Sequence record: PX516787.1
Direction: 5' to 3' (one strand)
Source: a phage
DNA: 35,984 nt
In this document: piece after piece, positions 1 through 35,984 of the stretch
How the letters are laid out: every line of letters begins with the position of its first letter
How positions within the stretch are numbered: the stretch's first letter is position 1
Position numbers and translations under genes: made by a program
The notes under the pieces: generated by a model
What the model saw: only the letters and a program-made list of their open reading frames with translations
What the model was told of the DNA's origin: nothing
Databases searched by the model: none

Positions 1-1779
1 CTATCCAGGCACTTTCTGGATACAGGCCCAACATTAATCATGCACAACGGCGCAACCTTTGACTTTGAAGCACTGAGGTTCCTTGGCTACGACGTTTCAA
101 AATGTACCTTAATTGATACTTTGTTTATCAGTTGGTATCTGCAACCTCGTCGTGTTAAGCACGGCTTAGAAGGTTACGGCGAAGAGTTTGGTGTGCCAAA
201 ACCAGTCATTGATGATTGGGAAAATCAAACTCAAGAAGAATACAACCATCGTGTGATGGAAGACTGCAAGATTCAGTTGAAGCTGTGGGAACAGCAATAC
301 ATTCAACTCTTGAAGATTTATAAATCTCCTAGCGAAGTTAAGCGCTTCATTGAATACCTGATGACAAAAGCTCGTCAACAGGTTATTCAACAACGTACTC
401 GCTGGAAGCTGAACATTGAGAAGGCATTGGCATTTAAGGCCAAGCTGGAGCCAATGATTAAAGAGAAGACGGACGCATTGGAAGCATCAATGCCACGTAT
501 TCCAGAATATGTTATCAAAACCCGTCCAGCTAAATGCCACAAGTTGAACGGACAATTATCTTCCGCTGGCATCAAGTGGAAAGCTATTTGTGATGCAAAC
601 GGTTTGGACTGGAAAGACCCAGACCTGGCTATCAAGGTTCTTAAAGGTTATAAGAATCCTAACGCTGGTTCTCATGTGCAAATTAAAGACTGGTTGTTCA
701 GCTTAGGTTGGGAACCGGAAACCTTTAAGTTTGACCGTAACAAGGAAACAGGTGAAACTCGCCAGATTCCACAAATCACTGTGAAGGATGAAGATGGCAA
801 TCCTGAAATATGTCCGAGCTTGCATAAGCTGGCGGAAAGAAACCCCGACTCTGGTATTCAACATCTTATTGGGATGGGCGTGTATAAACACCGTCTGTCT
901 GTTGTTAATGGCTTCCTTCGCGACGTCGATGAAGATGGGTTCCTTACTGCACGATGCGGTGGCCTTACCAATACTTTACGCCTTAAACATCGCGAACTTG
1001 TTAACCTCCCTTCTATTCGTGTATTTGGCGGTGAAGAACTGCGTTCAATGTTGGAAGCGTGGCGCGAAGACTACGAACAGCTAGGCTCTGACTTGTGTTC
1101 TCTGGAAGACCGTTGTAAACACCACTTCCAGTGGATGTATGACCCTGAATACGTTAAGAAGCAGTTGGCACCAGACTATGATGCTCACCTTGCAATCGGC
1201 GTAATTGGTGGATTTATTACTGAACAAGAGTCTCAGGACCACAAGGACGGAATTAAGAAGTGTAAACAACGTCCAATGTTTAAGACTACAAACTATGCTT
1301 GTCAGTATGGTGCTGGTGTGCCGACTGTAGCTCGTTCTGCTGGCTGTGACCAGACTACTGCTGCACGACTGCATAAAGCATATTGGGACTTGAACTGGTC
1401 TATTAAAGAGATTGCTGCAAACACCAAAGTTATCACAGTCGACGGTCAGATGTGGCAACAGAATCCAGTAAACAAATTCTGGTATTCATTGCGTACAGAG
1501 AAAGACCGCTTCTCCACATTGTGTCAGGGTACTGGTGCATATGTGTTTGATGTTTGGTGTAACAACATCATTGCAATTTGTAATGAACGTTGGGGCTGTG
1601 ACCCACTTCTGTCCGGGCAATTCCACGATGAATTGATTCTCCAAGTTAAGAAAGGTTTCCGCGATTTGTGGACGGACTTGCTTAATGAGGCAATGGACCG
1701 AACCAACAAAGAACTTAAACTTAACCGCGATTGTGCATGTGATGTACAGTTCGGTGATAACTACGCGGAGATTCACTAA
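1..1779 (+). CDS. DNA polymerase, family A (Pol I / T7 gp5-like), 5'-truncated by the window edge
   Basis: The reading frame is open from nt 1 with no stop before the listed ATG at 40, so the gene continues upstream. IMHNGATFDFEAL resembles the Exo II motif of the PolA 3'-5' exonuclease domain; KTTNYACQYGAG resembles PolA motif B; QFHDELIL resembles motif C (HDE). Confidence 0.85.
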   Translation, partial: LSRHFLDTGPTLIMHNGATFDFEALRFLGYDVSKCTLIDTLFISWYLQPRRVKHGLEGYGEEFGVPKPVIDDWENQTQEEYNHRVMEDCKIQLKLWEQQYIQLLKIYKSPSEVKRFIEYLMTKARQQVIQQRTRWKLNIEKALAFKAKLEPMIKEKTDALEASMPRIPEYVIKTRPAKCHKLNGQLSSAGIKWKAICDANGLDWKDPDLAIKVLKGYKNPNAGSHVQIKDWLFSLGWEPETFKFDRNKETGETRQIPQITVKDEDGNPEICPSLHKLAERNPDSGIQHLIGMGVYKHRLSVVNGFLRDVDEDGFLTARCGGLTNTLRLKHRELVNLPSIRVFGGEELRSMLEAWREDYEQLGSDLCSLEDRCKHHFQWMYDPEYVKKQLAPDYDAHLAIGVIGGFITEQESQDHKDGIKKCKQRPMFKTTNYACQYGAGVPTVARSAGCDQTTAARLHKAYWDLNWSIKEIAANTKVITVDGQMWQQNPVNKFWYSLRTEKDRFSTLCQGTGAYVFDVWCNNIIAICNERWGCDPLLSGQFHDELILQVKKGFRDLWTDLLNEAMDRTNKELKLNRDCACDVQFGDNYAEIH

Positions 1780-2024
1780 TGCGTGTTTTAGCCTTGTACG
1801 ACAAACAACAAATGGAACTTTACCAGGCGGCTGGAGATATTCCGGCCACAGAACTGGCGGTGTCTGCAATTGAGATGCACGCCTCGGCATTATTTGGAAG
1901 TGATTATCAGGGCGATATTACCTATGAAGGTGCCCTGAAAGCACTAAAGGAATCGAAAGATTTCGCAGTAACACAATCTATCCTGTCCGACCTGGACATT
2001 GACTCTCACATTATTGAAATTTAA
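1779..2024 (+). CDS. hypothetical small acidic protein
   Basis: 81-aa ORF whose ATG overlaps the polymerase stop (TAATG). No recognisable motif. Confidence 0.4.
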   Translation: MRVLALYDKQQMELYQAAGDIPATELAVSAIEMHASALFGSDYQGDITYEGALKALKESKDFAVTQSILSDLDIDSHIIEI

Positions 2025-2035
2025 AGGTACTCAAA

Positions 2036-2899
2036 ATGGCATTTGCTGCTCCTACCCTGGCCTCGAACAAGACTCCTTCTGCTGCACCATTACTGGAAGC
2101 GGGTGGTTATCCTGCTCGTGTTTGCCGTATTATCGACCTGGGCTTACAGCCTGGTTCTGCTAAATATCCTACTCCGTCTCTGAAACTTCTGGTTACTTTC
2201 GAACTGCTCGATGAGTACATGAAAGAAGTTGACAGTGAAGGTAAAATGGTCATGGTTCAAGACCCAGACGAAGATGACGGCATCATGATGGCGAAGAATC
2301 TTGAAGACAAGCCACGTTGGTTTGACTTTGAGTTTACCTATAATGCTGACGGCTTCATGGGTGAGAACTCCCACATCTACAAATTCGCTAAGGCGATTGA
2401 TGCACTGGAAGTTAAACCTAATCTGGAACAAGGCATTCAGGGCCATCCTGCCAAGAACCTGCCAGACTGGTTGGGCGAACCTCTGATTGTTGGCATTGTT
2501 CAATATACCAAGCAGTCAGGCAAGAATGCTGGCCAGGTTGCGAACAAAGTTGCTACCTTCTCCCCGATGAAGTCTAAGGAGAAGAAAGAGGCTAAAGCTC
2601 TGGTTAACCCGACTGTCTTCTTCGACATGTCTGAGCCGGACCTGGAAGTATTCAACAAACTGCCAGGTGGCGAATCCCCGTATGCAATCAAGAACCGTAT
2701 CACTTCTGGTGTTGATTTCTACAAGACTAAGCTGTCTGCACTGTTAGGCGGTAAACCTGCTGATGAAGGTACTGTACCTAATCAGGCTTCTGATGAAGAA
2801 GTTGATGCAGCCATGAAAGCTGAACTGGAAGCACAGGCTGCTGCAAAAGCACAGCGTGAAGCCGAAGGTGGTGCAAGCACGTCTGCTATGCCGTTCTAA
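2036..2899 (+). CDS. putative single-stranded DNA-binding protein (gp2.5-like)
   Basis: 287 aa, sits between the polymerase and the exonuclease. Acidic C-terminal tail (DEEVDAAMKAELE) ending in ...MPF, reminiscent of the acidic Phe-terminated tails of phage and bacterial SSBs. AAAGG Shine-Dalgarno 8 nt upstream. The call is positional and compositional only. Confidence 0.45.
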   Translation: MAFAAPTLASNKTPSAAPLLEAGGYPARVCRIIDLGLQPGSAKYPTPSLKLLVTFELLDEYMKEVDSEGKMVMVQDPDEDDGIMMAKNLEDKPRWFDFEFTYNADGFMGENSHIYKFAKAIDALEVKPNLEQGIQGHPAKNLPDWLGEPLIVGIVQYTKQSGKNAGQVANKVATFSPMKSKEKKEAKALVNPTVFFDMSEPDLEVFNKLPGGESPYAIKNRITSGVDFYKTKLSALLGGKPADEGTVPNQASDEEVDAAMKAELEAQAAAKAQREAEGGASTSAMPF

Positions 2900-2909
2900 T
2901 TATAAATAT

Positions 2910-2933
2910 GGCTCCTTCGGGAGCCTTTAATTT
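2910..2933 (+). terminator. intrinsic-terminator-like hairpin (GGCTCC-TTCG-GGAGCC followed by TTTAATTT)
   Basis: Perfect 6-bp GC stem with a TTCG tetraloop, followed by a T-rich tract, 11 nt after the stop of the SSB-like gene. Confidence 0.5.
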
Positions 2934-2946
2934 GGAGCTTACCAAA

Positions 2947-3969
2947 GTGAGTAAGAAACGAGTTTTGTTGCTGGTTGACGGCGACATGGTTGCATTCAGT
3001 CACTGTGCTGCTGAGGAATACGGCAAAGATTCAGAAGATATTAACTTTGCTAAGATTCAAATGTCAATGGATTCCAAGATGGAATTCCTTGCGAAACGCG
3101 TGGGAGCTACAGAAGTAGTCACCTGCATTTCACCATCCAAAACATTCCGTAATGTTCTTGCCGAGAATTACAAAGGCAATCGTGATGACGTGTGGCGACC
3201 AGAAAACTTAAAGAATGCGAAAGCACATCTTATGGTTGCCTGGAATGGCGTATGGATGAAGGGTCTGGAAGCAGATGACCTTCTTGCTGTATTCGCACGT
3301 CATGAATACGAAATGACAATGGGCAAACGTAATGAGATTAAGAGCCTCAAGCGCATTGGTCCTTGCACATATGATGAAGTCTGGATTGCGTCGCTGGACA
3401 AAGACTTGCGACAAATCGGGCAGAATGGTGGTGCTGGTCCGGTAATTAAACATTACCAATGGGAACGAGAAACCCAGGGTATTGGTGAGAAGGTTGTAAC
3501 TCCGCAGGATTACGGCGAACTCAAATTAATCATCAAGGACAATGGCAAATCGAAGAAGAAAGAAGTTAAAGGCAATGGCCCTAAATTCTTCTTGCATCAA
3601 TTGCTTATTGGCGACTCAACGGATAACGTTATGGGTTGCGGAGTTCTTGAAGAAAGAATCTACAAAACTGGTGCCAAAGCTGGAGAAACTTATTTCCGTC
3701 GTGATGGTATTGGTGCAGTTGCTTCATTCGAAATGCTGGATGGTACAACCTCCTATGCAGAAGGTTTGAAGAAAGTTATTGGTGCATACATTATGCGCTT
3801 CGGAGATGGTTGGGAACAAGAGCTACTCAAAGTGGGCCGTCTTGTTTACATGCACCATCAAATTGAAAAGGGTAATTGTGTTCGCTTGTGGCATTACAAG
3901 AACATTAACGAATACTTTGACCTTAAAGAGAATCGTATCCTCACTCAAGAAGAGTACCTCCAGAAATAA
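2947..3969 (+). CDS. 5'-3' exonuclease / flap endonuclease (T5 D15 / T7 gp6-like)
   Basis: VLLLVDGDMVAF matches the N-terminal acidic motif of FEN / 5'-3' exonucleases. The ORF track starts at ATG 2908, but that ATG lies inside the upstream hairpin and has no SD; the in-frame GTG at 2947 has GGAG 9 nt upstream, so it is preferred. Confidence 0.75.
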   Translation: MSKKRVLLLVDGDMVAFSHCAAEEYGKDSEDINFAKIQMSMDSKMEFLAKRVGATEVVTCISPSKTFRNVLAENYKGNRDDVWRPENLKNAKAHLMVAWNGVWMKGLEADDLLAVFARHEYEMTMGKRNEIKSLKRIGPCTYDEVWIASLDKDLRQIGQNGGAGPVIKHYQWERETQGIGEKVVTPQDYGELKLIIKDNGKSKKKEVKGNGPKFFLHQLLIGDSTDNVMGCGVLEERIYKTGAKAGETYFRRDGIGAVASFEMLDGTTSYAEGLKKVIGAYIMRFGDGWEQELLKVGRLVYMHHQIEKGNCVRLWHYKNINEYFDLKENRILTQEEYLQK

Positions 3970-3980
3970 TTGGAGTTGGA

Positions 3981-4505
3981 ATGGCTTACGGTTATTGTGG
4001 AACGGAAGCCAAGTTTGTATCTTGGCTCCAATCTGCTATTCGAAGTGTTTGGTCTAAACACCCAAGCAAACTCGCGCTGATACAATCTCGACGCATTGCA
4101 TTGAAGGTCGGTGACTCAAAGAAACCAATCTTCCACATTCAATGCTACCATTGCAAGAAGTTGTATAAGCTCAAAGAGATTGAAGTAAACCACAAAGTTC
4201 AGGTTGGTGGCCTTCTTAAGTTGGAAGACCTGCACCGCTTTGTGGACAACCTTTTACTGGTTCAGCCAGAAGATTTGGAATTGCTGTGTAAAGATTGTCA
4301 CGGCATTATTACATACATGGAACGATATGGTGTATCACGACGTGATGCAGTCATTGAGAAGAAGTGTATTGCATTTGCCAAATTGTCTGACGAAGAGCAA
4401 ATTGCCAAGTGCAATCTTGCTAAAATAGAGCCAGTTCCTAAAACCAAAATCGGACGCAAGAATGCTGTTCGAGAATACCTGAGAAAGAATCTTAATGTCT
4501 ATTAA
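3981..4505 (+). CDS. HNH endonuclease (zinc-binding)
   Basis: CYHCKK ... EVNHK ... CKDCHG: paired CxxC zinc ligands flanking an H-N-H core. GGAG 5 nt upstream of the ATG. Confidence 0.7.
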   Translation: MAYGYCGTEAKFVSWLQSAIRSVWSKHPSKLALIQSRRIALKVGDSKKPIFHIQCYHCKKLYKLKEIEVNHKVQVGGLLKLEDLHRFVDNLLLVQPEDLELLCKDCHGIITYMERYGVSRRDAVIEKKCIAFAKLSDEEQIAKCNLAKIEPVPKTKIGRKNAVREYLRKNLNVY

Positions 4506-5250
4506 GCTCCTCGATGATGGTACAAGATACACAAAGGCTCACGCACATGATTGGGAAGACCCAGACTGCCGTATCAAAGGGCGCTGTGAACTCTTCATCA
4601 AGATTGACGGAATTCGAGCTATCCGTAATAAATCAGGTAGTGTCTGGAGTCGTAATTCCAAACCCCTACCTCATTTGGACCACTTACAGTTCAGAGATGC
4701 TGAAATATTCCGTAATAGTTGGAATGAGACTTCTAGCATCCTCGGACGTATTGACCCGCCAAGCATTCCTCTAACCCAGGACAATGTGTATGAGTTGAGC
4801 GATGGTGCTGTTGACCCACGCTTGTACATCGGCTGGTGCAAAGACCCAAGCAATGAAAACCTTAAGGCATTGATGGATAAATATCTGGCGCTTGGTCATG
4901 AAGGTATCATTGTCCGTGATGCAAAAGGTAAATGGTGGAAGATTGTACCATATAAATATGCCGATGTGAAGATTACTGGTATGAAAGAAGGTACTGGTGC
5001 TCTTAAAGGTATGTGTGGCTCTATCTCCTCGAACTACGGCAGTGCTGGCTCAATGGTGAAAGATTGTCTGGCAGACCACGGTATTCCAGAATCTAACACA
5101 TTGATTCGTAAGTGGTTGTGGGAACATCGCCACGAGCTAATTGGTTCGATTATGCAAGTTCGATATCGTGAGAAGACAGAAGCTGGTAAGTTCCGGTTCC
5201 CGTCACTCGTTCGTTTACGTGCAGACAAAAGTGAGGAAAGTTTTGATTAA
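4495..5250 (+). CDS. ATP-dependent DNA ligase, compact (251 aa)
   Basis: Nucleotidyltransferase motif I KIDGIR (KxDG); motif IV-like HEGIIVRD; motif V-like GKWWKIVP; C-terminal FRFPSLVRLRADK resembles ligase motif VI in the OB domain. Confidence 0.85.
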   Translation: MSIKLLDDGTRYTKAHAHDWEDPDCRIKGRCELFIKIDGIRAIRNKSGSVWSRNSKPLPHLDHLQFRDAEIFRNSWNETSSILGRIDPPSIPLTQDNVYELSDGAVDPRLYIGWCKDPSNENLKALMDKYLALGHEGIIVRDAKGKWWKIVPYKYADVKITGMKEGTGALKGMCGSISSNYGSAGSMVKDCLADHGIPESNTLIRKWLWEHRHELIGSIMQVRYREKTEAGKFRFPSLVRLRADKSEESFD

Positions 5251-5869
5251 GCGATTAGCTGTTATTCTCAATGGACCTCCTGGCTGCGGTAAAGACACCA
5301 TCGCAAATAAGATTGTTGCTGCCGAGGAACCATACTTTCTCGGTAAGCGCAAGTTCATTAAACACCAGTTTAAGGATGCACTGTATGAGCATACTGCCAA
5401 ACACTTTCAAGTCGATGTGGACAAGTTTATTCACTACGCTTCGGACCGTGACCTCAAAGACTCTATCTCCCTTGCAGGTCTTGGTGGCAGAACACCTCGT
5501 CAGGCTCTTATTCACGTTAGTGAAGATGTGTATAAGCCTCGCTACGGACAAGACTACTTCGGTAAGGTTGAAGCTGCTCGTGTTGAAGAACTCGCGGGGC
5601 GTATGGGTGGCATTATTAATGTCATTTATCCCGATGGCGGTTTTGGTGATGAAGTCGTTGCCATTGAGTCTGCTTATGATTTTGTCCTCATTGTGCGTTT
5701 GCATCGTGATGGTTTTGATTTCACGGGCGATTCTCGCAGATACATCAACCTCCCAGACACACCTACCCGCGTAACAGTGGACGAACATTTAGTTGATGGT
5801 AAAGTGGGTGATTCTGTATTCAAAGTGTTCAACTGGATTGAACGCGTAACTTATCAAGTAGAGAAATAA
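5243..5869 (+). CDS. deoxynucleoside monophosphate kinase (T4 gp1-like P-loop kinase)
   Basis: Walker A NGPPGCGKDT, plus KDAL and R..RQAL segments resembling T4 gp1 dNMP kinase. The listed ATG at 5141 lies 110 nt inside the ligase gene; the in-frame TTG at 5243 with GAGGA 5 nt upstream (or GTG at 5231) is more plausible. Start is uncertain. Confidence 0.6.
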   Translation: MIKRLAVILNGPPGCGKDTIANKIVAAEEPYFLGKRKFIKHQFKDALYEHTAKHFQVDVDKFIHYASDRDLKDSISLAGLGGRTPRQALIHVSEDVYKPRYGQDYFGKVEAARVEELAGRMGGIINVIYPDGGFGDEVVAIESAYDFVLIVRLHRDGFDFTGDSRRYINLPDTPTRVTVDEHLVDGKVGDSVFKVFNWIERVTYQVEK

Positions 5870-5871
5870 TC

Positions 5872-6393
5872 ATGTCTTGTATGACCCAAGTTGTTGCTGT
5901 AAAGCGAGTGCATCCTAATGCGAAATTACCTGTGTACGCTACTGTTGGCGCTGCTGCTGCTGACGTTTGCACTATCTCCGATAGCACTGTTGTTATCAAT
6001 CCCGGCTGCTCTGCTGTTTTCGATACTGGCCTCCAGTTCGAGGTTCCAGTTGGATACGAACTCAAAGTATATAGCCGTTCTGGTCATGGCTTTAAGTCTG
6101 GCATTCGCCTGGCAAACTGCACAGGAATTCTGGACTCCGATTATCGTGGCAATCTTATGGTTAAGTTGCACAATGACTCGGACACAGCCTTTGTGGTTCA
6201 GCCAGGTGAACGTATTTGTCAAGTGCAAGTTAGTAAAGCTACTCAACACCATTTCGTTGAAGTTGACCGCTTGAATGCAACTGGTCGTGGTGAAGGTGGA
6301 TTTGGCTCAACTGGTCGTGTGGAACTTGGTCAACACGAAAGACCGCATATTCCAGAAGGCTTGACAGTCCACAATCACAGCATTACCAAGTAG
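5872..6393 (+). CDS. dut: dUTP diphosphatase (dUTPase)
   Basis: The five dUTPase motifs are all visible: GAAAADV, YSRSGHG, GILDSDYRGNLMV, GERICQVQV and RGEGGFGSTGR. Confidence 0.9.
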   Translation: MSCMTQVVAVKRVHPNAKLPVYATVGAAAADVCTISDSTVVINPGCSAVFDTGLQFEVPVGYELKVYSRSGHGFKSGIRLANCTGILDSDYRGNLMVKLHNDSDTAFVVQPGERICQVQVSKATQHHFVEVDRLNATGRGEGGFGSTGRVELGQHERPHIPEGLTVHNHSITK

Positions 6394-6432
6394 TATTCGA
6401 CATTCTCAGTAACCGATTGGAACCTATCTGAA

Positions 6433-6762
6433 ATGAAACTGTCCTCACCTGTTGTAGTAAATAACCGCAAAGTTAAATTTGCATATCTCAAGTCTAATGT
6501 CACCTCAACTGGTGGCGGGACTTATCTCACCCGTGCACTTGCAGTTCGCAACGAAACAGGTGCGGATGTTATCGTTTTCATGCTTCCTCATGGTGAAAAC
6601 ACAATCAAGAACGTCGAACGTATCAAGCGTGGGCGCGAAGATTTAATGTCGGCTGTCAAGCCGCTGATACTGCCATTTAAGATTGTGGTGGTTGTTGGTT
6701 CTACCCAAGCGTATCTTGAAGATTTCTATAAAGATATGGCCTGGAGCGATATTAAATATTAA
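6433..6762 (+). CDS. hypothetical protein
   Basis: 109-aa ORF in the gene-dense + strand context. No recognisable motif. Confidence 0.45.
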   Translation: MKLSSPVVVNNRKVKFAYLKSNVTSTGGGTYLTRALAVRNETGADVIVFMLPHGENTIKNVERIKRGREDLMSAVKPLILPFKIVVVVGSTQAYLEDFYKDMAWSDIKY

Positions 6763-6779
6763 GCGACACGCATAATTAG

Positions 6780-6810
6780 GGAGGCTATCTGGCCTCCTAT
6801 CTTATTCGGA
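6780..6810 (+). terminator. terminator-like hairpin (GGAGGC-TATCTG-GCCTCC followed by TATCTTATT)
   Basis: 6-bp GC stem directly after the stop at 6762, nested within an outer GCGAC...GTCGC inverted repeat (6763-6767 / 6811-6815). The downstream T-tract is imperfect. Confidence 0.35.
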
Positions 6811-6817
6811 GTCGCTT

Positions 6818-7003
6818 ATGCGCACAATACAATGCCCCAACTGCCATTATGAAATTGCAGAAGATGATTTCATAACGCAGCAATGCCCTATCTGTGATTC
6901 ATACATGCCACTAAACCGCCTGTACTTAAAGGCCGATTCTGGTTTAGGCAGCATCATTCGCATCAATCCCGTGCAAACTCAGCCATTAGTGGATTGTGAT
7001 TAA
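6818..7003 (+). CDS. small zinc-ribbon protein
   Basis: 61 aa with CPNCHYE ... CPICDSY (two CxxC pairs). GGAG 6 nt upstream of the ATG. Confidence 0.5.
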   Translation: MRTIQCPNCHYEIAEDDFITQQCPICDSYMPLNRLYLKADSGLGSIIRINPVQTQPLVDCD

Positions 7004-7022
7004 AAACAAAGAGAACGAATCA

Positions 7023-9041
7023 ATGTCAAAGACTGATGACCTCGGACCGGAGTTTAATGATACAGTAGCCTCGTATCTTGCCAAGCACTACGGTGACGTA
7101 TTAAAAGTCTCAAGAGAAAGATTCTGTATTCTATCTTTGCCATTGCTCCGTCGATATATTTCAGAAAATACTGCAATAGTTGACAGCTATGAAGAACAAA
7201 TTCAAGCAGAGTTAGAAGGCCAGGGTCTTGAAAACGATGCTGTATTGCGTTCCGTTTTCAGAGCACAACTTGAGCGTCTTCGCTCTGGCGACAAGAAAGA
7301 CTCGACTGCCTATGCAGATGAGTTGAAGAAAGGTATTCAAGCAGGTGTTACTGACCGTGTTGCAGGTTCCACATTAGAGGAGCCAAACTCGGAGCATGAT
7401 AACACCGACGAACTTGTAGACAAGATTCTGCATGACCCACACAATGTGGACCCAACTGTAATCCCTGCCAAGGTTGCAGAACGTGTTCGCAAAATCTTGA
7501 TGAAAAGTTTCGAAGCCTTTGGTAAATGGCAGTTCCATATTCAGATGGGATTTCCATTTCAAGCACAGGACTTTCACGATGTAATATTCAGTGTTGGTCA
7601 AAAGGTTGTTGATGGCGAGATTGACCGCTTAATAGTGACCATTCCTCCACGACACTCTAAGACTCAGCTCATGAGTATTGCATTGCCCTTGTATTCATTT
7701 TGCCACAATGAATCAAGCCATAACATTATCACTTCGTATGCAGAAGACGTTGTTCTTGAATCGAGTGGTTACATCCGTGCTGTAATGATGGACCCACTGT
7801 TCCAACGCATATTCCCGAAGGTGAGAATCGACCCCAACAAACGTTCTCTTGAACGCTGGGGTACAACCAAAGCTGGAGTTATGCACGCAGTGCCTACTGG
7901 TGGTAAGCTAACTGGTAAAGGTGCTGGACTTCTTGTTGCAAAATACTCCGGCTGTTTCGTGGTGGATGACGTTATCAAGCCGAAAGATGCCTACTCTGAC
8001 ACAGTTCGAGCAGAAATCAACGACCGATTTGATAACACCTTCATGTCACGTCTCGCCAACGATGGTTGCATAACTGATTCGTACGGAAACCAAATTAAGT
8101 GTGCCCGTACACCAATGGTTATCATCATGCAGCGAGTTCATGACCAGGATTTAGTTGGTTATATACTCCGTGGTGGCTCTTCTGATAAATACCATTATCT
8201 CAATATCCCAGCGATTATTGAGAAAGGTGTCGGAAGTGCTGAATGGTATGATAAGTTAATCAAGAAGCAGAACTACACTCATGCTATTCCCATTCTGTAT
8301 AATTTGAACAGGAAGGAAGAGAAGTCTGCATTATGGCCTTCACGTAAGAGCTTAGAATCTCTGGAGGCAATGAAAGAGTCTAACCCATACACATACAATT
8401 CACAGTATGCTGGCGACCCATCTGCACAAGGCCATGGCCTTATCAAAGAAGATTGGTGGCAAGAGTATGAGCCAGACGTTTTCGACAGAAGTCGCATAGT
8501 CAGAAGTTTTATTACAGCGGATACGGCATCAACTGCCAAATCCTATTCTGATTATTCGGTCCTTAAGCATTGGGGCGTGACTAAAGAGCGTGACGTTTAT
8601 TGTTTAGATATTATGCTCGGTAAGTTTGAAACTCCAGAACTCAAGACTGCTATCATCGACTTCTGGAACAAATGCAACAAGTTGGACTTGAAATGCGTAG
8701 GTTGTATTCCTCGTGCATTGTACATGGAAGACAAGTCTGCCGGACAATTCTTGAACCAACAATTTATCAGAGATGGGAGTGTCCGAGTTTTACCATTGCC
8801 TCGTGATGGGATTAATGGTAATGACAAGGTAACTCGATTCCTTAACGCAATCCCATATTTCTCGCAAAAGAGAATATTCTTCCCTGCTGGTCATGAACAC
8901 ATTGACCACGTTAGACGTGAAATACTTGGATTCACTTCTTTGGGTAGTGGTACTGGACACGACGATTGTGTCGATAACGTTTCAGATATGGTTGCAATCG
9001 AATTCTCAGGCCCAAGTGCCAACTACTCCGCATGGATGTAA
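7023..9041 (+). CDS. terminase large subunit, with a long N-terminal extension
   Basis: Walker A-like PPRHSKTQ in the ATPase region; nuclease-domain motifs ITADTAS and GHDDCVDNVSDMVA. The listed ORF starts at GTG 6996; ATG 7023 (MSKTDD...) is preferred. The Walker A lies about 200 aa from the N-terminus. Confidence 0.8.
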   Translation: MSKTDDLGPEFNDTVASYLAKHYGDVLKVSRERFCILSLPLLRRYISENTAIVDSYEEQIQAELEGQGLENDAVLRSVFRAQLERLRSGDKKDSTAYADELKKGIQAGVTDRVAGSTLEEPNSEHDNTDELVDKILHDPHNVDPTVIPAKVAERVRKILMKSFEAFGKWQFHIQMGFPFQAQDFHDVIFSVGQKVVDGEIDRLIVTIPPRHSKTQLMSIALPLYSFCHNESSHNIITSYAEDVVLESSGYIRAVMMDPLFQRIFPKVRIDPNKRSLERWGTTKAGVMHAVPTGGKLTGKGAGLLVAKYSGCFVVDDVIKPKDAYSDTVRAEINDRFDNTFMSRLANDGCITDSYGNQIKCARTPMVIIMQRVHDQDLVGYILRGGSSDKYHYLNIPAIIEKGVGSAEWYDKLIKKQNYTHAIPILYNLNRKEEKSALWPSRKSLESLEAMKESNPYTYNSQYAGDPSAQGHGLIKEDWWQEYEPDVFDRSRIVRSFITADTASTAKSYSDYSVLKHWGVTKERDVYCLDIMLGKFETPELKTAIIDFWNKCNKLDLKCVGCIPRALYMEDKSAGQFLNQQFIRDGSVRVLPLPRDGINGNDKVTRFLNAIPYFSQKRIFFPAGHEHIDHVRREILGFTSLGSGTGHDDCVDNVSDMVAIEFSGPSANYSAWM

Positions 9042-9256
9042 ATATGGCGGTTATCACTCGTTTAGATGCCCGCTCACGCAAGAACAACTCCTTCCAGATT
9101 CAAGATTTGGAAGGAAACATTTTGTGTGTGATTGAGGCAGTTTCTACCACAGAGAGCGACTGTGTTAAGTTAAAGCACGAGTCAAATCTGCGACTCCACA
9201 CCTCCGACAACATTCAAATTGTTAAGGGTAATGGAACTATTCTAAGGAAGAAATAA
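9032..9256 (+). CDS. hypothetical small protein
   Basis: 74-aa ORF overlapping the terminase stop by 10 nt and ending at the portal start. No motif. Confidence 0.35.
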   Translation: MDVNMAVITRLDARSRKNNSFQIQDLEGNILCVIEAVSTTESDCVKLKHESNLRLHTSDNIQIVKGNGTILRKK

Positions 9257-10572
9257 TGACTTCCAAGAAGAAAAACAATCTTTCTGTTAAAGTTGCAGAT
9301 GGGTTAGAAAACCTTGTAACGGGGTTGGGCGGTCAGGCAGATAAGTCCACTTTTAACCAGTGGACTTTCTCAAACAAGAACGCGAACTATCGCGAACTTA
9401 TGAACCGCTTCCGTGAGGATTGGGTTGCACAGAAAGTGTGCACCGTCATTCCTCAAGACATGACGCGCAAGTGGCGACATATTGATAGTGAAGAAGGACG
9501 CAAAGCGGATAAGAAACTTCGTATTCGTAAGCTGTTCCGTGAGGCATATCAATGGGCCAGATTGTATGGTACTTCATTTGTTCTGCTCGACCTGAAAGGT
9601 ACGGGCAAACTTGATACACCATTGCGACTGGATAACTTGAAGACTGGATGTATTAAATCCATGAGAGTTATTGACCGCTCACGCTTATTTGCCGCAGGGA
9701 CTATGGTTCTGGACCCTTTGAGTCCTCACTATGGTTTGCCAGAGTATTATACTTTGGCTGGGTATCCCGGCTATATCCACTACACTCGTTTCCTTCGGTT
9801 CGAGGGTACTGAACTACCGCTGTTCGAATTCCAACGCAACATGTGGTATTCCGATTCGGTACTTATTCCACTGCTGAAAACGATTGACCAATTCTACACA
9901 ACTGCTGCCGCTGCCGCCAGCCTCGCCCAAGAAGCCACCATTGATGTGGTAACTGTCGAAGGCTTACAATCTTTGCTTACATCACCGGAAGGTGAAGCTG
10001 CTGTGATGAAGCGCTTCAAACTTATGAAGCTGGCAAAGAGTATTTATAATGTCTTAATTCTCGACAATACTGAGAAGTATGACACCAAGTCAATTGCACT
10101 ATCTGGTGTGAAAGACTTGATTTGGGAATACTTGAAGATAGTTGCTGCCGCAGTTGGTATTCCGGCTACACGTTTCCTTTCTGCATCTCCAGACGGTATG
10201 AATGCTACGGGCGAATCTGACCTCGTAAACTATATCGACTTGTTGACAGGCTTGCAGACTTCTGTGTTCGACCCTCGTTTAGATGTGGTAGACAAGATTG
10301 TCCAAGCGCACTTTGGCATTGAAGAGTATAGCTACGAATGGCTAGACATCTTCCCTGAATCCAACGTTGAGAAAGCGAAGCGAGCTAAAGATTTGGCATT
10401 TGCTGTTGACCTGCTGGTTAACAACGGTACTATTACTACCGAAGTTGCAAACGAAGTCATGTTCCATTCGGGCGTGTTCGGAACTTGTGACCTTGGCAAG
10501 CCAAATCCTAATCCTCCTAACATCCAAAAGGGTAACGCAAGTGAAGCAAAGCCAAAACCTGGTTCAGCTTAA
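9256..10572 (+). CDS. putative portal protein
   Basis: 438 aa, immediately downstream of the large terminase and upstream of the scaffold and capsid genes. AAGGA 7 nt upstream of the ATG. Call is by position and size. Confidence 0.55.
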   Translation: MTSKKKNNLSVKVADGLENLVTGLGGQADKSTFNQWTFSNKNANYRELMNRFREDWVAQKVCTVIPQDMTRKWRHIDSEEGRKADKKLRIRKLFREAYQWARLYGTSFVLLDLKGTGKLDTPLRLDNLKTGCIKSMRVIDRSRLFAAGTMVLDPLSPHYGLPEYYTLAGYPGYIHYTRFLRFEGTELPLFEFQRNMWYSDSVLIPLLKTIDQFYTTAAAAASLAQEATIDVVTVEGLQSLLTSPEGEAAVMKRFKLMKLAKSIYNVLILDNTEKYDTKSIALSGVKDLIWEYLKIVAAAVGIPATRFLSASPDGMNATGESDLVNYIDLLTGLQTSVFDPRLDVVDKIVQAHFGIEEYSYEWLDIFPESNVEKAKRAKDLAFAVDLLVNNGTITTEVANEVMFHSGVFGTCDLGKPNPNPPNIQKGNASEAKPKPGSA

Positions 10573-11605
10573 CGACGAAGATACCGTGAATGAAGTAGTT
10601 TTGTTGAACGACAAGGCTACTTTGACGACCCGTCGTTTACGTGACTCTGGCGAAATGATTGCAGAATGCACCATCGCTCGTACTGGCATCATGCTGTATA
10701 AAGCAAAAGAACTTGGTGAAATCGCAAAACATCTGGACCCAGAATCTATTTGCCGTGTTCGTACCAAGCCGGAAGTATTATTTGACGAAGCAACCATTGA
10801 AGGTTGTCGCTCAATTCCGGTTACTATCGGCCATCCGAAAAATGATGTTAACATCAAGAACAACAAAGAACTCCAGAAAGGGTTCATCGAAGGGCGTCCA
10901 GTTGCAGACGGTTCTTTCTTGGCTGCATCAATCGTTTTGAATGACGAGCAAGCTATTCGATTAGTTGATTCTGGTGTTGACCAAATCTCCTTGGGCCATA
11001 ATGCTGAACTGGCTGTATCAGAAGATGATGAAGCCGACTTCGATAAAGTTCGCATTATTCCTAATCATGCTGCAATTGTTGTTCGTGGTCGCGCTCAGAC
11101 TACGCGCATTGGCGACTCTGGCGAAGAGATTGCCATTGTTGATAAGGCAACCTTTGACGTTGTTGAAGCAGAGCGTGATGCAGCGCTTGACAAGATTAGT
11201 GTCCTTGAACAGAAACTTGCTGATGCAGAAACTGCACGACTATCCGATGAAGCTATTCAGGCTGAGGTAGACAAACGTGTAGTTGCTCGTACAGCATTGC
11301 TTGTTGATGTGGCCCGTCTTGGCGACGAGTTCTCCAACCTCGATTTCTCCGGCAAGACCGATGCAGAAATTAAGTTGGCTGTAGTTAATAAATTGCATGA
11401 CAAGGATTTCAGCGATAAGAGCGAAGACTATATCTCCGCCCGTTTCGATGCAGCTCTTGAAGATTGCGATTCCATTACTTTGGGAGATGCCCTGAATCAG
11501 TCTATGCAATTCTCTGCTAAGAAAGATTCAGAAGCTCGTAAACCTAAAGTTTCTATTTCCGAAGAAGCTAACAAACGTCGTTTAGAACGCTTCAACTCTT
11601 TATAA
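10541..11605 (+). CDS. putative prohead protease / scaffolding protein
   Basis: Lies between the portal and capsid genes. The C-terminal half is acidic and helical (AERDAALDKISVLEQKLADAETARL...), as expected for a scaffold. The listed ATG at 10367 overlaps the portal by about 200 nt; in-frame GTG 10541, GTG 10586 or ATG 10655 are more likely. Start is uncertain. Confidence 0.45.
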   Translation: MKQSQNLVQLNDEDTVNEVVLLNDKATLTTRRLRDSGEMIAECTIARTGIMLYKAKELGEIAKHLDPESICRVRTKPEVLFDEATIEGCRSIPVTIGHPKNDVNIKNNKELQKGFIEGRPVADGSFLAASIVLNDEQAIRLVDSGVDQISLGHNAELAVSEDDEADFDKVRIIPNHAAIVVRGRAQTTRIGDSGEEIAIVDKATFDVVEAERDAALDKISVLEQKLADAETARLSDEAIQAEVDKRVVARTALLVDVARLGDEFSNLDFSGKTDAEIKLAVVNKLHDKDFSDKSEDYISARFDAALEDCDSITLGDALNQSMQFSAKKDSEARKPKVSISEEANKRRLERFNSL

Positions 11606-11614
11606 GGTAAGACA

Positions 11615-12088
11615 ATGCCAAAGCAAGATTGGTCTATTAATACTGGTGAAGCATATGCAGGTGAACAATATGGCCTGGCTACCACCAACTCCCAGCGCCT
11701 GACCTACGTTGCCGAAGAAGAAATGGCAAACTTTGGTCTGGCTGTTGTTCAAGGCACAGCTTCTAATCAGGTTAAACCTGGTATTGGGGAAGACGGCACT
11801 GTTCTGGGCATTACTATGCGCCAGATTAACATCGAATCTGCTACTCGTCCTGGCGACGGCACTGTTGCAATTAAAGTTGGCTGGCCTCTGGGTGTTATGC
11901 TGTCTGGCCCAATCATGGTCAAACTGAAAACTGCAATCACCGACAAGAACATTGGTGTATCCACTAAAGGCGAATTTGGTGGTGTTGGTGCTGGGTATAC
12001 TAAAGCAACCAACCTGACTGCCCTGCGTTATCCGGCTTCCGCTGGCGATGTTGTCCCGGTCATGATTAACGTAGTCCCAAAGCCGTAA
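11615..12088 (+). CDS. putative capsid decoration / accessory head protein (short, zero-frame product)
   Basis: 157-aa ORF directly upstream of the major capsid gene, the position lambda gpD occupies. TAAGGTAAG SD-like motif upstream. Ends at TAA 12086-12088. Confidence 0.5.
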   Translation: MPKQDWSINTGEAYAGEQYGLATTNSQRLTYVAEEEMANFGLAVVQGTASNQVKPGIGEDGTVLGITMRQINIESATRPGDGTVAIKVGWPLGVMLSGPIMVKLKTAITDKNIGVSTKGEFGGVGAGYTKATNLTALRYPASAGDVVPVMINVVPKP

Positions 12089-12381
12089 CGCCACCCCCAG
12101 CCCCTACAGTATCTGCTGTAGCTGGAGTTGTAACGGTTGATGCGTCTTCTACTGATGCCACTGTAACTGTAGACAAGCTGTTCAAGTTTGAGAACTCTAC
12201 AGCAACAGATTATAACTTCGCTGTTACACCTCCTGTGACTGGTGTTTCTGTGGCGGCAAACGGCACTGTGACTGTCTTGAATGAGACGACCACAGAGACT
12301 TCTGCTACAATTAAGGCAACAAACAAAACAACCTCTAGCGTAACTGCGACCAAAGAAATTACCATTACGCCGAAGGCTTAA
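11615..12381 (+). CDS. -1 frameshift extension of the decoration-like protein carrying a C-terminal Ig-like (BIG2-like) domain
   Basis: The -1 frame is open from 12070 to the TAA at 12379-12381 and has no start codon of its own. The heptamer C_CCA_AAG (12076-12082) sits in the zero frame just before the stop. The extension translates to AVTPPPAPTVSAVAGVVTVDASSTDATVTVDKLFKFENSTATDYNFAVTPPVTGVSVAANGTVTVLNETTTETSATIKATNKTTSSVTATKEITITPKA, a T/V-rich beta-strand pattern typical of bacterial Ig-like domains. Confidence 0.5.
12076..12082 (+). promoter_or_regulatory. -1 programmed ribosomal frameshift slippery heptamer C_CCA_AAG
   Basis: X_XXY_YYZ pattern in the zero frame, 4 nt before the stop, with a 99-codon open -1 frame downstream. 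Confidence 0.5.
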
Positions 12382-12436
12382 GTTGCAATGGCGCAATTAA
12401 TGGTTGCGCCTCATCAAACAAAACGGATTAATTTAC

Positions 12437-13444
12437 ATGCCTAAGATGATTAAACTGGCGGACGGTTCTGAATTTGAACTGAACGACGCTATCACCCGTA
12501 TTCAGGATTCTGGCACTGTTGTCCTGAATGACGACGATGCAGTATTCTTTCAACGCCAGCTTGAGTTCATTGAAGCTCAAACTTATGACACCCTGTATCC
12601 AGAACTGGAAGCGCGTGCTGCTTTCGGTGTGGACACCACTGGTGGCGCTGGCGTAAACACTCTGACCTACCGTTCCTACAACCATGTAGGTAAAGCTCAG
12701 GTAATTAACGCCCGTGCAACCGACCTGCCGAAGTCCAGCATTTCTGGTAAAGAATACAGCATCCCTGTTAAATCAGTTGGTACTGCATTCGACTACGATA
12801 TTGACGAAGTAGCGTCTGCTGCTGTTACTGGCCTCCCGCTGGAAACTCGTAAAGCGAATGCTGCTATTCGTGGTTACGAGCAGTATGTTAACTCTGCTGC
12901 ATGGTACGGCGATAAAGCTAACGGCTTTGTTGGCTTCTTCGAAAACCCAGACATTACCAAAGCAACTGTTGCTCAGGGTGCTGGTGGTTCTACCAAGTGG
13001 GCCGAGAAGACTCCGACCGAAGTTATTGCCGACCTGACTGCTGCTGTGTCTGCAATGTATGCTTCTACTCTGAAAATTATGCGCCCAGATGAAATCTGGA
13101 TGCCTGTTGAGCATGAGCAGTACATCTTCAACACTGCACGTTCTGAACAGTCTGATAAGACGATTGGTCAGTTCTTCATTGACAACAACCAGTTCATCAA
13201 CTCCCGCGATAAAATCAAGGGTCTGAACGCAATCAAAGGTCACGGCGATTCTGGCTCCGATTGCTTCGTTGTTGTTTGCCGCAATGCAATGGGCAACCGT
13301 ACTTTCCGTCTGCGTGAGCCTCTGCCACTGACCTGGCAACCGGTACAGCTTCATGGTCTGGTTTATGAAGTTCCTGGCCGTGGTCGTTTCGCTGGCTTCC
13401 AAGCGATGTATCCGGCAGCAATCTCCATCAACTCCGGCATCTGA
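12437..13444 (+). CDS. major capsid protein
   Basis: About 335 aa, the size and position expected of an HK97-fold capsid protein, in the head module. The listed ORF starts at TTG 12404; ATG 12437 (MPKMIKLADG...) is preferred. Confidence 0.75.
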   Translation: MPKMIKLADGSEFELNDAITRIQDSGTVVLNDDDAVFFQRQLEFIEAQTYDTLYPELEARAAFGVDTTGGAGVNTLTYRSYNHVGKAQVINARATDLPKSSISGKEYSIPVKSVGTAFDYDIDEVASAAVTGLPLETRKANAAIRGYEQYVNSAAWYGDKANGFVGFFENPDITKATVAQGAGGSTKWAEKTPTEVIADLTAAVSAMYASTLKIMRPDEIWMPVEHEQYIFNTARSEQSDKTIGQFFIDNNQFINSRDKIKGLNAIKGHGDSGSDCFVVVCRNAMGNRTFRLREPLPLTWQPVQLHGLVYEVPGRGRFAGFQAMYPAAISINSGI

Positions 13445-13450
13445 TAAATA

Positions 13451-13470
13451 GGGCGGGACTGTTCTCGCCC
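13451..13470 (+). terminator. hairpin downstream of the capsid gene (GGGCGGGA-CTGT-TCTCGCCC)
   Basis: 8-bp stem including one G-T wobble, 7 nt after the capsid stop. No clear T-tract follows, so it may be a processing or stability element rather than a terminator. Confidence 0.35.
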
Positions 13471-13490
13471 ATAACTTAAGAGAAATAGTA

Positions 13491-13931
13491 ATGCAGATTA
13501 AGAACAACGAATCACGCAACCTTCAATTCTTCTTCTATAAGAAGGGAAAGTCTGGCAAATCTGAGCTGGACTTTGTTCACATTCCTGGTGGCGCAACTGT
13601 AGAAATCGATGACGAAATCTACAAATCTCTTACGGCATCTCTGACGGAAGTTGAAGAACTGCGCGAAGAAGTGGTTCCGCTTGATGACGAGAATATCGGT
13701 GCTTCTGTTAATACTGGTAAAGAAGCTCTTGTCATTAAAGAGTATTACAGCACTGGCAAAACTCGCAAAGTCAACCTGGTTAAAGAAGCAATCAAAGCTG
13801 GTTCTCTTACCATTGTTGAACGTGTGAAAGTTGGTATGCCTGACATTGATGCTATTCTGACTAAGAATGGTATTGATATCAAAGGTATGCCGGAAGACGT
13901 TAAACTGGCACTCTACGATAAGTTGGCGTAA
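13491..13931 (+). CDS. hypothetical head-associated protein
   Basis: 146-aa acidic ORF immediately after the capsid gene. Positional call only. Confidence 0.4.
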   Translation: MQIKNNESRNLQFFFYKKGKSGKSELDFVHIPGGATVEIDDEIYKSLTASLTEVEELREEVVPLDDENIGASVNTGKEALVIKEYYSTGKTRKVNLVKEAIKAGSLTIVERVKVGMPDIDAILTKNGIDIKGMPEDVKLALYDKLA

Positions 13932-14321
13932 ATGATAACACTAACCGATTTGGTGAAACGTTATCCGGCTATGGCTGACATGACCCAAGCACGTTTTGAC
14001 ATTTTAGTTGAAGATGCAAAACTTGTGATGGGAACAATCGAATCGCGTTGGTGTGGGTTTTATGACCCAGCTATGGCATCACTTGTCGCGCACTGGTCTT
14101 CAACAATTGATGACTTAATGCCTGGTGATGCCGCAATGCCAGCTATGCCTGTAAGTCGTACTGATGTGGACGATGTGCAGGTAGAGTTCAGCGACCGAAT
14201 CATTTCGACTATCCCATATATCGAAGCTGATTTCATGTCAACCGTGTACGGTCAACGTTATTTACAATGGCGGCGTATGGCATTTGCTGGGCCGAGGGTA
14301 AGCCCTGGGTCACAGTTTTGA
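13932..14321 (+). CDS. hypothetical head-tail joining protein
   Basis: 129-aa ORF between the head and tail modules; start overlaps the previous stop (TAAATG). Confidence 0.4.
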   Translation: MITLTDLVKRYPAMADMTQARFDILVEDAKLVMGTIESRWCGFYDPAMASLVAHWSSTIDDLMPGDAAMPAMPVSRTDVDDVQVEFSDRIISTIPYIEADFMSTVYGQRYLQWRRMAFAGPRVSPGSQF

Positions 14322-14683
14322 TTAATCAACGCCTAGCTTTCAACAGGTACACGACCACGGGTCGTCCTACTCTTGCAGTATATGTAGAGGGTCACTACGA
14401 CAATCTTAATAATTGGGTGGAAGATTCTTGGGAACCTCCAAAGAAATTCCGCTGTACTCCTATTGCATATGGGGACAGGGATTCTGGCGTAGCTGGCCAA
14501 CAGCTTAAAGCAACGGATGTTGGTGAGCGTCAACCAGCATTCATGAAGATTCATAGTCGTACTGAGATGCCGATGAAATCAATCATCACTGTTTATGGCA
14601 TTCAGTATAAAGTTATAGCAATAAACGATTATGAAGATGCCGGATTCTTCTCTGTAATTGCTGCACGCGTACTGGAGAAGTGA
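14267..14683 (+). CDS. hypothetical head-tail joining / tail completion protein
   Basis: 138-aa ORF. The listed ATG overlaps the previous gene by 55 nt; an in-frame TTG at 14318 is an alternative. Start is uncertain. Confidence 0.4.
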   Translation: MAAYGICWAEGKPWVTVLINQRLAFNRYTTTGRPTLAVYVEGHYDNLNNWVEDSWEPPKKFRCTPIAYGDRDSGVAGQQLKATDVGERQPAFMKIHSRTEMPMKSIITVYGIQYKVIAINDYEDAGFFSVIAARVLEK

Positions 14684-15198
14684 TGGATATTCGACTCGAA
14701 GAACTACAATCCATGAAGGAGATTGTAGATGTGTGTGTAGGTATTCCGAAGTTTACCTACAACATGCAAATTAATGCTCCCAGACCTCATGGCGAGTATG
14801 CCGCAATCAAATGTCTATCAAGCACCAATCCGGGCTTTGACGAAAACAGAATAGTAACCATTAACGGTGAAGAGATGTTTCGTACCCGTGGCGTGCGCAT
14901 CCTGACGTTTGCAATAATGTTTTCTCGTGAGGGTGATGAATTTATCAAGTTTGATAATTCGTTTTACCGTCCCGATGTTCAAGCCAAATTGAAGCAGGAG
15001 AGGTTTGCTGCTCTTGGTAAAGAACCTTTAAATCTTGCCACCATACAAATGGAAACCAATTGGGAAGTTCGCCAAGCGGTTAAAATGCAATTCAATATTA
15101 TACGTGAAGATTTGAGTCCTATTGGGGTCATGTCTGGCGCATATGTTGGTGGCAACTTCTATGATGGTAATTCACTCATCACAACCAAAAAGGTTTAA
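14680..15198 (+). CDS. hypothetical neck / tail terminator protein
   Basis: 172-aa ORF with a GTGATG stop-start overlap, directly upstream of the sheath gene. Confidence 0.4.
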   Translation: MMDIRLEELQSMKEIVDVCVGIPKFTYNMQINAPRPHGEYAAIKCLSSTNPGFDENRIVTINGEEMFRTRGVRILTFAIMFSREGDEFIKFDNSFYRPDVQAKLKQERFAALGKEPLNLATIQMETNWEVRQAVKMQFNIIREDLSPIGVMSGAYVGGNFYDGNSLITTKKV

Positions 15199-15200
15199 TA

Positions 15201-16649
15201 ATGTCAATCCCAATTTCTGACTTAGTTCAGGTTGATATCGCAATCTCCCCGAACGCCATTGCGACTGATGGTTTTGGGCCATTGCTCTTCATGAGCAAAG
15301 AGTTTGTACCATCTGTTGATATATATCCAGTTCGTTCTTACACCAGTTTGAAAGAAGTTCTGGCAGATTTCCCTGGTGGCGAGATTGCCAAAGCTGCTAC
15401 TACTTGGTACTCGCAGAAACCGACTCCGAAGACTTTCCTGGTCGGCGCTATCAAGAATGATACAATGACTCCGGCAACTCCTGCCACTGTTACTGCTGCA
15501 TCTGCTGGCGTACTGTCAACGATTAAGCTGGAAACTGCTGCAACCCTACAGTTGAGTGTTAGTGGTGTTCAGTATGTCACTGACCCGATTAACTTCTCCT
15601 CTGCTGGAGACTTTGAAGAAGTTGCAACCCTGGTAACTACTGCACTGTCTTCTGTTGGTGCTGGTGTAACTGTTACTCAAGATGCTGGCAAGTTTAAGCT
15701 GACTACCTCTGCAACTGGCGCTAACGCAACTATCAGCAACGTTGGTGGTAAAGTTGGGGAAGTGTTGAAGCTGCAATCTTCCGACAATGCAGTCACTGTT
15801 GATGGCAAGAACGAGTTGTCTATTTCCTCCGACCTGGCTGCCATTGCGGATGCTCCATTTAACTTCTTCTATGTGGGCCTTGACCGCAAGTATCGTGGCA
15901 AGTCTACTCCGGTAGACAACCAAATGTCTGTGGCGAAGTGGTGCGAAGCATCCAGCAAAGTATTTGGCTGGGGCGACAGCGACAAGAATATTCTTATCAA
16001 CGGCACTAACAACAGCTTCCGCCGTGCTAAGAACCAGAACCTGCGTAACACTTTGTGTGTTTACGATGCCTCTACAAATGGTGACGAATATCCGGAAATT
16101 TCTATTCTGGGTCGTGCATCAACTGTCAACTTTAATGTTGCAAACTCTGTCCTCACTCTGGCGTATAAGAAAGGTCCAGGTGTTGCCACTGCTGACTTAT
16201 CTTCTGGTCAGTTGAGCGCACTACTTTCTTGTGGTGGTAACGCATTCATCTCCGTTGCTGGCAACGTAATGTTCTACAACGGTCGCATGGCTGACGGTAC
16301 GTGGTTCGACTCTGTACAAGGTGTTGAATGGCTTACCCAGAAAGTTCGACTGAATGTGTTCAACTTGTTCTACACCTCCAATACCAAGATTCCTTGGACG
16401 GACACTGGTGTAGCGATGGTTAACCAGCAAGTAACCCTGGCGCTCGAACTCGCCAAGACTAACGGCCTCATTGCCCCTGGCTACGATAATGAAGGCGTCT
16501 TCTATCCAGAAGGCTACAAAGTTATCTCCACTCCGTTAGAACTCTTGCAGTCGCAGAAGGGCGAACGTATTTGGGAAGGTACTTCCTTTATTGCTATCGG
16601 TTCCGGTGCAATCCAGGGTGCTGTAATCTCTGGCAACTTCATTCAGTAA
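15201..16649 (+). CDS. tail sheath protein
   Basis: 482 aa, immediately upstream of the tube, chaperone and tape-measure genes, which is the canonical contractile-tail order. Confidence 0.6.
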   Translation: MSIPISDLVQVDIAISPNAIATDGFGPLLFMSKEFVPSVDIYPVRSYTSLKEVLADFPGGEIAKAATTWYSQKPTPKTFLVGAIKNDTMTPATPATVTAASAGVLSTIKLETAATLQLSVSGVQYVTDPINFSSAGDFEEVATLVTTALSSVGAGVTVTQDAGKFKLTTSATGANATISNVGGKVGEVLKLQSSDNAVTVDGKNELSISSDLAAIADAPFNFFYVGLDRKYRGKSTPVDNQMSVAKWCEASSKVFGWGDSDKNILINGTNNSFRRAKNQNLRNTLCVYDASTNGDEYPEISILGRASTVNFNVANSVLTLAYKKGPGVATADLSSGQLSALLSCGGNAFISVAGNVMFYNGRMADGTWFDSVQGVEWLTQKVRLNVFNLFYTSNTKIPWTDTGVAMVNQQVTLALELAKTNGLIAPGYDNEGVFYPEGYKVISTPLELLQSQKGERIWEGTSFIAIGSGAIQGAVISGNFIQ

Positions 16650-16658
16650 GGGTGAACA

Positions 16659-17114
16659 GTGAAGCAATATTCGTTTTATAATACAGACCTCCTGATTGAC
16701 GGTGCTCGTGTAGACGGTTTTCAGGCAGGGCAATCTGTAATTACGGCACGCTACAACGTGCCACAACATGTTCCTGTAATGGATGCTTACGGCAAACTTG
16801 CTGTAGCAACTACGGCTGACCAGTCTGGGGTAATTACTTTCCCCCTGCTGCAAACTGCTGACTGGAACGAAATTCTGTATCAACGTGCACAGCTTACTCG
16901 TGCAACTGGTTTGTCTGGTAACAAATCCCTGTGGGAACCTTTGCAGATTCAGTTGGTAGATAAGATGGGTGACGTTCTGGTTAACGGTGTTAACGGTGCA
17001 ATCCTGCAACAGCCTGCCATTGTTCGTGGTGTAACCTTTACATCCAACATGTGGGCTATCTTTGTAGAGCGCCTCACCATCGTAACTGGTCAGTATCCAG
17101 AAATCGGCGTATAA
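16659..17114 (+). CDS. tail tube protein
   Basis: 151 aa, between the sheath and chaperone genes. GTG start with AAGGG 7 nt upstream. Confidence 0.55.
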   Translation: MKQYSFYNTDLLIDGARVDGFQAGQSVITARYNVPQHVPVMDAYGKLAVATTADQSGVITFPLLQTADWNEILYQRAQLTRATGLSGNKSLWEPLQIQLVDKMGDVLVNGVNGAILQQPAIVRGVTFTSNMWAIFVERLTIVTGQYPEIGV

Positions 17115-17129
17115 CATTAAGGTAAGAGC

Positions 17130-17588
17130 ATGGCTTGTGAACTTCGTCAACGCGAGTTACAGGCCGACTCTGGTGATGTAGTCTTGGTTGGTACTCGTCA
17201 ATTGGGTGCCAGCCAAGCTCTTGACCTTCAAGTCGAGCTTGTTCAGAAACTCGGAACTTCAATCTTCCCATTCGTTGAGAATAAATATAACTTTGCAGAC
17301 ATTATTTATTTAATGCAGCAAGGTGGGACGAGTAACGAAGTAACAGAATTAATTAAACGTGTAGTGTGCATGGCAACCATTGATGGTGTCGAAGTTACTC
17401 CACGCACTATGCAAATGAAATACAACGGCAACTTGATGCTTATGCACCATGTGTTTGCATTTGTTTTGGAATCGAACTTCCTTGATTTTTTCAAGCAAGG
17501 GCTCGAACTCAACGAACGCAGACGATTGGAGGCGGTGGAAGCATCCAAGATGGCCGAGCAGAAGAATTCGAGTCCGGAAACGATTTAA
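17130..17588 (+). CDS. tail assembly chaperone (short, zero-frame product)
   Basis: 152 aa, directly upstream of the tape-measure-position gene, and contains a slippery heptamer. Confidence 0.6.
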   Translation: MACELRQRELQADSGDVVLVGTRQLGASQALDLQVELVQKLGTSIFPFVENKYNFADIIYLMQQGGTSNEVTELIKRVVCMATIDGVEVTPRTMQMKYNGNLMLMHHVFAFVLESNFLDFFKQGLELNERRRLEAVEASKMAEQKNSSPETI

Positions 17589-17764
17589 CTGAAAAGTTCC
17601 CGGAAATAAAATACTTCTTGCACCGTCCTGTAATAGAGGACAGTTCACTCTGTTCTCTTAAAGAGTTACAAGATGGGACCTACTCTATTATGGATTTGTT
17701 GACCTTCCACGCAATACTTGATTTGCGTAACGAATTAAAACCTAAAGAAGAAGACAATGGCTAA
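17130..17764 (+). CDS. tail assembly chaperone, -1 frameshift long form (lambda G-T / P2 E+E' analogue)
   Basis: The -1 frame is open from 17486 to the TAA at 17762-17764 and spans the entire apparent 170-nt gap before the next gene. The heptamer T_TTT_TTC sits at 17486-17492 in the zero frame. Confidence 0.6.
17486..17492 (+). promoter_or_regulatory. -1 programmed ribosomal frameshift slippery heptamer T_TTT_TTC
   Basis: Classic X_XXY_YYZ site; the -1 frame has a stop at 17483-17485 and is then open for 93 codons. Confidence 0.6.
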
Positions 17765-20700
17765 TAACATAAAAGATTTGATGAGAATGTCCGAAGCCGA
17801 ATTGATTGGCTTAGGCGCTCAATATGGTCTGTCGTTCAATCCAGGTATGCGCAAACGAGATATGGCACAGCAACTTGAATCAAGTGCTGCATCTGGTTGG
17901 ATGGAAACAAATTCGCAGCTTATGGAAGAAACCCATACAGAAGATGATGGCATCTCTTATGGCACTTCCGACATGATTTCAGATTCAGCCCACATTGCAC
18001 AGATGATTTCTGGCGCTGGGCTGACTGAAACATTCCATGCTGCAATGAACGGTCCAAGTCACCATGTAGAAGCTATCCATGCCTACATGGAGAAATTAGG
18101 TGTATCCGCCGATGATGTGTGGATGCACATGCCCAAAGCAAACCCGAACAAACCGGAAGGTCATTGGGGAATGCTTAATGCGTACATGCGTGATACGCTG
18201 ACAGGTCATCAAGATATAATGCCAGAGCTTCCTGGACATTATTCAGGCGACATTATGGGCGAGTACTCCACAAACCGTGGAGATATTGCCAAGTCGTTCG
18301 GCTATCTTGCCCACATGTATGTTGACCGTGAACAATACGACAACCCAGACCGCTATGCACGAGATGTTTATCGTGTAGCCAAACGTTTAGAATCAGAATT
18401 GCCGCAAAACTTCCGAGAAGTTGCTGCTGTATCTGCAATGAATGTAGGAAATAAGTCGGGGCCAAAACTTTCATACATGGATTCATTGCCTAAACTTGGC
18501 TCTGAATCAATTGTTAGTGGTATCCAACACCCTCGACAGCCACTTAACGCATCTGGTTTACCACTTGGTTCATTTGGCAGCGGTATTAATGCCGAATACT
18601 CATTATCTGCATCCTTATCTGGCTCGCCAGGCTGGTCTGATGTAAGTAGGACTCTGTACCAAGATGTTTCTAGCGTAGTTAAGTCTGCGGCAAAGGTCTA
18701 TTCTGGTGATTCTGAAAGAGGGATGAGTGCACACCGCACTCAATCTTCTGACAGAGATTTGATTCTTGATTCTGCTTCCCGCTATGCAGACATTATAGAT
18801 GTTCGTTCTGGGTATGAGAATCTTAAGAAAGATATTGGCGACGACCCTCGCTACTCTGGTGCATCCATCCGTGGTGTTCTTGAGAATGCTCACCAATATA
18901 ATGAGGCAGAAGTAAGCAAGACATTTGACCCTGCTGAACGCTTAAGAAATACTGAACCTGCCGAACTAAGTCCTTCAACAGAGTTTATTACGCAACTCGA
19001 TTCACCAACGAGTTGGAACTCTGCTCGCGCTCGTCGTGAGAGTATTGCTATATCTAACTTGGACTCTGCTCCACAACCAGCTCCGAAAGAAGGCCCAATC
19101 CATTATCACAACATGGAACAGGGAACTCAGGAATGGTTGGACTTCCGCAAACAATACGACATTACTGGCTCCACTGTTGGTTCGTTTCTTGGTAACAATG
19201 AATACACCCGACCTTGGGCTGCAATGATTGATAAAATTGGCCTACAACGCGGAAAGGGGCCAAGTGAATTTACTAAAAGAATGTTCGAAGCAGGTCATCG
19301 GACGGAAGAAATTGCTCGTAACCGTGTCGCCAAAGAGTTTGGATTCGATATCGAGCAAGCTGGCGCAATAACAAATGACAATTATCCGTCGTTCATGTAT
19401 TCTCCAGATGGCCTTATCGGTGATGACGCGATTTGGGAACACAAGAATCCTGAAAGGGCTAAAAAGTTTTCTAATCTCTCTGCTGGCGAGCATAAGGACT
19501 ATTTCGACCAAATTCAATTTGGCTTGCTTGTATCTGGCCGTAGTCGTGCACTGTTCTCTCAGACAATCAGAGACAAGACGGTATCTGAGTGGATTGAGAA
19601 AGACGAGGGATGGTACGAGCGCAACAAAGATAAGATTGATTCTACTATTGGGCGTCTCAATGCTGGTCGAAAGTTTGTTGAAGATAATCCAGACTTACCT
19701 AATGATGAATTAATCAAGGGTGCTCGTGCTGCAATGACTGGCGATGGCATCTGGAAGGATGTTAAGCAAAGGTCAACTCGTGGATATTCTGCCGCAGCTG
19801 GAACACCTGATGACCCATTCATAGGCAACCGCACTGATGCTGGAATTGGTGAGGCCACGACTTCTGCCGTAGGCTCTGACAGCACGACTGGCAACGACTC
19901 GATGGCAGTATCTGTCAAGAAAGGTATTCTTGCTGCACAGGAAGAAAACAAACTGCGTGGACAAGATGCTGACTTTGGTGGAAATGATGGTCGTGGTGGC
20001 GGTGGTGGCTTCTGGGATACTTTCGATGCCAGCAGTTATGGTATTAGCGGAGGTGGTTCTGGTGGCGGCGGTCGTGGTGGTTGGAGAGTTGGCGGTAGCT
20101 TCTCAGATGACTTCGGTCGTGCTGGTGGGGCATTGGCTGCTGGCGTAGCTGGTGGCAGCATTGGTTCATTATCCAATGGCGCAATGAATGCCCTCATGAT
20201 GACTCCTTGGGGTCGTGTAGCTGGCATGGCTATTGGTGCTGCCCAGATTGGTAATGAAGCTCTGGAAGGTCTGAACGACTTCTACGGCAATTCTTTGGAT
20301 GCTGGTGTTAATAATCCTAACGAATATTCTTCCATGACTCAGGGCATGGAAATGTTGGGACTTAACTCACAACAAGCCAATCGACTCAATCAAACCACAC
20401 ATAGTGCCTATAACACCCTCCTAAATGGCGACCCCAGCGGCGCTGTGAACATCGTTCAGGGAACCCGTGGCCTTATCACAATTGGCGACATTCGTGCGGC
20501 ACAGGGCGACCCTGTGGCCCTAGCGCGGATAATGCGTGAGCGTGGTCAGGAACGGGGTTGGAGTCAGGCCCGTATTGCTGGTGCAATGCAGATGGCTGGT
20601 CTGGACGGTATGGCTCGTGCCTATGACCGCACAGAATACAGCATGGGCGAGGCTGAGGCGAACGTTAAGCGCGGAGCCGACTCAAACTATGCCGAAGGCG

Positions 20701-21428
20701 TTGCACAACTAGGAATCGCGCAGACGGAGCGTGCTGGTGTACTGCCTGGATACGCTGTTCCGCAAGCTGCAATCTCATACGGCAGCACCTTTATTGAGGC
20801 AGGTGGCGATGCCGCTAGAACGATGCGTGTGGCCTCCAACGGTACAGCCGATGCAGCACGTAATGTTTATGACTTTATCGCAGGAGAAGAGTCAGGGAAC
20901 CGTGATTTTAACGCAGATGGTTCGGTAGTTACATCGCCAACTGGTGCTAAAGGTCGTATGCAGGTTCTTGATTCAACTTCTCGTGACCCTGGCTTTGGTG
21001 TTCGTCCTGCCAAAGATAACTCACTTGAAGAACGTGCCCGTGTTGGTCGTGACTATTACGATGCAATGCTTAAGCGATATAATGGTGACGCTGAGAAGGC
21101 TATGGCGGCGTACACAGATGGTGCCGGAACTGTTGATGATGCTATCAACAAACATGGAACCGACTGGCTGAACGCTGTTCCACTACAGGCACAGAACCGT
21201 GTCAAGAAGTACCGCGAATGGGCTTCTCAGGGAGATTCTATTGCAGAAGGTGCAACTGGATTCACCAGAAACGGACTGTCCTATGGTCAGACACAGCCCA
21301 CCATAGTTAACGTTGAAGTCAAAGCTACCGTGAACAACAAACAAGCGTCTGCAACCGTGTCAACTCCGAACGGTCAAACTGTTACCCAAACAATCAACAT
21401 GGGTAATGGTGCAATGGAACGCAGATAA
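17757..21428 (+). CDS. tape-measure-position multidomain protein (1223 aa) with Rho-N-like N-terminus, YqaJ-like nuclease domain, Gly-rich tract and C-terminal lytic transglycosylase domain
   Basis: Lies between the chaperone and baseplate genes. N-terminus DLMRMSEAELIGLGAQYGLSFNPGMRKRDMAQQL resembles the Rho N-terminal helix-hairpin-helix. QGTQEWLDFRKQYDITGS ... SPDGLIGDDAIWEHK (about nt 19100-19470) resembles a YqaJ / lambda-exonuclease PD-(D/E)xK domain. Poly-Gly tract at about 19970-20230. AGEESGNRDF ... GAKGRMQV ... AYTDGAG (about 20860-21180) resembles the SLT lytic transglycosylase motifs. Confidence 0.7.
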   Translation: MANNIKDLMRMSEAELIGLGAQYGLSFNPGMRKRDMAQQLESSAASGWMETNSQLMEETHTEDDGISYGTSDMISDSAHIAQMISGAGLTETFHAAMNGPSHHVEAIHAYMEKLGVSADDVWMHMPKANPNKPEGHWGMLNAYMRDTLTGHQDIMPELPGHYSGDIMGEYSTNRGDIAKSFGYLAHMYVDREQYDNPDRYARDVYRVAKRLESELPQNFREVAAVSAMNVGNKSGPKLSYMDSLPKLGSESIVSGIQHPRQPLNASGLPLGSFGSGINAEYSLSASLSGSPGWSDVSRTLYQDVSSVVKSAAKVYSGDSERGMSAHRTQSSDRDLILDSASRYADIIDVRSGYENLKKDIGDDPRYSGASIRGVLENAHQYNEAEVSKTFDPAERLRNTEPAELSPSTEFITQLDSPTSWNSARARRESIAISNLDSAPQPAPKEGPIHYHNMEQGTQEWLDFRKQYDITGSTVGSFLGNNEYTRPWAAMIDKIGLQRGKGPSEFTKRMFEAGHRTEEIARNRVAKEFGFDIEQAGAITNDNYPSFMYSPDGLIGDDAIWEHKNPERAKKFSNLSAGEHKDYFDQIQFGLLVSGRSRALFSQTIRDKTVSEWIEKDEGWYERNKDKIDSTIGRLNAGRKFVEDNPDLPNDELIKGARAAMTGDGIWKDVKQRSTRGYSAAAGTPDDPFIGNRTDAGIGEATTSAVGSDSTTGNDSMAVSVKKGILAAQEENKLRGQDADFGGNDGRGGGGGFWDTFDASSYGISGGGSGGGGRGGWRVGGSFSDDFGRAGGALAAGVAGGSIGSLSNGAMNALMMTPWGRVAGMAIGAAQIGNEALEGLNDFYGNSLDAGVNNPNEYSSMTQGMEMLGLNSQQANRLNQTTHSAYNTLLNGDPSGAVNIVQGTRGLITIGDIRAAQGDPVALARIMRERGQERGWSQARIAGAMQMAGLDGMARAYDRTEYSMGEAEANVKRGADSNYAEGVAQLGIAQTERAGVLPGYAVPQAAISYGSTFIEAGGDAARTMRVASNGTADAARNVYDFIAGEESGNRDFNADGSVVTSPTGAKGRMQVLDSTSRDPGFGVRPAKDNSLEERARVGRDYYDAMLKRYNGDAEKAMAAYTDGAGTVDDAINKHGTDWLNAVPLQAQNRVKKYREWASQGDSIAEGATGFTRNGLSYGQTQPTIVNVEVKATVNNKQASATVSTPNGQTVTQTINMGNGAMERR

Positions 21429-21433
21429 GAAAG

Positions 21434-21463
21434 TGCCGGGATTTAATCTCGGCATTCTTCTTT
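21434..21463 (+). terminator. intrinsic terminator (TGCCGGGA-TTTAA-TCTCGGCA followed by TTCTTCTTT)
   Basis: 8-bp stem with one G-T wobble, followed by a T-rich tract, 6 nt after the stop at 21428. Confidence 0.55.
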
Positions 21464-21504
21464 AACATTATTTGAATATGTATTAATTTCAATAGGTGTA
21501 TAAC

Positions 21505-22602
21505 ATGCCGTGGATGCGTGGTATAGAGATAGTTGTCTCAAGAAAGGATGACCCAGAAACCAAGTCTGTGTTTAAAGCACACAAGATTGATTTCACCATC
21601 CGGTCAACTGTTGGTTGGCCAGCAGATACTGCCGATATTACTCTATACAACCTGGGCGTCGATGAAGTTAAATTCCTTCAAGACAAGTCCTATGGTGATA
21701 TGTATATTGAAATTCGTGCAGGATATTACGAAGACGAGCGTGTCGTTAATGCTGGTCATAATAAGTATCAAAGCCCAGGTCAGATGGATTCGGAAGTAAG
21801 GGTTGAGATTGGTCAAGTCCTTCCAACAATCTTCTCTGGCATCGTAACAAACGCGGTGGGATTCAGACGCCCTCCAGAACACATAACACAATTGTTTTGT
21901 ATCTCCAAAGCCTATGGTGCATCTACTGAATTTACTCAGATGAGGGACATTCCAAATGGGGCAACCTTGGAAGATGCCATTCGTTCTATGTGTGCTGACT
22001 ACGGCTTCTCGACCATTTCATCTTTTGGTGTTGAGGAATCTGTATTCAAAACTAAGTTGAAGTTAGGTCGAGTGTTCCACGACACATTCTTGGAAGAATT
22101 TCGGGCCTTACTTGGAGAATATAACTTACTATTCTCAGTAACAACTGGTGAGATTCAAATCTTTCCAGACACCTACGGCAATAAAGATGCTGTAGACAGA
22201 ATGTCAAAAGACCGTGAACCAATCAAGCTAGATGCCAATCAGGTTATTGGGAACCCTATTGCTGGAATTGCAACATACTCCTTGAATACGTTTCTTAACG
22301 CTAGCTACCAGCCAGGAATGATTCTGGATGTATCTCCTTTGTTGGGAGAACAATTGCTGGCTAATGGCGTTACTTCGGTGAATGGAAAAGGTGTTGTATT
22401 AAACACAGACCAAAGCGTGTTCCGTTGGGCGATGGAAGATAAATACTTCATCACAGAAGTTGTCCATCATGGCTCAACCCATGAAACTGTTTTCCAAACA
22501 TCCATCACTGCAATGCTTGGTGGCAATACTGCAATGGGCGGTAAAGAAGCGGCTTGGCAGCAAGCCTACTTAAACAGTGGAATGGCTATGGAGTCTTTCT
22601 AA
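21505..22602 (+). CDS. putative baseplate hub / tail-associated protein
   Basis: First gene after the tape-measure-position gene. The ORF track starts at GTG 21496; ATG 21505 with AGGTG 6 nt upstream is preferred. Confidence 0.45.
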   Translation: MPWMRGIEIVVSRKDDPETKSVFKAHKIDFTIRSTVGWPADTADITLYNLGVDEVKFLQDKSYGDMYIEIRAGYYEDERVVNAGHNKYQSPGQMDSEVRVEIGQVLPTIFSGIVTNAVGFRRPPEHITQLFCISKAYGASTEFTQMRDIPNGATLEDAIRSMCADYGFSTISSFGVEESVFKTKLKLGRVFHDTFLEEFRALLGEYNLLFSVTTGEIQIFPDTYGNKDAVDRMSKDREPIKLDANQVIGNPIAGIATYSLNTFLNASYQPGMILDVSPLLGEQLLANGVTSVNGKGVVLNTDQSVFRWAMEDKYFITEVVHHGSTHETVFQTSITAMLGGNTAMGGKEAAWQQAYLNSGMAMESF

Positions 22603-23504
22603 TGGCATTAATTGATACAAGTCTTATCGGGGATGGATTATCATCCCTGTCGAAAGCATTTAGTTATGGACATAATCCGTCTGTGATTATGTGGTCTAAT
22701 GGCCCATCGGTCCAGAAAGAAGACGAAGGATTGTTTGGTAAAGCCTTTGGTGGCATTGCTAAGACAATGGAACCTCTTGTTACATCTTCGGCCCCAGAGA
22801 GCTTCAACTCTTTTAAGTTCGATGCAATTGTTAGTGAAGAGCATGATGCTCAGTCGGTCGTTACCAAGTTCCCTGTAAGTTCTGGCTTCATGGTTAGTGA
22901 CCACATTATCAAACAAAACCGAATCTTAAAACTAACTGCTGTTGCAACAAACATGCAGAACGCTGCAATGTGGACTGCTTCTGTTCAAGGTTTATCTGTT
23001 GCCACTGGTGCAATCTTTAATAACCCAATCATTCCCATTATCGGTGCTGCTGCTGGTGCTGTTGCCTCTGCATTTGAAACGAGCAATCGAATCCAATCTA
23101 CCTATGATTTGTTTAACAACTTCCGCTCGACCGGAACCAAGCTGTACATCTCCACTATCATCGGCCCTTATTTGAATTGTGTAGTAACTGGCATTCGAAC
23201 TAAGACTGACAAAATGACTTCTGCAATTCTGGCTGTTGAAATTACACTGGAAGAGCTGCAAGTTATTGGTGAAGATGTACTGGCAATCGAAGCTCGTAAG
23301 GCAATGCAGTCTATGACAGATTATTCAGAATTTGGGAAGATTGCCCAAAGTGCTGGTATAGGTGCTCTTGGCGGTGCTGGCGTAACTCTCCCAGGTCTGG
23401 GTGCAGTTGGCGCTACGGCAGTGAGTCAGCTTGGTACGTTAAAAGATAAACTTGCCAAACTGGAATCTCCTCTGTCCTCGGTTAAAGGGAAGCTGTTCAA
23501 ATGA
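22602..23504 (+). CDS. putative baseplate / tail tip protein with hydrophobic Gly/Ala-rich segments
   Basis: TAATG overlap start at 22602. Contains GAIFNNPIIPIIGAAAGAVASAFE and SAGIGALGGAGVTLPGLGAVGATAV. Confidence 0.45.
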   Translation: MALIDTSLIGDGLSSLSKAFSYGHNPSVIMWSNGPSVQKEDEGLFGKAFGGIAKTMEPLVTSSAPESFNSFKFDAIVSEEHDAQSVVTKFPVSSGFMVSDHIIKQNRILKLTAVATNMQNAAMWTASVQGLSVATGAIFNNPIIPIIGAAAGAVASAFETSNRIQSTYDLFNNFRSTGTKLYISTIIGPYLNCVVTGIRTKTDKMTSAILAVEITLEELQVIGEDVLAIEARKAMQSMTDYSEFGKIAQSAGIGALGGAGVTLPGLGAVGATAVSQLGTLKDKLAKLESPLSSVKGKLFK

Positions 23505-23863
23505 CAGAACAACAAGCTATGCAAGAGATATTATCACTACTCCCACCAGGGTATGTGAAGACTGTCCCATACGATACCTCAAAGGATGTATCCTTTGAGT
23601 TTCGTGGTGTCACAGTCAAAATGTCTGCATTGTATTTAAACGAGTATTTAAACTGCTACATGTTTGACCTTGCTTGGGGTTCATCTGAAAAGATTTATGG
23701 AATCCCTATTCGCGGCGGTGTTGATATTCTTAAGCAATACAGCACACCGCTGCCAAACATGTACGTTACGAATACTGTAAGTCCAGGAGAAGAGGTCTAC
23801 ACTTGGCGACAAATGTTCCTCTTCATTGTAGATGCGAGTGTACTTGAACGTGGCGAGTCATAA
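23501..23863 (+). CDS. hypothetical baseplate-module protein
   Basis: 120-aa ORF with an ATGA overlap to the previous gene. Confidence 0.4.
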   Translation: MTEQQAMQEILSLLPPGYVKTVPYDTSKDVSFEFRGVTVKMSALYLNEYLNCYMFDLAWGSSEKIYGIPIRGGVDILKQYSTPLPNMYVTNTVSPGEEVYTWRQMFLFIVDASVLERGES

Positions 23864-24623
23864 CAACGATGTAAGGTCTGCAACTGTTAATACAGGATAC
23901 CCAGGCCATATTTATAACTTCGATGCTGTAACTCAAACCTGTGAGGTGCAGCTTGCAATCGAAAACCTGTTTACAGGCTACACCAATGCCTACACCTTAG
24001 AGAAGAAGAAGCGGCTCAGAAATGTTCCTGTTCAGTTCATCCAAGGTGGCGGTTGGAGTCTAACACATCCGGTCCCAGATGGCACTCCTTGTTATGTTCA
24101 CTTTGCTCAGCGCGGGATTGAACATTGGTTGGCAGAGAATAAAGACTCTGCTGGCATGATTGGTGGAAGACCTGCCCCAGCATTCAGTCAGTTGTTCTCC
24201 CACAACTCTGCTGTGTGTATTATTGGGATACAACCAATTCCAGGTGCAATACCAGGATTTAATGCAGGAGTTACTGAACTCCGAAACGCAAGTCGCGACC
24301 AACGTCTGACTCTTCATGGTGACGGAAAGGTAGAACTTATTACTGGTGCTGCAAAGATTACAATCACGAAAGATTCGGAGATAGTAATTGAAGCGACAGA
24401 AAAAGCGTCTGTTATCTCGCCGCAAATCCTTTTGGATGGCGACACCACAGTTACAAAATCGCTCACCGTTCTCGGAGGAATGTCAGTGTCAGGTGGCAGT
24501 GGTGGAACAATGTCAATTACAGGCGATATGGTTCAACAGGGTACGTTCACCATTAACGGAGTCACGGTTAACGAACACACCCACACTAACCCAGAAGGCG
24601 GCGATGTAGGGCCGATGAAATAA
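23832..24623 (+). CDS. baseplate spike / assembly protein V-like
   Basis: C-terminal GDMVQQGTFTINGVTVNEHTHTNPEGGDVGP resembles the gpV / spike C-terminal region with a His-x-His motif. Start is uncertain (listed ATG overlaps the previous gene by 32 nt). Confidence 0.6.
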   Translation: MRVYLNVASHNNDVRSATVNTGYPGHIYNFDAVTQTCEVQLAIENLFTGYTNAYTLEKKKRLRNVPVQFIQGGGWSLTHPVPDGTPCYVHFAQRGIEHWLAENKDSAGMIGGRPAPAFSQLFSHNSAVCIIGIQPIPGAIPGFNAGVTELRNASRDQRLTLHGDGKVELITGAAKITITKDSEIVIEATEKASVISPQILLDGDTTVTKSLTVLGGMSVSGGSGGTMSITGDMVQQGTFTINGVTVNEHTHTNPEGGDVGPMK

Positions 24624-24994
24624 TGGCTGGAAACTTACTGTTAGATTCTAACCACGATATTATTATTGGTCGTGGTGCAACCAGGGTCGGTGGTGTAGAA
24701 GAGGTTGCTCAAATAGTTAAGTGCAGATTATTAACAGTGTTCGGAGAATGGAAACATGACACGACCACTGGCCTCCCTTGGTTCGAGGGAATCTTCACTA
24801 AGACTGTCAGAACTGCTGATATTGAAGCAGCCATCGCCAACGTCATTCGAAGCACCCCAGGTGTTCAACAACTTATCTCTATAAATATTGATGCTGACTT
24901 CCGTGAGCGTGAAGTAAGAGTTTCATTCATTGCTATCTCAGATTATGGAAGTCTTGAGGATTACTTAACATGGCAACAATCCAGTACGGCGTGA
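24623..24994 (+). CDS. baseplate wedge protein (gpW / gp25-like)
   Basis: 123 aa between the V-like and J-like genes, TAATG-coupled. Size and position match the Mu gp46 / P2 gpW slot. Confidence 0.5.
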   Translation: MAGNLLLDSNHDIIIGRGATRVGGVEEVAQIVKCRLLTVFGEWKHDTTTGLPWFEGIFTKTVRTADIEAAIANVIRSTPGVQQLISINIDADFREREVRVSFIAISDYGSLEDYLTWQQSSTA

Positions 24995-26124
24995 CTGAAA
25001 ACGGGTTCGTACAGAAGCCTGTTCAAGAAATCGTGTCGCACATTAATAGCAGATTCCGTAGCGTGTTCGGTGCCAACTTCGACATTAGTCCAGAAGGCCC
25101 AGATGGACAGGTTATTGGAATTATTTCAGAAGAAATTTCTAAGTGCTGGCAACAGGCTGAAATGGTATTCAATGCCTATCGTCCTGGTGCAATGCAGAAG
25201 GTTGGTCTGGACAACATCTGCGAACTAACCTTCACAAAGCGATTGGTCAATTGGCCGTCTCGTGTTGGTGTTCGTTGTGCTGGTCAGGCTGGCACTCTTG
25301 TCCCTGCTGGCTCTATTGTCAGTGACGGGACAATGAACTTCAAAACACAGTATGATTGTATTATTCCAGGAACTGTTACGGCAGTAGCAACTGAGTCTGG
25401 CGAATATTACATTGCTGCTAACACTGTTAATAAAATTGTTACCACAGTCGCAGGTTGGGAATCAGTTAACAACCCAGAGATTGGGCAAACAGGTGTGGAT
25501 TATGAGTCTGACCCAGCACTTCGTATCCGCCGTGACAGAACTACTGCGCACAGCGGTTCAGCATTTGTTGAAGCTATTTACGCTGCACTCGCTGACCTTA
25601 ATCTTTCTTACATTCGTATTCGTGATAATGATACCGGCGCTCCTATTGGGACTCAGCCTTCGGGTACAGTATTTGTTGTCGTAGAGGGTGGAACAGAAGA
25701 CGAAATTGCTCGTCGAATTTATTCCTCCAAAACAGGCGGTGTTCCTACCCATGGTACTACATCCGTATCTATCTACGATAGTAAAGGCTATCCGCACGAA
25801 ATTAAGTTCAGTCGTCCAGAAGATGCAACCATTTATGTAACTGGTACATTCAAGCGTCGCCCTGGTTCTAATATTAGTTCCAACGATGCGGCACGCCAGT
25901 TGCAAACGGCTATGATGGAGTATATCAACTCCCTGAACCCAGGTGATTCTGTTATCTGGTCAGAATGTTTCAAGCCTATCATGGACGCTACTAACGGTGT
26001 TCAGGTTGATTCATTATTCATTGGTACTTCTGCGAGTCCAACTGGAATTGCTACAATCGAACTGGACATTGACAAGAAGGCTGTAGCCACATCTGCGTCT
26101 GTAGTTTTCACTGAAACACCATAA
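24970..26124 (+). CDS. baseplate protein J-like
   Basis: 384 aa, in the J position of a Mu/P2-like V-W-J-I baseplate cluster. Confidence 0.6.
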   Translation: MATIQYGVTENGFVQKPVQEIVSHINSRFRSVFGANFDISPEGPDGQVIGIISEEISKCWQQAEMVFNAYRPGAMQKVGLDNICELTFTKRLVNWPSRVGVRCAGQAGTLVPAGSIVSDGTMNFKTQYDCIIPGTVTAVATESGEYYIAANTVNKIVTTVAGWESVNNPEIGQTGVDYESDPALRIRRDRTTAHSGSAFVEAIYAALADLNLSYIRIRDNDTGAPIGTQPSGTVFVVVEGGTEDEIARRIYSSKTGGVPTHGTTSVSIYDSKGYPHEIKFSRPEDATIYVTGTFKRRPGSNISSNDAARQLQTAMMEYINSLNPGDSVIWSECFKPIMDATNGVQVDSLFIGTSASPTGIATIELDIDKKAVATSASVVFTETP

Positions 26125-26132
26125 GGTTAATA

Positions 26133-26777
26133 ATGGCTGGTAAATCTGGTTTAGATATGCTGCTAATGCAGTATAGCGATTCTCCAAACTTACGGGCGTA
26201 CATTCAGATTTTCTTGGACGAGTTAAAGCTCGTCCAGAATGCTCAAGAAGAGTCTGTTAAATACCGATACCTTGCCGATTCATTTGGCGTTATGGTTGAT
26301 GATATTGCATACCTCGTTGGTGCCAGCCGTACTATCTATGGTGCTGCACCACTTGGGTACTTCGGCTTCTATTCTGACCCAAGTGCATTCCCTGCCGGAG
26401 ATGACAATAATCCTGGCGTTGGTGGCATTTTGAAGTCAGATGGTGACCGGGACTCTGGTGACTTTGTTCGTACCGATACTCAACTTAAAGATGCAATACG
26501 TGCACGTATCCGCAAGGTTGTAGGAAGCTGCACAATCGAAGAACTGATTGTTTATGTGGACCTTGTTCTTGGTCGTAGCCTGAATCTTGAAATCATTGAA
26601 GGATTCCAGACTCTACATTACCAAGTACATAACACACTGTCAGTTGCAGAGAAAGTGTTGTTGGCTTACATGCTTCCAGACTTTAAGCCTGTTGGCATCT
26701 CCATAACTCTTTCGGACAATGGTGGTGCTATTGAACTCCCATATGTTTCTAAAGTTTATCCACCGGAGAACCGATGA
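26133..26777 (+). CDS. baseplate / tail protein I-like
   Basis: 214 aa, following the J-like gene and preceding the fibre genes. Confidence 0.45.
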   Translation: MAGKSGLDMLLMQYSDSPNLRAYIQIFLDELKLVQNAQEESVKYRYLADSFGVMVDDIAYLVGASRTIYGAAPLGYFGFYSDPSAFPAGDDNNPGVGGILKSDGDRDSGDFVRTDTQLKDAIRARIRKVVGSCTIEELIVYVDLVLGRSLNLEIIEGFQTLHYQVHNTLSVAEKVLLAYMLPDFKPVGISITLSDNGGAIELPYVSKVYPPENR

Positions 26778-27973
26778 CAAATCGTTTGAATTACCCAGAA
26801 TATTGGGCGCAGGATGGCGAAGCACTTGACCCCGATTTGGATACGACTGCACCATCCTATATCCCAGACCGATACGAAAATGTCGGCTGGGAAGCTGAAA
26901 AGCCTCCCGAACAATGGCAGAACTTCTTAACTCAAATCACTGACGTTAAGATTCGAGATATGTTGGTTGGTGGGATATTGCAATGGTGTGATACCGTAAC
27001 ATATTCGCTTGGCGCTTTTGCAATAGTTGATGGTAAGATTTATCAGAAGCGGGAAGAGATTCCTGGCAATATAAGTCCTCCAACCTCCGGAAGTGGTTGG
27101 CAAGAGGTTCTTGAGACAAACCTTGTTAAGTTTAATGAAAAGGTTCAATATCTCAAGAATGTGTTCAATGCTCATATGGCAGAACAGAACCCTCATAAAG
27201 ATACTGTAGACACAATTGTTGATGGGACATACCTTCAAGAATATGTGTACGACAGATTCGCCAGCGACGAACGAGTTACAACAATCCCATATCACATCTC
27301 CAGAACCGGCGCATCTGTCCACAGAGTAACTCCAGAACAGCTTGGAACACTTCCAACATCTGGTGGGACTTTCACAGGACCGATAACTTTCACCGAAGAA
27401 GCATATGCTGGTGGCGGTGTTTCACAATATGTACACCGAAATGATTCGACTGGCATATTCGAATTGGTTAATGGGACTACTGCAATTGGTGTGGACAGTA
27501 GTGGTCATGCGTGGTTCATAAACTCCGCCGGTGCTTTTGAAATCATTACGGAAGCAAACTACAACAAGTTCAACATTAAGTATGGGAACCAGTTTGCACT
27601 CCCTGTTCCAATGCTTCGTGCTGACTTTCATGAAGACATTAATGACGCAGGGTCTGTTGGTCTGTGGACCGTTGAGACAACCACTGCCCCAGAATTTTGG
27701 TATGGCGGATTTAACATCTCCAACAATGGGTTGAAGTTCTTTGGACCAACCTTCAATATCCCGACCACTGTGGTTGTTGTAGTTACTACCGATGAAGTTG
27801 ATGTAGTTATGCGAACTTCTAATGAAGATTCTTTCAGCTTTCCAGACGGACTTGACCTGAAAGACTACATTGATAACAAACTCTTTGCAGATAAGAATGT
27901 AATGGCTCTAAGATTCTTTGAGGTATATCCAAGACTTTCTGCTAACCAAATCTCTATGCTTGCGAGACGATAA
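26774..27973 (+). CDS. tail fibre protein
   Basis: 399 aa with an ATGA overlap to the previous gene. Contains GGTFTGPITF, a motif shared with the next fibre gene. Confidence 0.55.
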   Translation: MTNRLNYPEYWAQDGEALDPDLDTTAPSYIPDRYENVGWEAEKPPEQWQNFLTQITDVKIRDMLVGGILQWCDTVTYSLGAFAIVDGKIYQKREEIPGNISPPTSGSGWQEVLETNLVKFNEKVQYLKNVFNAHMAEQNPHKDTVDTIVDGTYLQEYVYDRFASDERVTTIPYHISRTGASVHRVTPEQLGTLPTSGGTFTGPITFTEEAYAGGGVSQYVHRNDSTGIFELVNGTTAIGVDSSGHAWFINSAGAFEIITEANYNKFNIKYGNQFALPVPMLRADFHEDINDAGSVGLWTVETTTAPEFWYGGFNISNNGLKFFGPTFNIPTTVVVVVTTDEVDVVMRTSNEDSFSFPDGLDLKDYIDNKLFADKNVMALRFFEVYPRLSANQISMLARR

Positions 27974-29364
27974 TGTTAAGACCAAAACTTAATAGAGTCT
28001 GGACTTCAAACAATGCCAACCTACGGCGTGACCCTGGGGATGCCAAATATCTCCAAGGGTGGATTGCAGAAATCCCAACCTTCCAGGTTCTTAACTATTT
28101 GCAGTATAAGGTTGACACTACTCTCCTAGCACTGGCTGAGCGTGGTGTCTTCGAATGGGGAACCGATGTTCAGTATGGACTTGGTTCCCTCGTGTGGGAT
28201 GATGCAACTCGAACTGTTTATGTTGCAACTGTTGGTTCTCCTAGCCGTACTTTACGTCCTAGTGAGAACTTGGGGCAGTGGGCTGCAAGTGCTATTCAAG
28301 TATCTCGTTACGACTACGATGATATTGTTAGCAAGATTTCTGCACACATCGCAGATACCACTTCCAACCCACATCGACTGACAGCCAATATGATTGGTGC
28401 ATACAACAAAGCACAAATCGATTCGCTGATTTCTCAGTACAATGCCCTTGTTGCGAGTCATGCCAATGACCGGAACAATCCTCATAAAGTAACTGCTGCC
28501 CAGGCAGGTGCTGTTCCTGTCGCTGGAGGTACTTACACCGGACCTGTTACATTCCAGCAAGGTATGCTGTTCGATGTAAGCGGTACTTCTAAGTTATCGT
28601 TTGGTCCTGCTGGCCTTTATATGCAGTCAGGTGACGAACGTATTGGGCTGGATGCCAGTGGTGTTCCGGTTGTTGGTAAGGCATCAACAAACACCAACTC
28701 TCGAATTATTACTGATGCAATATTTGCAGAAGTTAAGGCGCGAGAAGAGCCAAAGTATGCAGTACCTGCACCAAATTTCTGTCAGCACTTGATTGGCGAT
28801 TTTAATATCAACTCTGGCAAGGGTGCAATCAATGCCTCCGACAGTCTATATTTTAACAACGATTATGGTGGCGCTCTGTACAGAACTGCTGGGCAGGATG
28901 TTCGAGAAACTCTTTACGAAGGTGCGGGATACGGATTTACAGACTGCACAATCTGTGTGGATGTTCTTTCCAACTCACCTCGTGCGCCGAGCAGTGACGA
29001 TTCTGTTGGCGTATTCTTCTCCCTAAATGGATTGAATAGTGAGAACATAGACTTCTATTTGCAGAACAAGGGGCAGCTCAACCTTAACCGAAATGCCTCT
29101 GGTGCTAGTGACTGGATTTACTATAATCTCCCTAACCGAGTGAATCGCTGGTATCGTATTGCTGCAACCCTAAGCACGACCACTGGACTTGAAATATACG
29201 TTGATGGTGTTCGTGTGGCTTCTGATGCCTCGCAGAATGGTGCGGCTGCATGTGTTGGCAGGTATCCTCAGATTCATTTCCAGCCAACATCAAGAAACTA
29301 TGCTGTTCGCAACTTCCGAGTTTGGGATTTCAAAATGACACCAAACCAAATCTCTACTTTATAA
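27973..29364 (+). CDS. tail fibre protein with C-terminal LamG / concanavalin-like lectin domain
   Basis: 463 aa, TAATG overlap. Contains GGTYTGPVTF; the C-terminal NRWYRIAATLSTTTGLEIYVDGVRVAS is typical of a LamG-like jelly-roll domain. Confidence 0.55.
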   Translation: MLRPKLNRVWTSNNANLRRDPGDAKYLQGWIAEIPTFQVLNYLQYKVDTTLLALAERGVFEWGTDVQYGLGSLVWDDATRTVYVATVGSPSRTLRPSENLGQWAASAIQVSRYDYDDIVSKISAHIADTTSNPHRLTANMIGAYNKAQIDSLISQYNALVASHANDRNNPHKVTAAQAGAVPVAGGTYTGPVTFQQGMLFDVSGTSKLSFGPAGLYMQSGDERIGLDASGVPVVGKASTNTNSRIITDAIFAEVKAREEPKYAVPAPNFCQHLIGDFNINSGKGAINASDSLYFNNDYGGALYRTAGQDVRETLYEGAGYGFTDCTICVDVLSNSPRAPSSDDSVGVFFSLNGLNSENIDFYLQNKGQLNLNRNASGASDWIYYNLPNRVNRWYRIAATLSTTTGLEIYVDGVRVASDASQNGAAACVGRYPQIHFQPTSRNYAVRNFRVWDFKMTPNQISTL

Positions 29365-29373
29365 GGTAATGTA

Positions 29374-30726
29374 ATGGCTAAAGGTTGGTCATTTGGCGGC
29401 TTAATTGCCGCCTTAAAGTCTGCTGCATTCTTAAATGCAGGTACTGCTCGTGGTGAAGTAATCACTGTTGGACAAAAGAATGCCCAGATTCCAACCACAG
29501 CATTTGTAACAAACTTCAATTTCAATACATACACATTCACCAATGGTGAAGTTCTATATGTTGAGATGAACTCTGCTGTAAACGTTCCACCAGAGTTACA
29601 GAAGTGGGACCTTGGGAAGTTCAGTGGTGCATATGTAATTATAACTGTGCTTGGAATTTCTGATAACAGCAATGCCTCCATCCTCGTAACACATGGTGAG
29701 GCAGCACGACCTCCAATCATGTACTACTCTCGCGGACCGTCTGGTAGCAGGTCGTACACAGCGCAACCCCTAATGTCTTGCAAGGATGCCGGAAGCGCGA
29801 ACATTAACCTGTTTACAGGTGCGTCAGATGTTGGTGTTTATTATCAAGAGTCTGATGCTGTTGCTGGTTCTGCTGGTGGCTATCCAGCAGCACATGCTGG
29901 CACACTGGAAGTTTTGCCAACTGCATATGGTGTACAGCAACGCTATACATCCATATATGGTAACGTTTGGGTTCGTAGTCGTACGCTTGATTCCTCGCAG
30001 AATTGGGCTGATTGGAGGGAGCTTGCACGAGTAAATCAGCGCGACCGCATCACAGAAGTTGGTGCAATGGAGTTGTATAACGATATTCCATACATCGACT
30101 TCCACTATGCAAACTCTGGTTTAGACTACACTGCACGTATTATCGCAGAAGGATACAATCAGTTAGCTTTACGTGGAACTGGTCAAGACTTCAAGCTGTT
30201 CCTGAGTGGGCAGTATCGCGGTATCACTTGGGGCCGTGGTTGGGGCCAAGAGACAGATGGGCACGTCCCTTATGGAGTGTACAACTGTGAAGTTGGTCCA
30301 GATGCCTGGGTCCCAATCTTGACGCTACAAACTGTAACAACTGGTCAAGGGTATGGAACTCATATTTCGTTTGGTGCATATAGCAGAAATAATGATTTCT
30401 CAAGTCCTGTAATCTCCAGACGTGGTGATAATGGTGCCGTACACAACTGGACATTCCAGAATGACGGCAACATCGACTACACTGGCAATGGTGGTCCTTT
30501 CCGATTTGCACGAGAGAATTGGGCAAACGCTTCTTTCATAAGAGACATTCGCCTGGCCTCCTACCAAGAGTCTACCACATGGCATGGCTATGGATATCGA
30601 GATGAATCTGGTTGGGTAATCACCGCTGTAATCAACCAAACTGCTGACGAACTTATAGACTATATTGGTCGTCGCAGATTGCAGAAATATGTGAATGGAG
30701 CATGGTATGACTGCTATTCTACGTAA
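29374..30726 (+). CDS. tail fibre / receptor-binding protein
   Basis: 450 aa, third consecutive fibre-like ORF, with the TAAGGTAA SD-like motif upstream. Confidence 0.5.
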   Translation: MAKGWSFGGLIAALKSAAFLNAGTARGEVITVGQKNAQIPTTAFVTNFNFNTYTFTNGEVLYVEMNSAVNVPPELQKWDLGKFSGAYVIITVLGISDNSNASILVTHGEAARPPIMYYSRGPSGSRSYTAQPLMSCKDAGSANINLFTGASDVGVYYQESDAVAGSAGGYPAAHAGTLEVLPTAYGVQQRYTSIYGNVWVRSRTLDSSQNWADWRELARVNQRDRITEVGAMELYNDIPYIDFHYANSGLDYTARIIAEGYNQLALRGTGQDFKLFLSGQYRGITWGRGWGQETDGHVPYGVYNCEVGPDAWVPILTLQTVTTGQGYGTHISFGAYSRNNDFSSPVISRRGDNGAVHNWTFQNDGNIDYTGNGGPFRFARENWANASFIRDIRLASYQESTTWHGYGYRDESGWVITAVINQTADELIDYIGRRRLQKYVNGAWYDCYST

Positions 30727-31237
30727 CTATAAAGGGTTTGTTGAGAATACAAACCTGACTGAAAAACAACAAGTGCTCAAGGACGAGCACAAGATTCTCT
30801 TCGGTTGTGACGAGAATGGAACATGTTGGTATAAAATTCGTGATTCTTTAAAGGACGGTACAGCCAAAGTTGTGTACGAAAATGATGGGACTATTCGACA
30901 CATTGACTTTGGTCCTGGTGATACTGTGGCCACACCGCTGGGTGGGAACATAGTTGAGCTGGAGTCGCTGCCAGAGGGTGTTGAAGAAAACAGACACTTT
31001 TGGAAGTTTGATGGTGAGAAGTTTGTCGAGCATAAAGAAAACCGTGTGAAATACAACGAGTTTATGCGTAAGAAGAAACTTGCACCATTGACGGAAGAAA
31101 TTGGCATTCTCACTGACATGGTTGAGCTTGGCATGGCCAAGAAGTCTGACAACGAACTGCTTATTAAACTCAAGAAGAAGCGTATCAAACTGTCTCAACT
31201 CGACCTAACCGAAACAATCGACTGGAATGAATTCTAA
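30695..31237 (+). CDS. hypothetical protein (possible tail fibre assembly factor)
   Basis: 180 aa, follows the fibre genes; an alternative ATG at 30707 is in frame. Positional guess only. Confidence 0.35.
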   Translation: MEHGMTAILRNYKGFVENTNLTEKQQVLKDEHKILFGCDENGTCWYKIRDSLKDGTAKVVYENDGTIRHIDFGPGDTVATPLGGNIVELESLPEGVEENRHFWKFDGEKFVEHKENRVKYNEFMRKKKLAPLTEEIGILTDMVELGMAKKSDNELLIKLKKKRIKLSQLDLTETIDWNEF

Positions 31238-31578
31238 TGGATAGACAAACTTTCCAGATGATTTGGGAAGCAATGCACCAATACGGCGTTTGGCATGGAC
31301 TGTTGGCTGGACTGACAGCCTTAATCCGTGGTGCATATGAGAGTGAGGGTTTAAGCAAAGCGTTGCTGGATGCGACGCTATGCAGCTTAATCGGCCTGTT
31401 TGCATTTCAGGTCGCAGGTACATTTGAAACTTTCACAACTAACGTTACTATGCAGTTGGTGTTAGCTATTGTGATTGGTGTCATTGGTGCCAACCTCATT
31501 ATCACAACTGTCAGAGAAAGTTTCTCTGGCGCAATCAAACAACTTAATCCTTTGACGTGGTTCAAGAAGGCACGATGA
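31237..31578 (+). CDS. putative holin (three hydrophobic segments)
   Basis: 113 aa with three hydrophobic stretches (GLLAGLTALIRGAY, LCSLIGLFAFQVAG, MQLVLAIVIGVIGANLIITTV), immediately upstream of the endolysin. Confidence 0.5.
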   Translation: MDRQTFQMIWEAMHQYGVWHGLLAGLTALIRGAYESEGLSKALLDATLCSLIGLFAFQVAGTFETFTTNVTMQLVLAIVIGVIGANLIITTVRESFSGAIKQLNPLTWFKKAR

Positions 31579-31595
31579 AATGGTAAGGAACCCGA

Positions 31596-32150
31596 ATGTT
31601 ATCATTCAAAGTCCTTGCACTTCTGACAGCTTTAGTTCACATCAACGCCCCAGCTTCGGTTGGGGCAGTGAATTCTGCTATTACAGATTTTGCAAGTCAC
31701 TCTTATTTAAATGGAAGTCTGAAACTATCTTCTTCACAACGCAAAGAGCTAGAATGCTACACTAAAGTTATCTGGTATGAAGCTCGCGGAGAAGACAAAC
31801 ATGGAAAGATTCTGGTAGCTAATGTCGTCCGTAATAGAACTAAGTTCGGGAAGCCATTCGCTAACACCGTTTGTGATGTTGTCTATCAACGCAACCAATT
31901 TGCATGGACACGAGAAGCAAAGAAGAAGAATGCTCAATGGAAGCATGTAGCAAAGGTTAATTATGCCACAGAACAACAACAAGTTCTGGACACTATTAAC
32001 GTTGCAATCTCTTTTGTATTATTTAATCAACCCTCTGTCACCAAAGCAACCCACTTTTGTACAGCATCGGAGAAGTGCAACTTCAAGAATGTTAAAGGTT
32101 TGGGACGTTATGGTGGCCATAAATTCTATGAGTATCTAGGAAATCTGTAA
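31596..32150 (+). CDS. endolysin, SleB-type cell wall hydrolase with N-terminal signal peptide / signal-anchor
   Basis: N-terminus [24 protein letters not shown] looks like a signal peptide; [22 protein letters not shown] ... [11 protein letters not shown] matches the SleB (Hydrolase_2) core. AAGGA 5 nt upstream of the ATG. Confidence 0.8.
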
Positions 32151-33250
32151 TGGCTTACACTACCTTTTCACAAACCAAGAATAACCAACTATTAGAGCCA
32201 ATGTTCTTTGGTCAGAACGTTAACGTTGCTCGATATGACCAACAGAAGTACAGCATCTTCGAGAAGTTAATCGAGAAGCAGTTATCTTTCTTTTGGCGAC
32301 CTGAGGAGGTTGATGTTAGCCAGGACCGAATTGACTATGCTGGTCTGCCTGAATGCGAGAAGCACATCTTCACAAGCAATTTACGATACCAAATCCTGCT
32401 TGATTCCATTCAGGGACGTGGACCAACTACAGTTTTGCTGCCAATTGTGAGCATTCCTGAGCTGGAAACTTGGATTGAAACTTGGTCATTCTCAGAGACA
32501 ATTCACTCTCGTTCTTACACGCATATTATTCGTAATATCGTGACAGACCCTAGCGTAATTTTCGATGAAATTGTGGAGAATGAGCACATCAAAATGCGTG
32601 CAATCGGCATCTCCCAATATTATGACGAGCTTCAACATCTGACTTCCATGTGGCATCTGCATGAAGATAAAGTTTCTCTTCGTGAGCTTAAGAAGAAGCT
32701 ATATTTATGCCTCATGTCCATCAATGCACTGGAAGCAATCCGCTTCTATGTTAGCTTTGCTTGCTCATTTGCCTTCGCTGAACGTAAGTTAATGGAAGGA
32801 AATGCCAAGATTATTCGCTTAATTGCTCGTGATGAAGCACTCCATTTGACCGGAACTCAACACATGCTGAACCTTCTTGCAAGCGGTGTTGATGACCCAG
32901 AAATGGCAGAAATTGCTAAAGAATGCCGTCAAGAATGCCAACTCATGTTCGAAAATGTGGCCCAACAAGAGAAGGATTGGGCTGATTATTTGTTCAAAGA
33001 TGGCTCAATGATTGGCTTAAACAAGCAAATTCTATGCGGATATGTGGAATATATCACGAATATTCGTATGCAAGCAGTTGGATTGGATGCTCCATTCAAA
33101 GGTGCTACTAACCCGATTCCTTGGATTAACGCATGGTTGAATTCGGATGCTGTACAAGTTGCTCCACAGGAAACGGAGATTAGTTCGTACCTTGTCGGGC
33201 AGATTGACTCCGAAGTGGATACCAATGCCCTGGGCGGATTTGAGCTGTAA
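32150..33250 (+). CDS. nrdB: ribonucleotide reductase class Ia beta subunit
   Basis: Full-length (366 aa), with the di-iron ligand regions ([39 protein letters not shown]). From memory it is near-collinear with enterobacterial NrdB, apart from an apparent internal deletion of about 10 aa near [13 protein letters not shown]. Confidence 0.95.
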
Positions 33251-33398
33251 CGATTATATGTGAGAAGAGATTCGATGCGTTAGCGTCGTTTCTCTTTGAG
33301 CTAGGATAAAACAAGTAAATTAAATATCTATTTATTCCCAATATTGCTACAATATTAAGAGTAATATTAGGAATGCGTAAAGTTAAAACCAAATGATA

Positions 33399-33471
33399 CA
33401 TGGTCGGTCAACTGTACCTGGATAGAAATTCGTTCATGGTCGGTCAGCTGTATCTAGACGAAATTTGTTCG
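33399..33471 (+). repeat. tandem direct repeat, two copies of about 36 nt (CATGGTCGGTCARCTGTAYCT...)
   Basis: Copy 1 at 33399-33434 and copy 2 at 33435-33471, roughly 80% identical, read directly from the sequence. Confidence 0.7.
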
Positions 33472-33493
33472 AATGGAAAACCGACTATTAATA

Positions 33494-33518
33494 TTTTTTT
33501 TTTATAATTTTTTTTTTT
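33494..33518 (+). repeat. two homopolymeric T tracts (10 and 11 T) separated by ATAA
   Basis: T10 at 33494-33503 and T11 at 33508-33518, within an AT-rich segment flanked by AATATT palindromes. Confidence 0.8.
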
Positions 33519-33544
33519 AATTTAAATATTGCTACAGAATTAAT

Positions 33545-33607
33545 GAGACTAGAATTCGTAACAAGCTACGAGACTAGAATTGTTTCAATATTAACGAGAC
33601 TAGAATT
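33545..33607 (+). repeat. three phased direct repeats GAGACTAGAATT (iteron-like or tandem promoter-like array)
   Basis: Exact 12-mers at 33545-33556, 33570-33581 and 33596-33607, spaced 25 and 26 bp apart, each followed by a CAATATT-type element. Confidence 0.8.
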
Positions 33608-33837
33608 GTGGCAATATTATAATTTTTATTTTTGGGCCAACGGGGAGGGGAAGCCCAACGTCCTATCGGACTTAAATACGGTCCCTACTCCAACTTTTTC
33701 CTACAGCCTATCGGCTTTCAAACAACACCAAGTTAGGCGCTTCGCTTATGGGTCAAGGTCAAAGTCTCCGTGCTGTTGTAACAATGGCACAGGTTTGTGA
33801 TATTAGTTGGAAGTGAATTGTGTAATGGCTACGCTAT

Positions 33838-33843
33838 TATAAT
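33838..33843 (+). promoter_or_regulatory. candidate host sigma70 -10 element (TATAAT) upstream of the RNAP gene
   Basis: Perfect TATAAT about 40 nt upstream of the RNAP start codon. No convincing -35 hexamer at 17 +/- 1 bp (TTGTGA at 33794-33799 is too far). Confidence 0.25.
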
Positions 33844-33883
33844 CCGTTTCAGTTAAATCATACACAATCTTGGAGACTTACAA

Positions 33884-35824
33884 ATGACTACTATCACCAC
33901 TCAAACTATCAAATCCGTTGTTCCTGCTATCACTGCTCTGGTATATCGTGCCAAAGAGAAACAGAACTATATGCAGCCTCAGACTTGTGCTATTGCTGCC
34001 TTAGCCATATTCAAGATGATGACGTCTTTCACTCGTGATGACGTTGTTCCTGCCATTGCGATGGTTGAGCTGGCTTCTGCTTCTATTGCTGATGCCAACC
34101 GCTACAACAACGATTTGAAAGCAATGCACTATGTTGACCCAGCTATCAACCTCATTGGTCTGGCTAAACACTTTGGCTTCATCACCATGAACGAAGATAA
34201 GTCATTCCAACAAACTGACACATGGGTTGAACTGGTTACAACCAAAGACACAGCAGTGCCATTCACTGAGCGTGTTACATCTGAATCTCGTCGCAAGCCT
34301 TTCGTTAAAGGTGGCAAAGTTAAGCCATCCAAGACTCTGAAAGCTGCAATCGAATTCCTGCAAGATACTGAGTACCATGTGGAGACTGAGATGGTTCGCA
34401 TCATTCAGTCCATGCTTGAGCAACGTACTTATGGTGGCTTGCAGATGCCAGAAGCAATCCAGACTGAACTCCATGTTTGGAACAATGCTGTAGCAATGAT
34501 GAATCAGGACACACTGTATTCTGACTACTTTGCTGATAACCGTGGCCGTCTGTATCATGTAGCATGTGCTGGCCCTAACCCACAATCCTCTGACTTTGCT
34601 CGTTGCTTGTATTCTCACAATGTTGAGAACATCGTTAAGAAGTTTAACGAAGATGGTTCTACTACCATTGCATACAACATGTTCATGGCAGAGCTGGAAG
34701 ATATTTCTGGTGGTGAATGGTGCAGTGCTAAACGTTTAACTTATGTTGCTCAGAATCCGGCTGGTTCACTTGCTCGCATGATGAACATGCCTAAAGCTGA
34801 ACGTCCTTCCAAGCCATTCACTTATGTTCGTCTGGCTCTGGATTGGTTCAAGTTTGAGACTATAGGTGAATGCGATTCTCGTGTAGGCTTTGGCTTAGAT
34901 GCTAAATGTTCTGGTACTCAATATCTGGCATTCATTGCTGGTAACATGGAAATGGCTCGTGCTACAGGTCTGGTTGATTCTGAGACTAAAGCATCTGACC
35001 CATACCAGTTGAGTCTCCGTGAACTGTTGAAGCTGCTGGACAAGTCTTCAATGAAGCCATCTCCTGAAATCATGGACGAATTCTTGAATCCGAAATCTGG
35101 TCGTAAGTTTATCAAAACTCCGTACATGGCTATTCAATATGGTGGTGGTAAAGCTGCATTAACTGGTTCATCTGACTTTATCTCCTACATGACAGAAGCT
35201 CTCCAGATTCCTATGGAGAAAGCTGAGGCATTTGCTGAACTGTGTGTAGAAGCAATCCATAACGCATTGGGTGCTAAGATTAACATGTTCATTGAGAAAG
35301 CTGCTGAGGCTGCATACAACCGTTGTGTTGAACTTGGCAAAGAGTACATCACATACCGTCACACTGATGGTCAGGTTGTAATGAAGCCTTGCTTCCCATC
35401 TCGTGAAATCTGTGAGGCATTCAGCATTCGTGTTGACAGCCAAACTCGTGTCATCTTTGGTCAGATTCAGGAGAATAAGCCTTGGACCATTCGTGAATCC
35501 AACCCAACTAAAGAAGAATTCAAGCGTACTTTCGTTGTTAACTACATTCAAGGTATTGATGCACTGGTTGCTCGTACTGTTGCAGTTAAAGCTAAAGAAG
35601 CTGGTCTTCGTGGCTTTACTTCAATCCATGATTGTTTCCGTTGCTGTCTGGCAGATGCTCCACGTATGATGGAAGTTATTCGTGCAGCATATGTTGAAAT
35701 CTTTGTAACCAACAATCAATTCGAGAATCTGTCTAAGCAACTTGGTGGCATTCAGATGTATCATGAGAACATCGTAACCGAAGAGCTTCTGATGAGCGAA
35801 CACGCTTACTACTTCTGTCAATAA
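33884..35824 (+). CDS. single-subunit DNA-dependent RNA polymerase (T7-family), compact (646 aa)
   Basis: GLDAKCSGTQYLAF matches T7 motif A (DGSCSGIQHF); RKFIKTPYMAIQYGGG matches motif B (RSVTKRSVMTLAYGSK); FTSIHDCFRC matches motif C (IHDSFG). GGAG 7 nt upstream of the ATG. Confidence 0.85.
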   Translation: MTTITTQTIKSVVPAITALVYRAKEKQNYMQPQTCAIAALAIFKMMTSFTRDDVVPAIAMVELASASIADANRYNNDLKAMHYVDPAINLIGLAKHFGFITMNEDKSFQQTDTWVELVTTKDTAVPFTERVTSESRRKPFVKGGKVKPSKTLKAAIEFLQDTEYHVETEMVRIIQSMLEQRTYGGLQMPEAIQTELHVWNNAVAMMNQDTLYSDYFADNRGRLYHVACAGPNPQSSDFARCLYSHNVENIVKKFNEDGSTTIAYNMFMAELEDISGGEWCSAKRLTYVAQNPAGSLARMMNMPKAERPSKPFTYVRLALDWFKFETIGECDSRVGFGLDAKCSGTQYLAFIAGNMEMARATGLVDSETKASDPYQLSLRELLKLLDKSSMKPSPEIMDEFLNPKSGRKFIKTPYMAIQYGGGKAALTGSSDFISYMTEALQIPMEKAEAFAELCVEAIHNALGAKINMFIEKAAEAAYNRCVELGKEYITYRHTDGQVVMKPCFPSREICEAFSIRVDSQTRVIFGQIQENKPWTIRESNPTKEEFKRTFVVNYIQGIDALVARTVAVKAKEAGLRGFTSIHDCFRCCLADAPRMMEVIRAAYVEIFVTNNQFENLSKQLGGIQMYHENIVTEELLMSEHAYYFCQ

Positions 35825-35888
35825 CAACTAAGCGCCAAGGATGGCATTAGTTGCATGTGAATCTAATAACCAATTTGGAGACTTTATA

Positions 35889-35984
35889 ATGTTTACAGTG
35901 ACCTTAGTAACCTATTACGGCAAGCAAGTTTGTGAGAAGTTTGAGACTTTAGAAGAAGCGAGAGCTTTTGCAGCTCGTGAAGAG
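35889..35984 (+). CDS. hypothetical protein, 3'-truncated by the window edge
   Basis: ATG at 35889 preceded by TTGGAGACTT, the same motif that precedes the RNAP start. The frame is open to the end of the window (MFTVTLVTYYGKQVCEKFETLEEARAFAAREE...). Confidence 0.4.
   Translation, partial: MFTVTLVTYYGKQVCEKFETLEEARAFAAREE

Follow-up and report, generated by a model that had tools for sequence, protein, structure and literature searches.

The window, a 35,984-nt stretch of phage DNA, comes from a Carltongylesvirus-like, phiEcoM-GJ1-like coliphage myovirus of the Chaseviridae, subfamily Cleopatravirinae. Positions 11400–12600 are 100% identical to Shigella phage vB_Shi_2KOFFS and 84–98% identical to about 45 further genomes of coliphages and Yersinia phages. 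In this region the ORF of a capsid cement protein sits between the gene of a Pa193_gp24-like scaffold ("head maturation protease") and that of the major capsid protein. It ends just past a heptanucleotide of a type prone to ribosomal slippage, beyond which the -1 frame stays open and would add a Pro-rich linker and a predicted Ig-like domain to the cement protein. The features are as follows.

11615–12088, + strand: capsid cement/decoration protein gene, short form, zero frame (Pfam Phage_cement)
12076–12082, + strand: slippery heptamer C_CCA_AAG, at which the -1 shift is proposed to occur; its X_XXY_YYZ register is that of the cement ORF
12086–12088, + strand: zero-frame stop TAA, one codon (CCG, 3 nt) past the heptamer
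12082–12105, + strand: Pro-rich linker AVTPPPAP in the -1 frame, its first codon starting with the re-read G of the heptamer
12106–12381, + strand: predicted Ig-like domain of 91 aa in the -1 frame, with its stop TAA at 12379–12381 (fold prediction, PHROG, dN/dS)
12437–13444: major capsid protein gene, the next gene after the cement ORF

Overlapping frames at the end of the cement gene

The 3′ end of the cement ORF reads GTC CCA AAG CCG TAA, and so C_CCA_AAG lies in the X_XXY_YYZ register. The initial annotation had described a 157-aa ORF ending just past a perfect heptamer of this kind; both register and coordinates are verified, with the heptamer 3 nt before the TAA. The open -1 frame spans 12070–12381. 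Read from G12082, the base that a shifted ribosome would decode a second time, it begins AVTPPPAPTV and comprises 99 sense codons (AVTPPPAPTVSAV...EITITPKA) up to the TAA at 12379–12381. The further claim that this frame has no start of its own is borne out, since there is no ATG across the 99 codons in this phage and the first GTG is codon 52 (12235), where the ORF list shows just a 48-aa fragment. The computed size of the short form is 157 aa and 16.4 kDa, and that of the predicted long form 255 aa and 26.2 kDa. By translation the extension would give the tryptic peptides AVTPPPAPTVSAVAGVVTVDASSTDATVTVDK, FENSTATDYNFAVTPPVTGVSVAANGTVTVLNETTTETSATIK, TTSSVTATK and EITITPK. The peptide spanning ...VVPK/AVTPPP... 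that had been suggested for mass spectrometry matches the junction sequence, but trypsin would cut it at the K.

From the window taken alone the case is modest, since off-frame stretches of about 100 codons are common in it and several off-frame ORFs reach 100–250 aa. Slippery patterns in general are also frequent. Three copies of CCCAAAG lie on the + strand of the whole stretch, and only the one at 12076 is in register with its ORF; those at 18132 and 23344 were rejected as slip sites because they are out of register. An in-register G_GGA_AAG at 13544 was also rejected, as its -1 frame is shut after 6 codons. The locus stands out beyond chance because the motif, the frame and the coding signature are all conserved in relatives.

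Conservation of the slip motif and of the -1 frame

The comparison draws on GenBank phages and on IMG/VR and Logan/ENA assemblies, isolates and metagenomes alike. It covers 39 distinct related loci, with an extension scored as a -1 frame of at least 92 codons past the end of the cement ORF. An extension is present in 29 of the 39 loci and absent from 10. All 29 extension loci have a slip motif right where the cement ORF ends, and in 27/29 it is a full heptamer in register: CCCAAAG in 25, CCCAAAA in 1, and GGGAAAA in 1, a distant relative that is 40% identical. The remaining 2 lineages, Myduc (GGCAAAG) and L027 (AGTAAAG), have A_AAG alone. The motif occurs in none of the 10 extension-free loci, which comprise 3 Nefertitivirinae and 7 metagenomic relatives, including one that shares 84% identity with the cement protein of this phage, and in which the capsid gene follows 15–90 nt on. 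The association of motif and extension has a Fisher p of 1e-7, a value that, like the counts themselves, overstates independence because the loci share ancestry. The initial annotation had made its claim depend on conservation of the open -1 frame in related phages; the frame is conserved, and the claim stands unrefuted on this point.

In an alignment of 28 loci the heptamer positions are invariant in 26–28. The base before CCA is C in 26/28, though the codon to which it belongs encodes V, G, I, A, L or S, and the third base is A in 28/28 for the Pro codon and G in 27/28 for the Lys codon. Synonymous replacement of CCA or AAG essentially never occurs, and the third positions a few codons upstream take three or four different bases. 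The constraint on the heptamer thus acts at the nucleotide level and not at the amino-acid level. The extension has a dN/dS of 0.10–0.30 in the -1 frame and of at least 1.0 in both other frames, and 44, 38 and 93 of 96 sites vary at the first, second and third codon positions, respectively. The extension is thus under purifying selection in the -1 frame only. The coding signature begins directly past the heptamer, and in most lineages the Pro-rich linker (xVxPPxAP) is kept from the first codon past the slip site while its codons change synonymously.

The region is wrongly annotated in all 20 of the annotated GenBank/RefSeq records examined, either as an empty gap of about 330 nt or as an arbitrary short ORF, and a recoding mark is present in 0/20. 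Several GenBank records place ORFs of 45–142 aa here, with differing starts and the labels "Ig domain containing protein" or "hypothetical protein", and a protein search with the extension alone returned 11 short clusters from gene callers, 70–90 aa long. Such entries could be taken to mean that a separate small gene follows the cement gene and is started at an internal GTG or TTG. Locus L028 has an early ATG, 13 codons into the -1 frame, so that independent initiation is possible there. We nevertheless consider a separate gene very unlikely. The records do not agree on a start, none of those annotated is conserved, and the starts of the gene-caller ORFs fall at differing alignment positions. 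The first possible start is codon 52 in this phage, which would leave half an Ig domain, codon 32 in PM1, codon 73 in Aioli and codon 80 in Fifi44; in most lineages there is no start from which the complete domain could be made. Selection and the linker, in contrast, extend back to the first codon past the heptamer, and a separate gene would leave unexplained both the fixation of the heptamer nucleotides and their perfect co-occurrence with the extension.

It can also be asked whether any decoding event is needed, as a sequencing or assembly indel, a decaying pseudogene or slippage by RNA polymerase could in principle leave two abutting frames. The closest GenBank record has a 1-nt indel that splits its capsid gene, and so indel errors do occur in this group. 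The same arrangement of frames, however, recurs in 29 distinct loci from isolates and metagenomes, and the extension dN/dS of 0.1–0.3 excludes a pseudogene. Homopolymers that support transcriptional slippage are far longer than three bases; since the runs in CCCAAAG are just three identical bases long, slippage of the polymerase is unlikely here. Taken together, explanations without a decoding event are scarcely credible. Programmed -1 frameshifting at the heptamer best accounts for the comparative evidence. When 5.8 billion proteins were queried with the fused sequence, none of the 87 clusters found was an in-frame cement-Ig fusion (0/87), which would have been direct evidence that the two parts go together; all are cement-only proteins of 145–177 aa.

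The cement protein carrier and its predicted Ig-like extension

The carrier had been described as a decoration-like head protein, and this identification is strengthened by both its family and its predicted fold. The cement ORF matches Pfam Phage_cement PF22758 (E217 gp24/Pam3 gp6) over residues 4–152 with E 2.8e-17 and 63.6 bits, the gathering cut-off of the family being 27 bits, and belongs to PHROG 563, "virion structural protein". Homologues of it occur in about 109 phage genomes. An AF2 model of moderate confidence (pLDDT 79) finds the solved capsid cement proteins of Pam3 (8hdt_G, E 3e-6) and E217 (8frs_f, E 1.6e-3) in Foldseek, along with the decoration proteins of T1, HFTV1, BB1, XM1, TW1 and Pa193, and it also resembles the capsid-binding base of the phi29 head fibre. 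Matches to PDB chains are at the fold level only; a direct sequence match was not found. The orthologue in phage 4HA13, 69% identical, is among the most abundant proteins of CsCl-purified virions and has 100% coverage in mass spectrometry (PMC9699118). In E217 (PMC10329688) and Pa193 (PMC11456595) the cement proteins are trimeric and occupy three-fold and quasi-three-fold axes on the outside of the capsid.

The extension, modelled separately from the cement part, is confidently predicted to be an Ig-like β-sandwich. Its AF2 model, built with 11 homologues, has a pLDDT of 94.3, a pTM of 0.82 and nine β strands, with the linker residues preceding the first strand. The best Foldseek matches in the PDB are all Ig-like, namely the tail tube protein pb6 of T5 (E 2e-4), the phi29 capsid protein gp8 of the prohead and then invasin, with TM scores of about 0.6 for the top matches when normalised to the query. 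The extension also falls in PHROG 13745, "Ig domain containing protein" (5e-8). The initial annotation had called its sequence typical of BIG2 domains; the Ig-like character holds by fold and by PHROG, but the narrower assignment does not, as a Pfam search gives no match to Big_2 (PF02368) at E up to 1 nor to any other curated Ig family, the sole match being a sub-threshold one to Rpf1_C. Other cassette types show weak matches to Ig_3/I-set.

These types fall into at least four groups of extensions with no detectable sequence similarity to one another. The first unites the type of this phage with the PM1/Aioli type; the second is I-set-like and occurs in Orgeat, L036, L027 and L043, with weak links to Myduc and L028; the Fifi44 type and the L050 type form the third and fourth. 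The number of domains varies as well: flopper has two in tandem in the same -1 frame (194 aa), JL1, SA91KD and DE15 each show two domain matches, and the extension of L028 runs to 221 codons. The pairs Y2 and Orgeat, which belong to one genus, and Aioli and Fifi44 carry unrelated Ig types between flanks that are 83–100% identical, with identity falling to about 32–58% (about 32–53% for Y2 and Orgeat) precisely from the slip site up to the capsid-gene leader. Because such swaps are sharp in otherwise near-identical phages, the slip site behaves like a constant left-hand border for a mobile Ig module, which fits the picture of a "promiscuous Ig-like domain" (PMC5009743).

Probable frameshifting, proposed display and cassette exchange

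The comparative evidence, in which motif and extension occur together, selection acts on the -1 frame, and in-frame fusions and suitable starts are lacking, makes a programmed -1 frameshift on C_CCA_AAG that yields a minor cement-Ig long form displayed on the capsid the best explanation of the locus, with a probability of about 0.88. This is in essence what the initial annotation had proposed, namely a decoration-like head protein that gains an Ig-like domain through a shift at this heptamer, and the reading holds in all the computational tests available. Most ribosomes would read GTC CCA AAG CCG TAA and release the 157-aa cement protein, which by homology would form β-tulip trimers at three-fold positions on the capsid exterior. 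A minority would slip by -1 on the heptamer as tRNA-Pro re-pairs from CCA to CCC and tRNA-Lys from AAG to AAA, bypass the stop and go on to translate the Pro-rich linker and the 91-residue Ig-like domain. The resulting 255-aa, 26-kDa long form would co-assemble with the short form, and each capsid would thus bear tethered, outward-facing Ig-like domains in sub-stoichiometric number. Slippage at this site and its rate are predictions, and the long form is probably a component of virions. An outward orientation of the carrier's C-terminus is suggested by analogy with the phi29 head fibre, and the Ig-like domain may bind weakly to glycans on surfaces or to polymers of another kind, much as the initial annotation had thought weak adhesion to carbohydrates possible.

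Few heptamers are as prone to shifting in E. coli as C_CCA_AAG (PMC5009743; PMC4066793), and Sharma et al. recorded 54% -1 frameshifting on it with a strong pseudoknot (PMC4066793). In the same reporter, heptamers without a stimulator gave 2–10 times a background of about 0.05% (PMC4066793), so the efficiency at this locus could be low. We found no upstream SD-like motif. In MFE folds of the 70 nt past the motif in 21 loci there is no common downstream structure and no conserved hairpin at 5–9 nt; the Fifi44/L030 type alone forms a strong stem, which begins about 6 nt past the motif, and the downstream 68 nt of the present locus fold no better than shuffles (z = -1.36). The sole conserved neighbour of the heptamer is the zero-frame stop close downstream, which lies 0, 3 or 6 nt past the motif in 28 loci and 15 nt past it in the distant L050. 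At "shifty stops" a nearby stop may prolong the ribosomal pause, and by analogy the stop near this heptamer may do likewise. The lambda G/G-T frameshift also lacks an obvious RNA stimulator, and its two products are made in a low, fixed proportion. At the present locus the ratio of long to short form would be low and fixed as well, probably of the order of a percent, which would place a handful of Ig domains on each capsid. The hairpin reported just past the extension stop, GGCGCAA and TTGCGCC separated by 7 nt, is present at 12388–12408. It lies upstream of the capsid gene and is also conserved in relatives without the extension, for which reason it was rejected as part of the frameshift unit, and it does not fit the pattern of an intrinsic terminator either.

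Ig-like extension by frameshifting is a kind of event already known in phages, and this locus is a previously unannotated case. In the passages of PMC5009743 that cite Fraser et al., such extensions are established for the capsid protein 10B of T3, the capsid protein of Lactobacillus phage A2 and several tail proteins. As those passages describe them, the T3 and A2 systems resemble the present one in that a -1 slip near the end of a virion gene gives a minor Ig-bearing long form beside a dominant short form, and in the mobility of the Ig domains between phages. In comparison with the same descriptions, the carrier here is a trimeric cement protein and not a major capsid or tail tube protein, and the site is subfamily-wide with at least four sequence-unrelated cassettes behind it. 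T7 10A/10B is similar insofar as a -1 frameshift at the end of a head gene produces a minor extended capsid component, an arrangement exploited for low-copy phage display, but there the carrier is the major capsid protein. The initial annotation cited T7 10B as the classic case of Ig display, and this is inaccurate: T3 and A2 have an Ig-like extension, but T7 does not (Atkins et al., PMC5009743).

The resemblance to E217 gp24, Pa193 gp25 and Pam3 gp6 lies in the Pfam family, the predicted fold and the gene order of portal, Pa193_gp24-like scaffold, cement and DUF2184-type capsid protein. These proteins, unlike the one described here, are presented as single products; the Pa193 paper has no mention of frameshifting (PMC11456595), and the passages on gp24 and decoration in the E217 paper mention neither a frameshift nor an Ig extension (PMC10329688). 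T4 Hoc and phi29 gp8.5 are comparable as non-essential, outward-facing Ig-like or fibrous capsid modules, and the base of gp8.5 shares the fold of the cement protein while its C-terminal part projects outward. Both differ from the present case in being separate full-length products of defined occupancy made without recoding. We found no description of frameshifting in Chaseviridae, in phiEcoM-GJ1-like phages or in cement proteins, in a literature search that had subscription journals outside its scope. What is new here is the trimeric cement carrier, the subfamily-wide conservation, the sharply bounded cassette swaps and the fact that none of the 20 annotated records examined marks the recoding.

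A real frameshift need not lead to display, since the long form might act transiently, for instance as an assembly factor in the manner of G-T, or be located elsewhere than on the capsid surface. The same phage has a canonical tail-chaperone -1 frameshift at 17486. The long product of such frameshifts, as in lambda G/G-T, is typically non-structural. The lambda site (G_GGA_AAG) shares with ours the X_XXA_AAG form of the heptamer and the shift-prone tRNA-Lys, but its long product is a chaperone absent from virions, and the one here is predicted to be structural. The only virion proteome found, that of 4HA13, gave no evidence of the long form in a search confined to annotated proteins (PMC9699118). 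Against a role away from the capsid surface, the N-terminal 156 residues of the long form make up a complete cement protein, and it should therefore occupy cement sites. Ig-like domains on phage structural proteins are typically found at the virion surface (PMC5009743), and in structure the extension comes closest to Ig domains exposed at the surface, those of T5 pb6 and phi29 gp8. An accessory surface module would also explain the free exchange of unrelated Ig cassettes better than a specific assembly contact would. On balance a long form that is not displayed seems quite unlikely, and we favor a minor cement-Ig protein exposed on the capsid.

That in-frame fusions are altogether absent from the sequences examined suggests selection against full occupancy. 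One proposal, which we regard as evenly balanced between right and wrong, is that the slip site offers horizontally exchanged display cassettes a fixed place to dock, at a low dose set by frameshifting, and that selection excludes in-frame fusions with full occupancy, as three tethered domains per trimer would disturb the cement lattice. If so, whatever Ig-like module arrived downstream of the heptamer and ahead of the capsid-gene leader would automatically be displayed, and the identity of the cassette would track the environment or the host surface and not the phylogeny of the phage. The Cleopatravirinae would then amount to a natural low-copy phage-display system.

Phages of this subfamily are under development for biocontrol of E. 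coli, Erwinia, Pectobacterium and Yersinia, and a corrected annotation would mend a virion component throughout the Cleopatravirinae. With a fixed motif, swapped cassettes and either two domains or none in some lineages, the locus is a natural experiment on sub-stoichiometric Ig display, and it suggests a ready-made low-copy display site on a myovirus capsid.

Elements flanking and opposing the Ig-like extension

The -1 frame Ig-like extension that follows the cement ORF is bordered on its capsid-gene side by an inverted repeat, and its whole length is opposed by an open frame on the other strand.

12388-12408, hairpin GGCGCAA-7 nt-TTGCGCC, ~30 nt upstream of the capsid-gene ATG
12028-12396, minus strand, antisense ORF of 122 aa, spanning the whole Ig-like extension

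The position of the hairpin is kept across Cleopatravirinae, with compensatory changes in the stem. A role as part of the frameshift signal was rejected, as the hairpin is also kept in relatives that lack the Ig-like extension. It has no T-run and failed an intrinsic-terminator scan. The element may instead serve the capsid gene, either in mRNA processing or stability or by stopping transcription by the phage's own RNA polymerase. The pattern of substitutions over the extension agrees with the plus-strand -1 frame, and the antisense ORF is therefore taken as a by-product of coding-strand composition.

For the cement protein itself, published proteomics of 4HA13, a phage whose orthologue is 69% identical, documents an acetylated N-terminus and 100% coverage of that orthologue, AC4HA13_0057, in virions (PMC9699118, Supplementary Table S2).

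Other slippery heptamers in the window

Two further heptamers lie in register with their ORFs.

17121-17764, candidate programmed -1 frameshift region, heptamer T_TTT_TTC at 17486-17492
13544-13550, heptamer G_GGA_AAG, close to the beginning of ORF 13491-13931

The T_TTT_TTC heptamer is in register with the ORF directly upstream of a long ORF of ~1230 codons (17739-21428), whose position and size suggest that it encodes the tape measure. Exactly from this heptamer the -1 frame is open for 92 codons, and its end at 17764 overlaps the start of the long ORF. The region matches the usual layout of the tail assembly chaperone G/G-T, the short and long frameshift pair of the lambda type, and is a candidate for a second, canonical programmed -1 frameshift in the window. 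The -1 frame at G_GGA_AAG shuts after 6 codons, and so this heptamer is most likely a chance occurrence.

Database records of close relatives

Among GenBank records, PV615261 is the closest to the window; a 1-nt indel within the major capsid gene sets the two apart.

Window ~13012 (PV615261 position 3113), capsid-gene indel site

In that record the indel leaves the gene annotated as two separate 'major head protein' CDSs, whereas the window ORF is intact at 335 aa; the indel probably reflects a sequencing error in PV615261. Separately, GenBank PP952070, labelled 'Staphylococcus phage Pel53' (host Staphylococcus hyicus), has 89.6% identity to this enterobacterial phage region, and its host label looks doubtful.

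Variant extensions in related phages

In flopper (1183-1764) the same -1 frame encodes a 194-aa extension in which the Ig-like domain occurs twice in tandem, with a second PPAPTVSAV linker between the copies. JL1, SA91KD and DE15, likewise close relatives, show two matches to the domain, and the tandem arrangement is a recent internal duplication. Other arrangements occur in three further loci.

L028 (metagenomic relative), 1989-2663, -1 extension of 221 codons, of a different type
L030 (metagenomic relative), 2309-2905, additional ORF of 198 aa that separates the Ig cassette from the capsid gene
L050 (IMGVR_UViG_3300036796_000019), ~1960-2297, extension region

The L028 extension has an early ATG and carries an I-set-like domain at its C-terminal end. 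L050 is a distant relative (40% identity in the cement protein) with a different heptamer, G_GGA_AAA, 15 nt upstream of the stop, after which the -1 frame encodes a 103-aa beta-rich extension unrelated to the other extension types. The cement-gene frameshift strategy may therefore be older, or may have arisen more than once.

Follow-up and report, generated by a model that had tools for sequence, protein, structure and literature searches.

A probable late lysis cassette with a lambda S-family holin and a putatively exported SleB-type endolysin in a phiEcoM-GJ1-like coliphage

The locus and its gene order

The window, by which we mean the whole 35,984-nt stretch of DNA that was analysed, represents some two thirds of a genome of about 53 kb. 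The closest record is Shigella phage vB_Shi_2KOFFS (Carltongylesvirus, Chaseviridae; 2KOFFS below), whose lysis genes do not differ in substance from those of the window. Alignment to this phage gave 99.96% identity over window positions 1-2313, 99.2% over 10599-33878 and 97.5% over 33870-35984. The first ORF of the window was considered as a primase and ruled out, since the alignment places the window start inside the DNA polymerase gene. The genes and features at the lysis locus are the following.

30695..31237, plus strand: tail-fibre assembly protein, the last structural gene (Pfam Caudo_TAP, E = 2.5e-8; PHROG 136, 2.8e-27)
31237..31578, plus strand: holin, 113 aa, lambda S family (class I; Pfam PF05106, PHROG 126)
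31585..31589, plus strand: Shine-Dalgarno-like AAGGA, 6 nt 5' of the endolysin ATG (direct sequence reading)
31596..32150, plus strand: endolysin, 184 aa, SleB/Hydrolase_2-type (Pfam PF07486, PHROG 938, AlphaFold/Foldseek)
31596..31667, plus strand: predicted N-terminal export signal of the endolysin, residues 1-24 (rule-based analysis)
31788..32129, plus strand: Hydrolase_2 catalytic domain of the endolysin, residues 65-178 (Pfam match)
32150..33250, plus strand: nrdB, ribonucleotide reductase small subunit (Pfam Ribonuc_red_sm, E = 2.3e-48)
33273-33288: terminator-like hairpin 3' of nrdB

A first-pass annotation of this DNA had placed the lysis genes at 31237-32150 with nrdB as the next gene, and two plus-strand ORFs of 113 aa (31237-31578) and 184 aa (31596-32150), followed by nrdB, were found exactly there. 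The tail-fibre assembly gene is translationally coupled to the holin gene, its stop and the holin start sharing a TAATG junction. The nrdB ATG overlaps the endolysin stop by one base in a second TAATG junction. The holin and endolysin genes are adjacent, with 17 nt between the holin stop and the endolysin start.

These genes very probably form the late lysis cassette of a phiEcoM-GJ1-like coliphage, located where the late operon ends, with the tail-fibre assembly gene on one side and nrdB on the other. The same order of tail fibre, (assembly protein), holin, endolysin and nrdB is found in phiEcoM-GJ1 (gp73 holin, gp74 endolysin, gp31 Rz-like spanin) and in further members of Carltongylesvirus, although Mangalitsa, ST32 and Bp10 do not have a tail-fibre assembly gene directly 5' of the holin. 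The holin-endolysin cassette is common to 50 phage records. Among the Carltongylesvirus relatives, the endolysin is 96.7-100% identical at the protein level, and over 2.7 kb the DNA identity is 97.4%. The holin-endolysin pair is already annotated and is ordinary for phiEcoM-GJ1-like coliphages. Our analysis carries little weight as a discovery, because annotations and papers on the genus have already made public the cassette, its SleB-type exported endolysin and the spanins at their distant locus. In the searchable literature, no experiments were found on Carltongylesvirus lysis or on endolysins of the SleB type from phages of Gram-negative hosts, and the genome announcements of Mangalitsa and Myduc do not mention lysis genes.

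The holin and the endolysin

The 113-aa protein matches Pfam PF05106 (Phage_holin_3_1, the lambda S family) with an E-value of 2.1e-8 and 34.9 bits, against a curated cut-off of 23.8, and PHROG 126 (holin/anti-holin) at 2e-18. BLASTP against lambda S gave an E-value of 9e-8, with the LRGxY...LDATxC motif aligned. Its hydropathy profile contains two clear membrane segments, at about residues 42-60 and 74-92; a third, weaker segment at about 16-34 aligns with lambda TMD1. The lambda S105 holin, a class I holin with three membrane helices that makes large holes, belongs to the same Pfam family and is of similar length. The two proteins are 27% identical over 73 residues across TMD1-TMD3, including a conserved Cys in TMD2. 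Unlike S105, the present holin does not have the Met-Lys-Met dual-start motif that yields holin and antiholin: the N-terminal sequence, MDRQTFQM, has its second Met at codon 8, and no Shine-Dalgarno sequence was found 5' of this codon. A dual-start motif is not required for membership of PF05106. The partner endolysins also differ, that of lambda being cytoplasmic and that of the present phage predicted to be exported. The first-pass annotation had offered this protein as a holin or pinholin candidate. The matches to PF05106 and PHROG 126 bear out the holin, whereas the pinholin finds no support from homology, the lambda S family being one of large-hole holins.

The 184-aa protein had been assigned to the SleB/Hydrolase_2 family, in agreement with profile and structure searches. 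It covers the full Hydrolase_2 profile (PF07486, positions 1-100) with an E-value of 1e-15, scores 58.6 bits where 27 is the cut-off, and matches PHROG 938 (endolysin) at 4e-20. When its AlphaFold model (pLDDT 85.4) was compared with the PDB using Foldseek, the top three matches were 4FET_A/B and 4F55, with a probability of 1.00 and target-normalised TM scores of 0.66-0.67. Only SleB catalytic domains match; the next match has an E-value above 1. The YEARGE segment (residues 61-66), just 5' of the Pfam-matched domain, aligns with GESRGE of 4F55 in phmmer. Residues E62, E66, C54 and C93 do not vary across the 62 homologues. We take Glu62 to be the candidate catalytic residue, a choice that follows the assignment reported for SleB. 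The enzyme is probably a lytic transglycosylase. Disulfides between Cys54 and Cys93 and between Cys155 and Cys161 probably form in the periplasm, and co-occurrence of the cysteines was counted in support of these pairs.

The endolysin and Bacillus SleB (4FET, 4F55) share the fold of the catalytic domain and the E-x-R-G-E motif, at 18-21% sequence identity. The endolysin does not have the N-terminal peptidoglycan-binding domain of SleB and, unlike SleB, it has four conserved cysteines and a predicted signal sequence. SleB requires the muramic-delta-lactam of the spore cortex. Substrate recognition by the phage enzyme must differ from that of SleB, because E. coli walls do not contain muramic-delta-lactam.

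A similar arrangement occurs in Vequintavirinae (Pectobacterium phage CB7_83, Cronobacter phage CR3_087), which are also phages of Gram-negative hosts. They encode a Hydrolase_2 protein predicted to carry a signal peptide, with a small membrane protein adjoining it, spanins elsewhere and an additional M15 peptidase (PMC7344957). In these phages, however, the neighbouring protein, of 65 aa and two helices, is a candidate class II holin and not a lambda S homologue (PMC7344957).

Spanin genes and a second wall hydrolase

No spanin had been recognised beside the endolysin gene, and the first-pass annotation had proposed an all-frame search for lipobox ORFs, including genes embedded in the endolysin gene or nrdB. 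We scanned the window in six frames from all ATG, GTG and TTG starts, including the interior of these two genes, and found no credible o-spanin, embedded or otherwise. As a control, the same scan recovered the o-spanin in two relatives (L003 and L005). The sole lipobox match in the window, at 34377-34493, is implausible: it is an ORF of 38 aa within the RNA polymerase gene, and it has Arg at +2 and only 16 residues in its mature part. Blastn and tblastn searches of the window with the spanins of relatives gave no significant match. Small ORFs of the window with membrane-like segments were also considered as an i-spanin or u-spanin and were rejected, since all but the holin lie out of frame inside larger genes.

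Related genomes carry their spanins at a different place. In 2KOFFS, an overlapping Rz/Rz1-like pair, annotated as Rz-like spanin, is located at 427-666 and 590-790, ~5 kb upstream of the left edge of the window. The i-spanin (79 aa, MLDQLKSIFLGVL...) has an N-terminal membrane helix, IFLGVLTALGILLAVFL, that scores -3.5 kcal/mol on the Hessa scale. The o-spanin is a 66-aa lipoprotein, MFRKKCLAVLIAMSIVSC, with the lipobox IVSC and Ser at +2. The two proteins match PHROG Rz-like spanin at 1.8e-18 and 3.8e-18. Both are unusually short, and their genes overlap by about 77 nt. The locus is kept in all 46 of the 46 related phage records (90.9-100% identity), and the Carltongylesvirus relatives, like 2KOFFS, have the pair as a separate locus in the early/middle region. 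In phiEcoM-GJ1, gp31 is named "Rz-like spanin" in RefSeq, and the spanins are listed by Kongari et al. 2018 and SpaninDB as overlapped, at 14724-14961 and 14884-15094 (PMC6139136). The spanins of T4, PseT.3 and PseT.2, are likewise unlinked to the holin and endolysin genes (t and e), but the T4 pair has a separated architecture whereas the pair of the present phage type overlaps (PMC6139136).

Given its 99% identity to 2KOFFS and the 46 relatives, the present phage is expected to carry a spanin pair outside the window. The missing spanin is a puzzle only because the window boundary excludes the distant locus. That a partial window does not contain a gene class does not mean that the whole genome lacks it, and spanin genes often lie apart from those for the holin and endolysin.

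The relatives also encode a second wall hydrolase in the early region, a T5-endolysin-like M15 L-Ala-D-Glu peptidase with a PHROG endolysin match at 1.5e-54. Neither a hydrophobic N-terminus nor an export signal was found in this enzyme in the relatives. A holin beside the M15 gene was sought in one relative (L004) and rejected, the flanking ORFs being soluble. A 119-aa ORF near the M15 gene of the same relative (31624-31983) has a signal-like N-terminus. The published description of SKA49 has this layout too, with the spanin far from the holin and the exported endolysin, and with an M15 enzyme as another endolysin (PMC10282059). According to the same paper, the C-terminal half of the M15 gene is recombinationally variable within the genus (PMC10282059).

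Predicted export of the endolysin and a proposed course of lysis

The N-terminus of the endolysin had been read as signal-like, with an AxA-type site that implies Sec export, and our rule-based analysis points the same way. The n-region has K5 as its one Lys and is followed by a 9-residue hydrophobic core, VLALLTALV, and by two small-x-small sites (APA before S and VGA before V). The candidate signal-peptidase sites are after A20 or A24. By the same rules, the query and all of its 61 full-length homologues (62 of 62 sequences) have this n-h-c architecture, although the sequences are poorly conserved. The hydrophobic core of the 62 N-termini has a median length of 9 residues (range 6-12), and a small-x-small site lies 3-14 residues downstream in all of them. 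The n-region has neither Lys nor Arg in 13 of the 62, which is unusual for efficient Sec signals. The endolysin appears to be Sec-exported, and a cut by signal peptidase I, after Ala20 or Ala24, is in our view more likely than a retained SAR anchor.

If the anchor were retained, the phage would instead use a SAR endolysin with a pinholin: an uncleaved, weakly hydrophobic signal-anchor of 25 uncharged residues would tether the inactive enzyme to the inner membrane, and the small membrane protein would do no more than depolarise this membrane, thereby releasing and activating the enzyme. The curated GenBank annotations of Mangalitsa and DE15 do read "SAR endolysin", and the SKA49 paper uses the wording "putative SAR endolysin ... 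pin-holin" (PMC10282059). From V6 to T30 the protein is uncharged over 25 residues, enough for a membrane span, and the second half of this stretch is rich in Ala, Ser and Gly. The 19-residue Kyte-Doolittle maximum of the N-terminus is 1.64, borderline for a membrane helix, and this measure does not separate a signal peptide from a SAR domain for the endolysin. However, the strongly hydrophobic core spans only 9 residues, with His, Asn and Pro coming after it. In the AlphaFold model, residues 1-19 have pLDDT < 50 and form a helix only at 5-13, then coil, unpacked against the fold. On the Hessa scale, the best N-terminal segment of 17-23 residues comes to +4.0 kcal/mol, compared with -0.2 and +0.15 kcal/mol for the SAR domains of P1 Lyz and R21, suggesting that it is far less membrane-competent. 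The cleaved signal peptides of DsbA and MalE score near 0 on the same scale and overlap with the SAR domains, so the sum parts the endolysin from two SAR domains and does not part SAR domains from all signal peptides. The N-termini of distant homologues are still shorter and plainly signal-peptide-like (MKKFMCLLFLLFSFQSHA followed by NF, ...TQHALA followed by HS). The membrane protein paired with the endolysin is homologous to lambda S and falls outside the pinholin families. There is also a precedent in T4 RI, whose supposed SAR domain proved to be a cleaved signal peptide (PMC8385771). Taken together, we consider a SAR anchor rather unlikely, though still a serious contender.

The identity of the main endolysin can also be read differently. 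The SleB-like protein could be auxiliary, with the early-region M15 peptidase as the main endolysin acting through the S-type holin, a reading compatible with the explanation we prefer. The lack of an export signal in the M15 enzyme of the relatives and its PHROG endolysin match are in keeping with this, as is the large-hole holin family, which suits the need of a cytoplasmic endolysin. Vequintavirinae also pair a signal-peptide SleB-like protein with other wall hydrolases (PMC7344957). However, the SleB-like gene occupies the classic cassette position directly 3' of the holin gene, has its own Shine-Dalgarno-like AAGGA and is kept in all relatives, whereas the M15 gene has early genes as neighbours and a variable C-terminal half (PMC10282059). 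We judge it improbable that M15 is the main endolysin. Far less probable still, to the point of being hardly credible, is a truly spanin-less phage whose outer membrane is breached otherwise, or not actively. Such a class exists, with 91 phage genomes in Kongari et al. that have no identifiable spanin (PMC6139136), and neither a credible lipobox ORF nor a spanin homologue turned up in the 36 kb of the window, even among ORFs nested within the endolysin gene and nrdB. Against this, about a third of the genome, 17-18 kb, lies outside the window, the 99% identical 2KOFFS has its pair ~5 kb upstream of the window start, the locus is present in 46 of 46 relatives, and phiEcoM-GJ1 is counted as spanin-bearing in the same survey (PMC6139136). 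The first-pass annotation was right that no spanin is recognisable in the window. Its suggestion that the phage lacks one is refuted because a pair elsewhere in the genome, which it had itself named as counter-evidence, occurs in 2KOFFS and all 46 relatives; judged from these genomes, the spanin-less reading is already refuted at the genus level.

The explanation that we prefer, and hold as a whole with high confidence, combines a late holin and an exported SleB-type endolysin with distant overlapped spanins and a second, M15 wall hydrolase. We infer the following course. During late expression, the SleB/Hydrolase_2-type enzyme would leave the cytoplasm via Sec, with signal peptidase I cleavage favoured after Ala20 or Ala24. 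In the periplasm it would probably gain the two disulfides, Cys54-Cys93 and Cys155-Cys161. The lambda S-family holin would build up in the inner membrane and control timing by firing at a set time. Its firing would collapse the membrane potential and open holes, thereby unleashing the periplasmic enzyme. The cytoplasmic M15 L-Ala-D-Glu peptidase may also escape through these holes. The overlapped two-component spanin, with a 79-aa i-spanin and a 66-aa o-spanin, would then break the outer membrane.

More tentatively, a fully processed and soluble periplasmic lytic transglycosylase, as opposed to a membrane-tethered SAR enzyme, could be present well before lysis, kept harmless by a mechanism undescribed for Gram-negative phages, and could form a two-endolysin system with the cytoplasmic M15 peptidase let out by the S-type holin; we regard this as possible but doubtful. 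Candidates for the silencing of such a soluble enzyme are a dependence on loss of the membrane potential, disulfide caging and a requirement for a prior cut by M15. A dependence on membrane potential loss has reportedly been proposed for Lys44 of Oenococcus phage fOg44. The means by which a Sec-exported SleB-family enzyme is silenced ahead of holin triggering, like the choice between cleavage and anchoring, is of modest value to lysis specialists and to users of antibacterial endolysins. The same is true of why Carltongylesvirus phages keep two unrelated wall hydrolases.

Holin-independent Sec export with the holin as the timing trigger, as proposed here, would liken the present enzyme to the SAR endolysins P1 Lyz and R21 and to the secreted Lys44. 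These three are lysozymes, whereas the present endolysin belongs to a different catalytic family, and fOg44 has a Gram-positive host, unlike the present coliphage.

Position of the cassette in the phage genome

The lysis cassette belongs to a known group of phages. A DNA search with the 2.7 kb surrounding it matched 50 phage records, mostly of Escherichia and Yersinia phages, and all relatives among the records examined are classified as Carltongylesvirus (Chaseviridae). These are small myoviruses of the phiEcoM-GJ1 type that encode a T7-like RNA polymerase. The closest match to the window is Shigella phage vB_Shi_2KOFFS (PV615261.1; 2KOFFS below), with alignment identities of 99.96% (1-2313), 99.2% (10599-33878) and 97.5% (33870-35984). 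Window position 1 corresponds to position 5689 of the 53,672-bp 2KOFFS record, within the DNA polymerase gene, and the right end lies within the RNA polymerase gene. Based on this alignment, the window covers about two thirds of the genome and lacks the early/middle region.

Both cassette open reading frames (ORFs) lie where the first-pass annotation had placed them, with nrdB next as it had stated. Pfam and PHROG profile searches identified the genes.

Features at the cassette (window coordinates)
30695-31237, tail-fibre assembly protein, directly upstream of the holin
31237-31578, + strand, holin, 113 aa
31596-32150, + strand, endolysin, 184 aa
32150-33250, nrdB, directly downstream of the endolysin
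33273-33288, terminator-like hairpin 3' of nrdB

The tail-fibre assembly/holin and endolysin/nrdB junctions are TAATG overlaps, and the endolysin has an AAGGA of its own 6 bases upstream of its ATG. These junctions, together with the hairpin after nrdB, indicate that the cassette closes a late operon.

Families of the holin and endolysin

The first-pass observation was accurate and its family assignments were right. The endolysin, assigned there to the SleB/Hydrolase_2 family, matches the entire Pfam Hydrolase_2 profile (PF07486; E 1e-15, 58.6 bits, cut-off 27) and also PHROG endolysin families. Its AlphaFold model (mean pLDDT 85.4, built on 24 homologues) matched only the Bacillus SleB catalytic domains 4FET and 4F55 in the PDB (probability 1.00; TM 0.66-0.67, normalised to target); all other matches had E > 1. 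Residues 61-66 (YEARGE) align with GESRGE of 4F55 in phmmer, and Glu62 and Glu66 are invariant among 62 homologues. Because SleB is a lytic transglycosylase, the endolysin likely shares this chemistry. SleB depends on muramic-delta-lactam, and this dependence of the Bacillus enzyme cannot apply to E. coli walls. Transglycosylase endolysins are prevalent in Chaseviridae in a 2025 survey (PMC12596118). Cys54 and Cys93 are invariant in the homologues, while Cys155 and Cys161 are both present in 59 and both absent in the other 3. This pattern of conservation and co-loss suggests two disulfides, which in turn suggest a periplasmic enzyme.

The 113-aa protein had been proposed as a holin or pinholin. 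The holin part is supported by an above-threshold match to the Pfam profile of the lambda S family (Phage_holin_3_1, E 2.1e-8), by one to PHROG holin/anti-holin (2e-18), and by BLASTP against lambda S (E 9e-8, TMD1 to TMD3 aligned). By homology, it would be a large-hole, class I holin of the lambda S type and not a member of a pinholin family. The holin has no Met-Lys-Met dual start; the following Met is at codon 8 and lacks a ribosome-binding site.

Proposed export of the endolysin

The endolysin N-terminus is probably a cleaved signal peptide, judging from its sequence and the model. As the first-pass annotation had noted, it is signal-like with a small-x-small site: a strongly hydrophobic core of only 9 residues is followed by His, Asn, Pro and two such sites, the second just before VNS. 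A SAR domain, an uncleaved and weakly hydrophobic membrane anchor, would fit the 25-residue uncharged stretch in this region and the label "SAR endolysin" in two curated GenBank annotations, but we consider it the less likely reading. All 62 full-length sequences (query and 61 homologues) share the signal-like architecture (median core 9 residues, range 6-12), even though sequence conservation is lowest at the N-terminus, and the most distant homologues have signals of textbook form, for example MKKFMCLLFLLFSFQSHA|NF and MKYFKVLAFVLVLFTQHALA|HS. In the AlphaFold model, the N-terminus is merely a 9-residue helix followed by coil, with pLDDT < 50 and no packing on the domain. The lowest cost of any 17-23-residue segment on the Hessa scale is +4.0 kcal/mol, compared with ~0 for the SAR domains of P1 Lyz and R21 and -0.05 to +5.1 for five cleaved E. 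coli signals. There is a precedent in T4 RI, whose presumed SAR domain is reported to be cleaved (PMC8385771).

Thirteen of the 62 full-length sequences, including P0004, P0007, P0038 and P0050, have no Lys or Arg in the n-region (for instance, MPSAQVLAFLL and MGLFHALVFSL). Efficient Sec signals do not usually have such n-regions, which might reflect deliberately slow export of the endolysin.

Lysis genes outside the window and other features

The first-pass annotation saw no recognisable spanin. This holds within the window: the all-frame lipobox search it had called for (six frames, every ATG/GTG/TTG start) found no credible ORF with signal and lipobox, and detected both positive controls, the o-spanins of phiEcoM-GJ1 and 2KOFFS. 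The spanins of these two phages, used as blastn and tblastn queries, had no match within the window. Window-wide, small ORFs with membrane-like segments other than the holin were rejected as out-of-frame shadows within larger genes. For the genome, however, the claim does not stand, since a spanin pair is found elsewhere in the relatives' genomes.

Spanin genes of 2KOFFS (2KOFFS coordinates)
427-666, first gene, annotated "Rz-like spanin"
626-790 as annotated, 590-790 in a fuller ORF reading, second Rz-like spanin gene, overlapping the first

The first product (MLDQLKS-IFLGVLTALGILLAVFL-KGKSSGKAEERQ...) has an N-terminal membrane helix and a charged helical tail. The second (MFRKKCLAVLIAMSIVSC-SQSG...) carries a lipoprotein signal (lipobox IVSC, Ser at +2), and its mature part of 48 residues contains two further cysteines. 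They match PHROG Rz-like spanins at 1.8e-18 and 3.8e-18. The locus lies ~5 kb to the left of the window start and is present in 46/46 records from a sensitive DNA search (90.9-100% identity). The apparent lack of spanins in a Gram-negative phage arises from the limits of the window. A spanin-containing lysis system is already annotated and described for this group: phiEcoM-GJ1 is listed among phages with overlapped two-component spanins (i-spanin, 78 aa, 14724-14961; o-spanin, 69 aa, 14884-15094; Kongari et al., 2018; PMC6139136), and its gp31 is an "Rz-like spanin" in RefSeq.

Beyond the window, in their early region, the relatives also carry a T5-endolysin-like M15 L-Ala-D-Glu peptidase (PHROG endolysin 1.5e-54; 2KOFFS 48704-49117, which is 32485-32898 in the L004 sequence of that phage; Mangalitsa 8917-9315). 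With this second peptidoglycan hydrolase, Carltongylesvirus has two unrelated candidate endolysins, SleB-type and M15. The M15 peptidase has no export signal and, lacking an N-terminal hydrophobic segment, is presumably cytoplasmic. From there, access to the wall would require holes. In a phage that also encodes such an enzyme, the pairing of a large-hole holin with an exported endolysin is understandable. The same combination of a SleB-like hydrolase with signal peptide and an adjoining small membrane protein occurs in Vequintavirinae (e.g. Pectobacterium phage CB7), likewise with an extra M15 peptidase and spanins encoded elsewhere (PMC7344957). Our literature search found no experimental study of the SleB-type enzyme here or of Carltongylesvirus lysis.

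An unannotated 119-aa early-region ORF of 2KOFFS (L004 31624-31983, outside the window), which precedes the M15 gene by about 500 bp, has a strong signal-peptide-like N-terminus (MKLKYIIIYTLALIVLAFFSFESKA) and is a putative secreted or membrane protein. The nrdB-RNA polymerase intergenic region (window 33250-33884) is non-coding with low GC (0.39), and contains a 24-nt direct repeat (33399-33458) and a motif with the ending ACGAGACTAGAATT that occurs three times at ~26-nt spacing (33528-33607). These elements may represent early promoters in tandem, or repeats associated with the genome ends; in the Mangalitsa record, both the terminal repeat and the early region start shortly before the RNA polymerase gene. 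A 1-kb block (window 20001-21000) has a GC of 0.54, compared with a window average of ~0.45, and strong positive GC skew. It lies within a 1223-aa ORF (17757-21428), the positional counterpart of the Mangalitsa tape-measure gene and a 'virion structural protein' in 2KOFFS. PP952070.1, 'Staphylococcus phage Pel53', labelled a Staphylococcus hyicus phage, has a Carltongylesvirus endolysin (96.7% aa identity) and the spanin locus (90.9% nt identity); its host label is doubtful because a phage of Staphylococcus would then carry a spanin pair of Gram-negative type.

Follow-up and report, generated by a model that had tools for sequence, protein, structure and literature searches.

Why does a phage carry nrdB, the gene for the beta subunit of a class Ia ribonucleotide reductase (RNR), directly behind its endolysin gene and with no nrdA in view, and was this gene recently taken from a host? 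The DNA analysed here, referred to as the window, is a stretch of 35,984 nucleotides (PX516787.1) from an E. coli phage of the genus Carltongylesvirus (Chaseviridae). Neither the gene nor its missing partner is new: the former has been annotated since phiEcoM-GJ1 (EF460875), and that phage was entered as 'nrdB' only in the survey of Dwivedi et al. 2013 (PMC3653736 Table S1).

The nrdB locus

The features of the locus are the following.

31596..32150, + strand: endolysin, Hydrolase_2/SleB-like, with an N-terminal signal-anchor, directly 5' of nrdB (Pfam PF07486, 58.6 bits)
32138..32152, + strand: ribosome binding site AGGAAA (32138-32143) and TAATG overlap (sequence reading)
32150..33250, + strand: nrdB, class Ia RNR beta (radical-generating) subunit, 366 aa (ORF, Pfam, E. 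coli alignment)
33262..33298, + strand: hairpin followed by a U-rich tract, terminator-like, directly 3' of nrdB (terminator scan, RNA fold)

The nrdB ORF matched PF00268 (Ribonuc_red_sm) with 165.5 bits against a cut-off of 33.6, and its product matched PHROG 86 (E = 1.1e-150) and aligned in a single stretch with the E. coli R2 chains in the PDB (1-366 to 1-376, E = 1.4e-199). The original prediction had described a protein collinear with E. coli-type NrdB except for an internal deletion of 10 residues, and this description was confirmed by the global alignment with E. coli K-12 NrdB, in which 300 of 366 residues are identical (82.0%), the N-terminus is the same and the single gap, of 10 residues, falls at E. 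coli G173-V182.

The predicted overlap with the endolysin gene was also seen. The endolysin TAA occupies 32148-32150 and shares its final A with the nrdB ATG at 32150-32152 (GTAATGG), with a spacer of 6 nt (TCTGTA) between AGGAAA and this ATG. Junctions of this kind are common in the operon, and stop/start overlaps of the TAATG or ATGA type are present at 7 of the 35 gene junctions in the window, including the one between the tail-fibre assembly and holin genes, with other TAATG junctions at 24623, 27973 and 31237 and ATGA overlaps at three further junctions. Concerning the relatives, PYps3T and MLP1 have a 2-nt spacer between endolysin and nrdB instead of the overlap, and the endolysin of relatives is annotated as endolysin or SAR endolysin. 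A 494-aa 'NrdB' in P0004 was considered as a possible fusion and rejected: it is an artefact of assembly, in which adapter-derived VSYTHLDVYKRQ segments are repeated.

Search for a large subunit

The absence of nrdA from the 36 kb, as first reported, was borne out. NrdA queries from E. coli, T4-like phage and Cronobacter phage were run by tblastn and gave no match at E <= 1, whether in the window, in the complete flopper genome (52,092 bp) or in 50 kb of the 52.3-kb genome of Bp10, while the same query, used as a positive control, recovered phage NrdAs at 54-76% identity. The NrdB of flopper is 100% identical to that of the window and the NrdB of Bp10 is also identical; neither genome has an annotated nrdA or any other RNR large subunit. 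A tblastn search for YfaE likewise gave no match at E <= 1. The phage gene is an orphan member of its family, with no cognate nrdA found (a partner is not part of the PF00268 family definition).

Catalytic and alpha-contact residues

The residues needed for catalysis are all in place. The Fe ligands D84, E115, H118, E204, E238 and H241 and the radical tyrosine Y122 are identical in 7 of 7 sequences of the phage clade, and the radical-transfer residues W48, D237, E350 and Y356 are kept in all phage copies. Among 254 columns that are invariant across 15 bacterial NrdBs, 231 are also unchanged in every phage copy.

Binding to alpha depends largely on one segment, since in the E. coli holoenzyme 26 of the 44 direct alpha-beta contacts are made by the beta C-terminal tail (PMC11551348). 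Its counterpart in the phage was located by alignment:

33146..33247, + strand: C-terminal tail, corresponding to E. coli D342-L375, the segment chiefly responsible for NrdA binding and radical transfer

This tail agrees with that of E. coli at 26 of 34 positions, among them E350, Y356 and the terminal F-x-L. We then considered the 32 beta residues that directly touch alpha in the E. coli alpha2beta2 structure at 2.6 A (PMC11551348 Tables S9-S10): 29 of them are identical to E. coli in the window NrdB, against 82% identity overall. In T4-like NrdB, which partners the NrdA of its own phage, 24 of these 32 are kept and the extreme C-terminus is of another kind. The exceptions are N131T and N343A, altered in every phage copy and invariant in the sampled bacteria, and D368, which is N in the window NrdB; with these changes, affinity or regulation with the host alpha could differ.

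The conserved catalytic residues, the 29 of 32 contacts kept and the absence of a phage alpha favour a pairing with host NrdA, and the earlier suggestion that an orphan beta would have to use the host partner is the best reading of the data. We consider it probable, judging from sequence, that the gene encodes a working, long-resident class Ia beta, which would most likely act in a hybrid enzyme. The phage NrdB would be a diiron protein making a tyrosyl radical, and its dimer would dock on host NrdA through the conserved tail and the core contact surface, giving an alpha2(host)-beta2(phage) enzyme. The phage genome also codes for a thymidylate synthase and a dUTPase, and beside these the hybrid enzyme could sustain or raise dNTP synthesis in infection. 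While gene identity, conserved residues, purifying selection, age, distribution and the lack of nrdA are observed, the hybrid complex with its activity and any gain for the phage is inferred.

A 46-residue protein outside the window

Synteny with flopper and Bp10 places the gene of a conserved acidic protein of 46 aa outside the window, about 2.2 kb upstream of its first base. The C-terminus of this protein (DNDCSSGACAI-stop) resembles the redox-shuttle tail of NrdA (DDGCESGACKI-stop); the likeness of the ORF to NrdA covers 20 residues, with E = 1.9. In Pantoea phage Survivor the same redox-tail module is fused to a glutaredoxin. In NrdA itself, the mutant C754S/C759S is inactive with thioredoxin but active with DTT.

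The protein is present in 46 of 46 records and co-occurs with nrdB throughout the phage collection, but this link is weakened by an orthologue in Faunus, which has no nrdB at the syntenic junction. A further orthologue was found in phiA050, and no RNR genes were found in the genomic contexts of metagenomic members of the family. It could be imagined that the phage carries a two-part kit for the takeover of host NrdA, in which a hairpin-trimmed beta supplied the radical and the 46-aa protein might act in trans on the alpha active site, by re-reducing it or by some other form of control. We regard this as doubtful, and the link of the 46-aa protein to nrdB as at most loose.

A possible inhibitory beta subunit

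A different role would be that of a non-catalytic or inhibitory beta, which blocks or retunes host dNTP synthesis via NrdA, or has a function outside RNR. The lack of a cognate alpha, the late position behind the lysis genes, the phage-specific changes at the contacts N131 and N343 and the loss of the hairpin would all agree with it, and in vaccinia an F4 mutant with a predicted loss of catalytic activity is dominant-negative (PMC2900304). However, a pure binder would not need cofactor residues, and the fact that all cofactor and radical-transfer residues are conserved under strong purifying selection counts against this role; moreover, thymidylate synthase and dUTPase point to dNTP production and not to blockade. 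We therefore hold an inhibitory beta to be unlikely.

Loss of the beta-hairpin

The 10-residue deletion takes out the sole beta-hairpin of NrdB, with its junction at 32668/32669, and what stands in its place is seen from the alignment and from AlphaFold2 models:

32660..32677, + strand: short loop HEDKVS, residues 171-176, replacing the beta-hairpin of bacterial NrdB

In the model of an E. coli-type NrdB the hairpin consists of strands 174-178 and 181-185 (local pLDDT 80-87), while the model of the phage protein passes from helix 156-170 through a 6-residue loop to helix 177-210. Relatives carry -4 and -7 versions of the deletion. The full hairpin is kept in all the sampled bacteria and in two-subunit phages, its loss being confined to the orphan-beta clade, and from the sequences the hairpin is best read as having been trimmed stepwise within the phage lineage.

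The hairpin lies outside the published alpha contacts; in the literature that we found it is placed in neither RNR interface, and no function is described there for this element of E. coli R2. This bears on the proposal that the trimmed beta frees the hybrid enzyme from dATP feedback inhibition because no inactive alpha4beta4 ring can form. The RNR of T4 is not known to be inhibited by dATP, and the loss of the hairpin only in the orphan-beta clade would suit such an escape. With about 525 A2 the alpha4beta4 interface is small, and one substitution on its alpha side is enough to disrupt it (PMC11447812). Nevertheless, at the cone-domain interface every phage copy retains the key beta residue I297 together with its neighbours S295, M296 and N300, and the hairpin itself is at neither interface in the literature found. 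The escape from dATP inhibition is quite unlikely and was rejected on these two grounds.

Age and origin of nrdB

The original prediction had proposed a recent capture from a host. On this view nrdB would have come lately from E. coli or one of its close relatives, with no divergence as yet. At the protein level the 82% identity, the collinearity and the identical N-terminus agree with this, and E. coli K-12 has the highest identity to the phage NrdB among the sampled bacteria (0.820 vs 0.776-0.803). The nucleotide sequences, however, tell otherwise: identity to the nrdB of complete E. coli genomes (5,426 of 5,426) is only 69-71%, third-position identity to E. coli nrdB is 39%, pS (the proportion of synonymous differences) is 0.91, that is saturated, and the same codon is found at 125 of the 300 residues identical between the two proteins. 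The suggested comparison of GC with flanking genes gave no host signature, as the GC3 of the phage nrdB (0.44) lies within the range of 11 other, flanking phage genes (0.35-0.47) and is not donor-like (0.63 in E. coli nrdB).

In the phylogeny, which is neighbour-joining only and has weakly supported deep branching (38-39%), a clade with 100% support unites the 13 sampled NrdBs of Enterobacterales and leaves out the phage clade, itself supported at 100%. By protein identity, too, the phage stands further from E. coli than any sampled member of the order and about as far as Vibrio: identity to E. coli NrdB is 88-95% for the sampled Enterobacterales, 82% for the phage and 80% for Vibrio. At the columns separating Enterobacterales from Vibrio, the phage follows the former at 16, the latter at 4 and neither at 6, a majority that lends weak support to the hint of an enterobacterial host.

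The gene is present in 46 of 46 Carltongylesvirus records, and within the genus dS reaches 0.77 with dN/dS of 0.03-0.09. The nrdB genes of the window and of flopper differ by a dS of 0.23 with 0 amino-acid changes, and for the window against the GJ1 clade dN/dS is about 0.07. With a gene fixed across the genus and diverged to this extent, a recent capture is very improbable.

In Faunusvirus, Suwonvirus and Loessnervirus the endolysin gene is followed directly by the RNA polymerase gene, with nrdB absent at this junction; the lack of nrdB there in sister genera points to its having entered once, at the base of Carltongylesvirus. Judged by these comparisons, nrdB is an old and strongly conserved gene of the genus, resident before Carltongylesvirus diversified. 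Its acquisition would have been a single, ancient event with a gammaproteobacterial donor nearest to Enterobacterales. The gene would have landed at the right end of the genome map, with the endolysin gene on one side and the terminator on the other.

That the orphan status is itself an artefact, with an nrdA lying in the uncovered ~16 kb (the window being only ~36 kb of a 52-54 kb genome) or too divergent to be recognised, is barely credible and already contradicted for recognisable NrdA, NrdE, NrdJ and NrdD, given the results above for the complete relatives flopper and Bp10, the independent 'nrdB'-only entry for phiEcoM-GJ1 and the fact that the sole trace of NrdA is the 20-residue likeness in the 46-aa ORF.

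Transcription of nrdB

The scan for terminators gave a match at 33273-33288, and the region 33262..33298 folds with -22.5 kcal/mol (z = -5.2), a stability reached by 0 of 200 shuffles. The terminator-like sequence is identical in flopper, PYps3T, MLP1, PYps23T and FXie. As the final cistron of the rightmost transcription unit, nrdB lies behind the lysis genes. Its location had been called odd: the position at the end of the late cassette stands, but the oddness is reduced to a single insertion before a conserved terminator in this rightmost unit.

Concerning promoters, a sigma-70 scan for an own promoter of nrdB stayed at background (9 found vs 10.8 expected). The phage-promoter motif of the GJ1 type, for which promoter and terminus data are GenBank features of GJ1, matched at 1889, 24124, 33802 and 35846 and not just upstream of nrdB; no phage-promoter-like site was found from about 24.1 kb to nrdB, and no further promoter-like family came out of a search for repeats. 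We infer that nrdB is transcribed by read-through from all upstream promoters. If its expression were late only, this would sit oddly with a supply of DNA precursors.

Comparison with known systems

The same gene in the same place, as the last ORF after holin and endolysin, is found in phiEcoM-GJ1 (gp75) and ST32 (ORF79). The window NrdB is 93% identical to gp75 in a global alignment (91.4% by tblastn) and 98.9% identical to ORF79; it carries the -10 hairpin allele (366 aa) and GJ1 the -4 allele (372 aa), with no other difference in kind.

With E. coli NrdB (R2; PDB 1RIB, 7AI8, 6W4X) the phage protein shares 82% identity, collinearity, the cofactor and radical residues, the tail and 29 of 32 contacts. 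Unlike it, the phage NrdB is without the hairpin G173-V182 and without an adjacent nrdA or yfaE, and the phage gene has phage-like base composition and saturated synonymous divergence. It is also comparable to T4-type NrdAB, a phage-encoded class Ia enzyme supplying dNTPs in lytic growth, but in T4-like phages nrdA adjoins nrdB, and their NrdB is 54% identical to that of E. coli and has an extreme C-terminus that fits its own alpha.

The nearest parallel to an R2 without R1 comes from viruses of eukaryotes. Most chordopoxviruses encode R2 only, and vaccinia F4 forms a hybrid with host R1 for which F4 C-terminal residues are required (PMC2900304). As in poxviruses, the small subunit of the phage resembles that of the host, and it has the traits of the F4 type: an R2 without R1, catalytic residues kept and a tail of the kind that binds the host R1. 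It should be noted, however, that in poxviruses the hybrid complex and the phenotype are experimental, with co-immunoprecipitation and deletion mutants for vaccinia (PMC2900304), while the phage case is known from sequence and its pairing with the host large subunit is a proposal. For poxviruses the usual rationale is a cell-cycle limit on host R2, and this is not directly transferable to bacteria.

Implications

A host-like protein sequence is no proof of recent transfer when the protein evolves very slowly, and in this phage NrdB 82% amino-acid identity stands alongside saturated synonymous sites. The stepwise loss of the hairpin is a natural experiment on an element of E. coli R2 for which we found no described function. 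The phage gene may be a case of a bacterial virus that makes host NrdA work with a radical subunit of viral origin, in the manner of poxviruses and host R1. Beta may be worth carrying as the labile or rate-limiting subunit after host gene expression stops and, if the hybrid enzyme is real, it would bear on the dNTP supply of mid-sized lytic phages and on phage sensitivity to hydroxyurea or to dNTP-depleting defences.

Identity and location of nrdB

The window is a portion of a Carltongylesvirus genome (family Chaseviridae), in which a 2.5-kb stretch around nrdB has 93-96% nucleotide identity to several Escherichia phages, BSBP01, Ecp_YSF and flopper among them.

Features around nrdB and matches to the promoter motif (window positions)
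31596-32150, plus strand: endolysin, Hydrolase_2 (Pfam), ORF directly 5' of nrdB
32150-33250, plus strand: nrdB, 366-aa ORF, NrdB small ribonucleotide reductase (RNR) subunit (Pfam Ribonuc_red_sm)
33262-33298: hairpin with U-rich tail directly 3' of nrdB, -22.5 kcal/mol, z = -5.2, identical across the genus
33299-33883: spacer separating nrdB from the RNA polymerase gene, with several repeats and with long runs of A/T
33331 and 33516: two copies of AATATTGCTACA...TTAA, in the spacer
33399 and 33435: 24-nt direct repeat, in the spacer
33493-33520: A/T runs, in the spacer
33545-33607: three copies of GAGACTAGAATT with TTGCTA/TTGTTT ~15 nt 5', like tandem early promoters
33802-33817: exact match to ATTAGTTGGAWGWGRA, just 5' of the RNA polymerase gene
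35846-35861: match to ATTAGTTGGAWGWGRA, just after the RNA polymerase gene
1889-1904: match to ATTAGTTGGAWGWGRA

The NrdB product matches its Pfam family at 165.5 bits against a cut-off of 33.6, aligns end to end with the PDB chains of E. coli R2 (E = 1.4e-199) and is identical to E. coli K-12 NrdB, taken from the annotated chromosome, at 300 of 366 aligned residues (82.0%), the sole indel being a 10-residue gap opposite G173-V182. The last base of the endolysin TAA is the first base of the nrdB ATG, and AGGAAA lies 6 nt (TCTGTA) 5' of that ATG. Because of these matches, the single gap and the stop/start overlap, the original prediction, which described a host-like, collinear nrdB with a 10-aa internal deletion and a TAATG overlap with the endolysin, is confirmed in every detail of what it observed.

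The location at the end of the lysis cassette, which had been called odd, is ordinary once the genus is set against its sister genera, and the overlap is not special: TAATG or ATGA overlaps are found at 7 of the 35 window junctions, including tail-fibre assembly protein/holin, and two relatives have a 2-nt spacer in place of the endolysin/nrdB overlap. Faunusvirus, Suwonvirus and Loessnervirus have conserved holin, endolysin and RNA polymerase genes (41-81% amino acid identity), but none has nrdB after the endolysin, where an intergenic region and the RNA polymerase gene directly follow. From this arrangement in three genera it follows that nrdB entered in a single insertion at the base of the genus, which placed it last in the rightmost transcription unit.

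Concerning expression, the 633-bp spacer after the 3' hairpin holds repeated promoter-like elements before the RNA polymerase gene (ORF1 on published maps), and the flopper annotation has repeat_regions in the equivalent spacer. The motif ATTAGTTGGAWGWGRA, built from two features that the phiEcoM-GJ1 (GJ1) record labels 'putative phage promoter', has 4 matches in the window against 0.2 expected, and the window scan found none near nrdB. The 3' hairpin and this lack of a nearby motif make nrdB the terminal cistron of the long rightward unit, and either late-only expression or presence on every read-through transcript would be compatible with the sequence. Elsewhere in the window, a G+C peak of 0.54 (window 0.45) with high GC skew was seen at 20001-21000, inside the 1223-aa ORF 17757-21428, a long tail protein gene annotated in relatives as virion structural protein or putative tail fibre.

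Age and origin of the gene

Recent capture from a host had been proposed, and we reject it. Nucleotide identity to the nrdB of each of 5,426 complete E. coli genomes is 69-71%; in a codon alignment with E. coli nrdB only 39% of third positions are identical, the same codon is used at just 125 of the 300 identical residues, and the proportion of synonymous differences, 0.91, is past saturation. G+C at third codon positions is 0.44, within the range of eleven other window genes (0.35-0.47), versus 0.63 in E. coli nrdB, so that in third-position base composition the gene is phage-like.

The position of the protein in the tree also speaks against recent capture. In a neighbour-joining tree with 200 bootstraps, 13 Enterobacterales formed a 100%-supported clade without the phage clade, which has 100% support of its own; deeper nodes are weak (38-39%). 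The closest bacterial proteins are 75-78% identical (BLASTP, gap included, 5.8-billion-sequence search) and are scattered over Proteus, Xenorhabdus, Providencia, Yersinia, Erwinia and Vibrio, with no particular affinity. NrdB is a very conserved protein, and with 82% identity to E. coli NrdB (sampled Enterobacterales 88-95%, Vibrio 80%) the phage copy is as distant as another bacterial order. At the 26 columns splitting Enterobacterales from Vibrio, it agrees with the former at 16, with the latter at 4 and with neither at 6, and the donor probably lay on or near the enterobacterial lineage, with no finer placement. As a separate observation, in 202 plasmid records of the E. coli collection a segment labelled nrdB is ~72% identical to part of the phage gene (for example NZ_CP133922.1 101098-101588, with 32% of the query covered in this record).

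By tblastn, NrdB was found in 46 phage records at 90-100% identity, all of them Carltongylesvirus-like phages with Escherichia, Shigella or Yersinia as host; the next-best match (77%) is in an unrelated jumbo phage. Between the ST32-like and GJ1-like clades dS is 0.73-0.77 and dN/dS ~0.07, while the window and flopper genes differ at 20% of synonymous sites with zero amino acid differences (100% identical NrdB). From this analysis nrdB is an old, fixed, selected gene of one genus. In GJ1 and PYps23T, compared over 31596-33250, the endolysin is 96% and the adjoining nrdB only 85% identical to the window, so that a recombination joint lies at the gene boundary, the usual phage mosaicism of neighbouring genes; in PYps3T and MLP1 the endolysin is at 79% and the holin at 67%. 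We also noted that PP952070.1 (Staphylococcus phage Pel53, 53.7 kb, labelled a Staphylococcus hyicus phage) is a Carltongylesvirus, 88.5% identical over endolysin-nrdB-RNAP, with a GJ1-type NrdB and the 46-aa ORF described below; its host label looks doubtful.

Absence of the large subunit

The claim that no nrdA is present held. Queries with E. coli, T4-like and Cronobacter-phage NrdA gave nothing by tblastn at E <= 1 in the window, in the complete 52,092-bp flopper genome or in 50 kb of the 52.3-kb Bp10 genome, and YfaE likewise had no match in these sequences; as a positive control, the E. coli NrdA query recovered phage NrdAs at 54-76% identity. The flopper and Bp10 annotations include thymidylate synthase, dUTPase, DNA polymerase, primase/helicase and ligase, and no large RNR subunit of any class. 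Both the gene and its orphan status were previously on record: the beta subunit is the last ORF of ST32 and phiEcoM-GJ1 (PMC6266442), and phiEcoM-GJ1 is one of two phages with nrdB only in Dwivedi et al. 2013 (Table S1, PMC3653736). Pseudomonas phage OBP (NC_016571.1, 3995-5382) has a host-like nrdB followed by a yfaE-like ferredoxin gene; its NrdB is 75% identical to that of the window and 79% to that of E. coli, no nrdA is annotated within 4 kb either side, and in this phage too the beta may be unlinked or an orphan.

Similarity to NrdA surfaced in one place only, as 20 residues matching at E = 1.9 within a small ORF; gene order in flopper and Bp10 puts this ORF ~2.2 kb ahead of the first base of the window, before the gene for thymidylate synthase:

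flopper NC_048845.1 48341-48481, minus strand: 46-aa acidic ORF (gp68); Bp10 counterpart at 45144-45284

The match is end-anchored, the ORF ending ...AIVPGAGDNDCSSGACAI-stop and E. coli NrdA ...DLVPSIQDDGCESGACKI-stop (DNDCSSGACAI against DDGCESGACKI). The cysteine pair of the NrdA tail, C754/C759, supplies the active site with reducing equivalents that it takes from thioredoxin or glutaredoxin. The ORF occurs in 46 Carltongylesvirus records, the same count and hosts as nrdB, at 95.7-100% identity, and between five genomes synonymous changes of its codons outnumber the others by a wide margin (up to 10:1). Orthologues in the same syntenic position, their N-termini diverged, end ...VVNDCGDACKI in Erwinia phage Faunus, which is without nrdB at the syntenic junction, and ...GDNDCGDGCKI in Aeromonas phage phiA050; two metagenomic members (P0127, P0128) have only the last 12 residues in common, and in Pantoea phage Survivor (L020, 2126-2620) a CPYC glutaredoxin carries the module as an extension of its C-terminus. 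For the 46-aa protein no family annotation turned up, and the neighbours in metagenomic contigs were uninformative. These ORFs look like a small family of thiol-redox tail modules resembling the NrdA tail, whose tie to nrdB is not exclusive. A tRNA-Arg annotated as possibly intron-containing directly precedes the ORF in GJ1 (L018, 2381-2475), and flopper, Bp10 and MLP1 have it at the corresponding position, where the PYps3T sequence differs.

Stepwise loss of a beta-hairpin

The 10-residue gap corresponds to a beta-hairpin of bacterial NrdB. As modelled by AlphaFold2, an E. coli-type NrdB (P0005) has strands 174-178 and 181-185 at the gap with local pLDDT of 80-87, the overall value being just 63 because the alignment was shallow; in the phage model, six loop residues link helix 156-170 to helix 177-210. 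Hairpin length is constant in 15 of 15 sampled bacterial NrdBs and full in three phages with host-like NrdB, Csa009 (nrdA beside nrdB), OBP and Survivor. Among sampled NrdBs it is lost only in the orphan clade, in three steps:

Hairpin alleles of the orphan clade
-4 residues, 372 aa: GJ1, MLP1, Yersinia phages
-7 residues, 369 aa: FXie-2024a
-10 residues, 366 aa: window, ST32, flopper

Eukaryotic R2 proteins are not known to have the hairpin, and our literature search found no source describing its function. In the 2.6-A E. coli alpha2beta2 structure, the hairpin contributes no residue to the alpha-beta contacts, whether direct or bridged by water (PMC11551348, Tables S9-S12).

A 494-aa NCBI entry (P0004, 58.9-kb contig) was considered as a domain fusion and rejected: it is a bacterial-type NrdB broken by repeated VSYTHLDVYKRQ segments, and it is an assembly artefact, since VSYTHLDVYKRQ is what sequencing-adapter sequence translates to.

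Proposed pairing with host NrdA

All phage copies keep the diiron-tyrosyl cofactor and radical-transfer residues (D84, E115, H118, E204, E238, H241, Y122, W48, D237, E350, Y356), and of the 254 columns invariant among the bacterial sequences 231 are unchanged in them. Window NrdB is identical at 29 of the 32 beta residues in direct contact with alpha in the E. coli holoenzyme (exceptions N131T, N343A, D368N), whereas T4-like NrdB, which has its own NrdA partner, keeps 24 and differs at its C-terminal end. Of the 44 direct contacts in E. coli, 26 are made by the C-terminal tail (PMC11551348); in window NrdB this tail is identical at 26 of 34 residues, with the same F-x-L end. That the trimmed beta evades the dATP-induced alpha4beta4 ring deserves low weight, because I297, the beta anchor of that interface (PMC11447812), and its neighbours are unchanged in the phage copies. 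The best explanation is that phage NrdB would be an active beta2 docking on host NrdA.

For an orphan beta with a host alpha, poxvirus R2 is the documented precedent, the phage side being our inference: most chordopoxviruses have R2 only, and in vaccinia the R2 protein, F4, uses its C-terminus to build hybrid complexes with cellular R1; without F4 the virus does not replicate efficiently (PMC2900304).

This analysis contributes figures for saturation and amelioration, a single point of insertion, a count of contact residues and the loss of the hairpin in steps. The recent-capture reading is wrong, while the earlier expectation that the orphan beta must pair with host NrdA is reasonable and, by analogy, has good precedent: the phage beta2 would dock on host NrdA and contribute the half of the enzyme that makes the radical as host expression is shut down, and the output of the hybrid enzyme would feed the phage thymidylate synthase and dUTPase.

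Follow-up and report, generated by a model that had tools for sequence, protein, structure and literature searches.

The left-end region of phages T7 and T3 contains short repeat arrays, the host promoters A0–A3, phiOL and phiOR, pac elements and a polymerase pause site. Sites that position terminase include the cos site of lambda (cosN, together with the R sites of cosB and a bend site) and the pac site of SPP1 (pacL-pacC-pacR). The concatemer junction of T3 and T7 offers a precedent for host promoters, polymerase pausing and a terminal repeat occurring together (PMC3276506), and direct terminal repeats (DTRs) arise when synthesis extends from staggered nicks made at fixed positions (PMC5557969). 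Members of the Chaseviridae package linear DNA with DTRs of 2.6–3.2 kb (PMC12842549, PMC8762354, PMC6753284, PMC9699118, PMC6872899), and their large terminase (TerL) has been described as T1-like (PMC8762354). Promoters of this family have not yet been identified experimentally, according to the ICTV profile (PMC12842549), and the ST32 paper contains no discussion of ends or promoters.

The DNA in this study, referred to as the window, is the whole stretch of 35,984 nucleotides in record PX516787.1, and comes from a phiEcoM-GJ1-like (hereafter GJ1) myovirus (Chaseviridae, Carltongylesvirus), the region of interest being 87–97% identical to Carltongylesvirus phages. The long noncoding gap at 33251–33883 that was reported in a preliminary description was borne out, with 633 bp separating the stop codon of nrdB (ORF 32150–33250) from the ATG at 33884 of a gene for an RNA polymerase (RNAP), the product of which matches PF00940. 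The GC content of the gap is 0.354, against about 0.41–0.58 elsewhere in the window (400-bp bins). Nearly every item in the earlier list of repeats was found again, and most are restricted to the 633-bp gap. Comparisons were made with 14 diverse relatives that could be aligned (Cleopatravirinae) and with 15 close relatives; a motif scan of IMG/VR returned 38 loci, of which ~14 are true homologues and the remainder chance or unrelated coding matches. We consider, with a probability of about 0.65, that the gap is the concatemer-junction (genome-end) control region of the phage, in which the nrdB terminator, a right-arm array, a sigma-70-like promoter, a cut-site palindrome and a conserved 212-bp leader would precede the RNAP gene (Table 1).

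Table 1. Sequence features between nrdB and the RNAP gene (window coordinates; a dot marks features without a strand).
Feature	Position	Strand	Basis or remark
Intrinsic-terminator-like hairpin with 13-bp interrupted stem, closing the nrdB (late) unit	33264–33297	+	Almost unchanged in 15 close relatives
Box A-1, perfect 17-bp palindrome AATATTG-CTA-CAATATT, 0 mismatches	33340–33356	.	Operator-type, for a dimeric protein (predicted)
36-nt tandem repeat with box G cores TGGTCGGTCAACTGTACC (33401–33418) and TGGTCGGTCAGCTGTATC (33437–33454)	33399–33470	+	2 matches against 0.02 expected
T10-ATAA-T11, A/T-only, easily bent or unwound	33494–33518	.	Length varies among relatives
Array of 25/26-bp units, each a degenerate box A plus AACGAGACT	33525–33619	+	Repeat scans
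Degenerate box A copy AATATTG-CTA-CAGAATT	33525–33541		
Degenerate box A copy AGAATTG-TTT-CAATATT	33576–33592		
Degenerate box A copy AGAATTG-TGG-CAATATT	33602–33618		
Sigma-70-like promoter, -35 TTAACG (33591–33596), 18-nt spacer, -10 TATTAT (33615–33620)	33591–33623	+	Predicted, 9/12 matches
G-rich element with TTGGGC...GCCCAA inverted repeat	33632–33658	+	GGAG and GCCCAA partly conserved; pairing not
HP1 palindrome GTCC-TATC-GGAC, 12 bp, inferred left-end site	33660–33671	.	Homologous ends, covariation
12-mer AATACGGTCCCT	33675–33686	+	Invariant in 14 aligned Cleopatravirinae sequences, 4–9 nt inside the end
HP2 palindrome AGCC-TATC-GGCT, same design as HP1, 45 nt inside the end	33705–33716	.	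90.6% paired
GTCAAGGTCAA, conserved direct-repeat element of the leader	33752–33762	+	Family alignment
GJ1-type phage (single-subunit RNAP) promoter motif TGATATTAGTTGGAAGTGAA	33798–33817	+	67 nt upstream of the RNAP ATG
Leader elements GGCTACGC (33827–33834) and TAATCCGTTTCA (33840–33851)	33827–33851	+	Alignment
Shine-Dalgarno GGAG (33872–33875) and RNAP ATG (33884)	33872–33886	+	RNAP is the first gene of the terminal repeat

The left boundary of the DTR, and with it the left physical end of virion DNA, most likely lies within the gap, at 33667–33672. This position is assigned because the left ends of six relatives are homologous there, falling, when aligned to the window, at 33667 (JL1 and Myduc), 33669 (Y2 and PM1) and 33672 (Mangalitsa and 4HA13). 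The six ends agree within 5 nt and all lie in the 3' half of HP1, and mapped ends do vary by up to 5 nt across phages and methods. Exact duplicate terminal copies are present in the records of Y2 (2608 bp), PM1 (2665 bp) and JL1 (2995 bp), and Mangalitsa, 4HA13 and Myduc carry PhageTerm-set starts or repeat_region features, the end of 4HA13 being not fully independent since its orientation was taken from Mangalitsa (PMC9699118). The published repeat of PYps23T (2339 bp) begins at the equivalent of 33812, ~140 nt to the right of the HP1 end; this was set aside as the true end, as its two boundaries each fall in a copy of the promoter motif, at an identical position within it, and the six other phages agree on HP1. 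The window stops 2318 nt past 33667, so that the right DTR boundary lies outside it, and in relatives this boundary falls in homologous noncoding DNA.

With regard to the packaging genes, TerL is encoded at 6996–9041 of the window, matching Terminase_6C and the PHROG large terminase family, and the portal gene lies at 9256–10572. No small terminase subunit was found among the ORFs upstream of TerL, which match only PHROGs of unknown function. HNH-assisted cutting was discarded, as GJ1 has an HNH gene beside TerL and this window has none, so that the gene is not conserved as a component of packaging.

Pairing within HP1 is kept in all 14 diverse sequences, with compensatory changes on both sides at two of the four pairs (GTCC/GGAC vs. 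TCCC/GGGA, the latter variant occurring in Faunus and PM1). The sequence of HP2 is conserved, without covariation, and is also found in Myduc. Both palindromes fold weakly as DNA (-2.3 and -2.8 kcal/mol for HP1 and HP2), making a cruciform or hairpin mechanism doubtful, and the covariation of HP1 could equally be compatible with symmetric recognition by a protein. A duplicated CCTATCGG had been described previously, and two copies are indeed present, at 33662 and 33707 (0.28 expected), the second coordinate given earlier, 33698, being ~9 nt off. It is the palindrome built on this duplication, and not the GC hairpin proposed alongside it, that is the conserved, covarying element. The sequence TTGGGC-15 nt-GCCCAA of the proposed hairpin is present at 33632–33658, but the hairpin is not conserved (65.5% of cells paired in 14 sequences), and it was rejected as a structure, its DNA fold being no better than that of shuffles (z -0.17).

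Conservation extends beyond the palindromes. The core at 33640–33765 is nearly invariant in the 15 close relatives, with indels in its flanks; blastn found it at 72–82% identity in phages of Erwinia, Pectobacterium and Aeromonas and gave one more match in a Dickeya phage. The 12-mer AATACGGTCCCT occurs once in GJ1 1–50000 and is not kept in Myduc. In the leader, GGCTACGC is nearly invariant family-wide (AGCTACGC in Y2 and Fougasse) and is kept in Myduc.

To the left of the end, the AATATT palindromes, of which at least six had been counted, number seven (33340, 33351, 33363, 33490, 33525, 33587 and 33613), compared with an expectation of 0.7 when the region is shuffled, with 15 more copies in the remaining 35 kb. 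Four 17-bp box A palindromes (AATATTG-N3-CAATATT, degenerate copies included) are present in the right-arm array, and their central 3 nt vary. The three phased GAGACTAGAATT repeats noted earlier are exact copies (33545, 33570 and 33596, spaced by 25 and 26 nt), for which no further copy was found within the window, and they are degenerate copies of the box A palindromes. The number of 26-nt units is about 2–4 in close relatives, and related units are found in Faunus, phiA050 and PM1. The reported 36-nt tandem repeat is present in two copies with an 83% match and is unique within the window, with a partial inverted box G copy, ACCGAC, at 33480–33485. Close relatives have one or two copies of the 36-nt unit (TH37 has one), and box G was found in one or two copies in Mangalitsa, 4HA13, IMG21, Y2, Fougasse, PM1 and phiA050, the phiA050 copies having the same 36-nt spacing. 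The two T tracts were also recovered, T10 at 33494–33503 and T11 at 33508–33518.

In Y2, PM1, Mangalitsa, 4HA13 and JL1, a palindrome of box A form precedes the terminus by 150–404 bp, and a motif scan picked up others in Faunus, IMG21 and Fougasse. Box A and box G occur family-wide, and in GJ1 they are almost restricted to noncoding DNA around the repeat; five of the six box A sites with ≤1 mismatch lie in the two noncoding regions flanking the RNAP gene, upstream of early genes, and box A occurs once in a tail-fibre gene. Box A is also found within the terminal repeat, and its presence there and in the tail-fibre gene is as compatible with a transcription operator as with a packaging signal. 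At the boundaries of the DTR in relatives, a box A with 0–1 mismatches lies 53–81 bp outside the right boundary in the five phages examined there, a box-A-like or half site lies 54–62 bp outside the left boundary, and many more box A copies follow 190–310 bp beyond the right boundary, ahead of early genes.

This distribution bears on the possibility that the gap is a transcription-control hub only, in which the box A copies would be operators of a phage regulator of host-RNAP early promoters and the proximity of the genome end would be incidental. We regard this as possible, though clearly less probable than a genome-end control region. The classic 7-N3-7 form of the box A palindrome, the position of five of the six GJ1 sites, the many copies before the early genes and the overlap of the annotated sigma-70 promoter with the copy at 33602–33618 are all in its favor, yet manual inspection revealed no box A accompanied, at a constant distance, by a convincing -35/-10 pair. 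The use of box A itself as a -35 element was likewise rejected by manual inspection, no -10 lying at a consistent distance. A hub alone also leaves unexplained why the end palindrome and the adjacent inner 12-mer are the most conserved DNA, and it is in Myduc, which has lost box A, that HP1 and the end position are nevertheless retained.

Promoter-like elements upstream of the polymerase gene, as the preliminary description had suggested, are predicted on both sides of the inferred end, one sigma-70-like and one of GJ1 type. The hairpin after nrdB proposed in the same description was also recovered, at -22.5 kcal/mol (RNA fold, z -4.2) and with a T-rich 3' side. The predicted sigma-70 promoter lies outside the terminal repeat, its -10 hexamer overlaps a TATAAT (33618–33623) that is followed by a T-rich stretch, and the whole overlaps the third GAGACTAGAATT. 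A single perfect TATAAT had been reported; three are present (33503, 33618 and 33838), of which the copy in the leader (33838–33843) is not conserved. Sigma-70-like sites in the region number three, this promoter being the one on the + strand, against 4.3 ± 1.6 in shuffles, a count not above chance. A -10-like hexamer ending 40–46 nt before the terminus motif is found in 9 of the 14 diverse relatives, when the two best-scoring sites per sequence are considered. A further sigma-70 promoter within the leader of the repeat was rejected: a scan of the leader gave no site scoring above shuffles, the best (TTGGAA-17-TACGCT) being no better than 28% of them and the last base of its -10 being unconserved. 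The phage-type motif TGATATTAGTTGGAAGTGAA has 0 core mismatches to the 20-nt consensus of the nine phage promoters annotated in GJ1; seven matches occur in the window against 0.77 expected, six of them on the + strand. It is kept in 15/15 close relatives and in 10/14 diverse ones, and is degenerate or displaced in the other four.

The preliminary description had read the repeats and AT-rich DNA as a candidate replication origin; the 36-nt and 26-nt repeats would then be iterons and T10/T11 the unwinding element, and a variant would be a promoter-primed start as at T7 origins. T7-type replisomes start from RNAP transcripts, and the secondary origins of T7, which are tied to the promoters phiOL and phiOR, lie near both sides of the concatemer junction. 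GJ1 has an annotated helicase/primase and DNA polymerase, and a promoter-like site is present here. The direct repeats do adjoin a pure A/T tract in a region of low GC, and the elements are conserved across genera, but we find an origin doubtful. No DnaA box (TTATCCACA) was found at ≤1 mismatch in 33251–33883, and cumulative GC skew rises monotonically across the window with no inflection at the gap, a weak test for a linear phage with all genes transcribed from one strand. The copy numbers of both repeats shift freely between close relatives, the 26-bp period would set successive sites on opposite faces of the helix, no initiator gene was recognized, the flanking genes being nrdB and RNAP, and no feature sets the repeats apart from packaging or operator sites. 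The earlier interpretation holds in that the gap is noncoding and regulatory, with promoter-like elements ahead of the polymerase gene; for the origin, the analysis returned no positive support beyond the repeats and the AT-rich DNA themselves.

An improbable reading of the conserved core is that 33630–33884 acts as RNA, folding at the 5' end of the RNAP message into a structured leader in which HP1 and HP2 would be hairpins, with a role in, for example, processing or translational control. The leader does fold better than shuffles (z -2.9), HP1 covaries, a promoter-like site lies ~40 nt upstream, and a single-sequence fold allows the arm at 33762–33780 to base-pair with the ribosome-binding site of RNAP (33861–33879). 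This arm is, however, unconserved in Mangalitsa-type relatives, and the ribosome-binding-site-sequestering stem was rejected on those grounds, as was a long-range pairing of G-rich and C-rich segments (33642–33651 with 33683–33692, also from a single-sequence fold) that RNAalifold did not recover. RNAalifold yields no more than 11 pairs and its covariation term is weak (-0.64), no Rfam family matches at the gathering score, a permissive E-value giving only a chance-level snoRNA (E = 8.4), and the loops and flanks are invariant in sequence, pointing to recognition by protein. Scans of the region for tRNA and tmRNA gave no match. The DNA end would fall midway in the supposed RNA, and the left-hand gene copy therefore could not make it.

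That the region encodes small proteins is very improbable: an 85-aa ORF (33543–33800) and a 35-aa ORF (33400–33507) are both open in the window, CDSs are annotated here in flopper, Ecp_YSF, 2KOFFS, Mangalitsa and PYps23T, and the shorter ORF, a hypothetical protein in several records, is open from the same ATG in 15/15 relatives with indels of 18, 18 and 36 nt, but the 85-aa ORF, already doubted in the preliminary description, is open only in this phage, being stopped at codon 9–34 in 14/14 aligned relatives with frameshifting indels, and crosses the genome end, whilst the 35-aa ORF has variable columns distributed 10:10:12 by codon position, which is no sign of protein-level selection, no Shine-Dalgarno, and invariant parts that coincide with the box G DNA repeats.

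Returning to the gap as a genome-end control region, it would, in concatemers and in circularly assembled sequence, link nrdB, the last late gene, to the DTR, which opens with the RNAP gene. The left packaged end would be made inside GTCC-TATC-GGAC, so that DNA to the right of the cut (the 212-bp leader, RNAP and beyond) would be present as two copies per virion, and 33298–33659, to the left, would be the tip of the unique right arm. The analysis shows that the end position is homologous and the gap noncoding, and it shows motif conservation and covariation; we infer the cutting agent, the repeat-binding proteins and promoter activity at the junction, taking the steps from the general DTR scheme. 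Proteins bound to the flanking arrays (the box A palindromes, the TGGTCGGTCAACTGTACC boxes and the bendable T-tracts) would bring TerL to the junction; TerL would nick in or next to the palindrome and again ~3 kb downstream; and extension synthesis from the staggered nicks would duplicate the repeat. The predicted sigma-70 promoter lies just outside the repeat and would therefore, in virion DNA, precede only the right-hand copy of RNAP, and the putative phage-type promoter inside the repeat would give RNAP positive feedback.

A more speculative suggestion, which we hold only tentatively and think unlikely, is that the length of the repeat is measured by a bracketing signal, with a box A ~55–80 bp outside both edges marked by a dimeric box-A-binding protein that positions the nuclease. 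In five relatives the site is a half or degenerate one at the left edge and near-perfect at the right, and the left cut falls within xxCC-TATC-GGxx, a covarying mini-palindrome of which there is a second copy 45 nt deeper in the repeat. A bracketing signal of this kind may not have been described for any long-DTR phage and, if true, would make the long-open question of end definition in such phages directly testable in an Escherichia coli phage.

Records of Chaseviridae genomes have arbitrary or conventional starts and many, including this window, run through the junction. The conserved signature GTCC-TATC-GGAC / AATACGGTCCCT probably indicates where the left end of virion DNA truly lies, allowing genomes to be oriented and repeats to be annotated correctly, and spurious small ORFs to be removed. 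It also gives a short list of conserved elements that can be mutated, namely the cut-site palindrome, box A, box G and the two promoter candidates, with which one can test T7-like transcription combined with a kilobase repeat that duplicates the RNAP gene, as well as how long repeats are cut, which is poorly understood in long-DTR phages.

A genome-end junction is not a new class of element, and a DTR-boundary element is expected for a T7-style genome, but no earlier description of the conserved cut-site motif seems to exist. The T7/T3 junction is similar in its linear genome with exact direct terminal repeats, genes all on one strand, repeat-rich noncoding DNA flanking the repeat, a gene for a single-subunit RNAP close to the left end, host-type and phage promoters by the junction, and ends at fixed sequences (PMC5557969, PMC3276506). 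It differs in that the repeat here is ~3 kb and contains the RNAP gene itself, compared with 160–230 bp, in that this phage, a myovirus, has a TerL from another lineage, and in that the predicted host promoter lies outside the repeat; there is no sequence similarity to the T7 junction, and neither a small terminase subunit nor a pause signal was identified here. T5, SPO1 and N4 share kilobase-scale exact terminal repeats with early genes and fixed ends (PMC5557969). These phages are, however, unrelated, and the Chaseviridae repeat is shorter than theirs. To our knowledge, their end-recognition sequences are poorly defined, precluding a comparison of motifs.

Lambda cos and SPP1 pac offer an analogy in the short symmetric cut site, the array of repeated protein sites and the bendable A/T DNA within a few hundred bp, but there is no homology, neither cohesive ends nor a headful series is expected here, and two cuts ~3 kb apart would be needed. 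Iteron origins such as lambda ori and plasmid oriV also place tandem direct repeats beside an A/T-rich tract, whereas here there are only 2–3 copies, variable in number and with 26- and 36-bp periods, and no DnaA boxes, initiator gene or skew signal. The promoters of phiEcoM-GJ1 (EF460875) are alike at both sites, 33591–33620 being the orthologue of its annotated 'putative host sigma70 promoter' (364–393) and 33798–33817 fitting its phage-promoter consensus, although the motif copy upstream of RNAP carries no annotation there.

The 633-bp gap between nrdB and the gene for a single-subunit RNA polymerase (RNAP) is best explained, on the sequence evidence, as a concatemer-junction control region. 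From left to right, the junction would consist of a terminator, a right-arm array in which sites of protein-binding type accompany bendable A/T DNA, a host-type promoter, a cut-site palindrome forming the left end of the direct terminal repeat (DTR), a conserved leader with a phage-type promoter, and the RNAP gene. By sequence, the relatives of this phage are the phiEcoM-GJ1 group (Chaseviridae, Cleopatravirinae, Carltongylesvirus), and the 1.2 kb around the gap shares 87–97% identity with Escherichia, Yersinia and Shigella phages of that group. The records of phiEcoM-GJ1 (GJ1), ST32, DE15 and SA91KD start exactly at window 33251–33254, and the gap is therefore a conventional genome 'start'. 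One record, PP952070 'Staphylococcus phage Pel53', carries the host label Staphylococcus hyicus and has ~89% identity to enterobacterial Chaseviridae over nrdB, the gap and RNAP; the label looks doubtful.

Features of the gap, its neighbours and the large terminase gene (window coordinates)
Feature	Position	Remark
TerL	6996-9041	681 aa
nrdB ORF	32150-33250	left neighbour of gap
Hairpin after nrdB	33264-33297	terminator-like
Box A, perfect	33340-33356	AATATTG-N3-CAATATT
Tandem 36-nt repeat	33399-33470	holds box G
35-aa ORF	33400-33507	MVGQLYLD twice
Box A, two mismatches each	33525, 33576, 33602	
85-aa ORF	33543-33800	
Predicted sigma-70 promoter	33591-33620	TTAACG-18-TATTAT; overlapping TATAAT at 33618
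Palindrome HP1	33660-33671	GTCC-TATC-GGAC
Palindrome HP2	33705-33716	AGCC-TATC-GGCT
Predicted phage promoter	33798-33817	within terminal repeat
RNAP gene	33884-35824	646 aa; PF00940 match; right neighbour of gap
Phage-promoter motif, further copy	35846-35861	ATTAGTTGCATGTGAA; 22 nt after RNAP stop, before small gene (ATG 35890)

Members of the Chaseviridae package linear DNA with long DTRs, as described in the literature including the ICTV profile (PMC12842549), and genome ends were mapped here by aligning the ends of relatives' records to the window. The records of Y2 and PM1 contain both repeat copies, exactly identical, of 2608 and 2665 bp, with left ends that start ...CCTRTCG/G... (the slash marks the boundary), while JL1 has two identical copies of 2995 bp and starts ...CCTAT/CGGAC. 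Repeats annotated with PhageTerm run from record base 1 in Mangalitsa and 4HA13 (...CCTATCGGAC/TT), and Myduc, a PhageTerm-mapped phage of a different genus, starts ...CTCCCTAT/CGGGAG. The ends of these six relatives correspond to window 33667, 33669 and 33672, all in the 3' half of HP1, and homology with them suggests the same end position for the window phage. The 5-nt spread may come from differences in method or from staggered cutting; during library end-repair, 5' overhangs are filled in and 3' overhangs removed (PMC5557969). The published 2339-bp repeat of Yersinia phage PYps23T (MW147598) has its start at a position matching window 33812, ~140 nt away from the end on which the six other phages agree, and its two boundaries occupy the same position in two phage-promoter motif copies (ATTAGTTGGA/NGTGAA). 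Because it looks as if two repeated motifs had been joined, the PYps23T mapping was set aside; recombination or PCR jumping may have produced it artefactually, or the end may be of another kind. The right DTR boundaries, which lie beyond the window (relatives' sequences L005, 3234; L006, 3120; L010, 2608; L012, 2665; and L063), fall in homologous non-coding DNA near a short sequence of the TC(G/C)G(A/G) type, which recalls the TCGGA of the left cut.

The DNA at the mapped end is strongly conserved, with 33640–33765 almost invariant among 15 close relatives, whereas the DNA to its left carries many unit deletions, duplications and small insertions. Searches with blastn found this core in Erwinia, Pectobacterium and Aeromonas phages (72–82% identity), with one more match in a Dickeya phage, and an IMG/VR motif scan added more diverse homologues. 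Across a 14-sequence alignment, CCT.TCGG and AATACGGTCCCT do not vary, nor does much of AGCCTATCGGCT; 12 of the 14 sequences retain GGCTACGC in the leader, where Y2 and Fougasse have AGCTACGC. HP1 is paired in all 14, two of its four pairs having changed on both sides, and its arms read GTCC/GGAC in the E. coli and Y2 types; PM1 and Myduc have CTCCC/GGGAG, and Faunus and phiA050 have ATCCC/GGGAT. As DNA hairpins, HP1 and HP2 are weak (-2.3 and -2.8 kcal/mol), so that extrusion is no more likely than symmetric recognition by a protein. The distant Proteus phage Myduc (L064/L065) keeps both palindromes, the cut-site one as CTCCC-TATC-GGGAG, together with GGCTACGC and the promoter motif, but is without box A and AATACGGTCCCT, and its upstream repeats differ (AAGTCGTAAG units). 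Since the cut site is kept while the arrays differ, the flanking arrays may co-evolve with their binding proteins.

All the features of the gap listed in the preliminary description were present on re-examination, including the hairpin after nrdB, the tandem 36-nt repeat and both the T10 and T11 tracts. At least six AATATT palindromes had been claimed and seven copies were counted (0.7 expected); the three phased repeats are exact GAGACTAGAATT copies spaced 25/26 nt apart, and TATAAT, reported as one perfect copy, occurs three times. The duplicated CCTATCGG has copies at 33662 and 33707, the second coordinate having been slightly off, and the GC hairpin TTGGGC-15 nt-GCCCAA exists at 33632–33658, but only 65% of cells show the pairing and its stability does not exceed that of shuffled sequence. 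A search for further copies, as had been proposed, found the 36-nt repeat and GAGACTAGAATT in the gap only within the 36-kb window, and neither has further copies across the first 50 kb of GJ1.

The scattered AATATT copies are parts of a 17-bp palindrome (box A), for which four of the eight matches in the window lie inside the gap, and the 26-nt GAGACTAGAATT repeat combines a degenerate copy of box A (AGAATTG-N3-CAATATT) with AACGAGACT. Box G, TGGTCGGTCAACTGTACC, has two matches against 0.02 expected, and in Aeromonas phage phiA050 it is likewise duplicated, again 36 nt apart. Both boxes stand upstream of the terminus at comparable positions across genera, while their copy numbers differ among close relatives. 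In GJ1, five of six box A sites (≤1 mismatch) are in the two non-coding stretches on either side of the RNAP gene. Among the five relatives examined at the right boundary (Y2, PM1, Mangalitsa, 4HA13 and JL1), a box A with 0–1 mismatches is centred 53–81 bp past it, and on the left a box-A-like or half site is centred 54–62 bp before the boundary in the window, JL1 and 4HA13. This bracketing of both repeat edges is suggestive, but homology among the sequences means that it does not count as independent evidence. Box A also occurs within the repeat and farther downstream. The stretch 33590–33650 is a hotspot of unit gain and loss. A '-10 / T-tract / G-rich' module there, just upstream of the terminus motif, is duplicated in EcoM1, MLP1 and Bp10, and flopper, PYps23T and one IMG/VR contig have one 26-nt unit fewer. 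Two different 18-bp hairpin-like insertions occur beside box G, at window 33451 and 33473: TATCTCCTTCGGAGAAGT in JL1 and Bp10, and AACCCGTTACGAAGTAAC in EcoM1 and Pel53.

The gap had been proposed as a replication origin and/or promoter hub, and this interpretation was partly right, the observation itself being confirmed. Promoter-like sites are present, whereas an origin is a minority possibility, though one compatible with a junction; the A/T tract and repeats would suit it, but would equally suit a packaging or operator array, no DnaA boxes were found in the gap, GC skew has no inflection, repeat copy number is variable, and there is no initiator gene nearby. Coding use of the gap is less likely still. 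The 85-aa ORF, already doubted, is open in the window phage only, with a stop by codon 9–34 in all 14 aligned relatives and an alignment rich in frameshifting indels. All 15 close relatives keep the 35-aa ORF open, starting at the same ATG, with indels of 18, 18 or 36 nt and no others; its variable sites are distributed 10:10:12 over codon positions, no Shine-Dalgarno sequence was found, and the segments of it that are conserved are those of the DNA repeats. The ORF is probably a side effect of the conservation of the box G repeats. With one ORF broken in relatives and the other without protein-type variation, the gap was treated as non-coding; it has no tRNA or Rfam match.

According to the ICTV profile (PMC12842549), Chaseviridae promoters have not been identified experimentally, and both promoters considered here are predicted to be active. 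The host-type one is the orthologue of a sigma-70 promoter annotated in GJ1, and when the two best-scoring sites of each sequence are considered, 9 of 14 diverse relatives have a -10-like hexamer ending 40–46 nt ahead of the terminus motif; the total number of sigma-70-like sites is not above chance. Because the host-type promoter is not part of the repeat, in virion DNA it would stand upstream of the right-hand RNAP copy alone. The phage-type one fits the consensus of nine 'putative phage promoters' annotated in GJ1, a motif with seven matches in the window (0.77 expected), six on the + strand, and the 212-bp leader before RNAP has no convincing sigma-70 site. Mangalitsa-type relatives (L005, L053, L054, L056 and L058) carry a 174-bp insertion between window 33869 and 33884, in frame with the RNAP ATG, which has a duplicated TTGGAGAC ribosome-binding site; the annotated product is a 704-aa RNAP, and the insertion either extends the N-terminus or constitutes a separate ~57-aa gene.

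TerL and portal genes are both in the window. No small terminase subunit was found among the ORFs upstream of TerL; nor was a conserved HNH partner, the HNH endonuclease gene beside TerL in GJ1 being absent here. Before TerL, 6433–7003 holds a 109-aa ORF and a 61-aa zinc-ribbon-like ORF, both of unassigned function, whose products are candidate DNA-recognition partners. The nuclease itself, like the proteins that would bind box A and box G, is putative.

As a DTR junction combined with an early control region, the element belongs to a known kind, and repeats are already documented in Chaseviridae. The covarying conserved cut-site signature and the box A/box G architecture may be new, as no description was found in the literature searched, and they offer concrete handles for experiments. 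In DTR genomes generally, fixed positions are recognized, staggered nicks are made and the repeat is duplicated by extension synthesis (PMC5557969). The closest worked example for the gap is the T3/T7 junction, where host and phage promoters lie alongside the terminal repeat and polymerase pausing there starts packaging (PMC3276506).

Follow-up and report, generated by a model that had tools for sequence, protein, structure and literature searches.

Setting of the repeat array upstream of the RNA polymerase gene

The window, meaning the whole stretch of 35,984 nucleotides analysed here (sequence record PX516787.1), belongs to a Carltongylesvirus (Chaseviridae, Cleopatravirinae) resembling phages ST32 and phiEcoM-GJ1. 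A non-coding spacer of 633 bp separates the gene for the small subunit of ribonucleotide reductase (nrdB) from a gene for a single-subunit, T7-family RNA polymerase (RNAP), which is the first gene inside the terminal repeat (Table 1); the spacer is 95% identical to that of Escherichia phage ST32 and 87% identical to that of phiEcoM-GJ1. Within this spacer the 12-mer GAGACTAGAATT occurs in three exact copies, all on the + strand, with start-to-start distances of 25 and 26 bp, the array reading TAATGAGACTAGAATTCG at 33541-33558, then TACGAGACTAGAATTGT and then TAACGAGACTAGAATTGT. Letters and coordinates of the original prediction were thus reproduced exactly, and its description of a head-to-tail array directed toward the RNAP open reading frame, with neighbouring sites placed on roughly opposite faces of the helix by a period of 25-26 bp, is correct. 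It had also reported no further copies of the 12-mer, and a motif search of the window agrees: there is no fourth exact copy, and the sole match with two mismatches or fewer is an unrelated site on the minus strand, at 6126. Base composition predicts 0.003 copies of GAGACTAGAATT per strand of the window, and none of 300 first-order Markov randomizations of the window contained any 12-mer three times within 100 bp; the triple occurrence is far beyond chance.

The full repeat unit is longer than 12 nt, at approximately 26 bp, and its information is concentrated in GAGACT-nn-AATTG and some flanking bases; relatives vary freely at positions 7-8 of the 12-mer. Unit 3 overlaps the -35 hexamer and the spacer of a sigma70-like match. 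On either side of the array lies one of the two longest pure A/T runs in the 36-kb window, and the downstream run contains TATTATAAT, followed by a run of T interrupted by one conserved A. In the other Cleopatravirinae genera examined, too, a T(n)ATAAT(n) tract is found beside the array; the tract is upstream in the window and in Faunus, and downstream in Y2, PM1 and the metagenomic contig L077. Further upstream in the spacer are two TCGGTCAAC boxes, which also occur in Y2, PM1, 4HA13, L116, L077, Myduc, Faunus and Aeromonas phage ZPAH14; among the family members examined, every array has one or two TCGGTCRAC boxes alongside it. Between the array and the RNAP gene lies a perfect copy of a dispersed putative phage promoter motif (ATTAGTTGG-type sites), which recurs in the window at 35846 and, with 2 mismatches, at 1889.

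Other features were sought in the same interval. An open reading frame of 85 aa at 33543-33800, starting inside unit 1, was rejected as non-coding, its frame being broken in relatives by insertions and deletions of 25-26-bp units and of single nucleotides. No Rfam family matched positions 33200-33900 at E<=1, and comparison by eye gave no convincing match in the array region to the IHF, Fis, CRP, DnaA-box, sigma54 or sigmaE consensus. In the sequence record of phage flopper, the A/T tract and the array are annotated as a repeat_region, with no function given.

Table 1. Positions of the array and of neighbouring features in the window
Feature	Position	Strand	Remarks
Ribonucleotide reductase small-subunit gene (nrdB)	32150-33250		Upstream of spacer
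Two TCGGTCAAC boxes (CATGGTCGGTCAACTGTACC, CATGGTCGGTCAGCTGTATC)	33399-33458	+	36 bp apart
45-bp pure A/T tract (T10-ATAA-T11...)	33486-33530		Longest in window; directly upstream of array
Array unit 1, TTAATGAGACTAGAATTCGTAACAA	33540-33564	+	Core 33545-33556; orthologous first unit kept in 14/14 Carltongylesvirus regions
Array unit 2, GCTACGAGACTAGAATTGTTTCAATA	33565-33590	+	Core 33570-33581; evolutionarily labile middle unit
Array unit 3, TTAACGAGACTAGAATTGTGGCAATA	33591-33616	+	Core 33596-33607; closest to genome end
Sigma70-like match, TTAACG-18-TATTAT	33591-33620	+	9/12 matches; homologue annotated in phiEcoM-GJ1
21-bp pure A/T tract	33613-33633		Second longest in window; directly downstream of array
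Hairpin GTCC-TATC-GGAC	33660-33671	+	At physical left end, placed by homology
Dispersed 'putative phage promoter' motif, ATTAGTTGGAAGTGAA	33802-33817	+	82 nt upstream of RNAP start; unrelated to 12-mer
Single-subunit T7-family RNAP gene, 646 aa	33884-35824	+	Pfam RNA_pol PF00940, E=6.7e-18

Conservation of the array and location of the genome end

Two or three units at a period of about 26 bp are present in all 14 of the Carltongylesvirus regions examined, in which core positions 7-8 are AG, CA or CG and the last unit sometimes reads TCAATCT. The middle unit has been gained, lost or decayed within the genus by insertion and deletion of whole units: it is missing in flopper, PYps23T, L092 and TH24, and degenerate (GATACT) in BSBP01. 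GAGACT is invariant in 42 units from 16 genomes, units having been picked by their match to GAGACT; these genomes include Erwinia phage Faunus, with two units, and the divergent contig L077, with three units that lack sigma70-like flanks. A search of IMG/VR and metagenomes for the pattern gave at least 197 matches, about 190 of which are isolated chance matches outside the family; among the matches listed, only chasevirus contigs combine the two-unit GAGACT pattern with the landmark sequences of the family.

Equivalent arrays in other genera have other cores (GGCTC, AGATTC, GTCGTAAG and GGATTC). PM1 carries three ATATTWACGGCTC units at the equivalent place; Myduc, three AGTCGTAAG units within the same scaffold (TTAA...ATTCGTAACAAG); Y2 and L016, (G)AGATTC units with a period of approximately 13 bp; and Aeromonas phage ZPAH14, the RNAP of which is 33-34% identical, three RGGATTC units about 26 bp apart. 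The presence of homologous arrays with different cores in distant genera indicates that the array is an old feature of the family, with a core that is lineage-specific and homogeneous within each genome. In Y2, PM1 and 4HA13, an element related to unit 3, CGAnTCnAATT..TGTG[GAC]C, is found at approximately 70-76 nt from the mapped end, a distance that unit 3 itself has in the window; no such end-proximal element was found in Faunus. In Y2, PM1 and L077, the upstream units are farther away, at approximately 135-250 bp from the end. Array and end are separated in Faunus by a conserved open reading frame of 38 aa, which in 4HA13 follows a degenerate unit.

Chasevirus genomes are linear, with terminal repeats of approximately 2.6-3.2 kb (ICTV and published descriptions). 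Homology to four mapped genomes places the left boundary of the terminal repeat in the window at 33668/33669 to 33671/33672, the slash marking the junction here and in what follows. The records of Y2 and PM1 carry both repeats, with left boundaries ...CCTGTCG/GACTTAAT and ...CCTATCG/GGAGATAAAT, respectively, and the PhageTerm-based records of Mangalitsa and 4HA13 both start at ...TATCGGAC/TTAAATACGG. These four independent determinations agree within 3 nt and correspond to positions 33669-33672 of the window, inside a hairpin that has undergone double compensatory changes in three of 12 lineages (Faunus, PM1 and Myduc), with both outer base pairs kept. PYps23T is an outlier, with a published repeat of 2,339 bp, both boundaries of which fall inside a ATTAGTTGGA motif. 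With its left end at 33669-33672, the genome would begin 62-65 bp downstream of the end of the array (33607), leaving the array immediately beyond the terminal repeat, in DNA that is not encapsidated together with that end. It was this short distance that raised the possibility of a packaging signal, which the original prediction had not considered.

Proposed packaging recognition and alternative functions of the array

A lineage-specific, homogeneous and genome-unique array indicates a sequence-specific binder that co-evolves with it. Three phage processes use arrays of this kind (packaging recognition, transcription control and replication initiation), of which only the first two need cis-sites in the spacer. 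From the repeats themselves, their conservation across the family, their lineage-specific core, their uniqueness in the genome and their nearness to the mapped end and to the A/T tracts, we infer binding by a protein and packaging as the process that it would serve: the array may be a lineage-specific binding platform for a DNA-binding protein, probably phage-encoded, with recognition during packaging as its likeliest role. We hold this reading tentatively, with a probability of roughly one in three, and rank promoter or operator function after packaging recognition, and origin iterons after both.

Recognition during packaging could operate as follows. The array would belong to a non-coding control module abutting the physical left end of the chasevirus genome, and the packaging or end-processing machinery would recognize the concatemer on the non-encapsidated side of the cut, like the machinery acting at SPP1 pacL or lambda cosB; a protein would bind two or three units between the two A/T tracts, presumed to be rigid and easily melted, and, once bound, would help to guide the cut to the conserved hairpin, 62-65 bp farther downstream; and because unit 3 overlaps a weak sigma70-like promoter, the bound protein might also affect entry of the host RNAP toward the phage RNAP gene. 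Packaging is supported because the arrays are kept across the family, GAGACT is invariant, the motif is unique in the genome and the end is only 62-65 bp away, and also because the covarying hairpin marks that end, A/T runs flank the array and there is a parallel in SPP1. As in pac and cosB sites, the repeats lie within about 200 bp of the cleavage site, its place here being given by homology.

The small terminase of SPP1 binds direct repeats on the non-encapsidated side, at a pac site that overlaps promoters (PMC4737164, PMC6316719), and the related phages SPP1 and SF6 have different pac repeats at the same place (PMC4737164). The chasevirus array thus resembles the pac regions of SPP1 and SF6, with their pacL boxes and small terminase G1P, in its short direct repeats close to a terminase cut (on the non-encapsidated side in SPP1), its AT-rich DNA, its overlap with a promoter and the replacement of the repeat at the same place in related phages; the R-sites of lambda cosB are likewise short direct repeats next to a terminase cut. 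Unlike SPP1 and lambda, chaseviruses have exact terminal repeats of approximately 2.6-3.2 kb rather than headful or cos ends, and the distance from array to cut varies by genus. T7 reportedly has arrays of short repeats, SRL and SRR, flanking its terminal repetition. These arrays are similar in being short direct repeats just outside a terminal repeat, in a phage with the same type of RNAP and replisome, and dissimilar in unit length, copy number and sequence.

Several observations argue against packaging: the distance from array to end varies between genera, and a small open reading frame can intervene; the candidate small terminase is not hypervariable, no binder was found and there are no satellite copies; and a period of 25-26 bp puts neighbouring sites on roughly opposite helix faces. 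The candidate small terminase, a basic protein of 109 aa encoded upstream of TerL, has no family annotation in Pfam or PHROGs and is 90% identical in 4HA13, which has no GAGACT array. In a search for the reader protein, no DNA-binding or initiator domain was detected by Pfam or PHROGs in approximately 34 small proteins of the window and phiEcoM-GJ1, many of which have no known relatives. A satellite search for the terminus module in bacterial genomes found no copy in Enterobacterales chromosomes and only chance matches in unrelated taxa.

Possible, at lower odds than packaging recognition, is a function in host transcription: unit 3 would supply the -35 hexamer and spacer of a sigma70 promoter that first transcribes the RNAP gene, and the other units would be tandem duplicates, weak auxiliary promoters or operators at which a regulator would silence it. 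The depositors of phiEcoM-GJ1 annotated the homologue of unit 3 (EF460875, 364-393) as a 'putative host (E. coli) sigma70 promoter', TTGACG...TATTAT; it is the same element, upstream of the first gene, which encodes the RNAP. A host promoter for that gene is required unless the polymerase is injected with the DNA. TTAACG-18-TATTAT is the sole + strand match in the spacer at the scan threshold, and 13 of the 14 close relatives, all from a genus of low overall divergence, retain TTRAYG-18-TATTAW; in Bp7, an insertion of 23 bp displaces unit 3 yet creates TTGCTC-18-TATAAT. A perfect TATAAT is located at 33618-33623 of the window, and in most genera a TATAAT-like box, a run of T with one conserved A and a GC stem tolerant of G.U pairs follow the array, with the look of a promoter and 5' leader.

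The strength of the match, however, is at the level of chance: the sigma70 scan found 2 sites against 2.2 expected, the match in the window has a position-weight score of 7.5 against a median best score of 9.2 in shuffled sequence, the TTGACG variant of phiEcoM-GJ1 scores 11.7 against a 95th percentile of 12.4, and sigma70 scans of 12 lineages gave none above the shuffle 95th percentile. The best-conserved bases (GAGACT and AATT) sit in the would-be spacer, where sigma70 does not read them, so that the array lacks the pattern of a promoter, in which the hexamers are conserved above the spacer across relatives. Nor do the hexamers persist in other genera: there is no sigma70-like match at the arrays of Y2, PM1 and Faunus, TTAACG/TATTAT-type hexamers are absent from those of PM1 and Y2, and L077 has only below-threshold matches with spacers of 15 bp, retaining GAGACT-nn-AnTT but not the hexamers. 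Units 1 and 2 have no usable -10 sequence (AGCTAC and TATTAA, respectively), and a promoter outside the terminal repeat would, in virion DNA, drive just one of the two copies of the RNAP gene, the one on the right. T7 has three host promoters (A1-A3) in tandem ahead of its gene 1, a functional analogue that differs in comprising separate promoters approximately 125 bp apart, whereas the chasevirus units overlap at a period of 26 bp. There may well be a host promoter at the TATTATAAT box, but such a promoter leaves the core of the repeat unexplained.

Rather unlikely is the proposal that the units are iterons for a putative phage initiator and the 45-bp A/T tract is a DNA-unwinding element, as in lambda ori and SPP1 oriL/oriR. 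The part of the original prediction that concerned iterons stands as far as the DNA is concerned: like the repeats of those origins, the units are direct repeats in one orientation, unique in the genome, lineage-specific in their core and situated beside AT-rich elements, being enclosed by the longest and second-longest A/T-only stretches of the window, and in the other Cleopatravirinae genera examined, too, A/T tracts adjoin the arrays on one side or the other. SPP1 origins consist of direct repeats plus an AT-rich unwinding element (PMC6316719). The protein that iterons call for did not emerge: the approximately 34 small proteins of the window and phiEcoM-GJ1 included no initiator-like protein detectable by Pfam or PHROGs, and the replication genes are T7-like (helicase/primase and family A polymerase). 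In T7 the origin is composed of RNAP promoters and an AT-rich segment rather than iterons, and phiEcoM-GJ1 has a candidate origin of T7 style elsewhere, at 10.5 kb, where tandem motifs 4 and 5 surround an AT-rich stretch. Moreover, there are only two or three units, and their period of 25-26 bp departs from the usual in-phase iteron spacing of approximately 22 bp. Cumulative GC skew, which rises monotonically in phiEcoM-GJ1, is uninformative on the origin.

Unlikely, but an extension of packaging recognition, is that the array, the TCGGTCAAC boxes and the covarying hairpin would together be an undescribed lineage-specific signal that defines the left boundary of the terminal repeats of approximately 3 kb in the Chaseviridae, core and reader protein co-evolving as a determinant of packaging specificity. 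Less likely than such a boundary signal is that the units are a second class of promoter for the unusually small RNAP of 646 aa.

Quite improbably, the array could be a functionless tandem duplication that arose by slippage or unequal recombination in an AT-rich spacer. Copy number does alternate between two and three, through insertion and deletion of whole units, among phages that are 85-95% identical in this region, and the middle unit of BSBP01 has decayed; but genera whose RNAPs are 64-76% identical have retained the first and last units, a similar array is present in a subfamily whose RNAP is about 34% identical, and conservation is position-specific, with GAGACT invariant, positions 7-8 free and orientation constant.

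Very unlikely, finally, is a role for the units as tandem promoters recognized by the single-subunit RNAP of the phage itself, possibly priming replication like T7 phi1.1A/B. The likeness to the T7 promoter that had suggested this reading is loose (ACGACTCACTATA versus ACGAGACTAGAATT, with GACT in common). The array lies upstream of a T7-like RNAP gene, points toward it and is followed by an A/T-rich stretch; the last unit of Faunus directly adjoins the ribosome-binding site that precedes a short, conserved open reading frame (GAGACTCAAATTGGAGAACATTATG); and the promoters of chasevirus RNAPs 'have not yet been identified' according to ICTV. We nevertheless reject T7-type promoters because the motif is found only in the array, a different sequence is dispersed and a strand of the putative specificity loop is invariant despite differing cores. 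When sought more widely, GAGACT-NN-AATT proved not to be scattered upstream of genes: neither the 36-kb window nor the first 50 kb of phiEcoM-GJ1 (52,975 bp in all) has a copy outside the array. A promoter of this type would be one sequence of about 20 bp recurring upstream of many genes, and it is a different motif that recurs in this manner, 9-10 times: the 17-mer CATTAGTTGGATGTGAA has nine annotated copies in phiEcoM-GJ1 ('putative phage promoters'), all on the + strand, most of them preceding a gene by 40-400 nt and two being inside annotated genes, plus one before the RNAP gene, where it is kept in all Cleopatravirinae genera examined.

The polymerase itself shows no clear co-variation with the array core. 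A phmmer search of PDB with the RNAP gave no match, and only a family profile reached T7 RNAP (1.6e-8), aligning residues 553-613 to T7 RNAP residues 781-842 and thereby placing a putative specificity loop at about residues 510-540. In the loop as placed by this weak profile alignment, the first strand (FSIRVD..TRVIFGQ) is invariant across lineages in which the array core switches, and the putative tip varies, tracking phylogeny and the ATTAGTTG(G/A) motif equally well.

Implications for Chaseviridae

Much of the setting was already known: near-identical genomes have been published (approximately 95% identity), a repeat_region and a putative promoter had been annotated, and direct-repeat arrays are familiar in phage control regions. 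Three points are new: the array, with a core specific to each lineage, is conserved throughout the family; it lies 62-65 bp from a terminal hairpin that covaries; and T7-type promoters are rejected. The literature searched contained no transcriptomic or footprinting work on a chasevirus and no study of its packaging. Members of the Chaseviridae are candidates for biocontrol and therapy, and none of their promoters, origin or packaging signals is known to have been established by experiment. The boxes, A/T tracts, array and hairpin, gathered in a single spacer segment of approximately 400 bp, are concrete targets for the study of early transcription, the start of replication and the formation of terminal repeats, and these conserved cis-elements could allow packaging-specific vectors or engineered phages to be constructed.

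Genome end and terminal-repeat boundaries

The physical left end of the genome, placed by homology with four independently mapped relatives that agree within 3 nt, falls inside a small hairpin, GTCC-TATC-GGAC. In Faunus, PM1 and Myduc, double compensatory changes give this stem the form TCCC...GGGA. The TATC loop recurs in another hairpin 45 nt downstream. The right terminal-repeat boundary is preceded, at a distance of approximately 85-100 bp, by a sequence that all four of the mapped genomes share, TCCTATTAT(A/C)A(A/T)GGCCC...CAAGCCGGGA. It echoes a TATTATAAT...GGGCC arrangement that precedes the left boundary by approximately 50 bp; a signal may be common to the two boundaries.

The published terminal repeat of phage PYps23T (L004/L005; 2,339 bp) has boundaries that conflict with those of Y2, PM1, Mangalitsa and 4HA13, both of them located at the identical position within the dispersed motif that is annotated as a putative phage promoter in phiEcoM-GJ1 (GJ1), namely ATTAGTTGGA/NGTGAA, with the slash marking the boundary. 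The mismatch could be due to a PCR chimera between copies of the dispersed motif; alternatively, virion DNA may carry strand nicks where this motif occurs.

Positions of sequence features in the window and in related phages (L-numbers are sequence handles)
Feature	Position	Strand	Remark
Palindrome AATATTG-cta-CAATATT	window 33340-33356		
Two boxes, CATGGTCGGTCA(A/G)CTGTA	window 33399-33422 and 33435-33458		36 bp apart
Hairpin GTCC-TATC-GGAC	window 33660-33671		holds inferred physical left genome end
Hairpin AGCC-TATC-GGCT	window 33705-33716		
Dispersed motif CATTAGTTGGATGTGAA	window 33802, 35846, 1889; nine annotated sites in GJ1 (L018)	+	
Dispersed-motif copies matching the PYps23T boundary motif	window 33802-33817 and 35846-35861		
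TTGGAGACTT ribosome-binding sites	window 33872-33878 and 35881-35887; Mangalitsa (L019) 200-206		
Shared sequence upstream of right boundary	L019 (Mangalitsa) 3120-3234; L021 3000-3120; ends of L023 and L024		
Clustered CAATATTG octamers	GJ1 (L018) 90, 2864, 3205, 3635, 4198, 4210		
Inserted segment TT(A/G)CTCACTTCG(T/C)TCG...	GJ1 (L001) about 318-340; Bp7 (L347)		after unit 1 (GJ1); after unit 3 (Bp7)
Tandem ATTAGTTGG-type motifs with A/T stretch	GJ1 (L018) 10496-10656		upstream of 370-bp non-coding region

Sequences in and around the repeat array

Every chasevirus examined, Aeromonas phage ZPAH14 among them, keeps the core of the two boxes, GTCGGTYRAC, so that the conservation of this core exceeds that of the array. 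The array units are interleaved with CAATATT half-sites, and six of the nine CAATATTG octamers of GJ1 cluster near the terminal-repeat boundary and the early non-coding region, all of them within its first 4.3 kb. The palindrome and the octamer sites resemble an operator to which a dimeric regulator would bind.

The ribosome-binding sites of early genes in Carltongylesvirus read TTGGAGACTT-N4-6-ATG and so contain the GAGACT hexamer of the array; this overlap is probably a coincidence, because the corresponding sites in other genera are TTGGAGCTT, yet Faunus retains GAGACT arrays.

Relatives carry insertions in or beside the array. Faunus (L011/L213; MKPDYKKIREGKLEMFRRFLEAKQRAEVEGRIKFKILL) and 4HA13 (L022; MKPNYVAIRKSKEAMFHRFIEAKRKAELEGKVVI) have in common a small ORF between the array and the genome end, inserted immediately after the last unit, which its ribosome-binding site abuts; this ORF is absent from the window. 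In GJ1 and Bp7, one segment of 21-23 bp is inserted within a unit after ...CAA; it may be a variant unit, or else a small segment that is mobile or recombines.

Another record with three array units, PP952070.1 (L348; 'Staphylococcus phage Pel53'), is a typical Carltongylesvirus labelled as a phage of Staphylococcus hyicus; its identity to the window is 92% in the RNA polymerase and 85% in the nrdB-to-RNA polymerase spacer. This host label looks doubtful.

RNA polymerase, candidate origin and candidate promoter

The 646-aa RNA polymerase (window 33884-35824) is unusually small and divergent among single-subunit polymerases: phmmer comparison with solved structures gave no match at E<=1e-3, and T7 RNA polymerase was reached by family profile only (E=1.6e-8), in the palm and motif C regions only.

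In GJ1, a stretch of approximately 70 nt with about 85% A/T has a ATTAGTTGG-type motif on either side, the two motifs being in tandem and annotated as promoters 4 and 5. This layout resembles the primary origin of T7 (phi1.1A/B plus an AT-rich segment), and the region is a candidate replication origin.

The phage promoter of chaseviruses is listed as unidentified by the ICTV. The dispersed motif CATTAGTTGGATGTGAA is located mainly upstream of genes and is kept across genera. The G or A at its ninth base covaries with a residue at the tip of the putative specificity loop of the RNA polymerase (N versus G or A), L015 being the one exception, and this covariation weakly supports the motif as the real phage promoter.

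Follow-up and report, generated by a model that had tools for sequence, protein, structure and literature searches.

The RNA polymerase (RNAP) of phage T7 is a single-subunit enzyme of 883 aa with an RPOL_N and an RNA_pol domain, and T7 has an early RNAP gene and then a set of conserved phage promoters. Among the single-subunit RNAPs (ssRNAPs), T7 has been called an exception in that it needs no factor (PMC4496689). The mitochondrial RNAPs (yeast Rpo41 and human POLRMT, 1100-1350 aa) carry an RPOL_N-type domain along with extensive additions at the N-terminus, and they depend on Mtf1, TFB2M and TFAM; nothing of this kind is found at the locus described here. At the small end of the range, N4 RNAPII is a heterodimer of gp15 (269 aa) and gp16 (404 aa; PDB 6DT7) that cannot work alone: it acts on ssDNA, is inactive on duplex DNA without gp1 and gp2, and uses a short AT-rich promoter element (-7..+2) (PMC4496689). 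Its N-terminal domain is thought to recruit cofactors (PMC7145618). In the Chaseviridae, the RNAP has been described as using similar promoters throughout the genome (PMC8472413), and ICTV lists the promoters of chaseviruses as not yet identified (PMC12842549). The gp1 genes of the chaseviruses ST32 and phiEcoM-GJ1 (GJ1) are annotated as "RNA polymerase" of 646 and 648 aa, respectively (PMC6266442, Table 2). The searchable papers speak of a "large" or "T7-like" polymerase, and none of them remarks on small size, a missing RPOL_N or a trimmed thumb. The literature searches yielded no paper that describes a chasevirus RNAP as compact or truncated or that deals with its biochemistry, and nobody appears to have described in which manner the chasevirus gp1 RNAP is shortened.

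The window analyzed here is a stretch of phage DNA of 35,984 nucleotides (PX516787.1) with 96.7% nucleotide identity to Escherichia phage ST32. It contains the following features around the RNAP gene:

33672..33688, strand not applicable: site homologous to the left terminus of phage Mangalitsa and start of the direct terminal repeat (DTR), placed here by alignment and an exact match (putative)
33871-33877, + strand: RBS TGGAGAC, 5' of the RNAP ATG
33884..35824, + strand: RNAP coding sequence from the ORF list, 646 aa, ATG start, stop codon included; gp1 homologue
35889..35984, + strand: start of a small downstream ORF that runs off the window; homologue of gp2, which has 55-68 aa in relatives

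The encoded protein is 99.5% identical to ST32 gp1, 91.7% to phiEcoM-GJ1 gp1, and 66-76% to gp1 of the checked Cleopatravirinae of other genera (4HA13, Erwinia phages, PM1/PP101 and Proteus PA_03). Its residues 323-621 match Pfam PF00940 RNA_pol with 65.2 bits, where the cut-off is 22, and the protein also matches PHROG 414 "RNA polymerase" (E 3e-97); NCBIfam has no match for the whole protein. Sequence comparison thus identifies the gene as an intact, naturally short T7-type gp1 RNAP gene of the E. coli myophage group of the ST32/GJ1 type (Carltongylesvirus, Chaseviridae). It differs in nothing of substance from gp1 of ST32 and phiEcoM-GJ1, in which the length, the place after NrdB and intergenic repeats, and a small ORF and motif downstream are the same as here. 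As such the gene is nothing unusual and has an existing annotation, and the phage group has been known since 2008, when phiEcoM-GJ1 was reportedly described. Very probably, the locus is best explained as a full-length Carltongylesvirus gp1 with an intact core and four trimmed regions, with transcription that would be started by the host RNAP and continued from phage promoters.

The original prediction had placed the gene at the end of the late/lysis region. [quoted passage not shown] In phage Mangalitsa, the repeat_region spans 1-3234 and the left terminus was predicted with PhageTerm; in 4HA13, the DTR spans 1-3120 (PMC9699118). By comparison with these relatives, the direct terminal repeat of this phage would likewise have the RNAP gene as its first gene. 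In the type members, synteny of gp1 is conserved, after the lysis genes and NrdB and before small early genes. The window itself is an incomplete assembly, permuted differently from the ST32 and GJ1 records.

The presence of motifs A, B and C of ssRNAPs, which had been read from the sequence, was borne out by profile-profile alignment, in which all catalytic residues map to T7. In hhalign, the family profile matched the T7-like profile with a probability of 99.9 over query residues 87-622 (T7 213-851), and the 646-aa protein scored 160 bits against the T7-like profile. The elements of the core are:

34529..34561, + strand: T/DxxGR motif FADNRGRLYHV; D218/R220/R222 correspond to T7 D421/R423/R425, all invariant columns
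34886..34927, + strand: motif A, GFGLDAKCSGTQYL; catalytic D339 corresponds to T7 D537
35096..35149, + strand: motif B / O-helix; R407/K411/Y419/G420 correspond to T7 R627/K631/Y639/G640
35393..35509, + strand: beta-hairpin, residues 504-542, aligned by hhalign to the T7 specificity loop (739-770)
35615..35647, + strand: motif C, FTSIHDCFRCC; H582/D583 correspond to T7 H811/D812; the HDCFR variant is shared with N4 gp16

D339, D583, R407/K411/Y419/G420 and D218/R220/R222 are invariant in 51 relatives, and the palm/fingers catalytic core is intact. A search of the PDB with the single protein sequence was too weak and gave a marginal hit only (E 3e-3), so that profiles and structure were needed for this relationship. 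The AF2 model (pLDDT 91.7, pTM 0.86) found T7 RNAP with Foldseek at E 4e-19, and in this model the protein has a Pol I-like right-hand fold that is closest to the solved ssRNAPs. Residues 504-542, with model strands at 506-510, 513-516, 522-525 and 534-537, align as the counterpart of the T7 specificity loop, for which the function here is putative; the net charge of this stretch is not positive (5 K+R vs 5 D+E). In contrast to T7, motif C reads HDCFR instead of HDSFG, and three residues that are invariant in T7-type enzymes are changed: H784 to an invariant Gln (Q556), N560 to G362 and D552 to N355. The phage is also a myovirus, unlike T7.

The protein is 237 aa (27%) shorter than T7 RNAP, in agreement with the ~240 aa noted originally, and 338 residues precede the Asp of motif A (about 330 had been estimated) compared to 536 in T7. 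Profile alignment places 156 of the missing 237 residues, i.e., most of the deficit, in the N-terminal domain, and further losses of 44 residues in the thumb, about 35 in the fingers and 8 at the C-terminus. The PHROG 414 match covers profile positions 154-816 of 816, and since it begins at position 154, the first ~150 profile positions are missing from the protein. The thumb and the fingers are trimmed as well, beyond the N-terminal loss to which the first reading was confined. In hhalign, the thumb stretch comprises query residues 136-248 (113 aa) against T7 292-448 (157 aa). This degree of shortening is common among relatives with the HDCFR form of motif C (n=177), with medians of 647 aa for the total length and 338 aa for the part ahead of motif A, compared to ~810 aa and ~510 aa, respectively, in T7-type relatives. 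The HDCFR clade of 600-700-aa relatives is large and mostly metagenomic. The truncated and retained parts ahead of the core are:

33884..34243, + strand: reduced N-terminal domain, residues 1-120, predicted to be winged-helix-like (AlphaFold model)
34175..34216, + strand: beta-hairpin "wing", residues 98-111 (GFITMNEDKSFQQT), aligned with the T7 intercalating hairpin (T7 ~225-245)
34280..34333, + strand: conserved basic linker to the polymerase domain, residues 133-150 (SESRRKPFVKGGKVKPSK), from family alignments (T7 291-315)
34331..34501, + strand: truncated thumb, residues 150-206, about 44 aa shorter than that of T7 (hhalign and hmmsearch alignment)

The original prediction of a reduced or absent N-terminal domain for promoter melting and AT-rich recognition holds for the first alternative only. 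RPOL_N, which in T7 RNAP is found at 120.7 bits over residues 36-322, was not detected in residues 1-150 with Pfam (PF14700), and no other Pfam match was obtained there at E values up to 10. In addition, no counterpart of T7 residues 1-212, which include the AT-rich loop (93-101) and subdomain H, could be aligned by hhalign or hmmsearch. The domain is, however, not absent, as a winged-helix-like domain of ~120 aa is predicted, whose hairpin aligns to the T7 intercalating (promoter-melting) hairpin. Query residues 87-135 are placed on T7 213-291, the sole part of the T7 RPOL_N domain that is covered, and both structure models contain the hairpin strands (E100-102 and E107-110). The tip of this hairpin is polar (NEDK) and variable in length, whereas the T7 tip is V237. 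R136 in the basic linker is invariant in the family alignments, and the N-terminal domain is acidic to neutral (pI 5.6). The alignments and models suggest that the ~325-aa RPOL_N domain has been replaced by an N-terminal domain of ~135 aa in which a helix and a beta-hairpin are kept at the position of the T7 intercalating hairpin. The winged-helix-like domain may also hold a functional analogue of the AT-rich recognition loop.

The sequence around the gene contains candidate signals for transcription:

33591..33620, + strand: sigma-70-like site TTAACG-18-TATTAT, a consensus match whose counterpart in GJ1 (364-393) is annotated as a host promoter
33802..33817, + strand: ATTAGTTGGAAGTGAA, a motif resembling a phage promoter; the RNAP start codon follows 66 nt downstream
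35846..35861, + strand: ATTAGTTGCATGTGAA, the motif again, located between the RNAP stop (21 nt away) and the next ORF (27 nt away)

At one mismatch or fewer, the motif cATTAGTTGGAtGTGAa has two matches in the window, both flanking the RNAP gene, where 0.02 are expected. Nine such sites are annotated as "putative phage promoter" in the GJ1 record, and the copy ahead of the RNAP gene has a syntenic equivalent in GJ1, PM1, Mangalitsa and 4HA13. In four genera, the motif is confined to the + strand. Among the repeated 10-mers of GJ1 it ranks first (seven copies on the + strand and none on the - strand), and in the same genome CATTAGTTG is found 10 times on the + strand and not on the - strand. 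The shorter form ATTAGT[TA]G has + and - counts of 13/0 in GJ1 and of 10/0 both in PM1 and in a prophage locus of Hafnia. By exact 10-mer counting, the motif emerged from GJ1 and from neither PM1 nor pAh6-C, and mismatch-tolerant clustering was required; in the early region of pAh6-C, GGCTCTnCGAGCC hairpins are repeated in place of the CATTAGTTG motif. This strand-specific motif, shared across genera, is likely the promoter of the RNAP gene. As ICTV treats the chasevirus promoters as not yet identified, the link between motif and promoter is a prediction, and it provides a conserved promoter candidate for this family. Rfam gave no credible match for the RNAP region or for the conserved non-coding sequence that lies downstream of it in GJ1.

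These observations suggest a pathway in which gp1, as the first gene in the direct terminal repeat, would first be expressed by the host RNAP. The gp1 product would then transcribe the unidirectional genome from conserved promoters of ~17-20 bp, similar to the order known from T7, and the copy of cATTAGTTGGAtGTGAa ahead of its own gene would give positive feedback. The specificity-loop hairpin would provide base-specific recognition of the promoter, and the small N-terminal domain would add contacts upstream as well as melting. Promoter escape could not rely on N-terminal refolding of the T7 type, since subdomain H is missing. Tentatively, and with somewhat more doubt than confidence, the protein can be seen as a factor-independent, promoter-specific RNAP of 73 kDa, in which a winged-helix module of ~120 aa binds and melts the promoter, the wing acts as the intercalating hairpin and cATTAGTTGGAtGTGAa is the cognate promoter. 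If this is true, this enzyme and the large HDCFR clade (600-700 aa) would be the smallest autonomous DNA-dependent RNA polymerases known, and they would escape promoters without the N-terminal refolding of T7. An RNAP of this size that acts alone would also offer synthetic biology and in vitro transcription an orthogonal RNAP/promoter pair of smaller size, and would be a natural experiment on the amount of N-terminal domain that a T7-like polymerase needs.

Alternatively, the enzyme could be catalytically competent but unable to bind or melt a duplex promoter alone, as is the case for N4 RNAPII, with a phage cofactor supplying melting and/or specificity. In such a system, the small N-terminal domain would recruit the cofactor, e.g., a small early protein or the phage SSB. 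N4 RNAPII is the closest architectural analogue: both enzymes are of minimal size (673 aa in total in N4, 646 aa here), have about 155 aa before the thumb (family alignment position 157 corresponds to gp15 position 158), a truncated thumb and HDCFR as motif C, and lack a Pfam match to RPOL_N. The pI of the N-terminal domain and the exceptional status of T7 among ssRNAPs also fit a need for a factor. However, N4 RNAPII is split between T/DxxGR and motif A, while the RNAP here is one uninterrupted ORF, and its sequence is less similar to N4 RNAPII than to T7, with family profile scores of 63.7 bits for T7 and 22.5 + 6.5 bits for N4 gp16 + gp15. No homologue of N4 gp1, gp2 or gp15 was found with phmmer in all ORFs of the window and GJ1 (best E values >1 for gp1 and gp2), so that any cofactor would be an analogue of unrelated sequence. 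Also, the genome has a long conserved motif in the style of T7 instead of the short AT-rich element of N4, and the hairpin that aligns to the T7 intercalating hairpin is retained. Dependence on a cofactor is rather unlikely, though it deserves serious weight; if a cofactor were needed, this would be the second minimal factor-dependent phage RNAP, after N4 RNAPII.

A very improbable third reading is that the RNAP, or part of its pool, is associated with the virion and injected, so that early transcription would be independent of the host RNAP, for which the N4 vRNAP is a precedent. The first recognizable signal at the putative left end is indeed the phage-type motif and not a host promoter: in Mangalitsa and 4HA13, about 130 nt separate the motif from the predicted left terminus, every relative checked has the motif upstream of its RNAP gene, and no sigma-70-like site passed the consensus scan in the 212 nt from the putative DTR boundary to the ATG. 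The host-type -10 element that had been proposed ahead of the gene, TATAAT at 33838, is not accompanied by a usable -35, and Mangalitsa does not conserve it. However, a right-end copy of the DTR would put the sigma-70-like site at 33591-33620 upstream of a second copy of the RNAP gene, which makes host-driven expression possible. In addition, the 73-kDa protein has no known ejection domains, and among the abundant virion proteins of 4HA13 the main text of its paper names capsid and tail proteins, with no RNAP in the supplementary text searched.

The proposal that the short length is an artefact, in which a gene of ~800-880 aa was broken by a frameshift or a mis-called start, or in which a split polymerase has its N-terminal piece elsewhere, is effectively refuted, since the upstream frame is closed by several in-frame stops (with the RBS and ATG conserved in ST32, GJ1 and the window), more than 100 homologues with identities down to 35% are 600-670 aa long and cluster at 630-650 aa, and none of 1483 six-frame ORFs from the window and 50 kb of GJ1 matches a T7-like NTD profile (T7 residues 1-325; best E 0.69). 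The truncated ORF at 35889, which had been suggested as a possible missing piece, is the small gp2 homologue and matches neither T7-like nor N4 RNAP profiles. Longer annotated relatives exist, namely Mangalitsa and P0001 (704 aa), Aeromonas phage pAh6-C (843 aa) and P0092/P0113/P0116 (757-901 aa), and were considered as a sign of a lost domain. The 704-aa form, however, results from a 174-nt insertion that brings its own duplicated RBS and ATG, and the long N-termini of the others show no similarity to RPOL_N. In pAh6-C gp34 (Nefertitivirinae), the gene also follows the lysis genes and the core is the same (family profile 87-641 on residues 267-842, 489 bits), preceded by about 180 extra residues, and motif C reads HDQFR. 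An 85-aa ORF upstream in the window (33543-33800) spans the putative genome terminus and is unannotated in the relatives.

The compact T7-family RNA polymerase (RNAP) that was originally predicted is encoded by a single ATG-initiated open reading frame in the ORF listing, and its product is 646 aa.

Gene and ribosome-binding site in the window
33871-33877: ribosome-binding site (RBS) TGGAGAC, upstream of the RNAP ATG
33884..35824, + strand: RNAP gene

The protein matches Pfam PF00940 (RNA_pol) with 65.2 bits against a cut-off of 22. It also matches PHROG 414 'RNA polymerase' (E 3e-97), where only profile positions 154-816 are covered, indicating that the enzyme lacks the ~150 leading positions of a typical member of the family. 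A sequence search of the PDB retrieved T7 RNAP only marginally (E 3e-3), with the aligned pairs (enzyme/T7) DNRGRLY/DWRGRVY, LDAKCSGTQY/FDGSCSGIQH and IHDCF/IHDSF. By its catalytic-domain profile, catalytic motifs and fold, the enzyme is a T7-like single-subunit RNAP; RPOL_N, the Pfam domain of the T7 N-terminus, was also tested as a membership feature and was not found in the enzyme. The gene is already known and is annotated in >50 phage genomes. DNA identity of the region is 96.7% with Escherichia phage ST32 and 88% with phiEcoM-GJ1 (GJ1), and the protein is 99.5% and 91.7% identical to their gp1 products, which are both annotated as 'RNA polymerase' (646 and 648 aa, PMC6266442, Table 2). 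ST32 and GJ1 are myoviruses of Carltongylesvirus, family Chaseviridae, a group known since 2008 for a 'podovirus-like RNA polymerase', as worded in a title cited in PMC12842549. The original observation is correct and its interpretation partly so, and the gene that it concerns was already known. The literature searched on these phages contains no comment on the compactness of the RNAP, the missing RPOL_N domain or its biochemistry, and the ICTV calls the chasevirus RNAP a 'large' polymerase.

The short length is genuine rather than the result of a mis-called start or a frameshift, as several in-frame stop codons precede the ATG. In alignments with ST32 and GJ1, both the RBS and the start codon are conserved. 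Among 5.8 billion proteins, 119 homologues were found, nearly all of 600-670 aa, down to 35% identity. In a survey of relatives pooled from two database searches (n=257), motif C is HDCFR in 177; the median length of these 177 is 647 aa, with a median of 338 residues ahead of the motif A aspartate. The corresponding values for T7-type sequences (HDSFG/HDSYG) are ~810 and ~510. As the database searches show, the enzyme belongs to a sizeable clade of 600-700-aa enzymes, most of which are metagenomic. Searches of all six-frame ORFs of the window and 50 kb of GJ1 gave no match to a T7-type N-terminal domain profile (best E 0.69) or to N4 gp1, gp2 and gp15, indicating that no N-terminal piece is separately encoded. 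The ORF starting at 35889 was considered as a missing RNAP piece and rejected, since it is a small gp2 homologue.

None of the relatives with longer annotations restores a T7 domain. In phage Mangalitsa, the 704-aa annotation is owed to a 174-nt insertion that separates the RBS from the RNAP start (L007, its genome, 211-384), is in frame, has no stop codon and ends in its own duplicated RBS and ATG. This insertion is found in some Carltongylesvirus genomes (protein P0001 is likewise 704 aa), and the 58 added residues are unrelated to any RNAP domain. The N-termini of the 757-901-aa metagenomic forms and of the 843-aa enzyme of Aeromonas phage pAh6-C have no similarity to Pfam RPOL_N.

With hhalign, the family alignment of 51 sequences was matched to a T7-anchored set of 26 aligned classical enzymes of ~800 aa, and residues 87-622 were placed on T7 213-851 with a probability of 99.9. 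The predicted catalytic motifs are all located by this alignment: D218/R220/R222 correspond to T7 D421/R423/R425, the motif A aspartate D339 to D537, R407/K411/M415/Y419 to R627/K631/M635/Y639, N553/D559 to N781/D787, and H582/D583 to H811/D812. Three positions that are invariant in the T7-like enzymes differ: T7 N560 is G362, T7 D552 is N355, and T7 H784 is Q556 (codon at window 35549-35551), with Gln in 51/51 aligned family members. T7 H784 makes contacts to the ribose 2'-OH and the minor groove. All 237 residues missing relative to T7 are accounted for by the alignment.

Residues gained or lost relative to T7 RNAP
T7 1-212, query 1-86: -126
T7 213-291, query 87-135: -30
T7 292-448 (thumb region), query 136-248: -44
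T7 594-671 (fingers), query 397-448: -26
T7 672-745 (fingers), query 449-513: -9
C-terminus: -8
Elsewhere: +6

T7 1-212, with the AT-rich recognition loop and subdomain H, has no alignable counterpart in the enzyme. Regarding the N-terminal domain as a whole, which had been proposed to be reduced or absent, hhalign, an AlphaFold2 model, Foldseek and Pfam support a reduced and remodelled domain, not an absent one. The model, built from the family alignment, is confident (pLDDT 91.7, pTM 0.86). Its best PDB matches in Foldseek are T7 RNAP complexes (E 4e-19), and below these the list is full of winged-helix proteins with 75-100 residues aligned. The predicted 'wing' is a hairpin of residues 98-111, and hhalign places this segment on the T7 intercalating hairpin. 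RPOL_N spans residues 36-322 in T7 (120.7 bits), and the Pfam scan found it neither in the N-terminus of the enzyme nor in N4 gp15.

Among described enzymes, N4 RNAPII comes closest in architecture; it consists of gp15 (269 aa) and gp16 (404 aa), together 673 aa. In the family-profile alignment, ~157 residues lie ahead of the thumb in both the enzyme and N4 gp15, and the HDCFR motif C is common to the enzyme and N4 gp16. The N-terminal domain of N4 RNAPII is thought to recruit cofactors (PMC7145618), and this likeness would favour a factor-dependent enzyme, a reading that we consider doubtful. Unlike the two-chain N4 RNAPII, the enzyme is a single chain; the family profile scores T7 with 63.7 bits versus 22.5 + 6.5 bits for N4 gp16 and gp15; and, unlike in N4, no gp1/gp2 homologues were found among the ORFs of the window and GJ1. 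We slightly favour an enzyme that acts autonomously.

The RNAP gene had been placed at the end of the late/lysis region, which reflects the permuted, incomplete assembly of the window. The DNA polymerase gene is followed by packaging, head, tail and lysis genes and NrdB (32150-33250), after which the window crosses the start point of the GJ1/ST32 records and ends 160 nt past gene 1. The RNAP is therefore gene 1, not the last late gene. PhageTerm-predicted direct terminal repeats are 3,234 bp in Mangalitsa and 3,120 bp in 4HA13 (PMC9699118); both start 200-420 nt ahead of the RNAP gene, which they enclose completely. Position 1 of Mangalitsa (MN045229.1) aligns to window ~33672. By homology, the RNAP gene of the present phage would come first at the left genome end and recur at the right end, so that each virion DNA would carry two copies.

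Sites upstream of the RNAP gene in the window
33543-33800: 85-aa ORF straddling the probable left end (~33672), unlikely to be a real gene
33591-33620: sigma-70-like site, equivalent of a GJ1-annotated site
33838-33843: TATAAT

The sigma-70-like site lies just outside the repeat and would thus precede only the right-end or concatemeric RNAP copy. The host-type -10 element that had been proposed was not supported, as the TATAAT lacks an acceptable -35 and shows no conservation in Mangalitsa.

The GenBank record of GJ1 contains nine annotated 'putative phage promoters' with the consensus aaCATTAGTTGGATGTGAA; the motif copy ahead of the RNAP gene is left unannotated. Two best matches were found in the window versus 0.02 expected.

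Promoter-like motifs in the window
33802-33817: cATTAGTTGGAtGTGAa, immediately before the RNAP gene
35846-35861: cATTAGTTGGAtGTGAa, immediately after the RNAP gene
21467-21482, 6985-7000 and 1889-1904: weaker copies

In GJ1, no 10-mer recurs more often than the motif, which has 7 copies on the + strand and 0 on the - strand. Its core ATTAGT[TA]G is confined to the coding strand, with 13/0 copies (coding/other strand) in GJ1; Pectobacterium phage PM1, whose RNAP is 70% identical, and a prophage-like locus of Hafnia alvei, whose RNAP is 53% identical, have 10/0 each. In the Hafnia locus, eight copies are downstream of the RNAP gene and two upstream, in the integrase and holin genes of the element; the ~6.9 kb of host genes flanking the element contain none. 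GJ1, PM1, Mangalitsa and 4HA13 have syntenic copies ahead of the RNAP gene, conservation of the motif at syntenic sites extends to the Hafnia prophage, and neither dyad symmetry nor sigma-70 spacing was found in the motif. This pattern resembles that of a T7-style phage promoter, making the motif a candidate; such promoters are described likewise in one review (PMC8472413). According to the ICTV, chasevirus promoters 'have not yet been identified' (PMC12842549).

In the proposed mode of action, the first gp1 mRNA would be made by the host RNAP, after which gp1 would transcribe the unidirectional genome from the motifs, its own gene included; the copy ahead of that gene would imply autoregulation. 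The specificity-loop hairpin (504-542) may read the bases, and the winged-helix domain may help binding and melting. Since subdomain H is missing in the alignment, N-terminal refolding of the T7 type at promoter escape would not be available. The value of the observation is that it draws attention to a minimal single-chain RNAP, so far uncharacterised, for which a candidate promoter is already at hand.

The Hafnia alvei locus (chromosome NJFP02000002.1, 2778075-2800021) is an integrated chasevirus-like element with a tyrosine integrase, a holin, an endolysin, a 648-aa RNAP, and ArdA with small early genes, in this order; eight + strand copies of ATTAGTTG follow the RNAP. Members of the Chaseviridae have been described as strictly lytic, and this chromosomal element with an integrase appears to be a temperate relative that encodes a single-subunit RNAP. 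In pAh6-C, from the sister subfamily Nefertitivirinae, the RNAP (L012, its genome, 21001-23532) has motif C HDQFR and ~180 additional N-terminal residues. Its early region (23735-28900) has, in place of the CATTAGTTG motif, five copies of a short hairpin, GGCTCTnCGAGCC, with an A-rich tract after it. The hairpin has a 5-bp stem and a 3-nt loop, dimensions reminiscent of the small hairpins in N4 early promoters.

Repeats do make up the intergenic region ahead of the RNAP, as originally noted.

Intergenic repeats in the window
AATATTG-N3-CAATATT-type palindromes; two copies of CATGGTCGGTCA(A/G)CTGTA; three copies of GAGACTAGAATT with 25-26-nt spacing
Coordinates: 33331-33358, 33516-33543, 33605-33618; 33399-33458; 33528-33619

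Palindromes of AATATTGTGACAATATT, often beside GCATGT, also fill a non-coding stretch of ~1.1 kb that follows RNAP/gp2 (L001:2850-4050). This region has 72% column identity across GJ1, Mangalitsa, PM1 and 4HA13 and no Rfam match, and possibly contains operators, an origin or an ncRNA. A local G+C peak at window 20001-21000 (0.54 versus ~0.45 elsewhere, GC skew 0.15) lies inside the 1223-aa ORF 17757-21428, a tape-measure / 'putative tail fiber' homologue.
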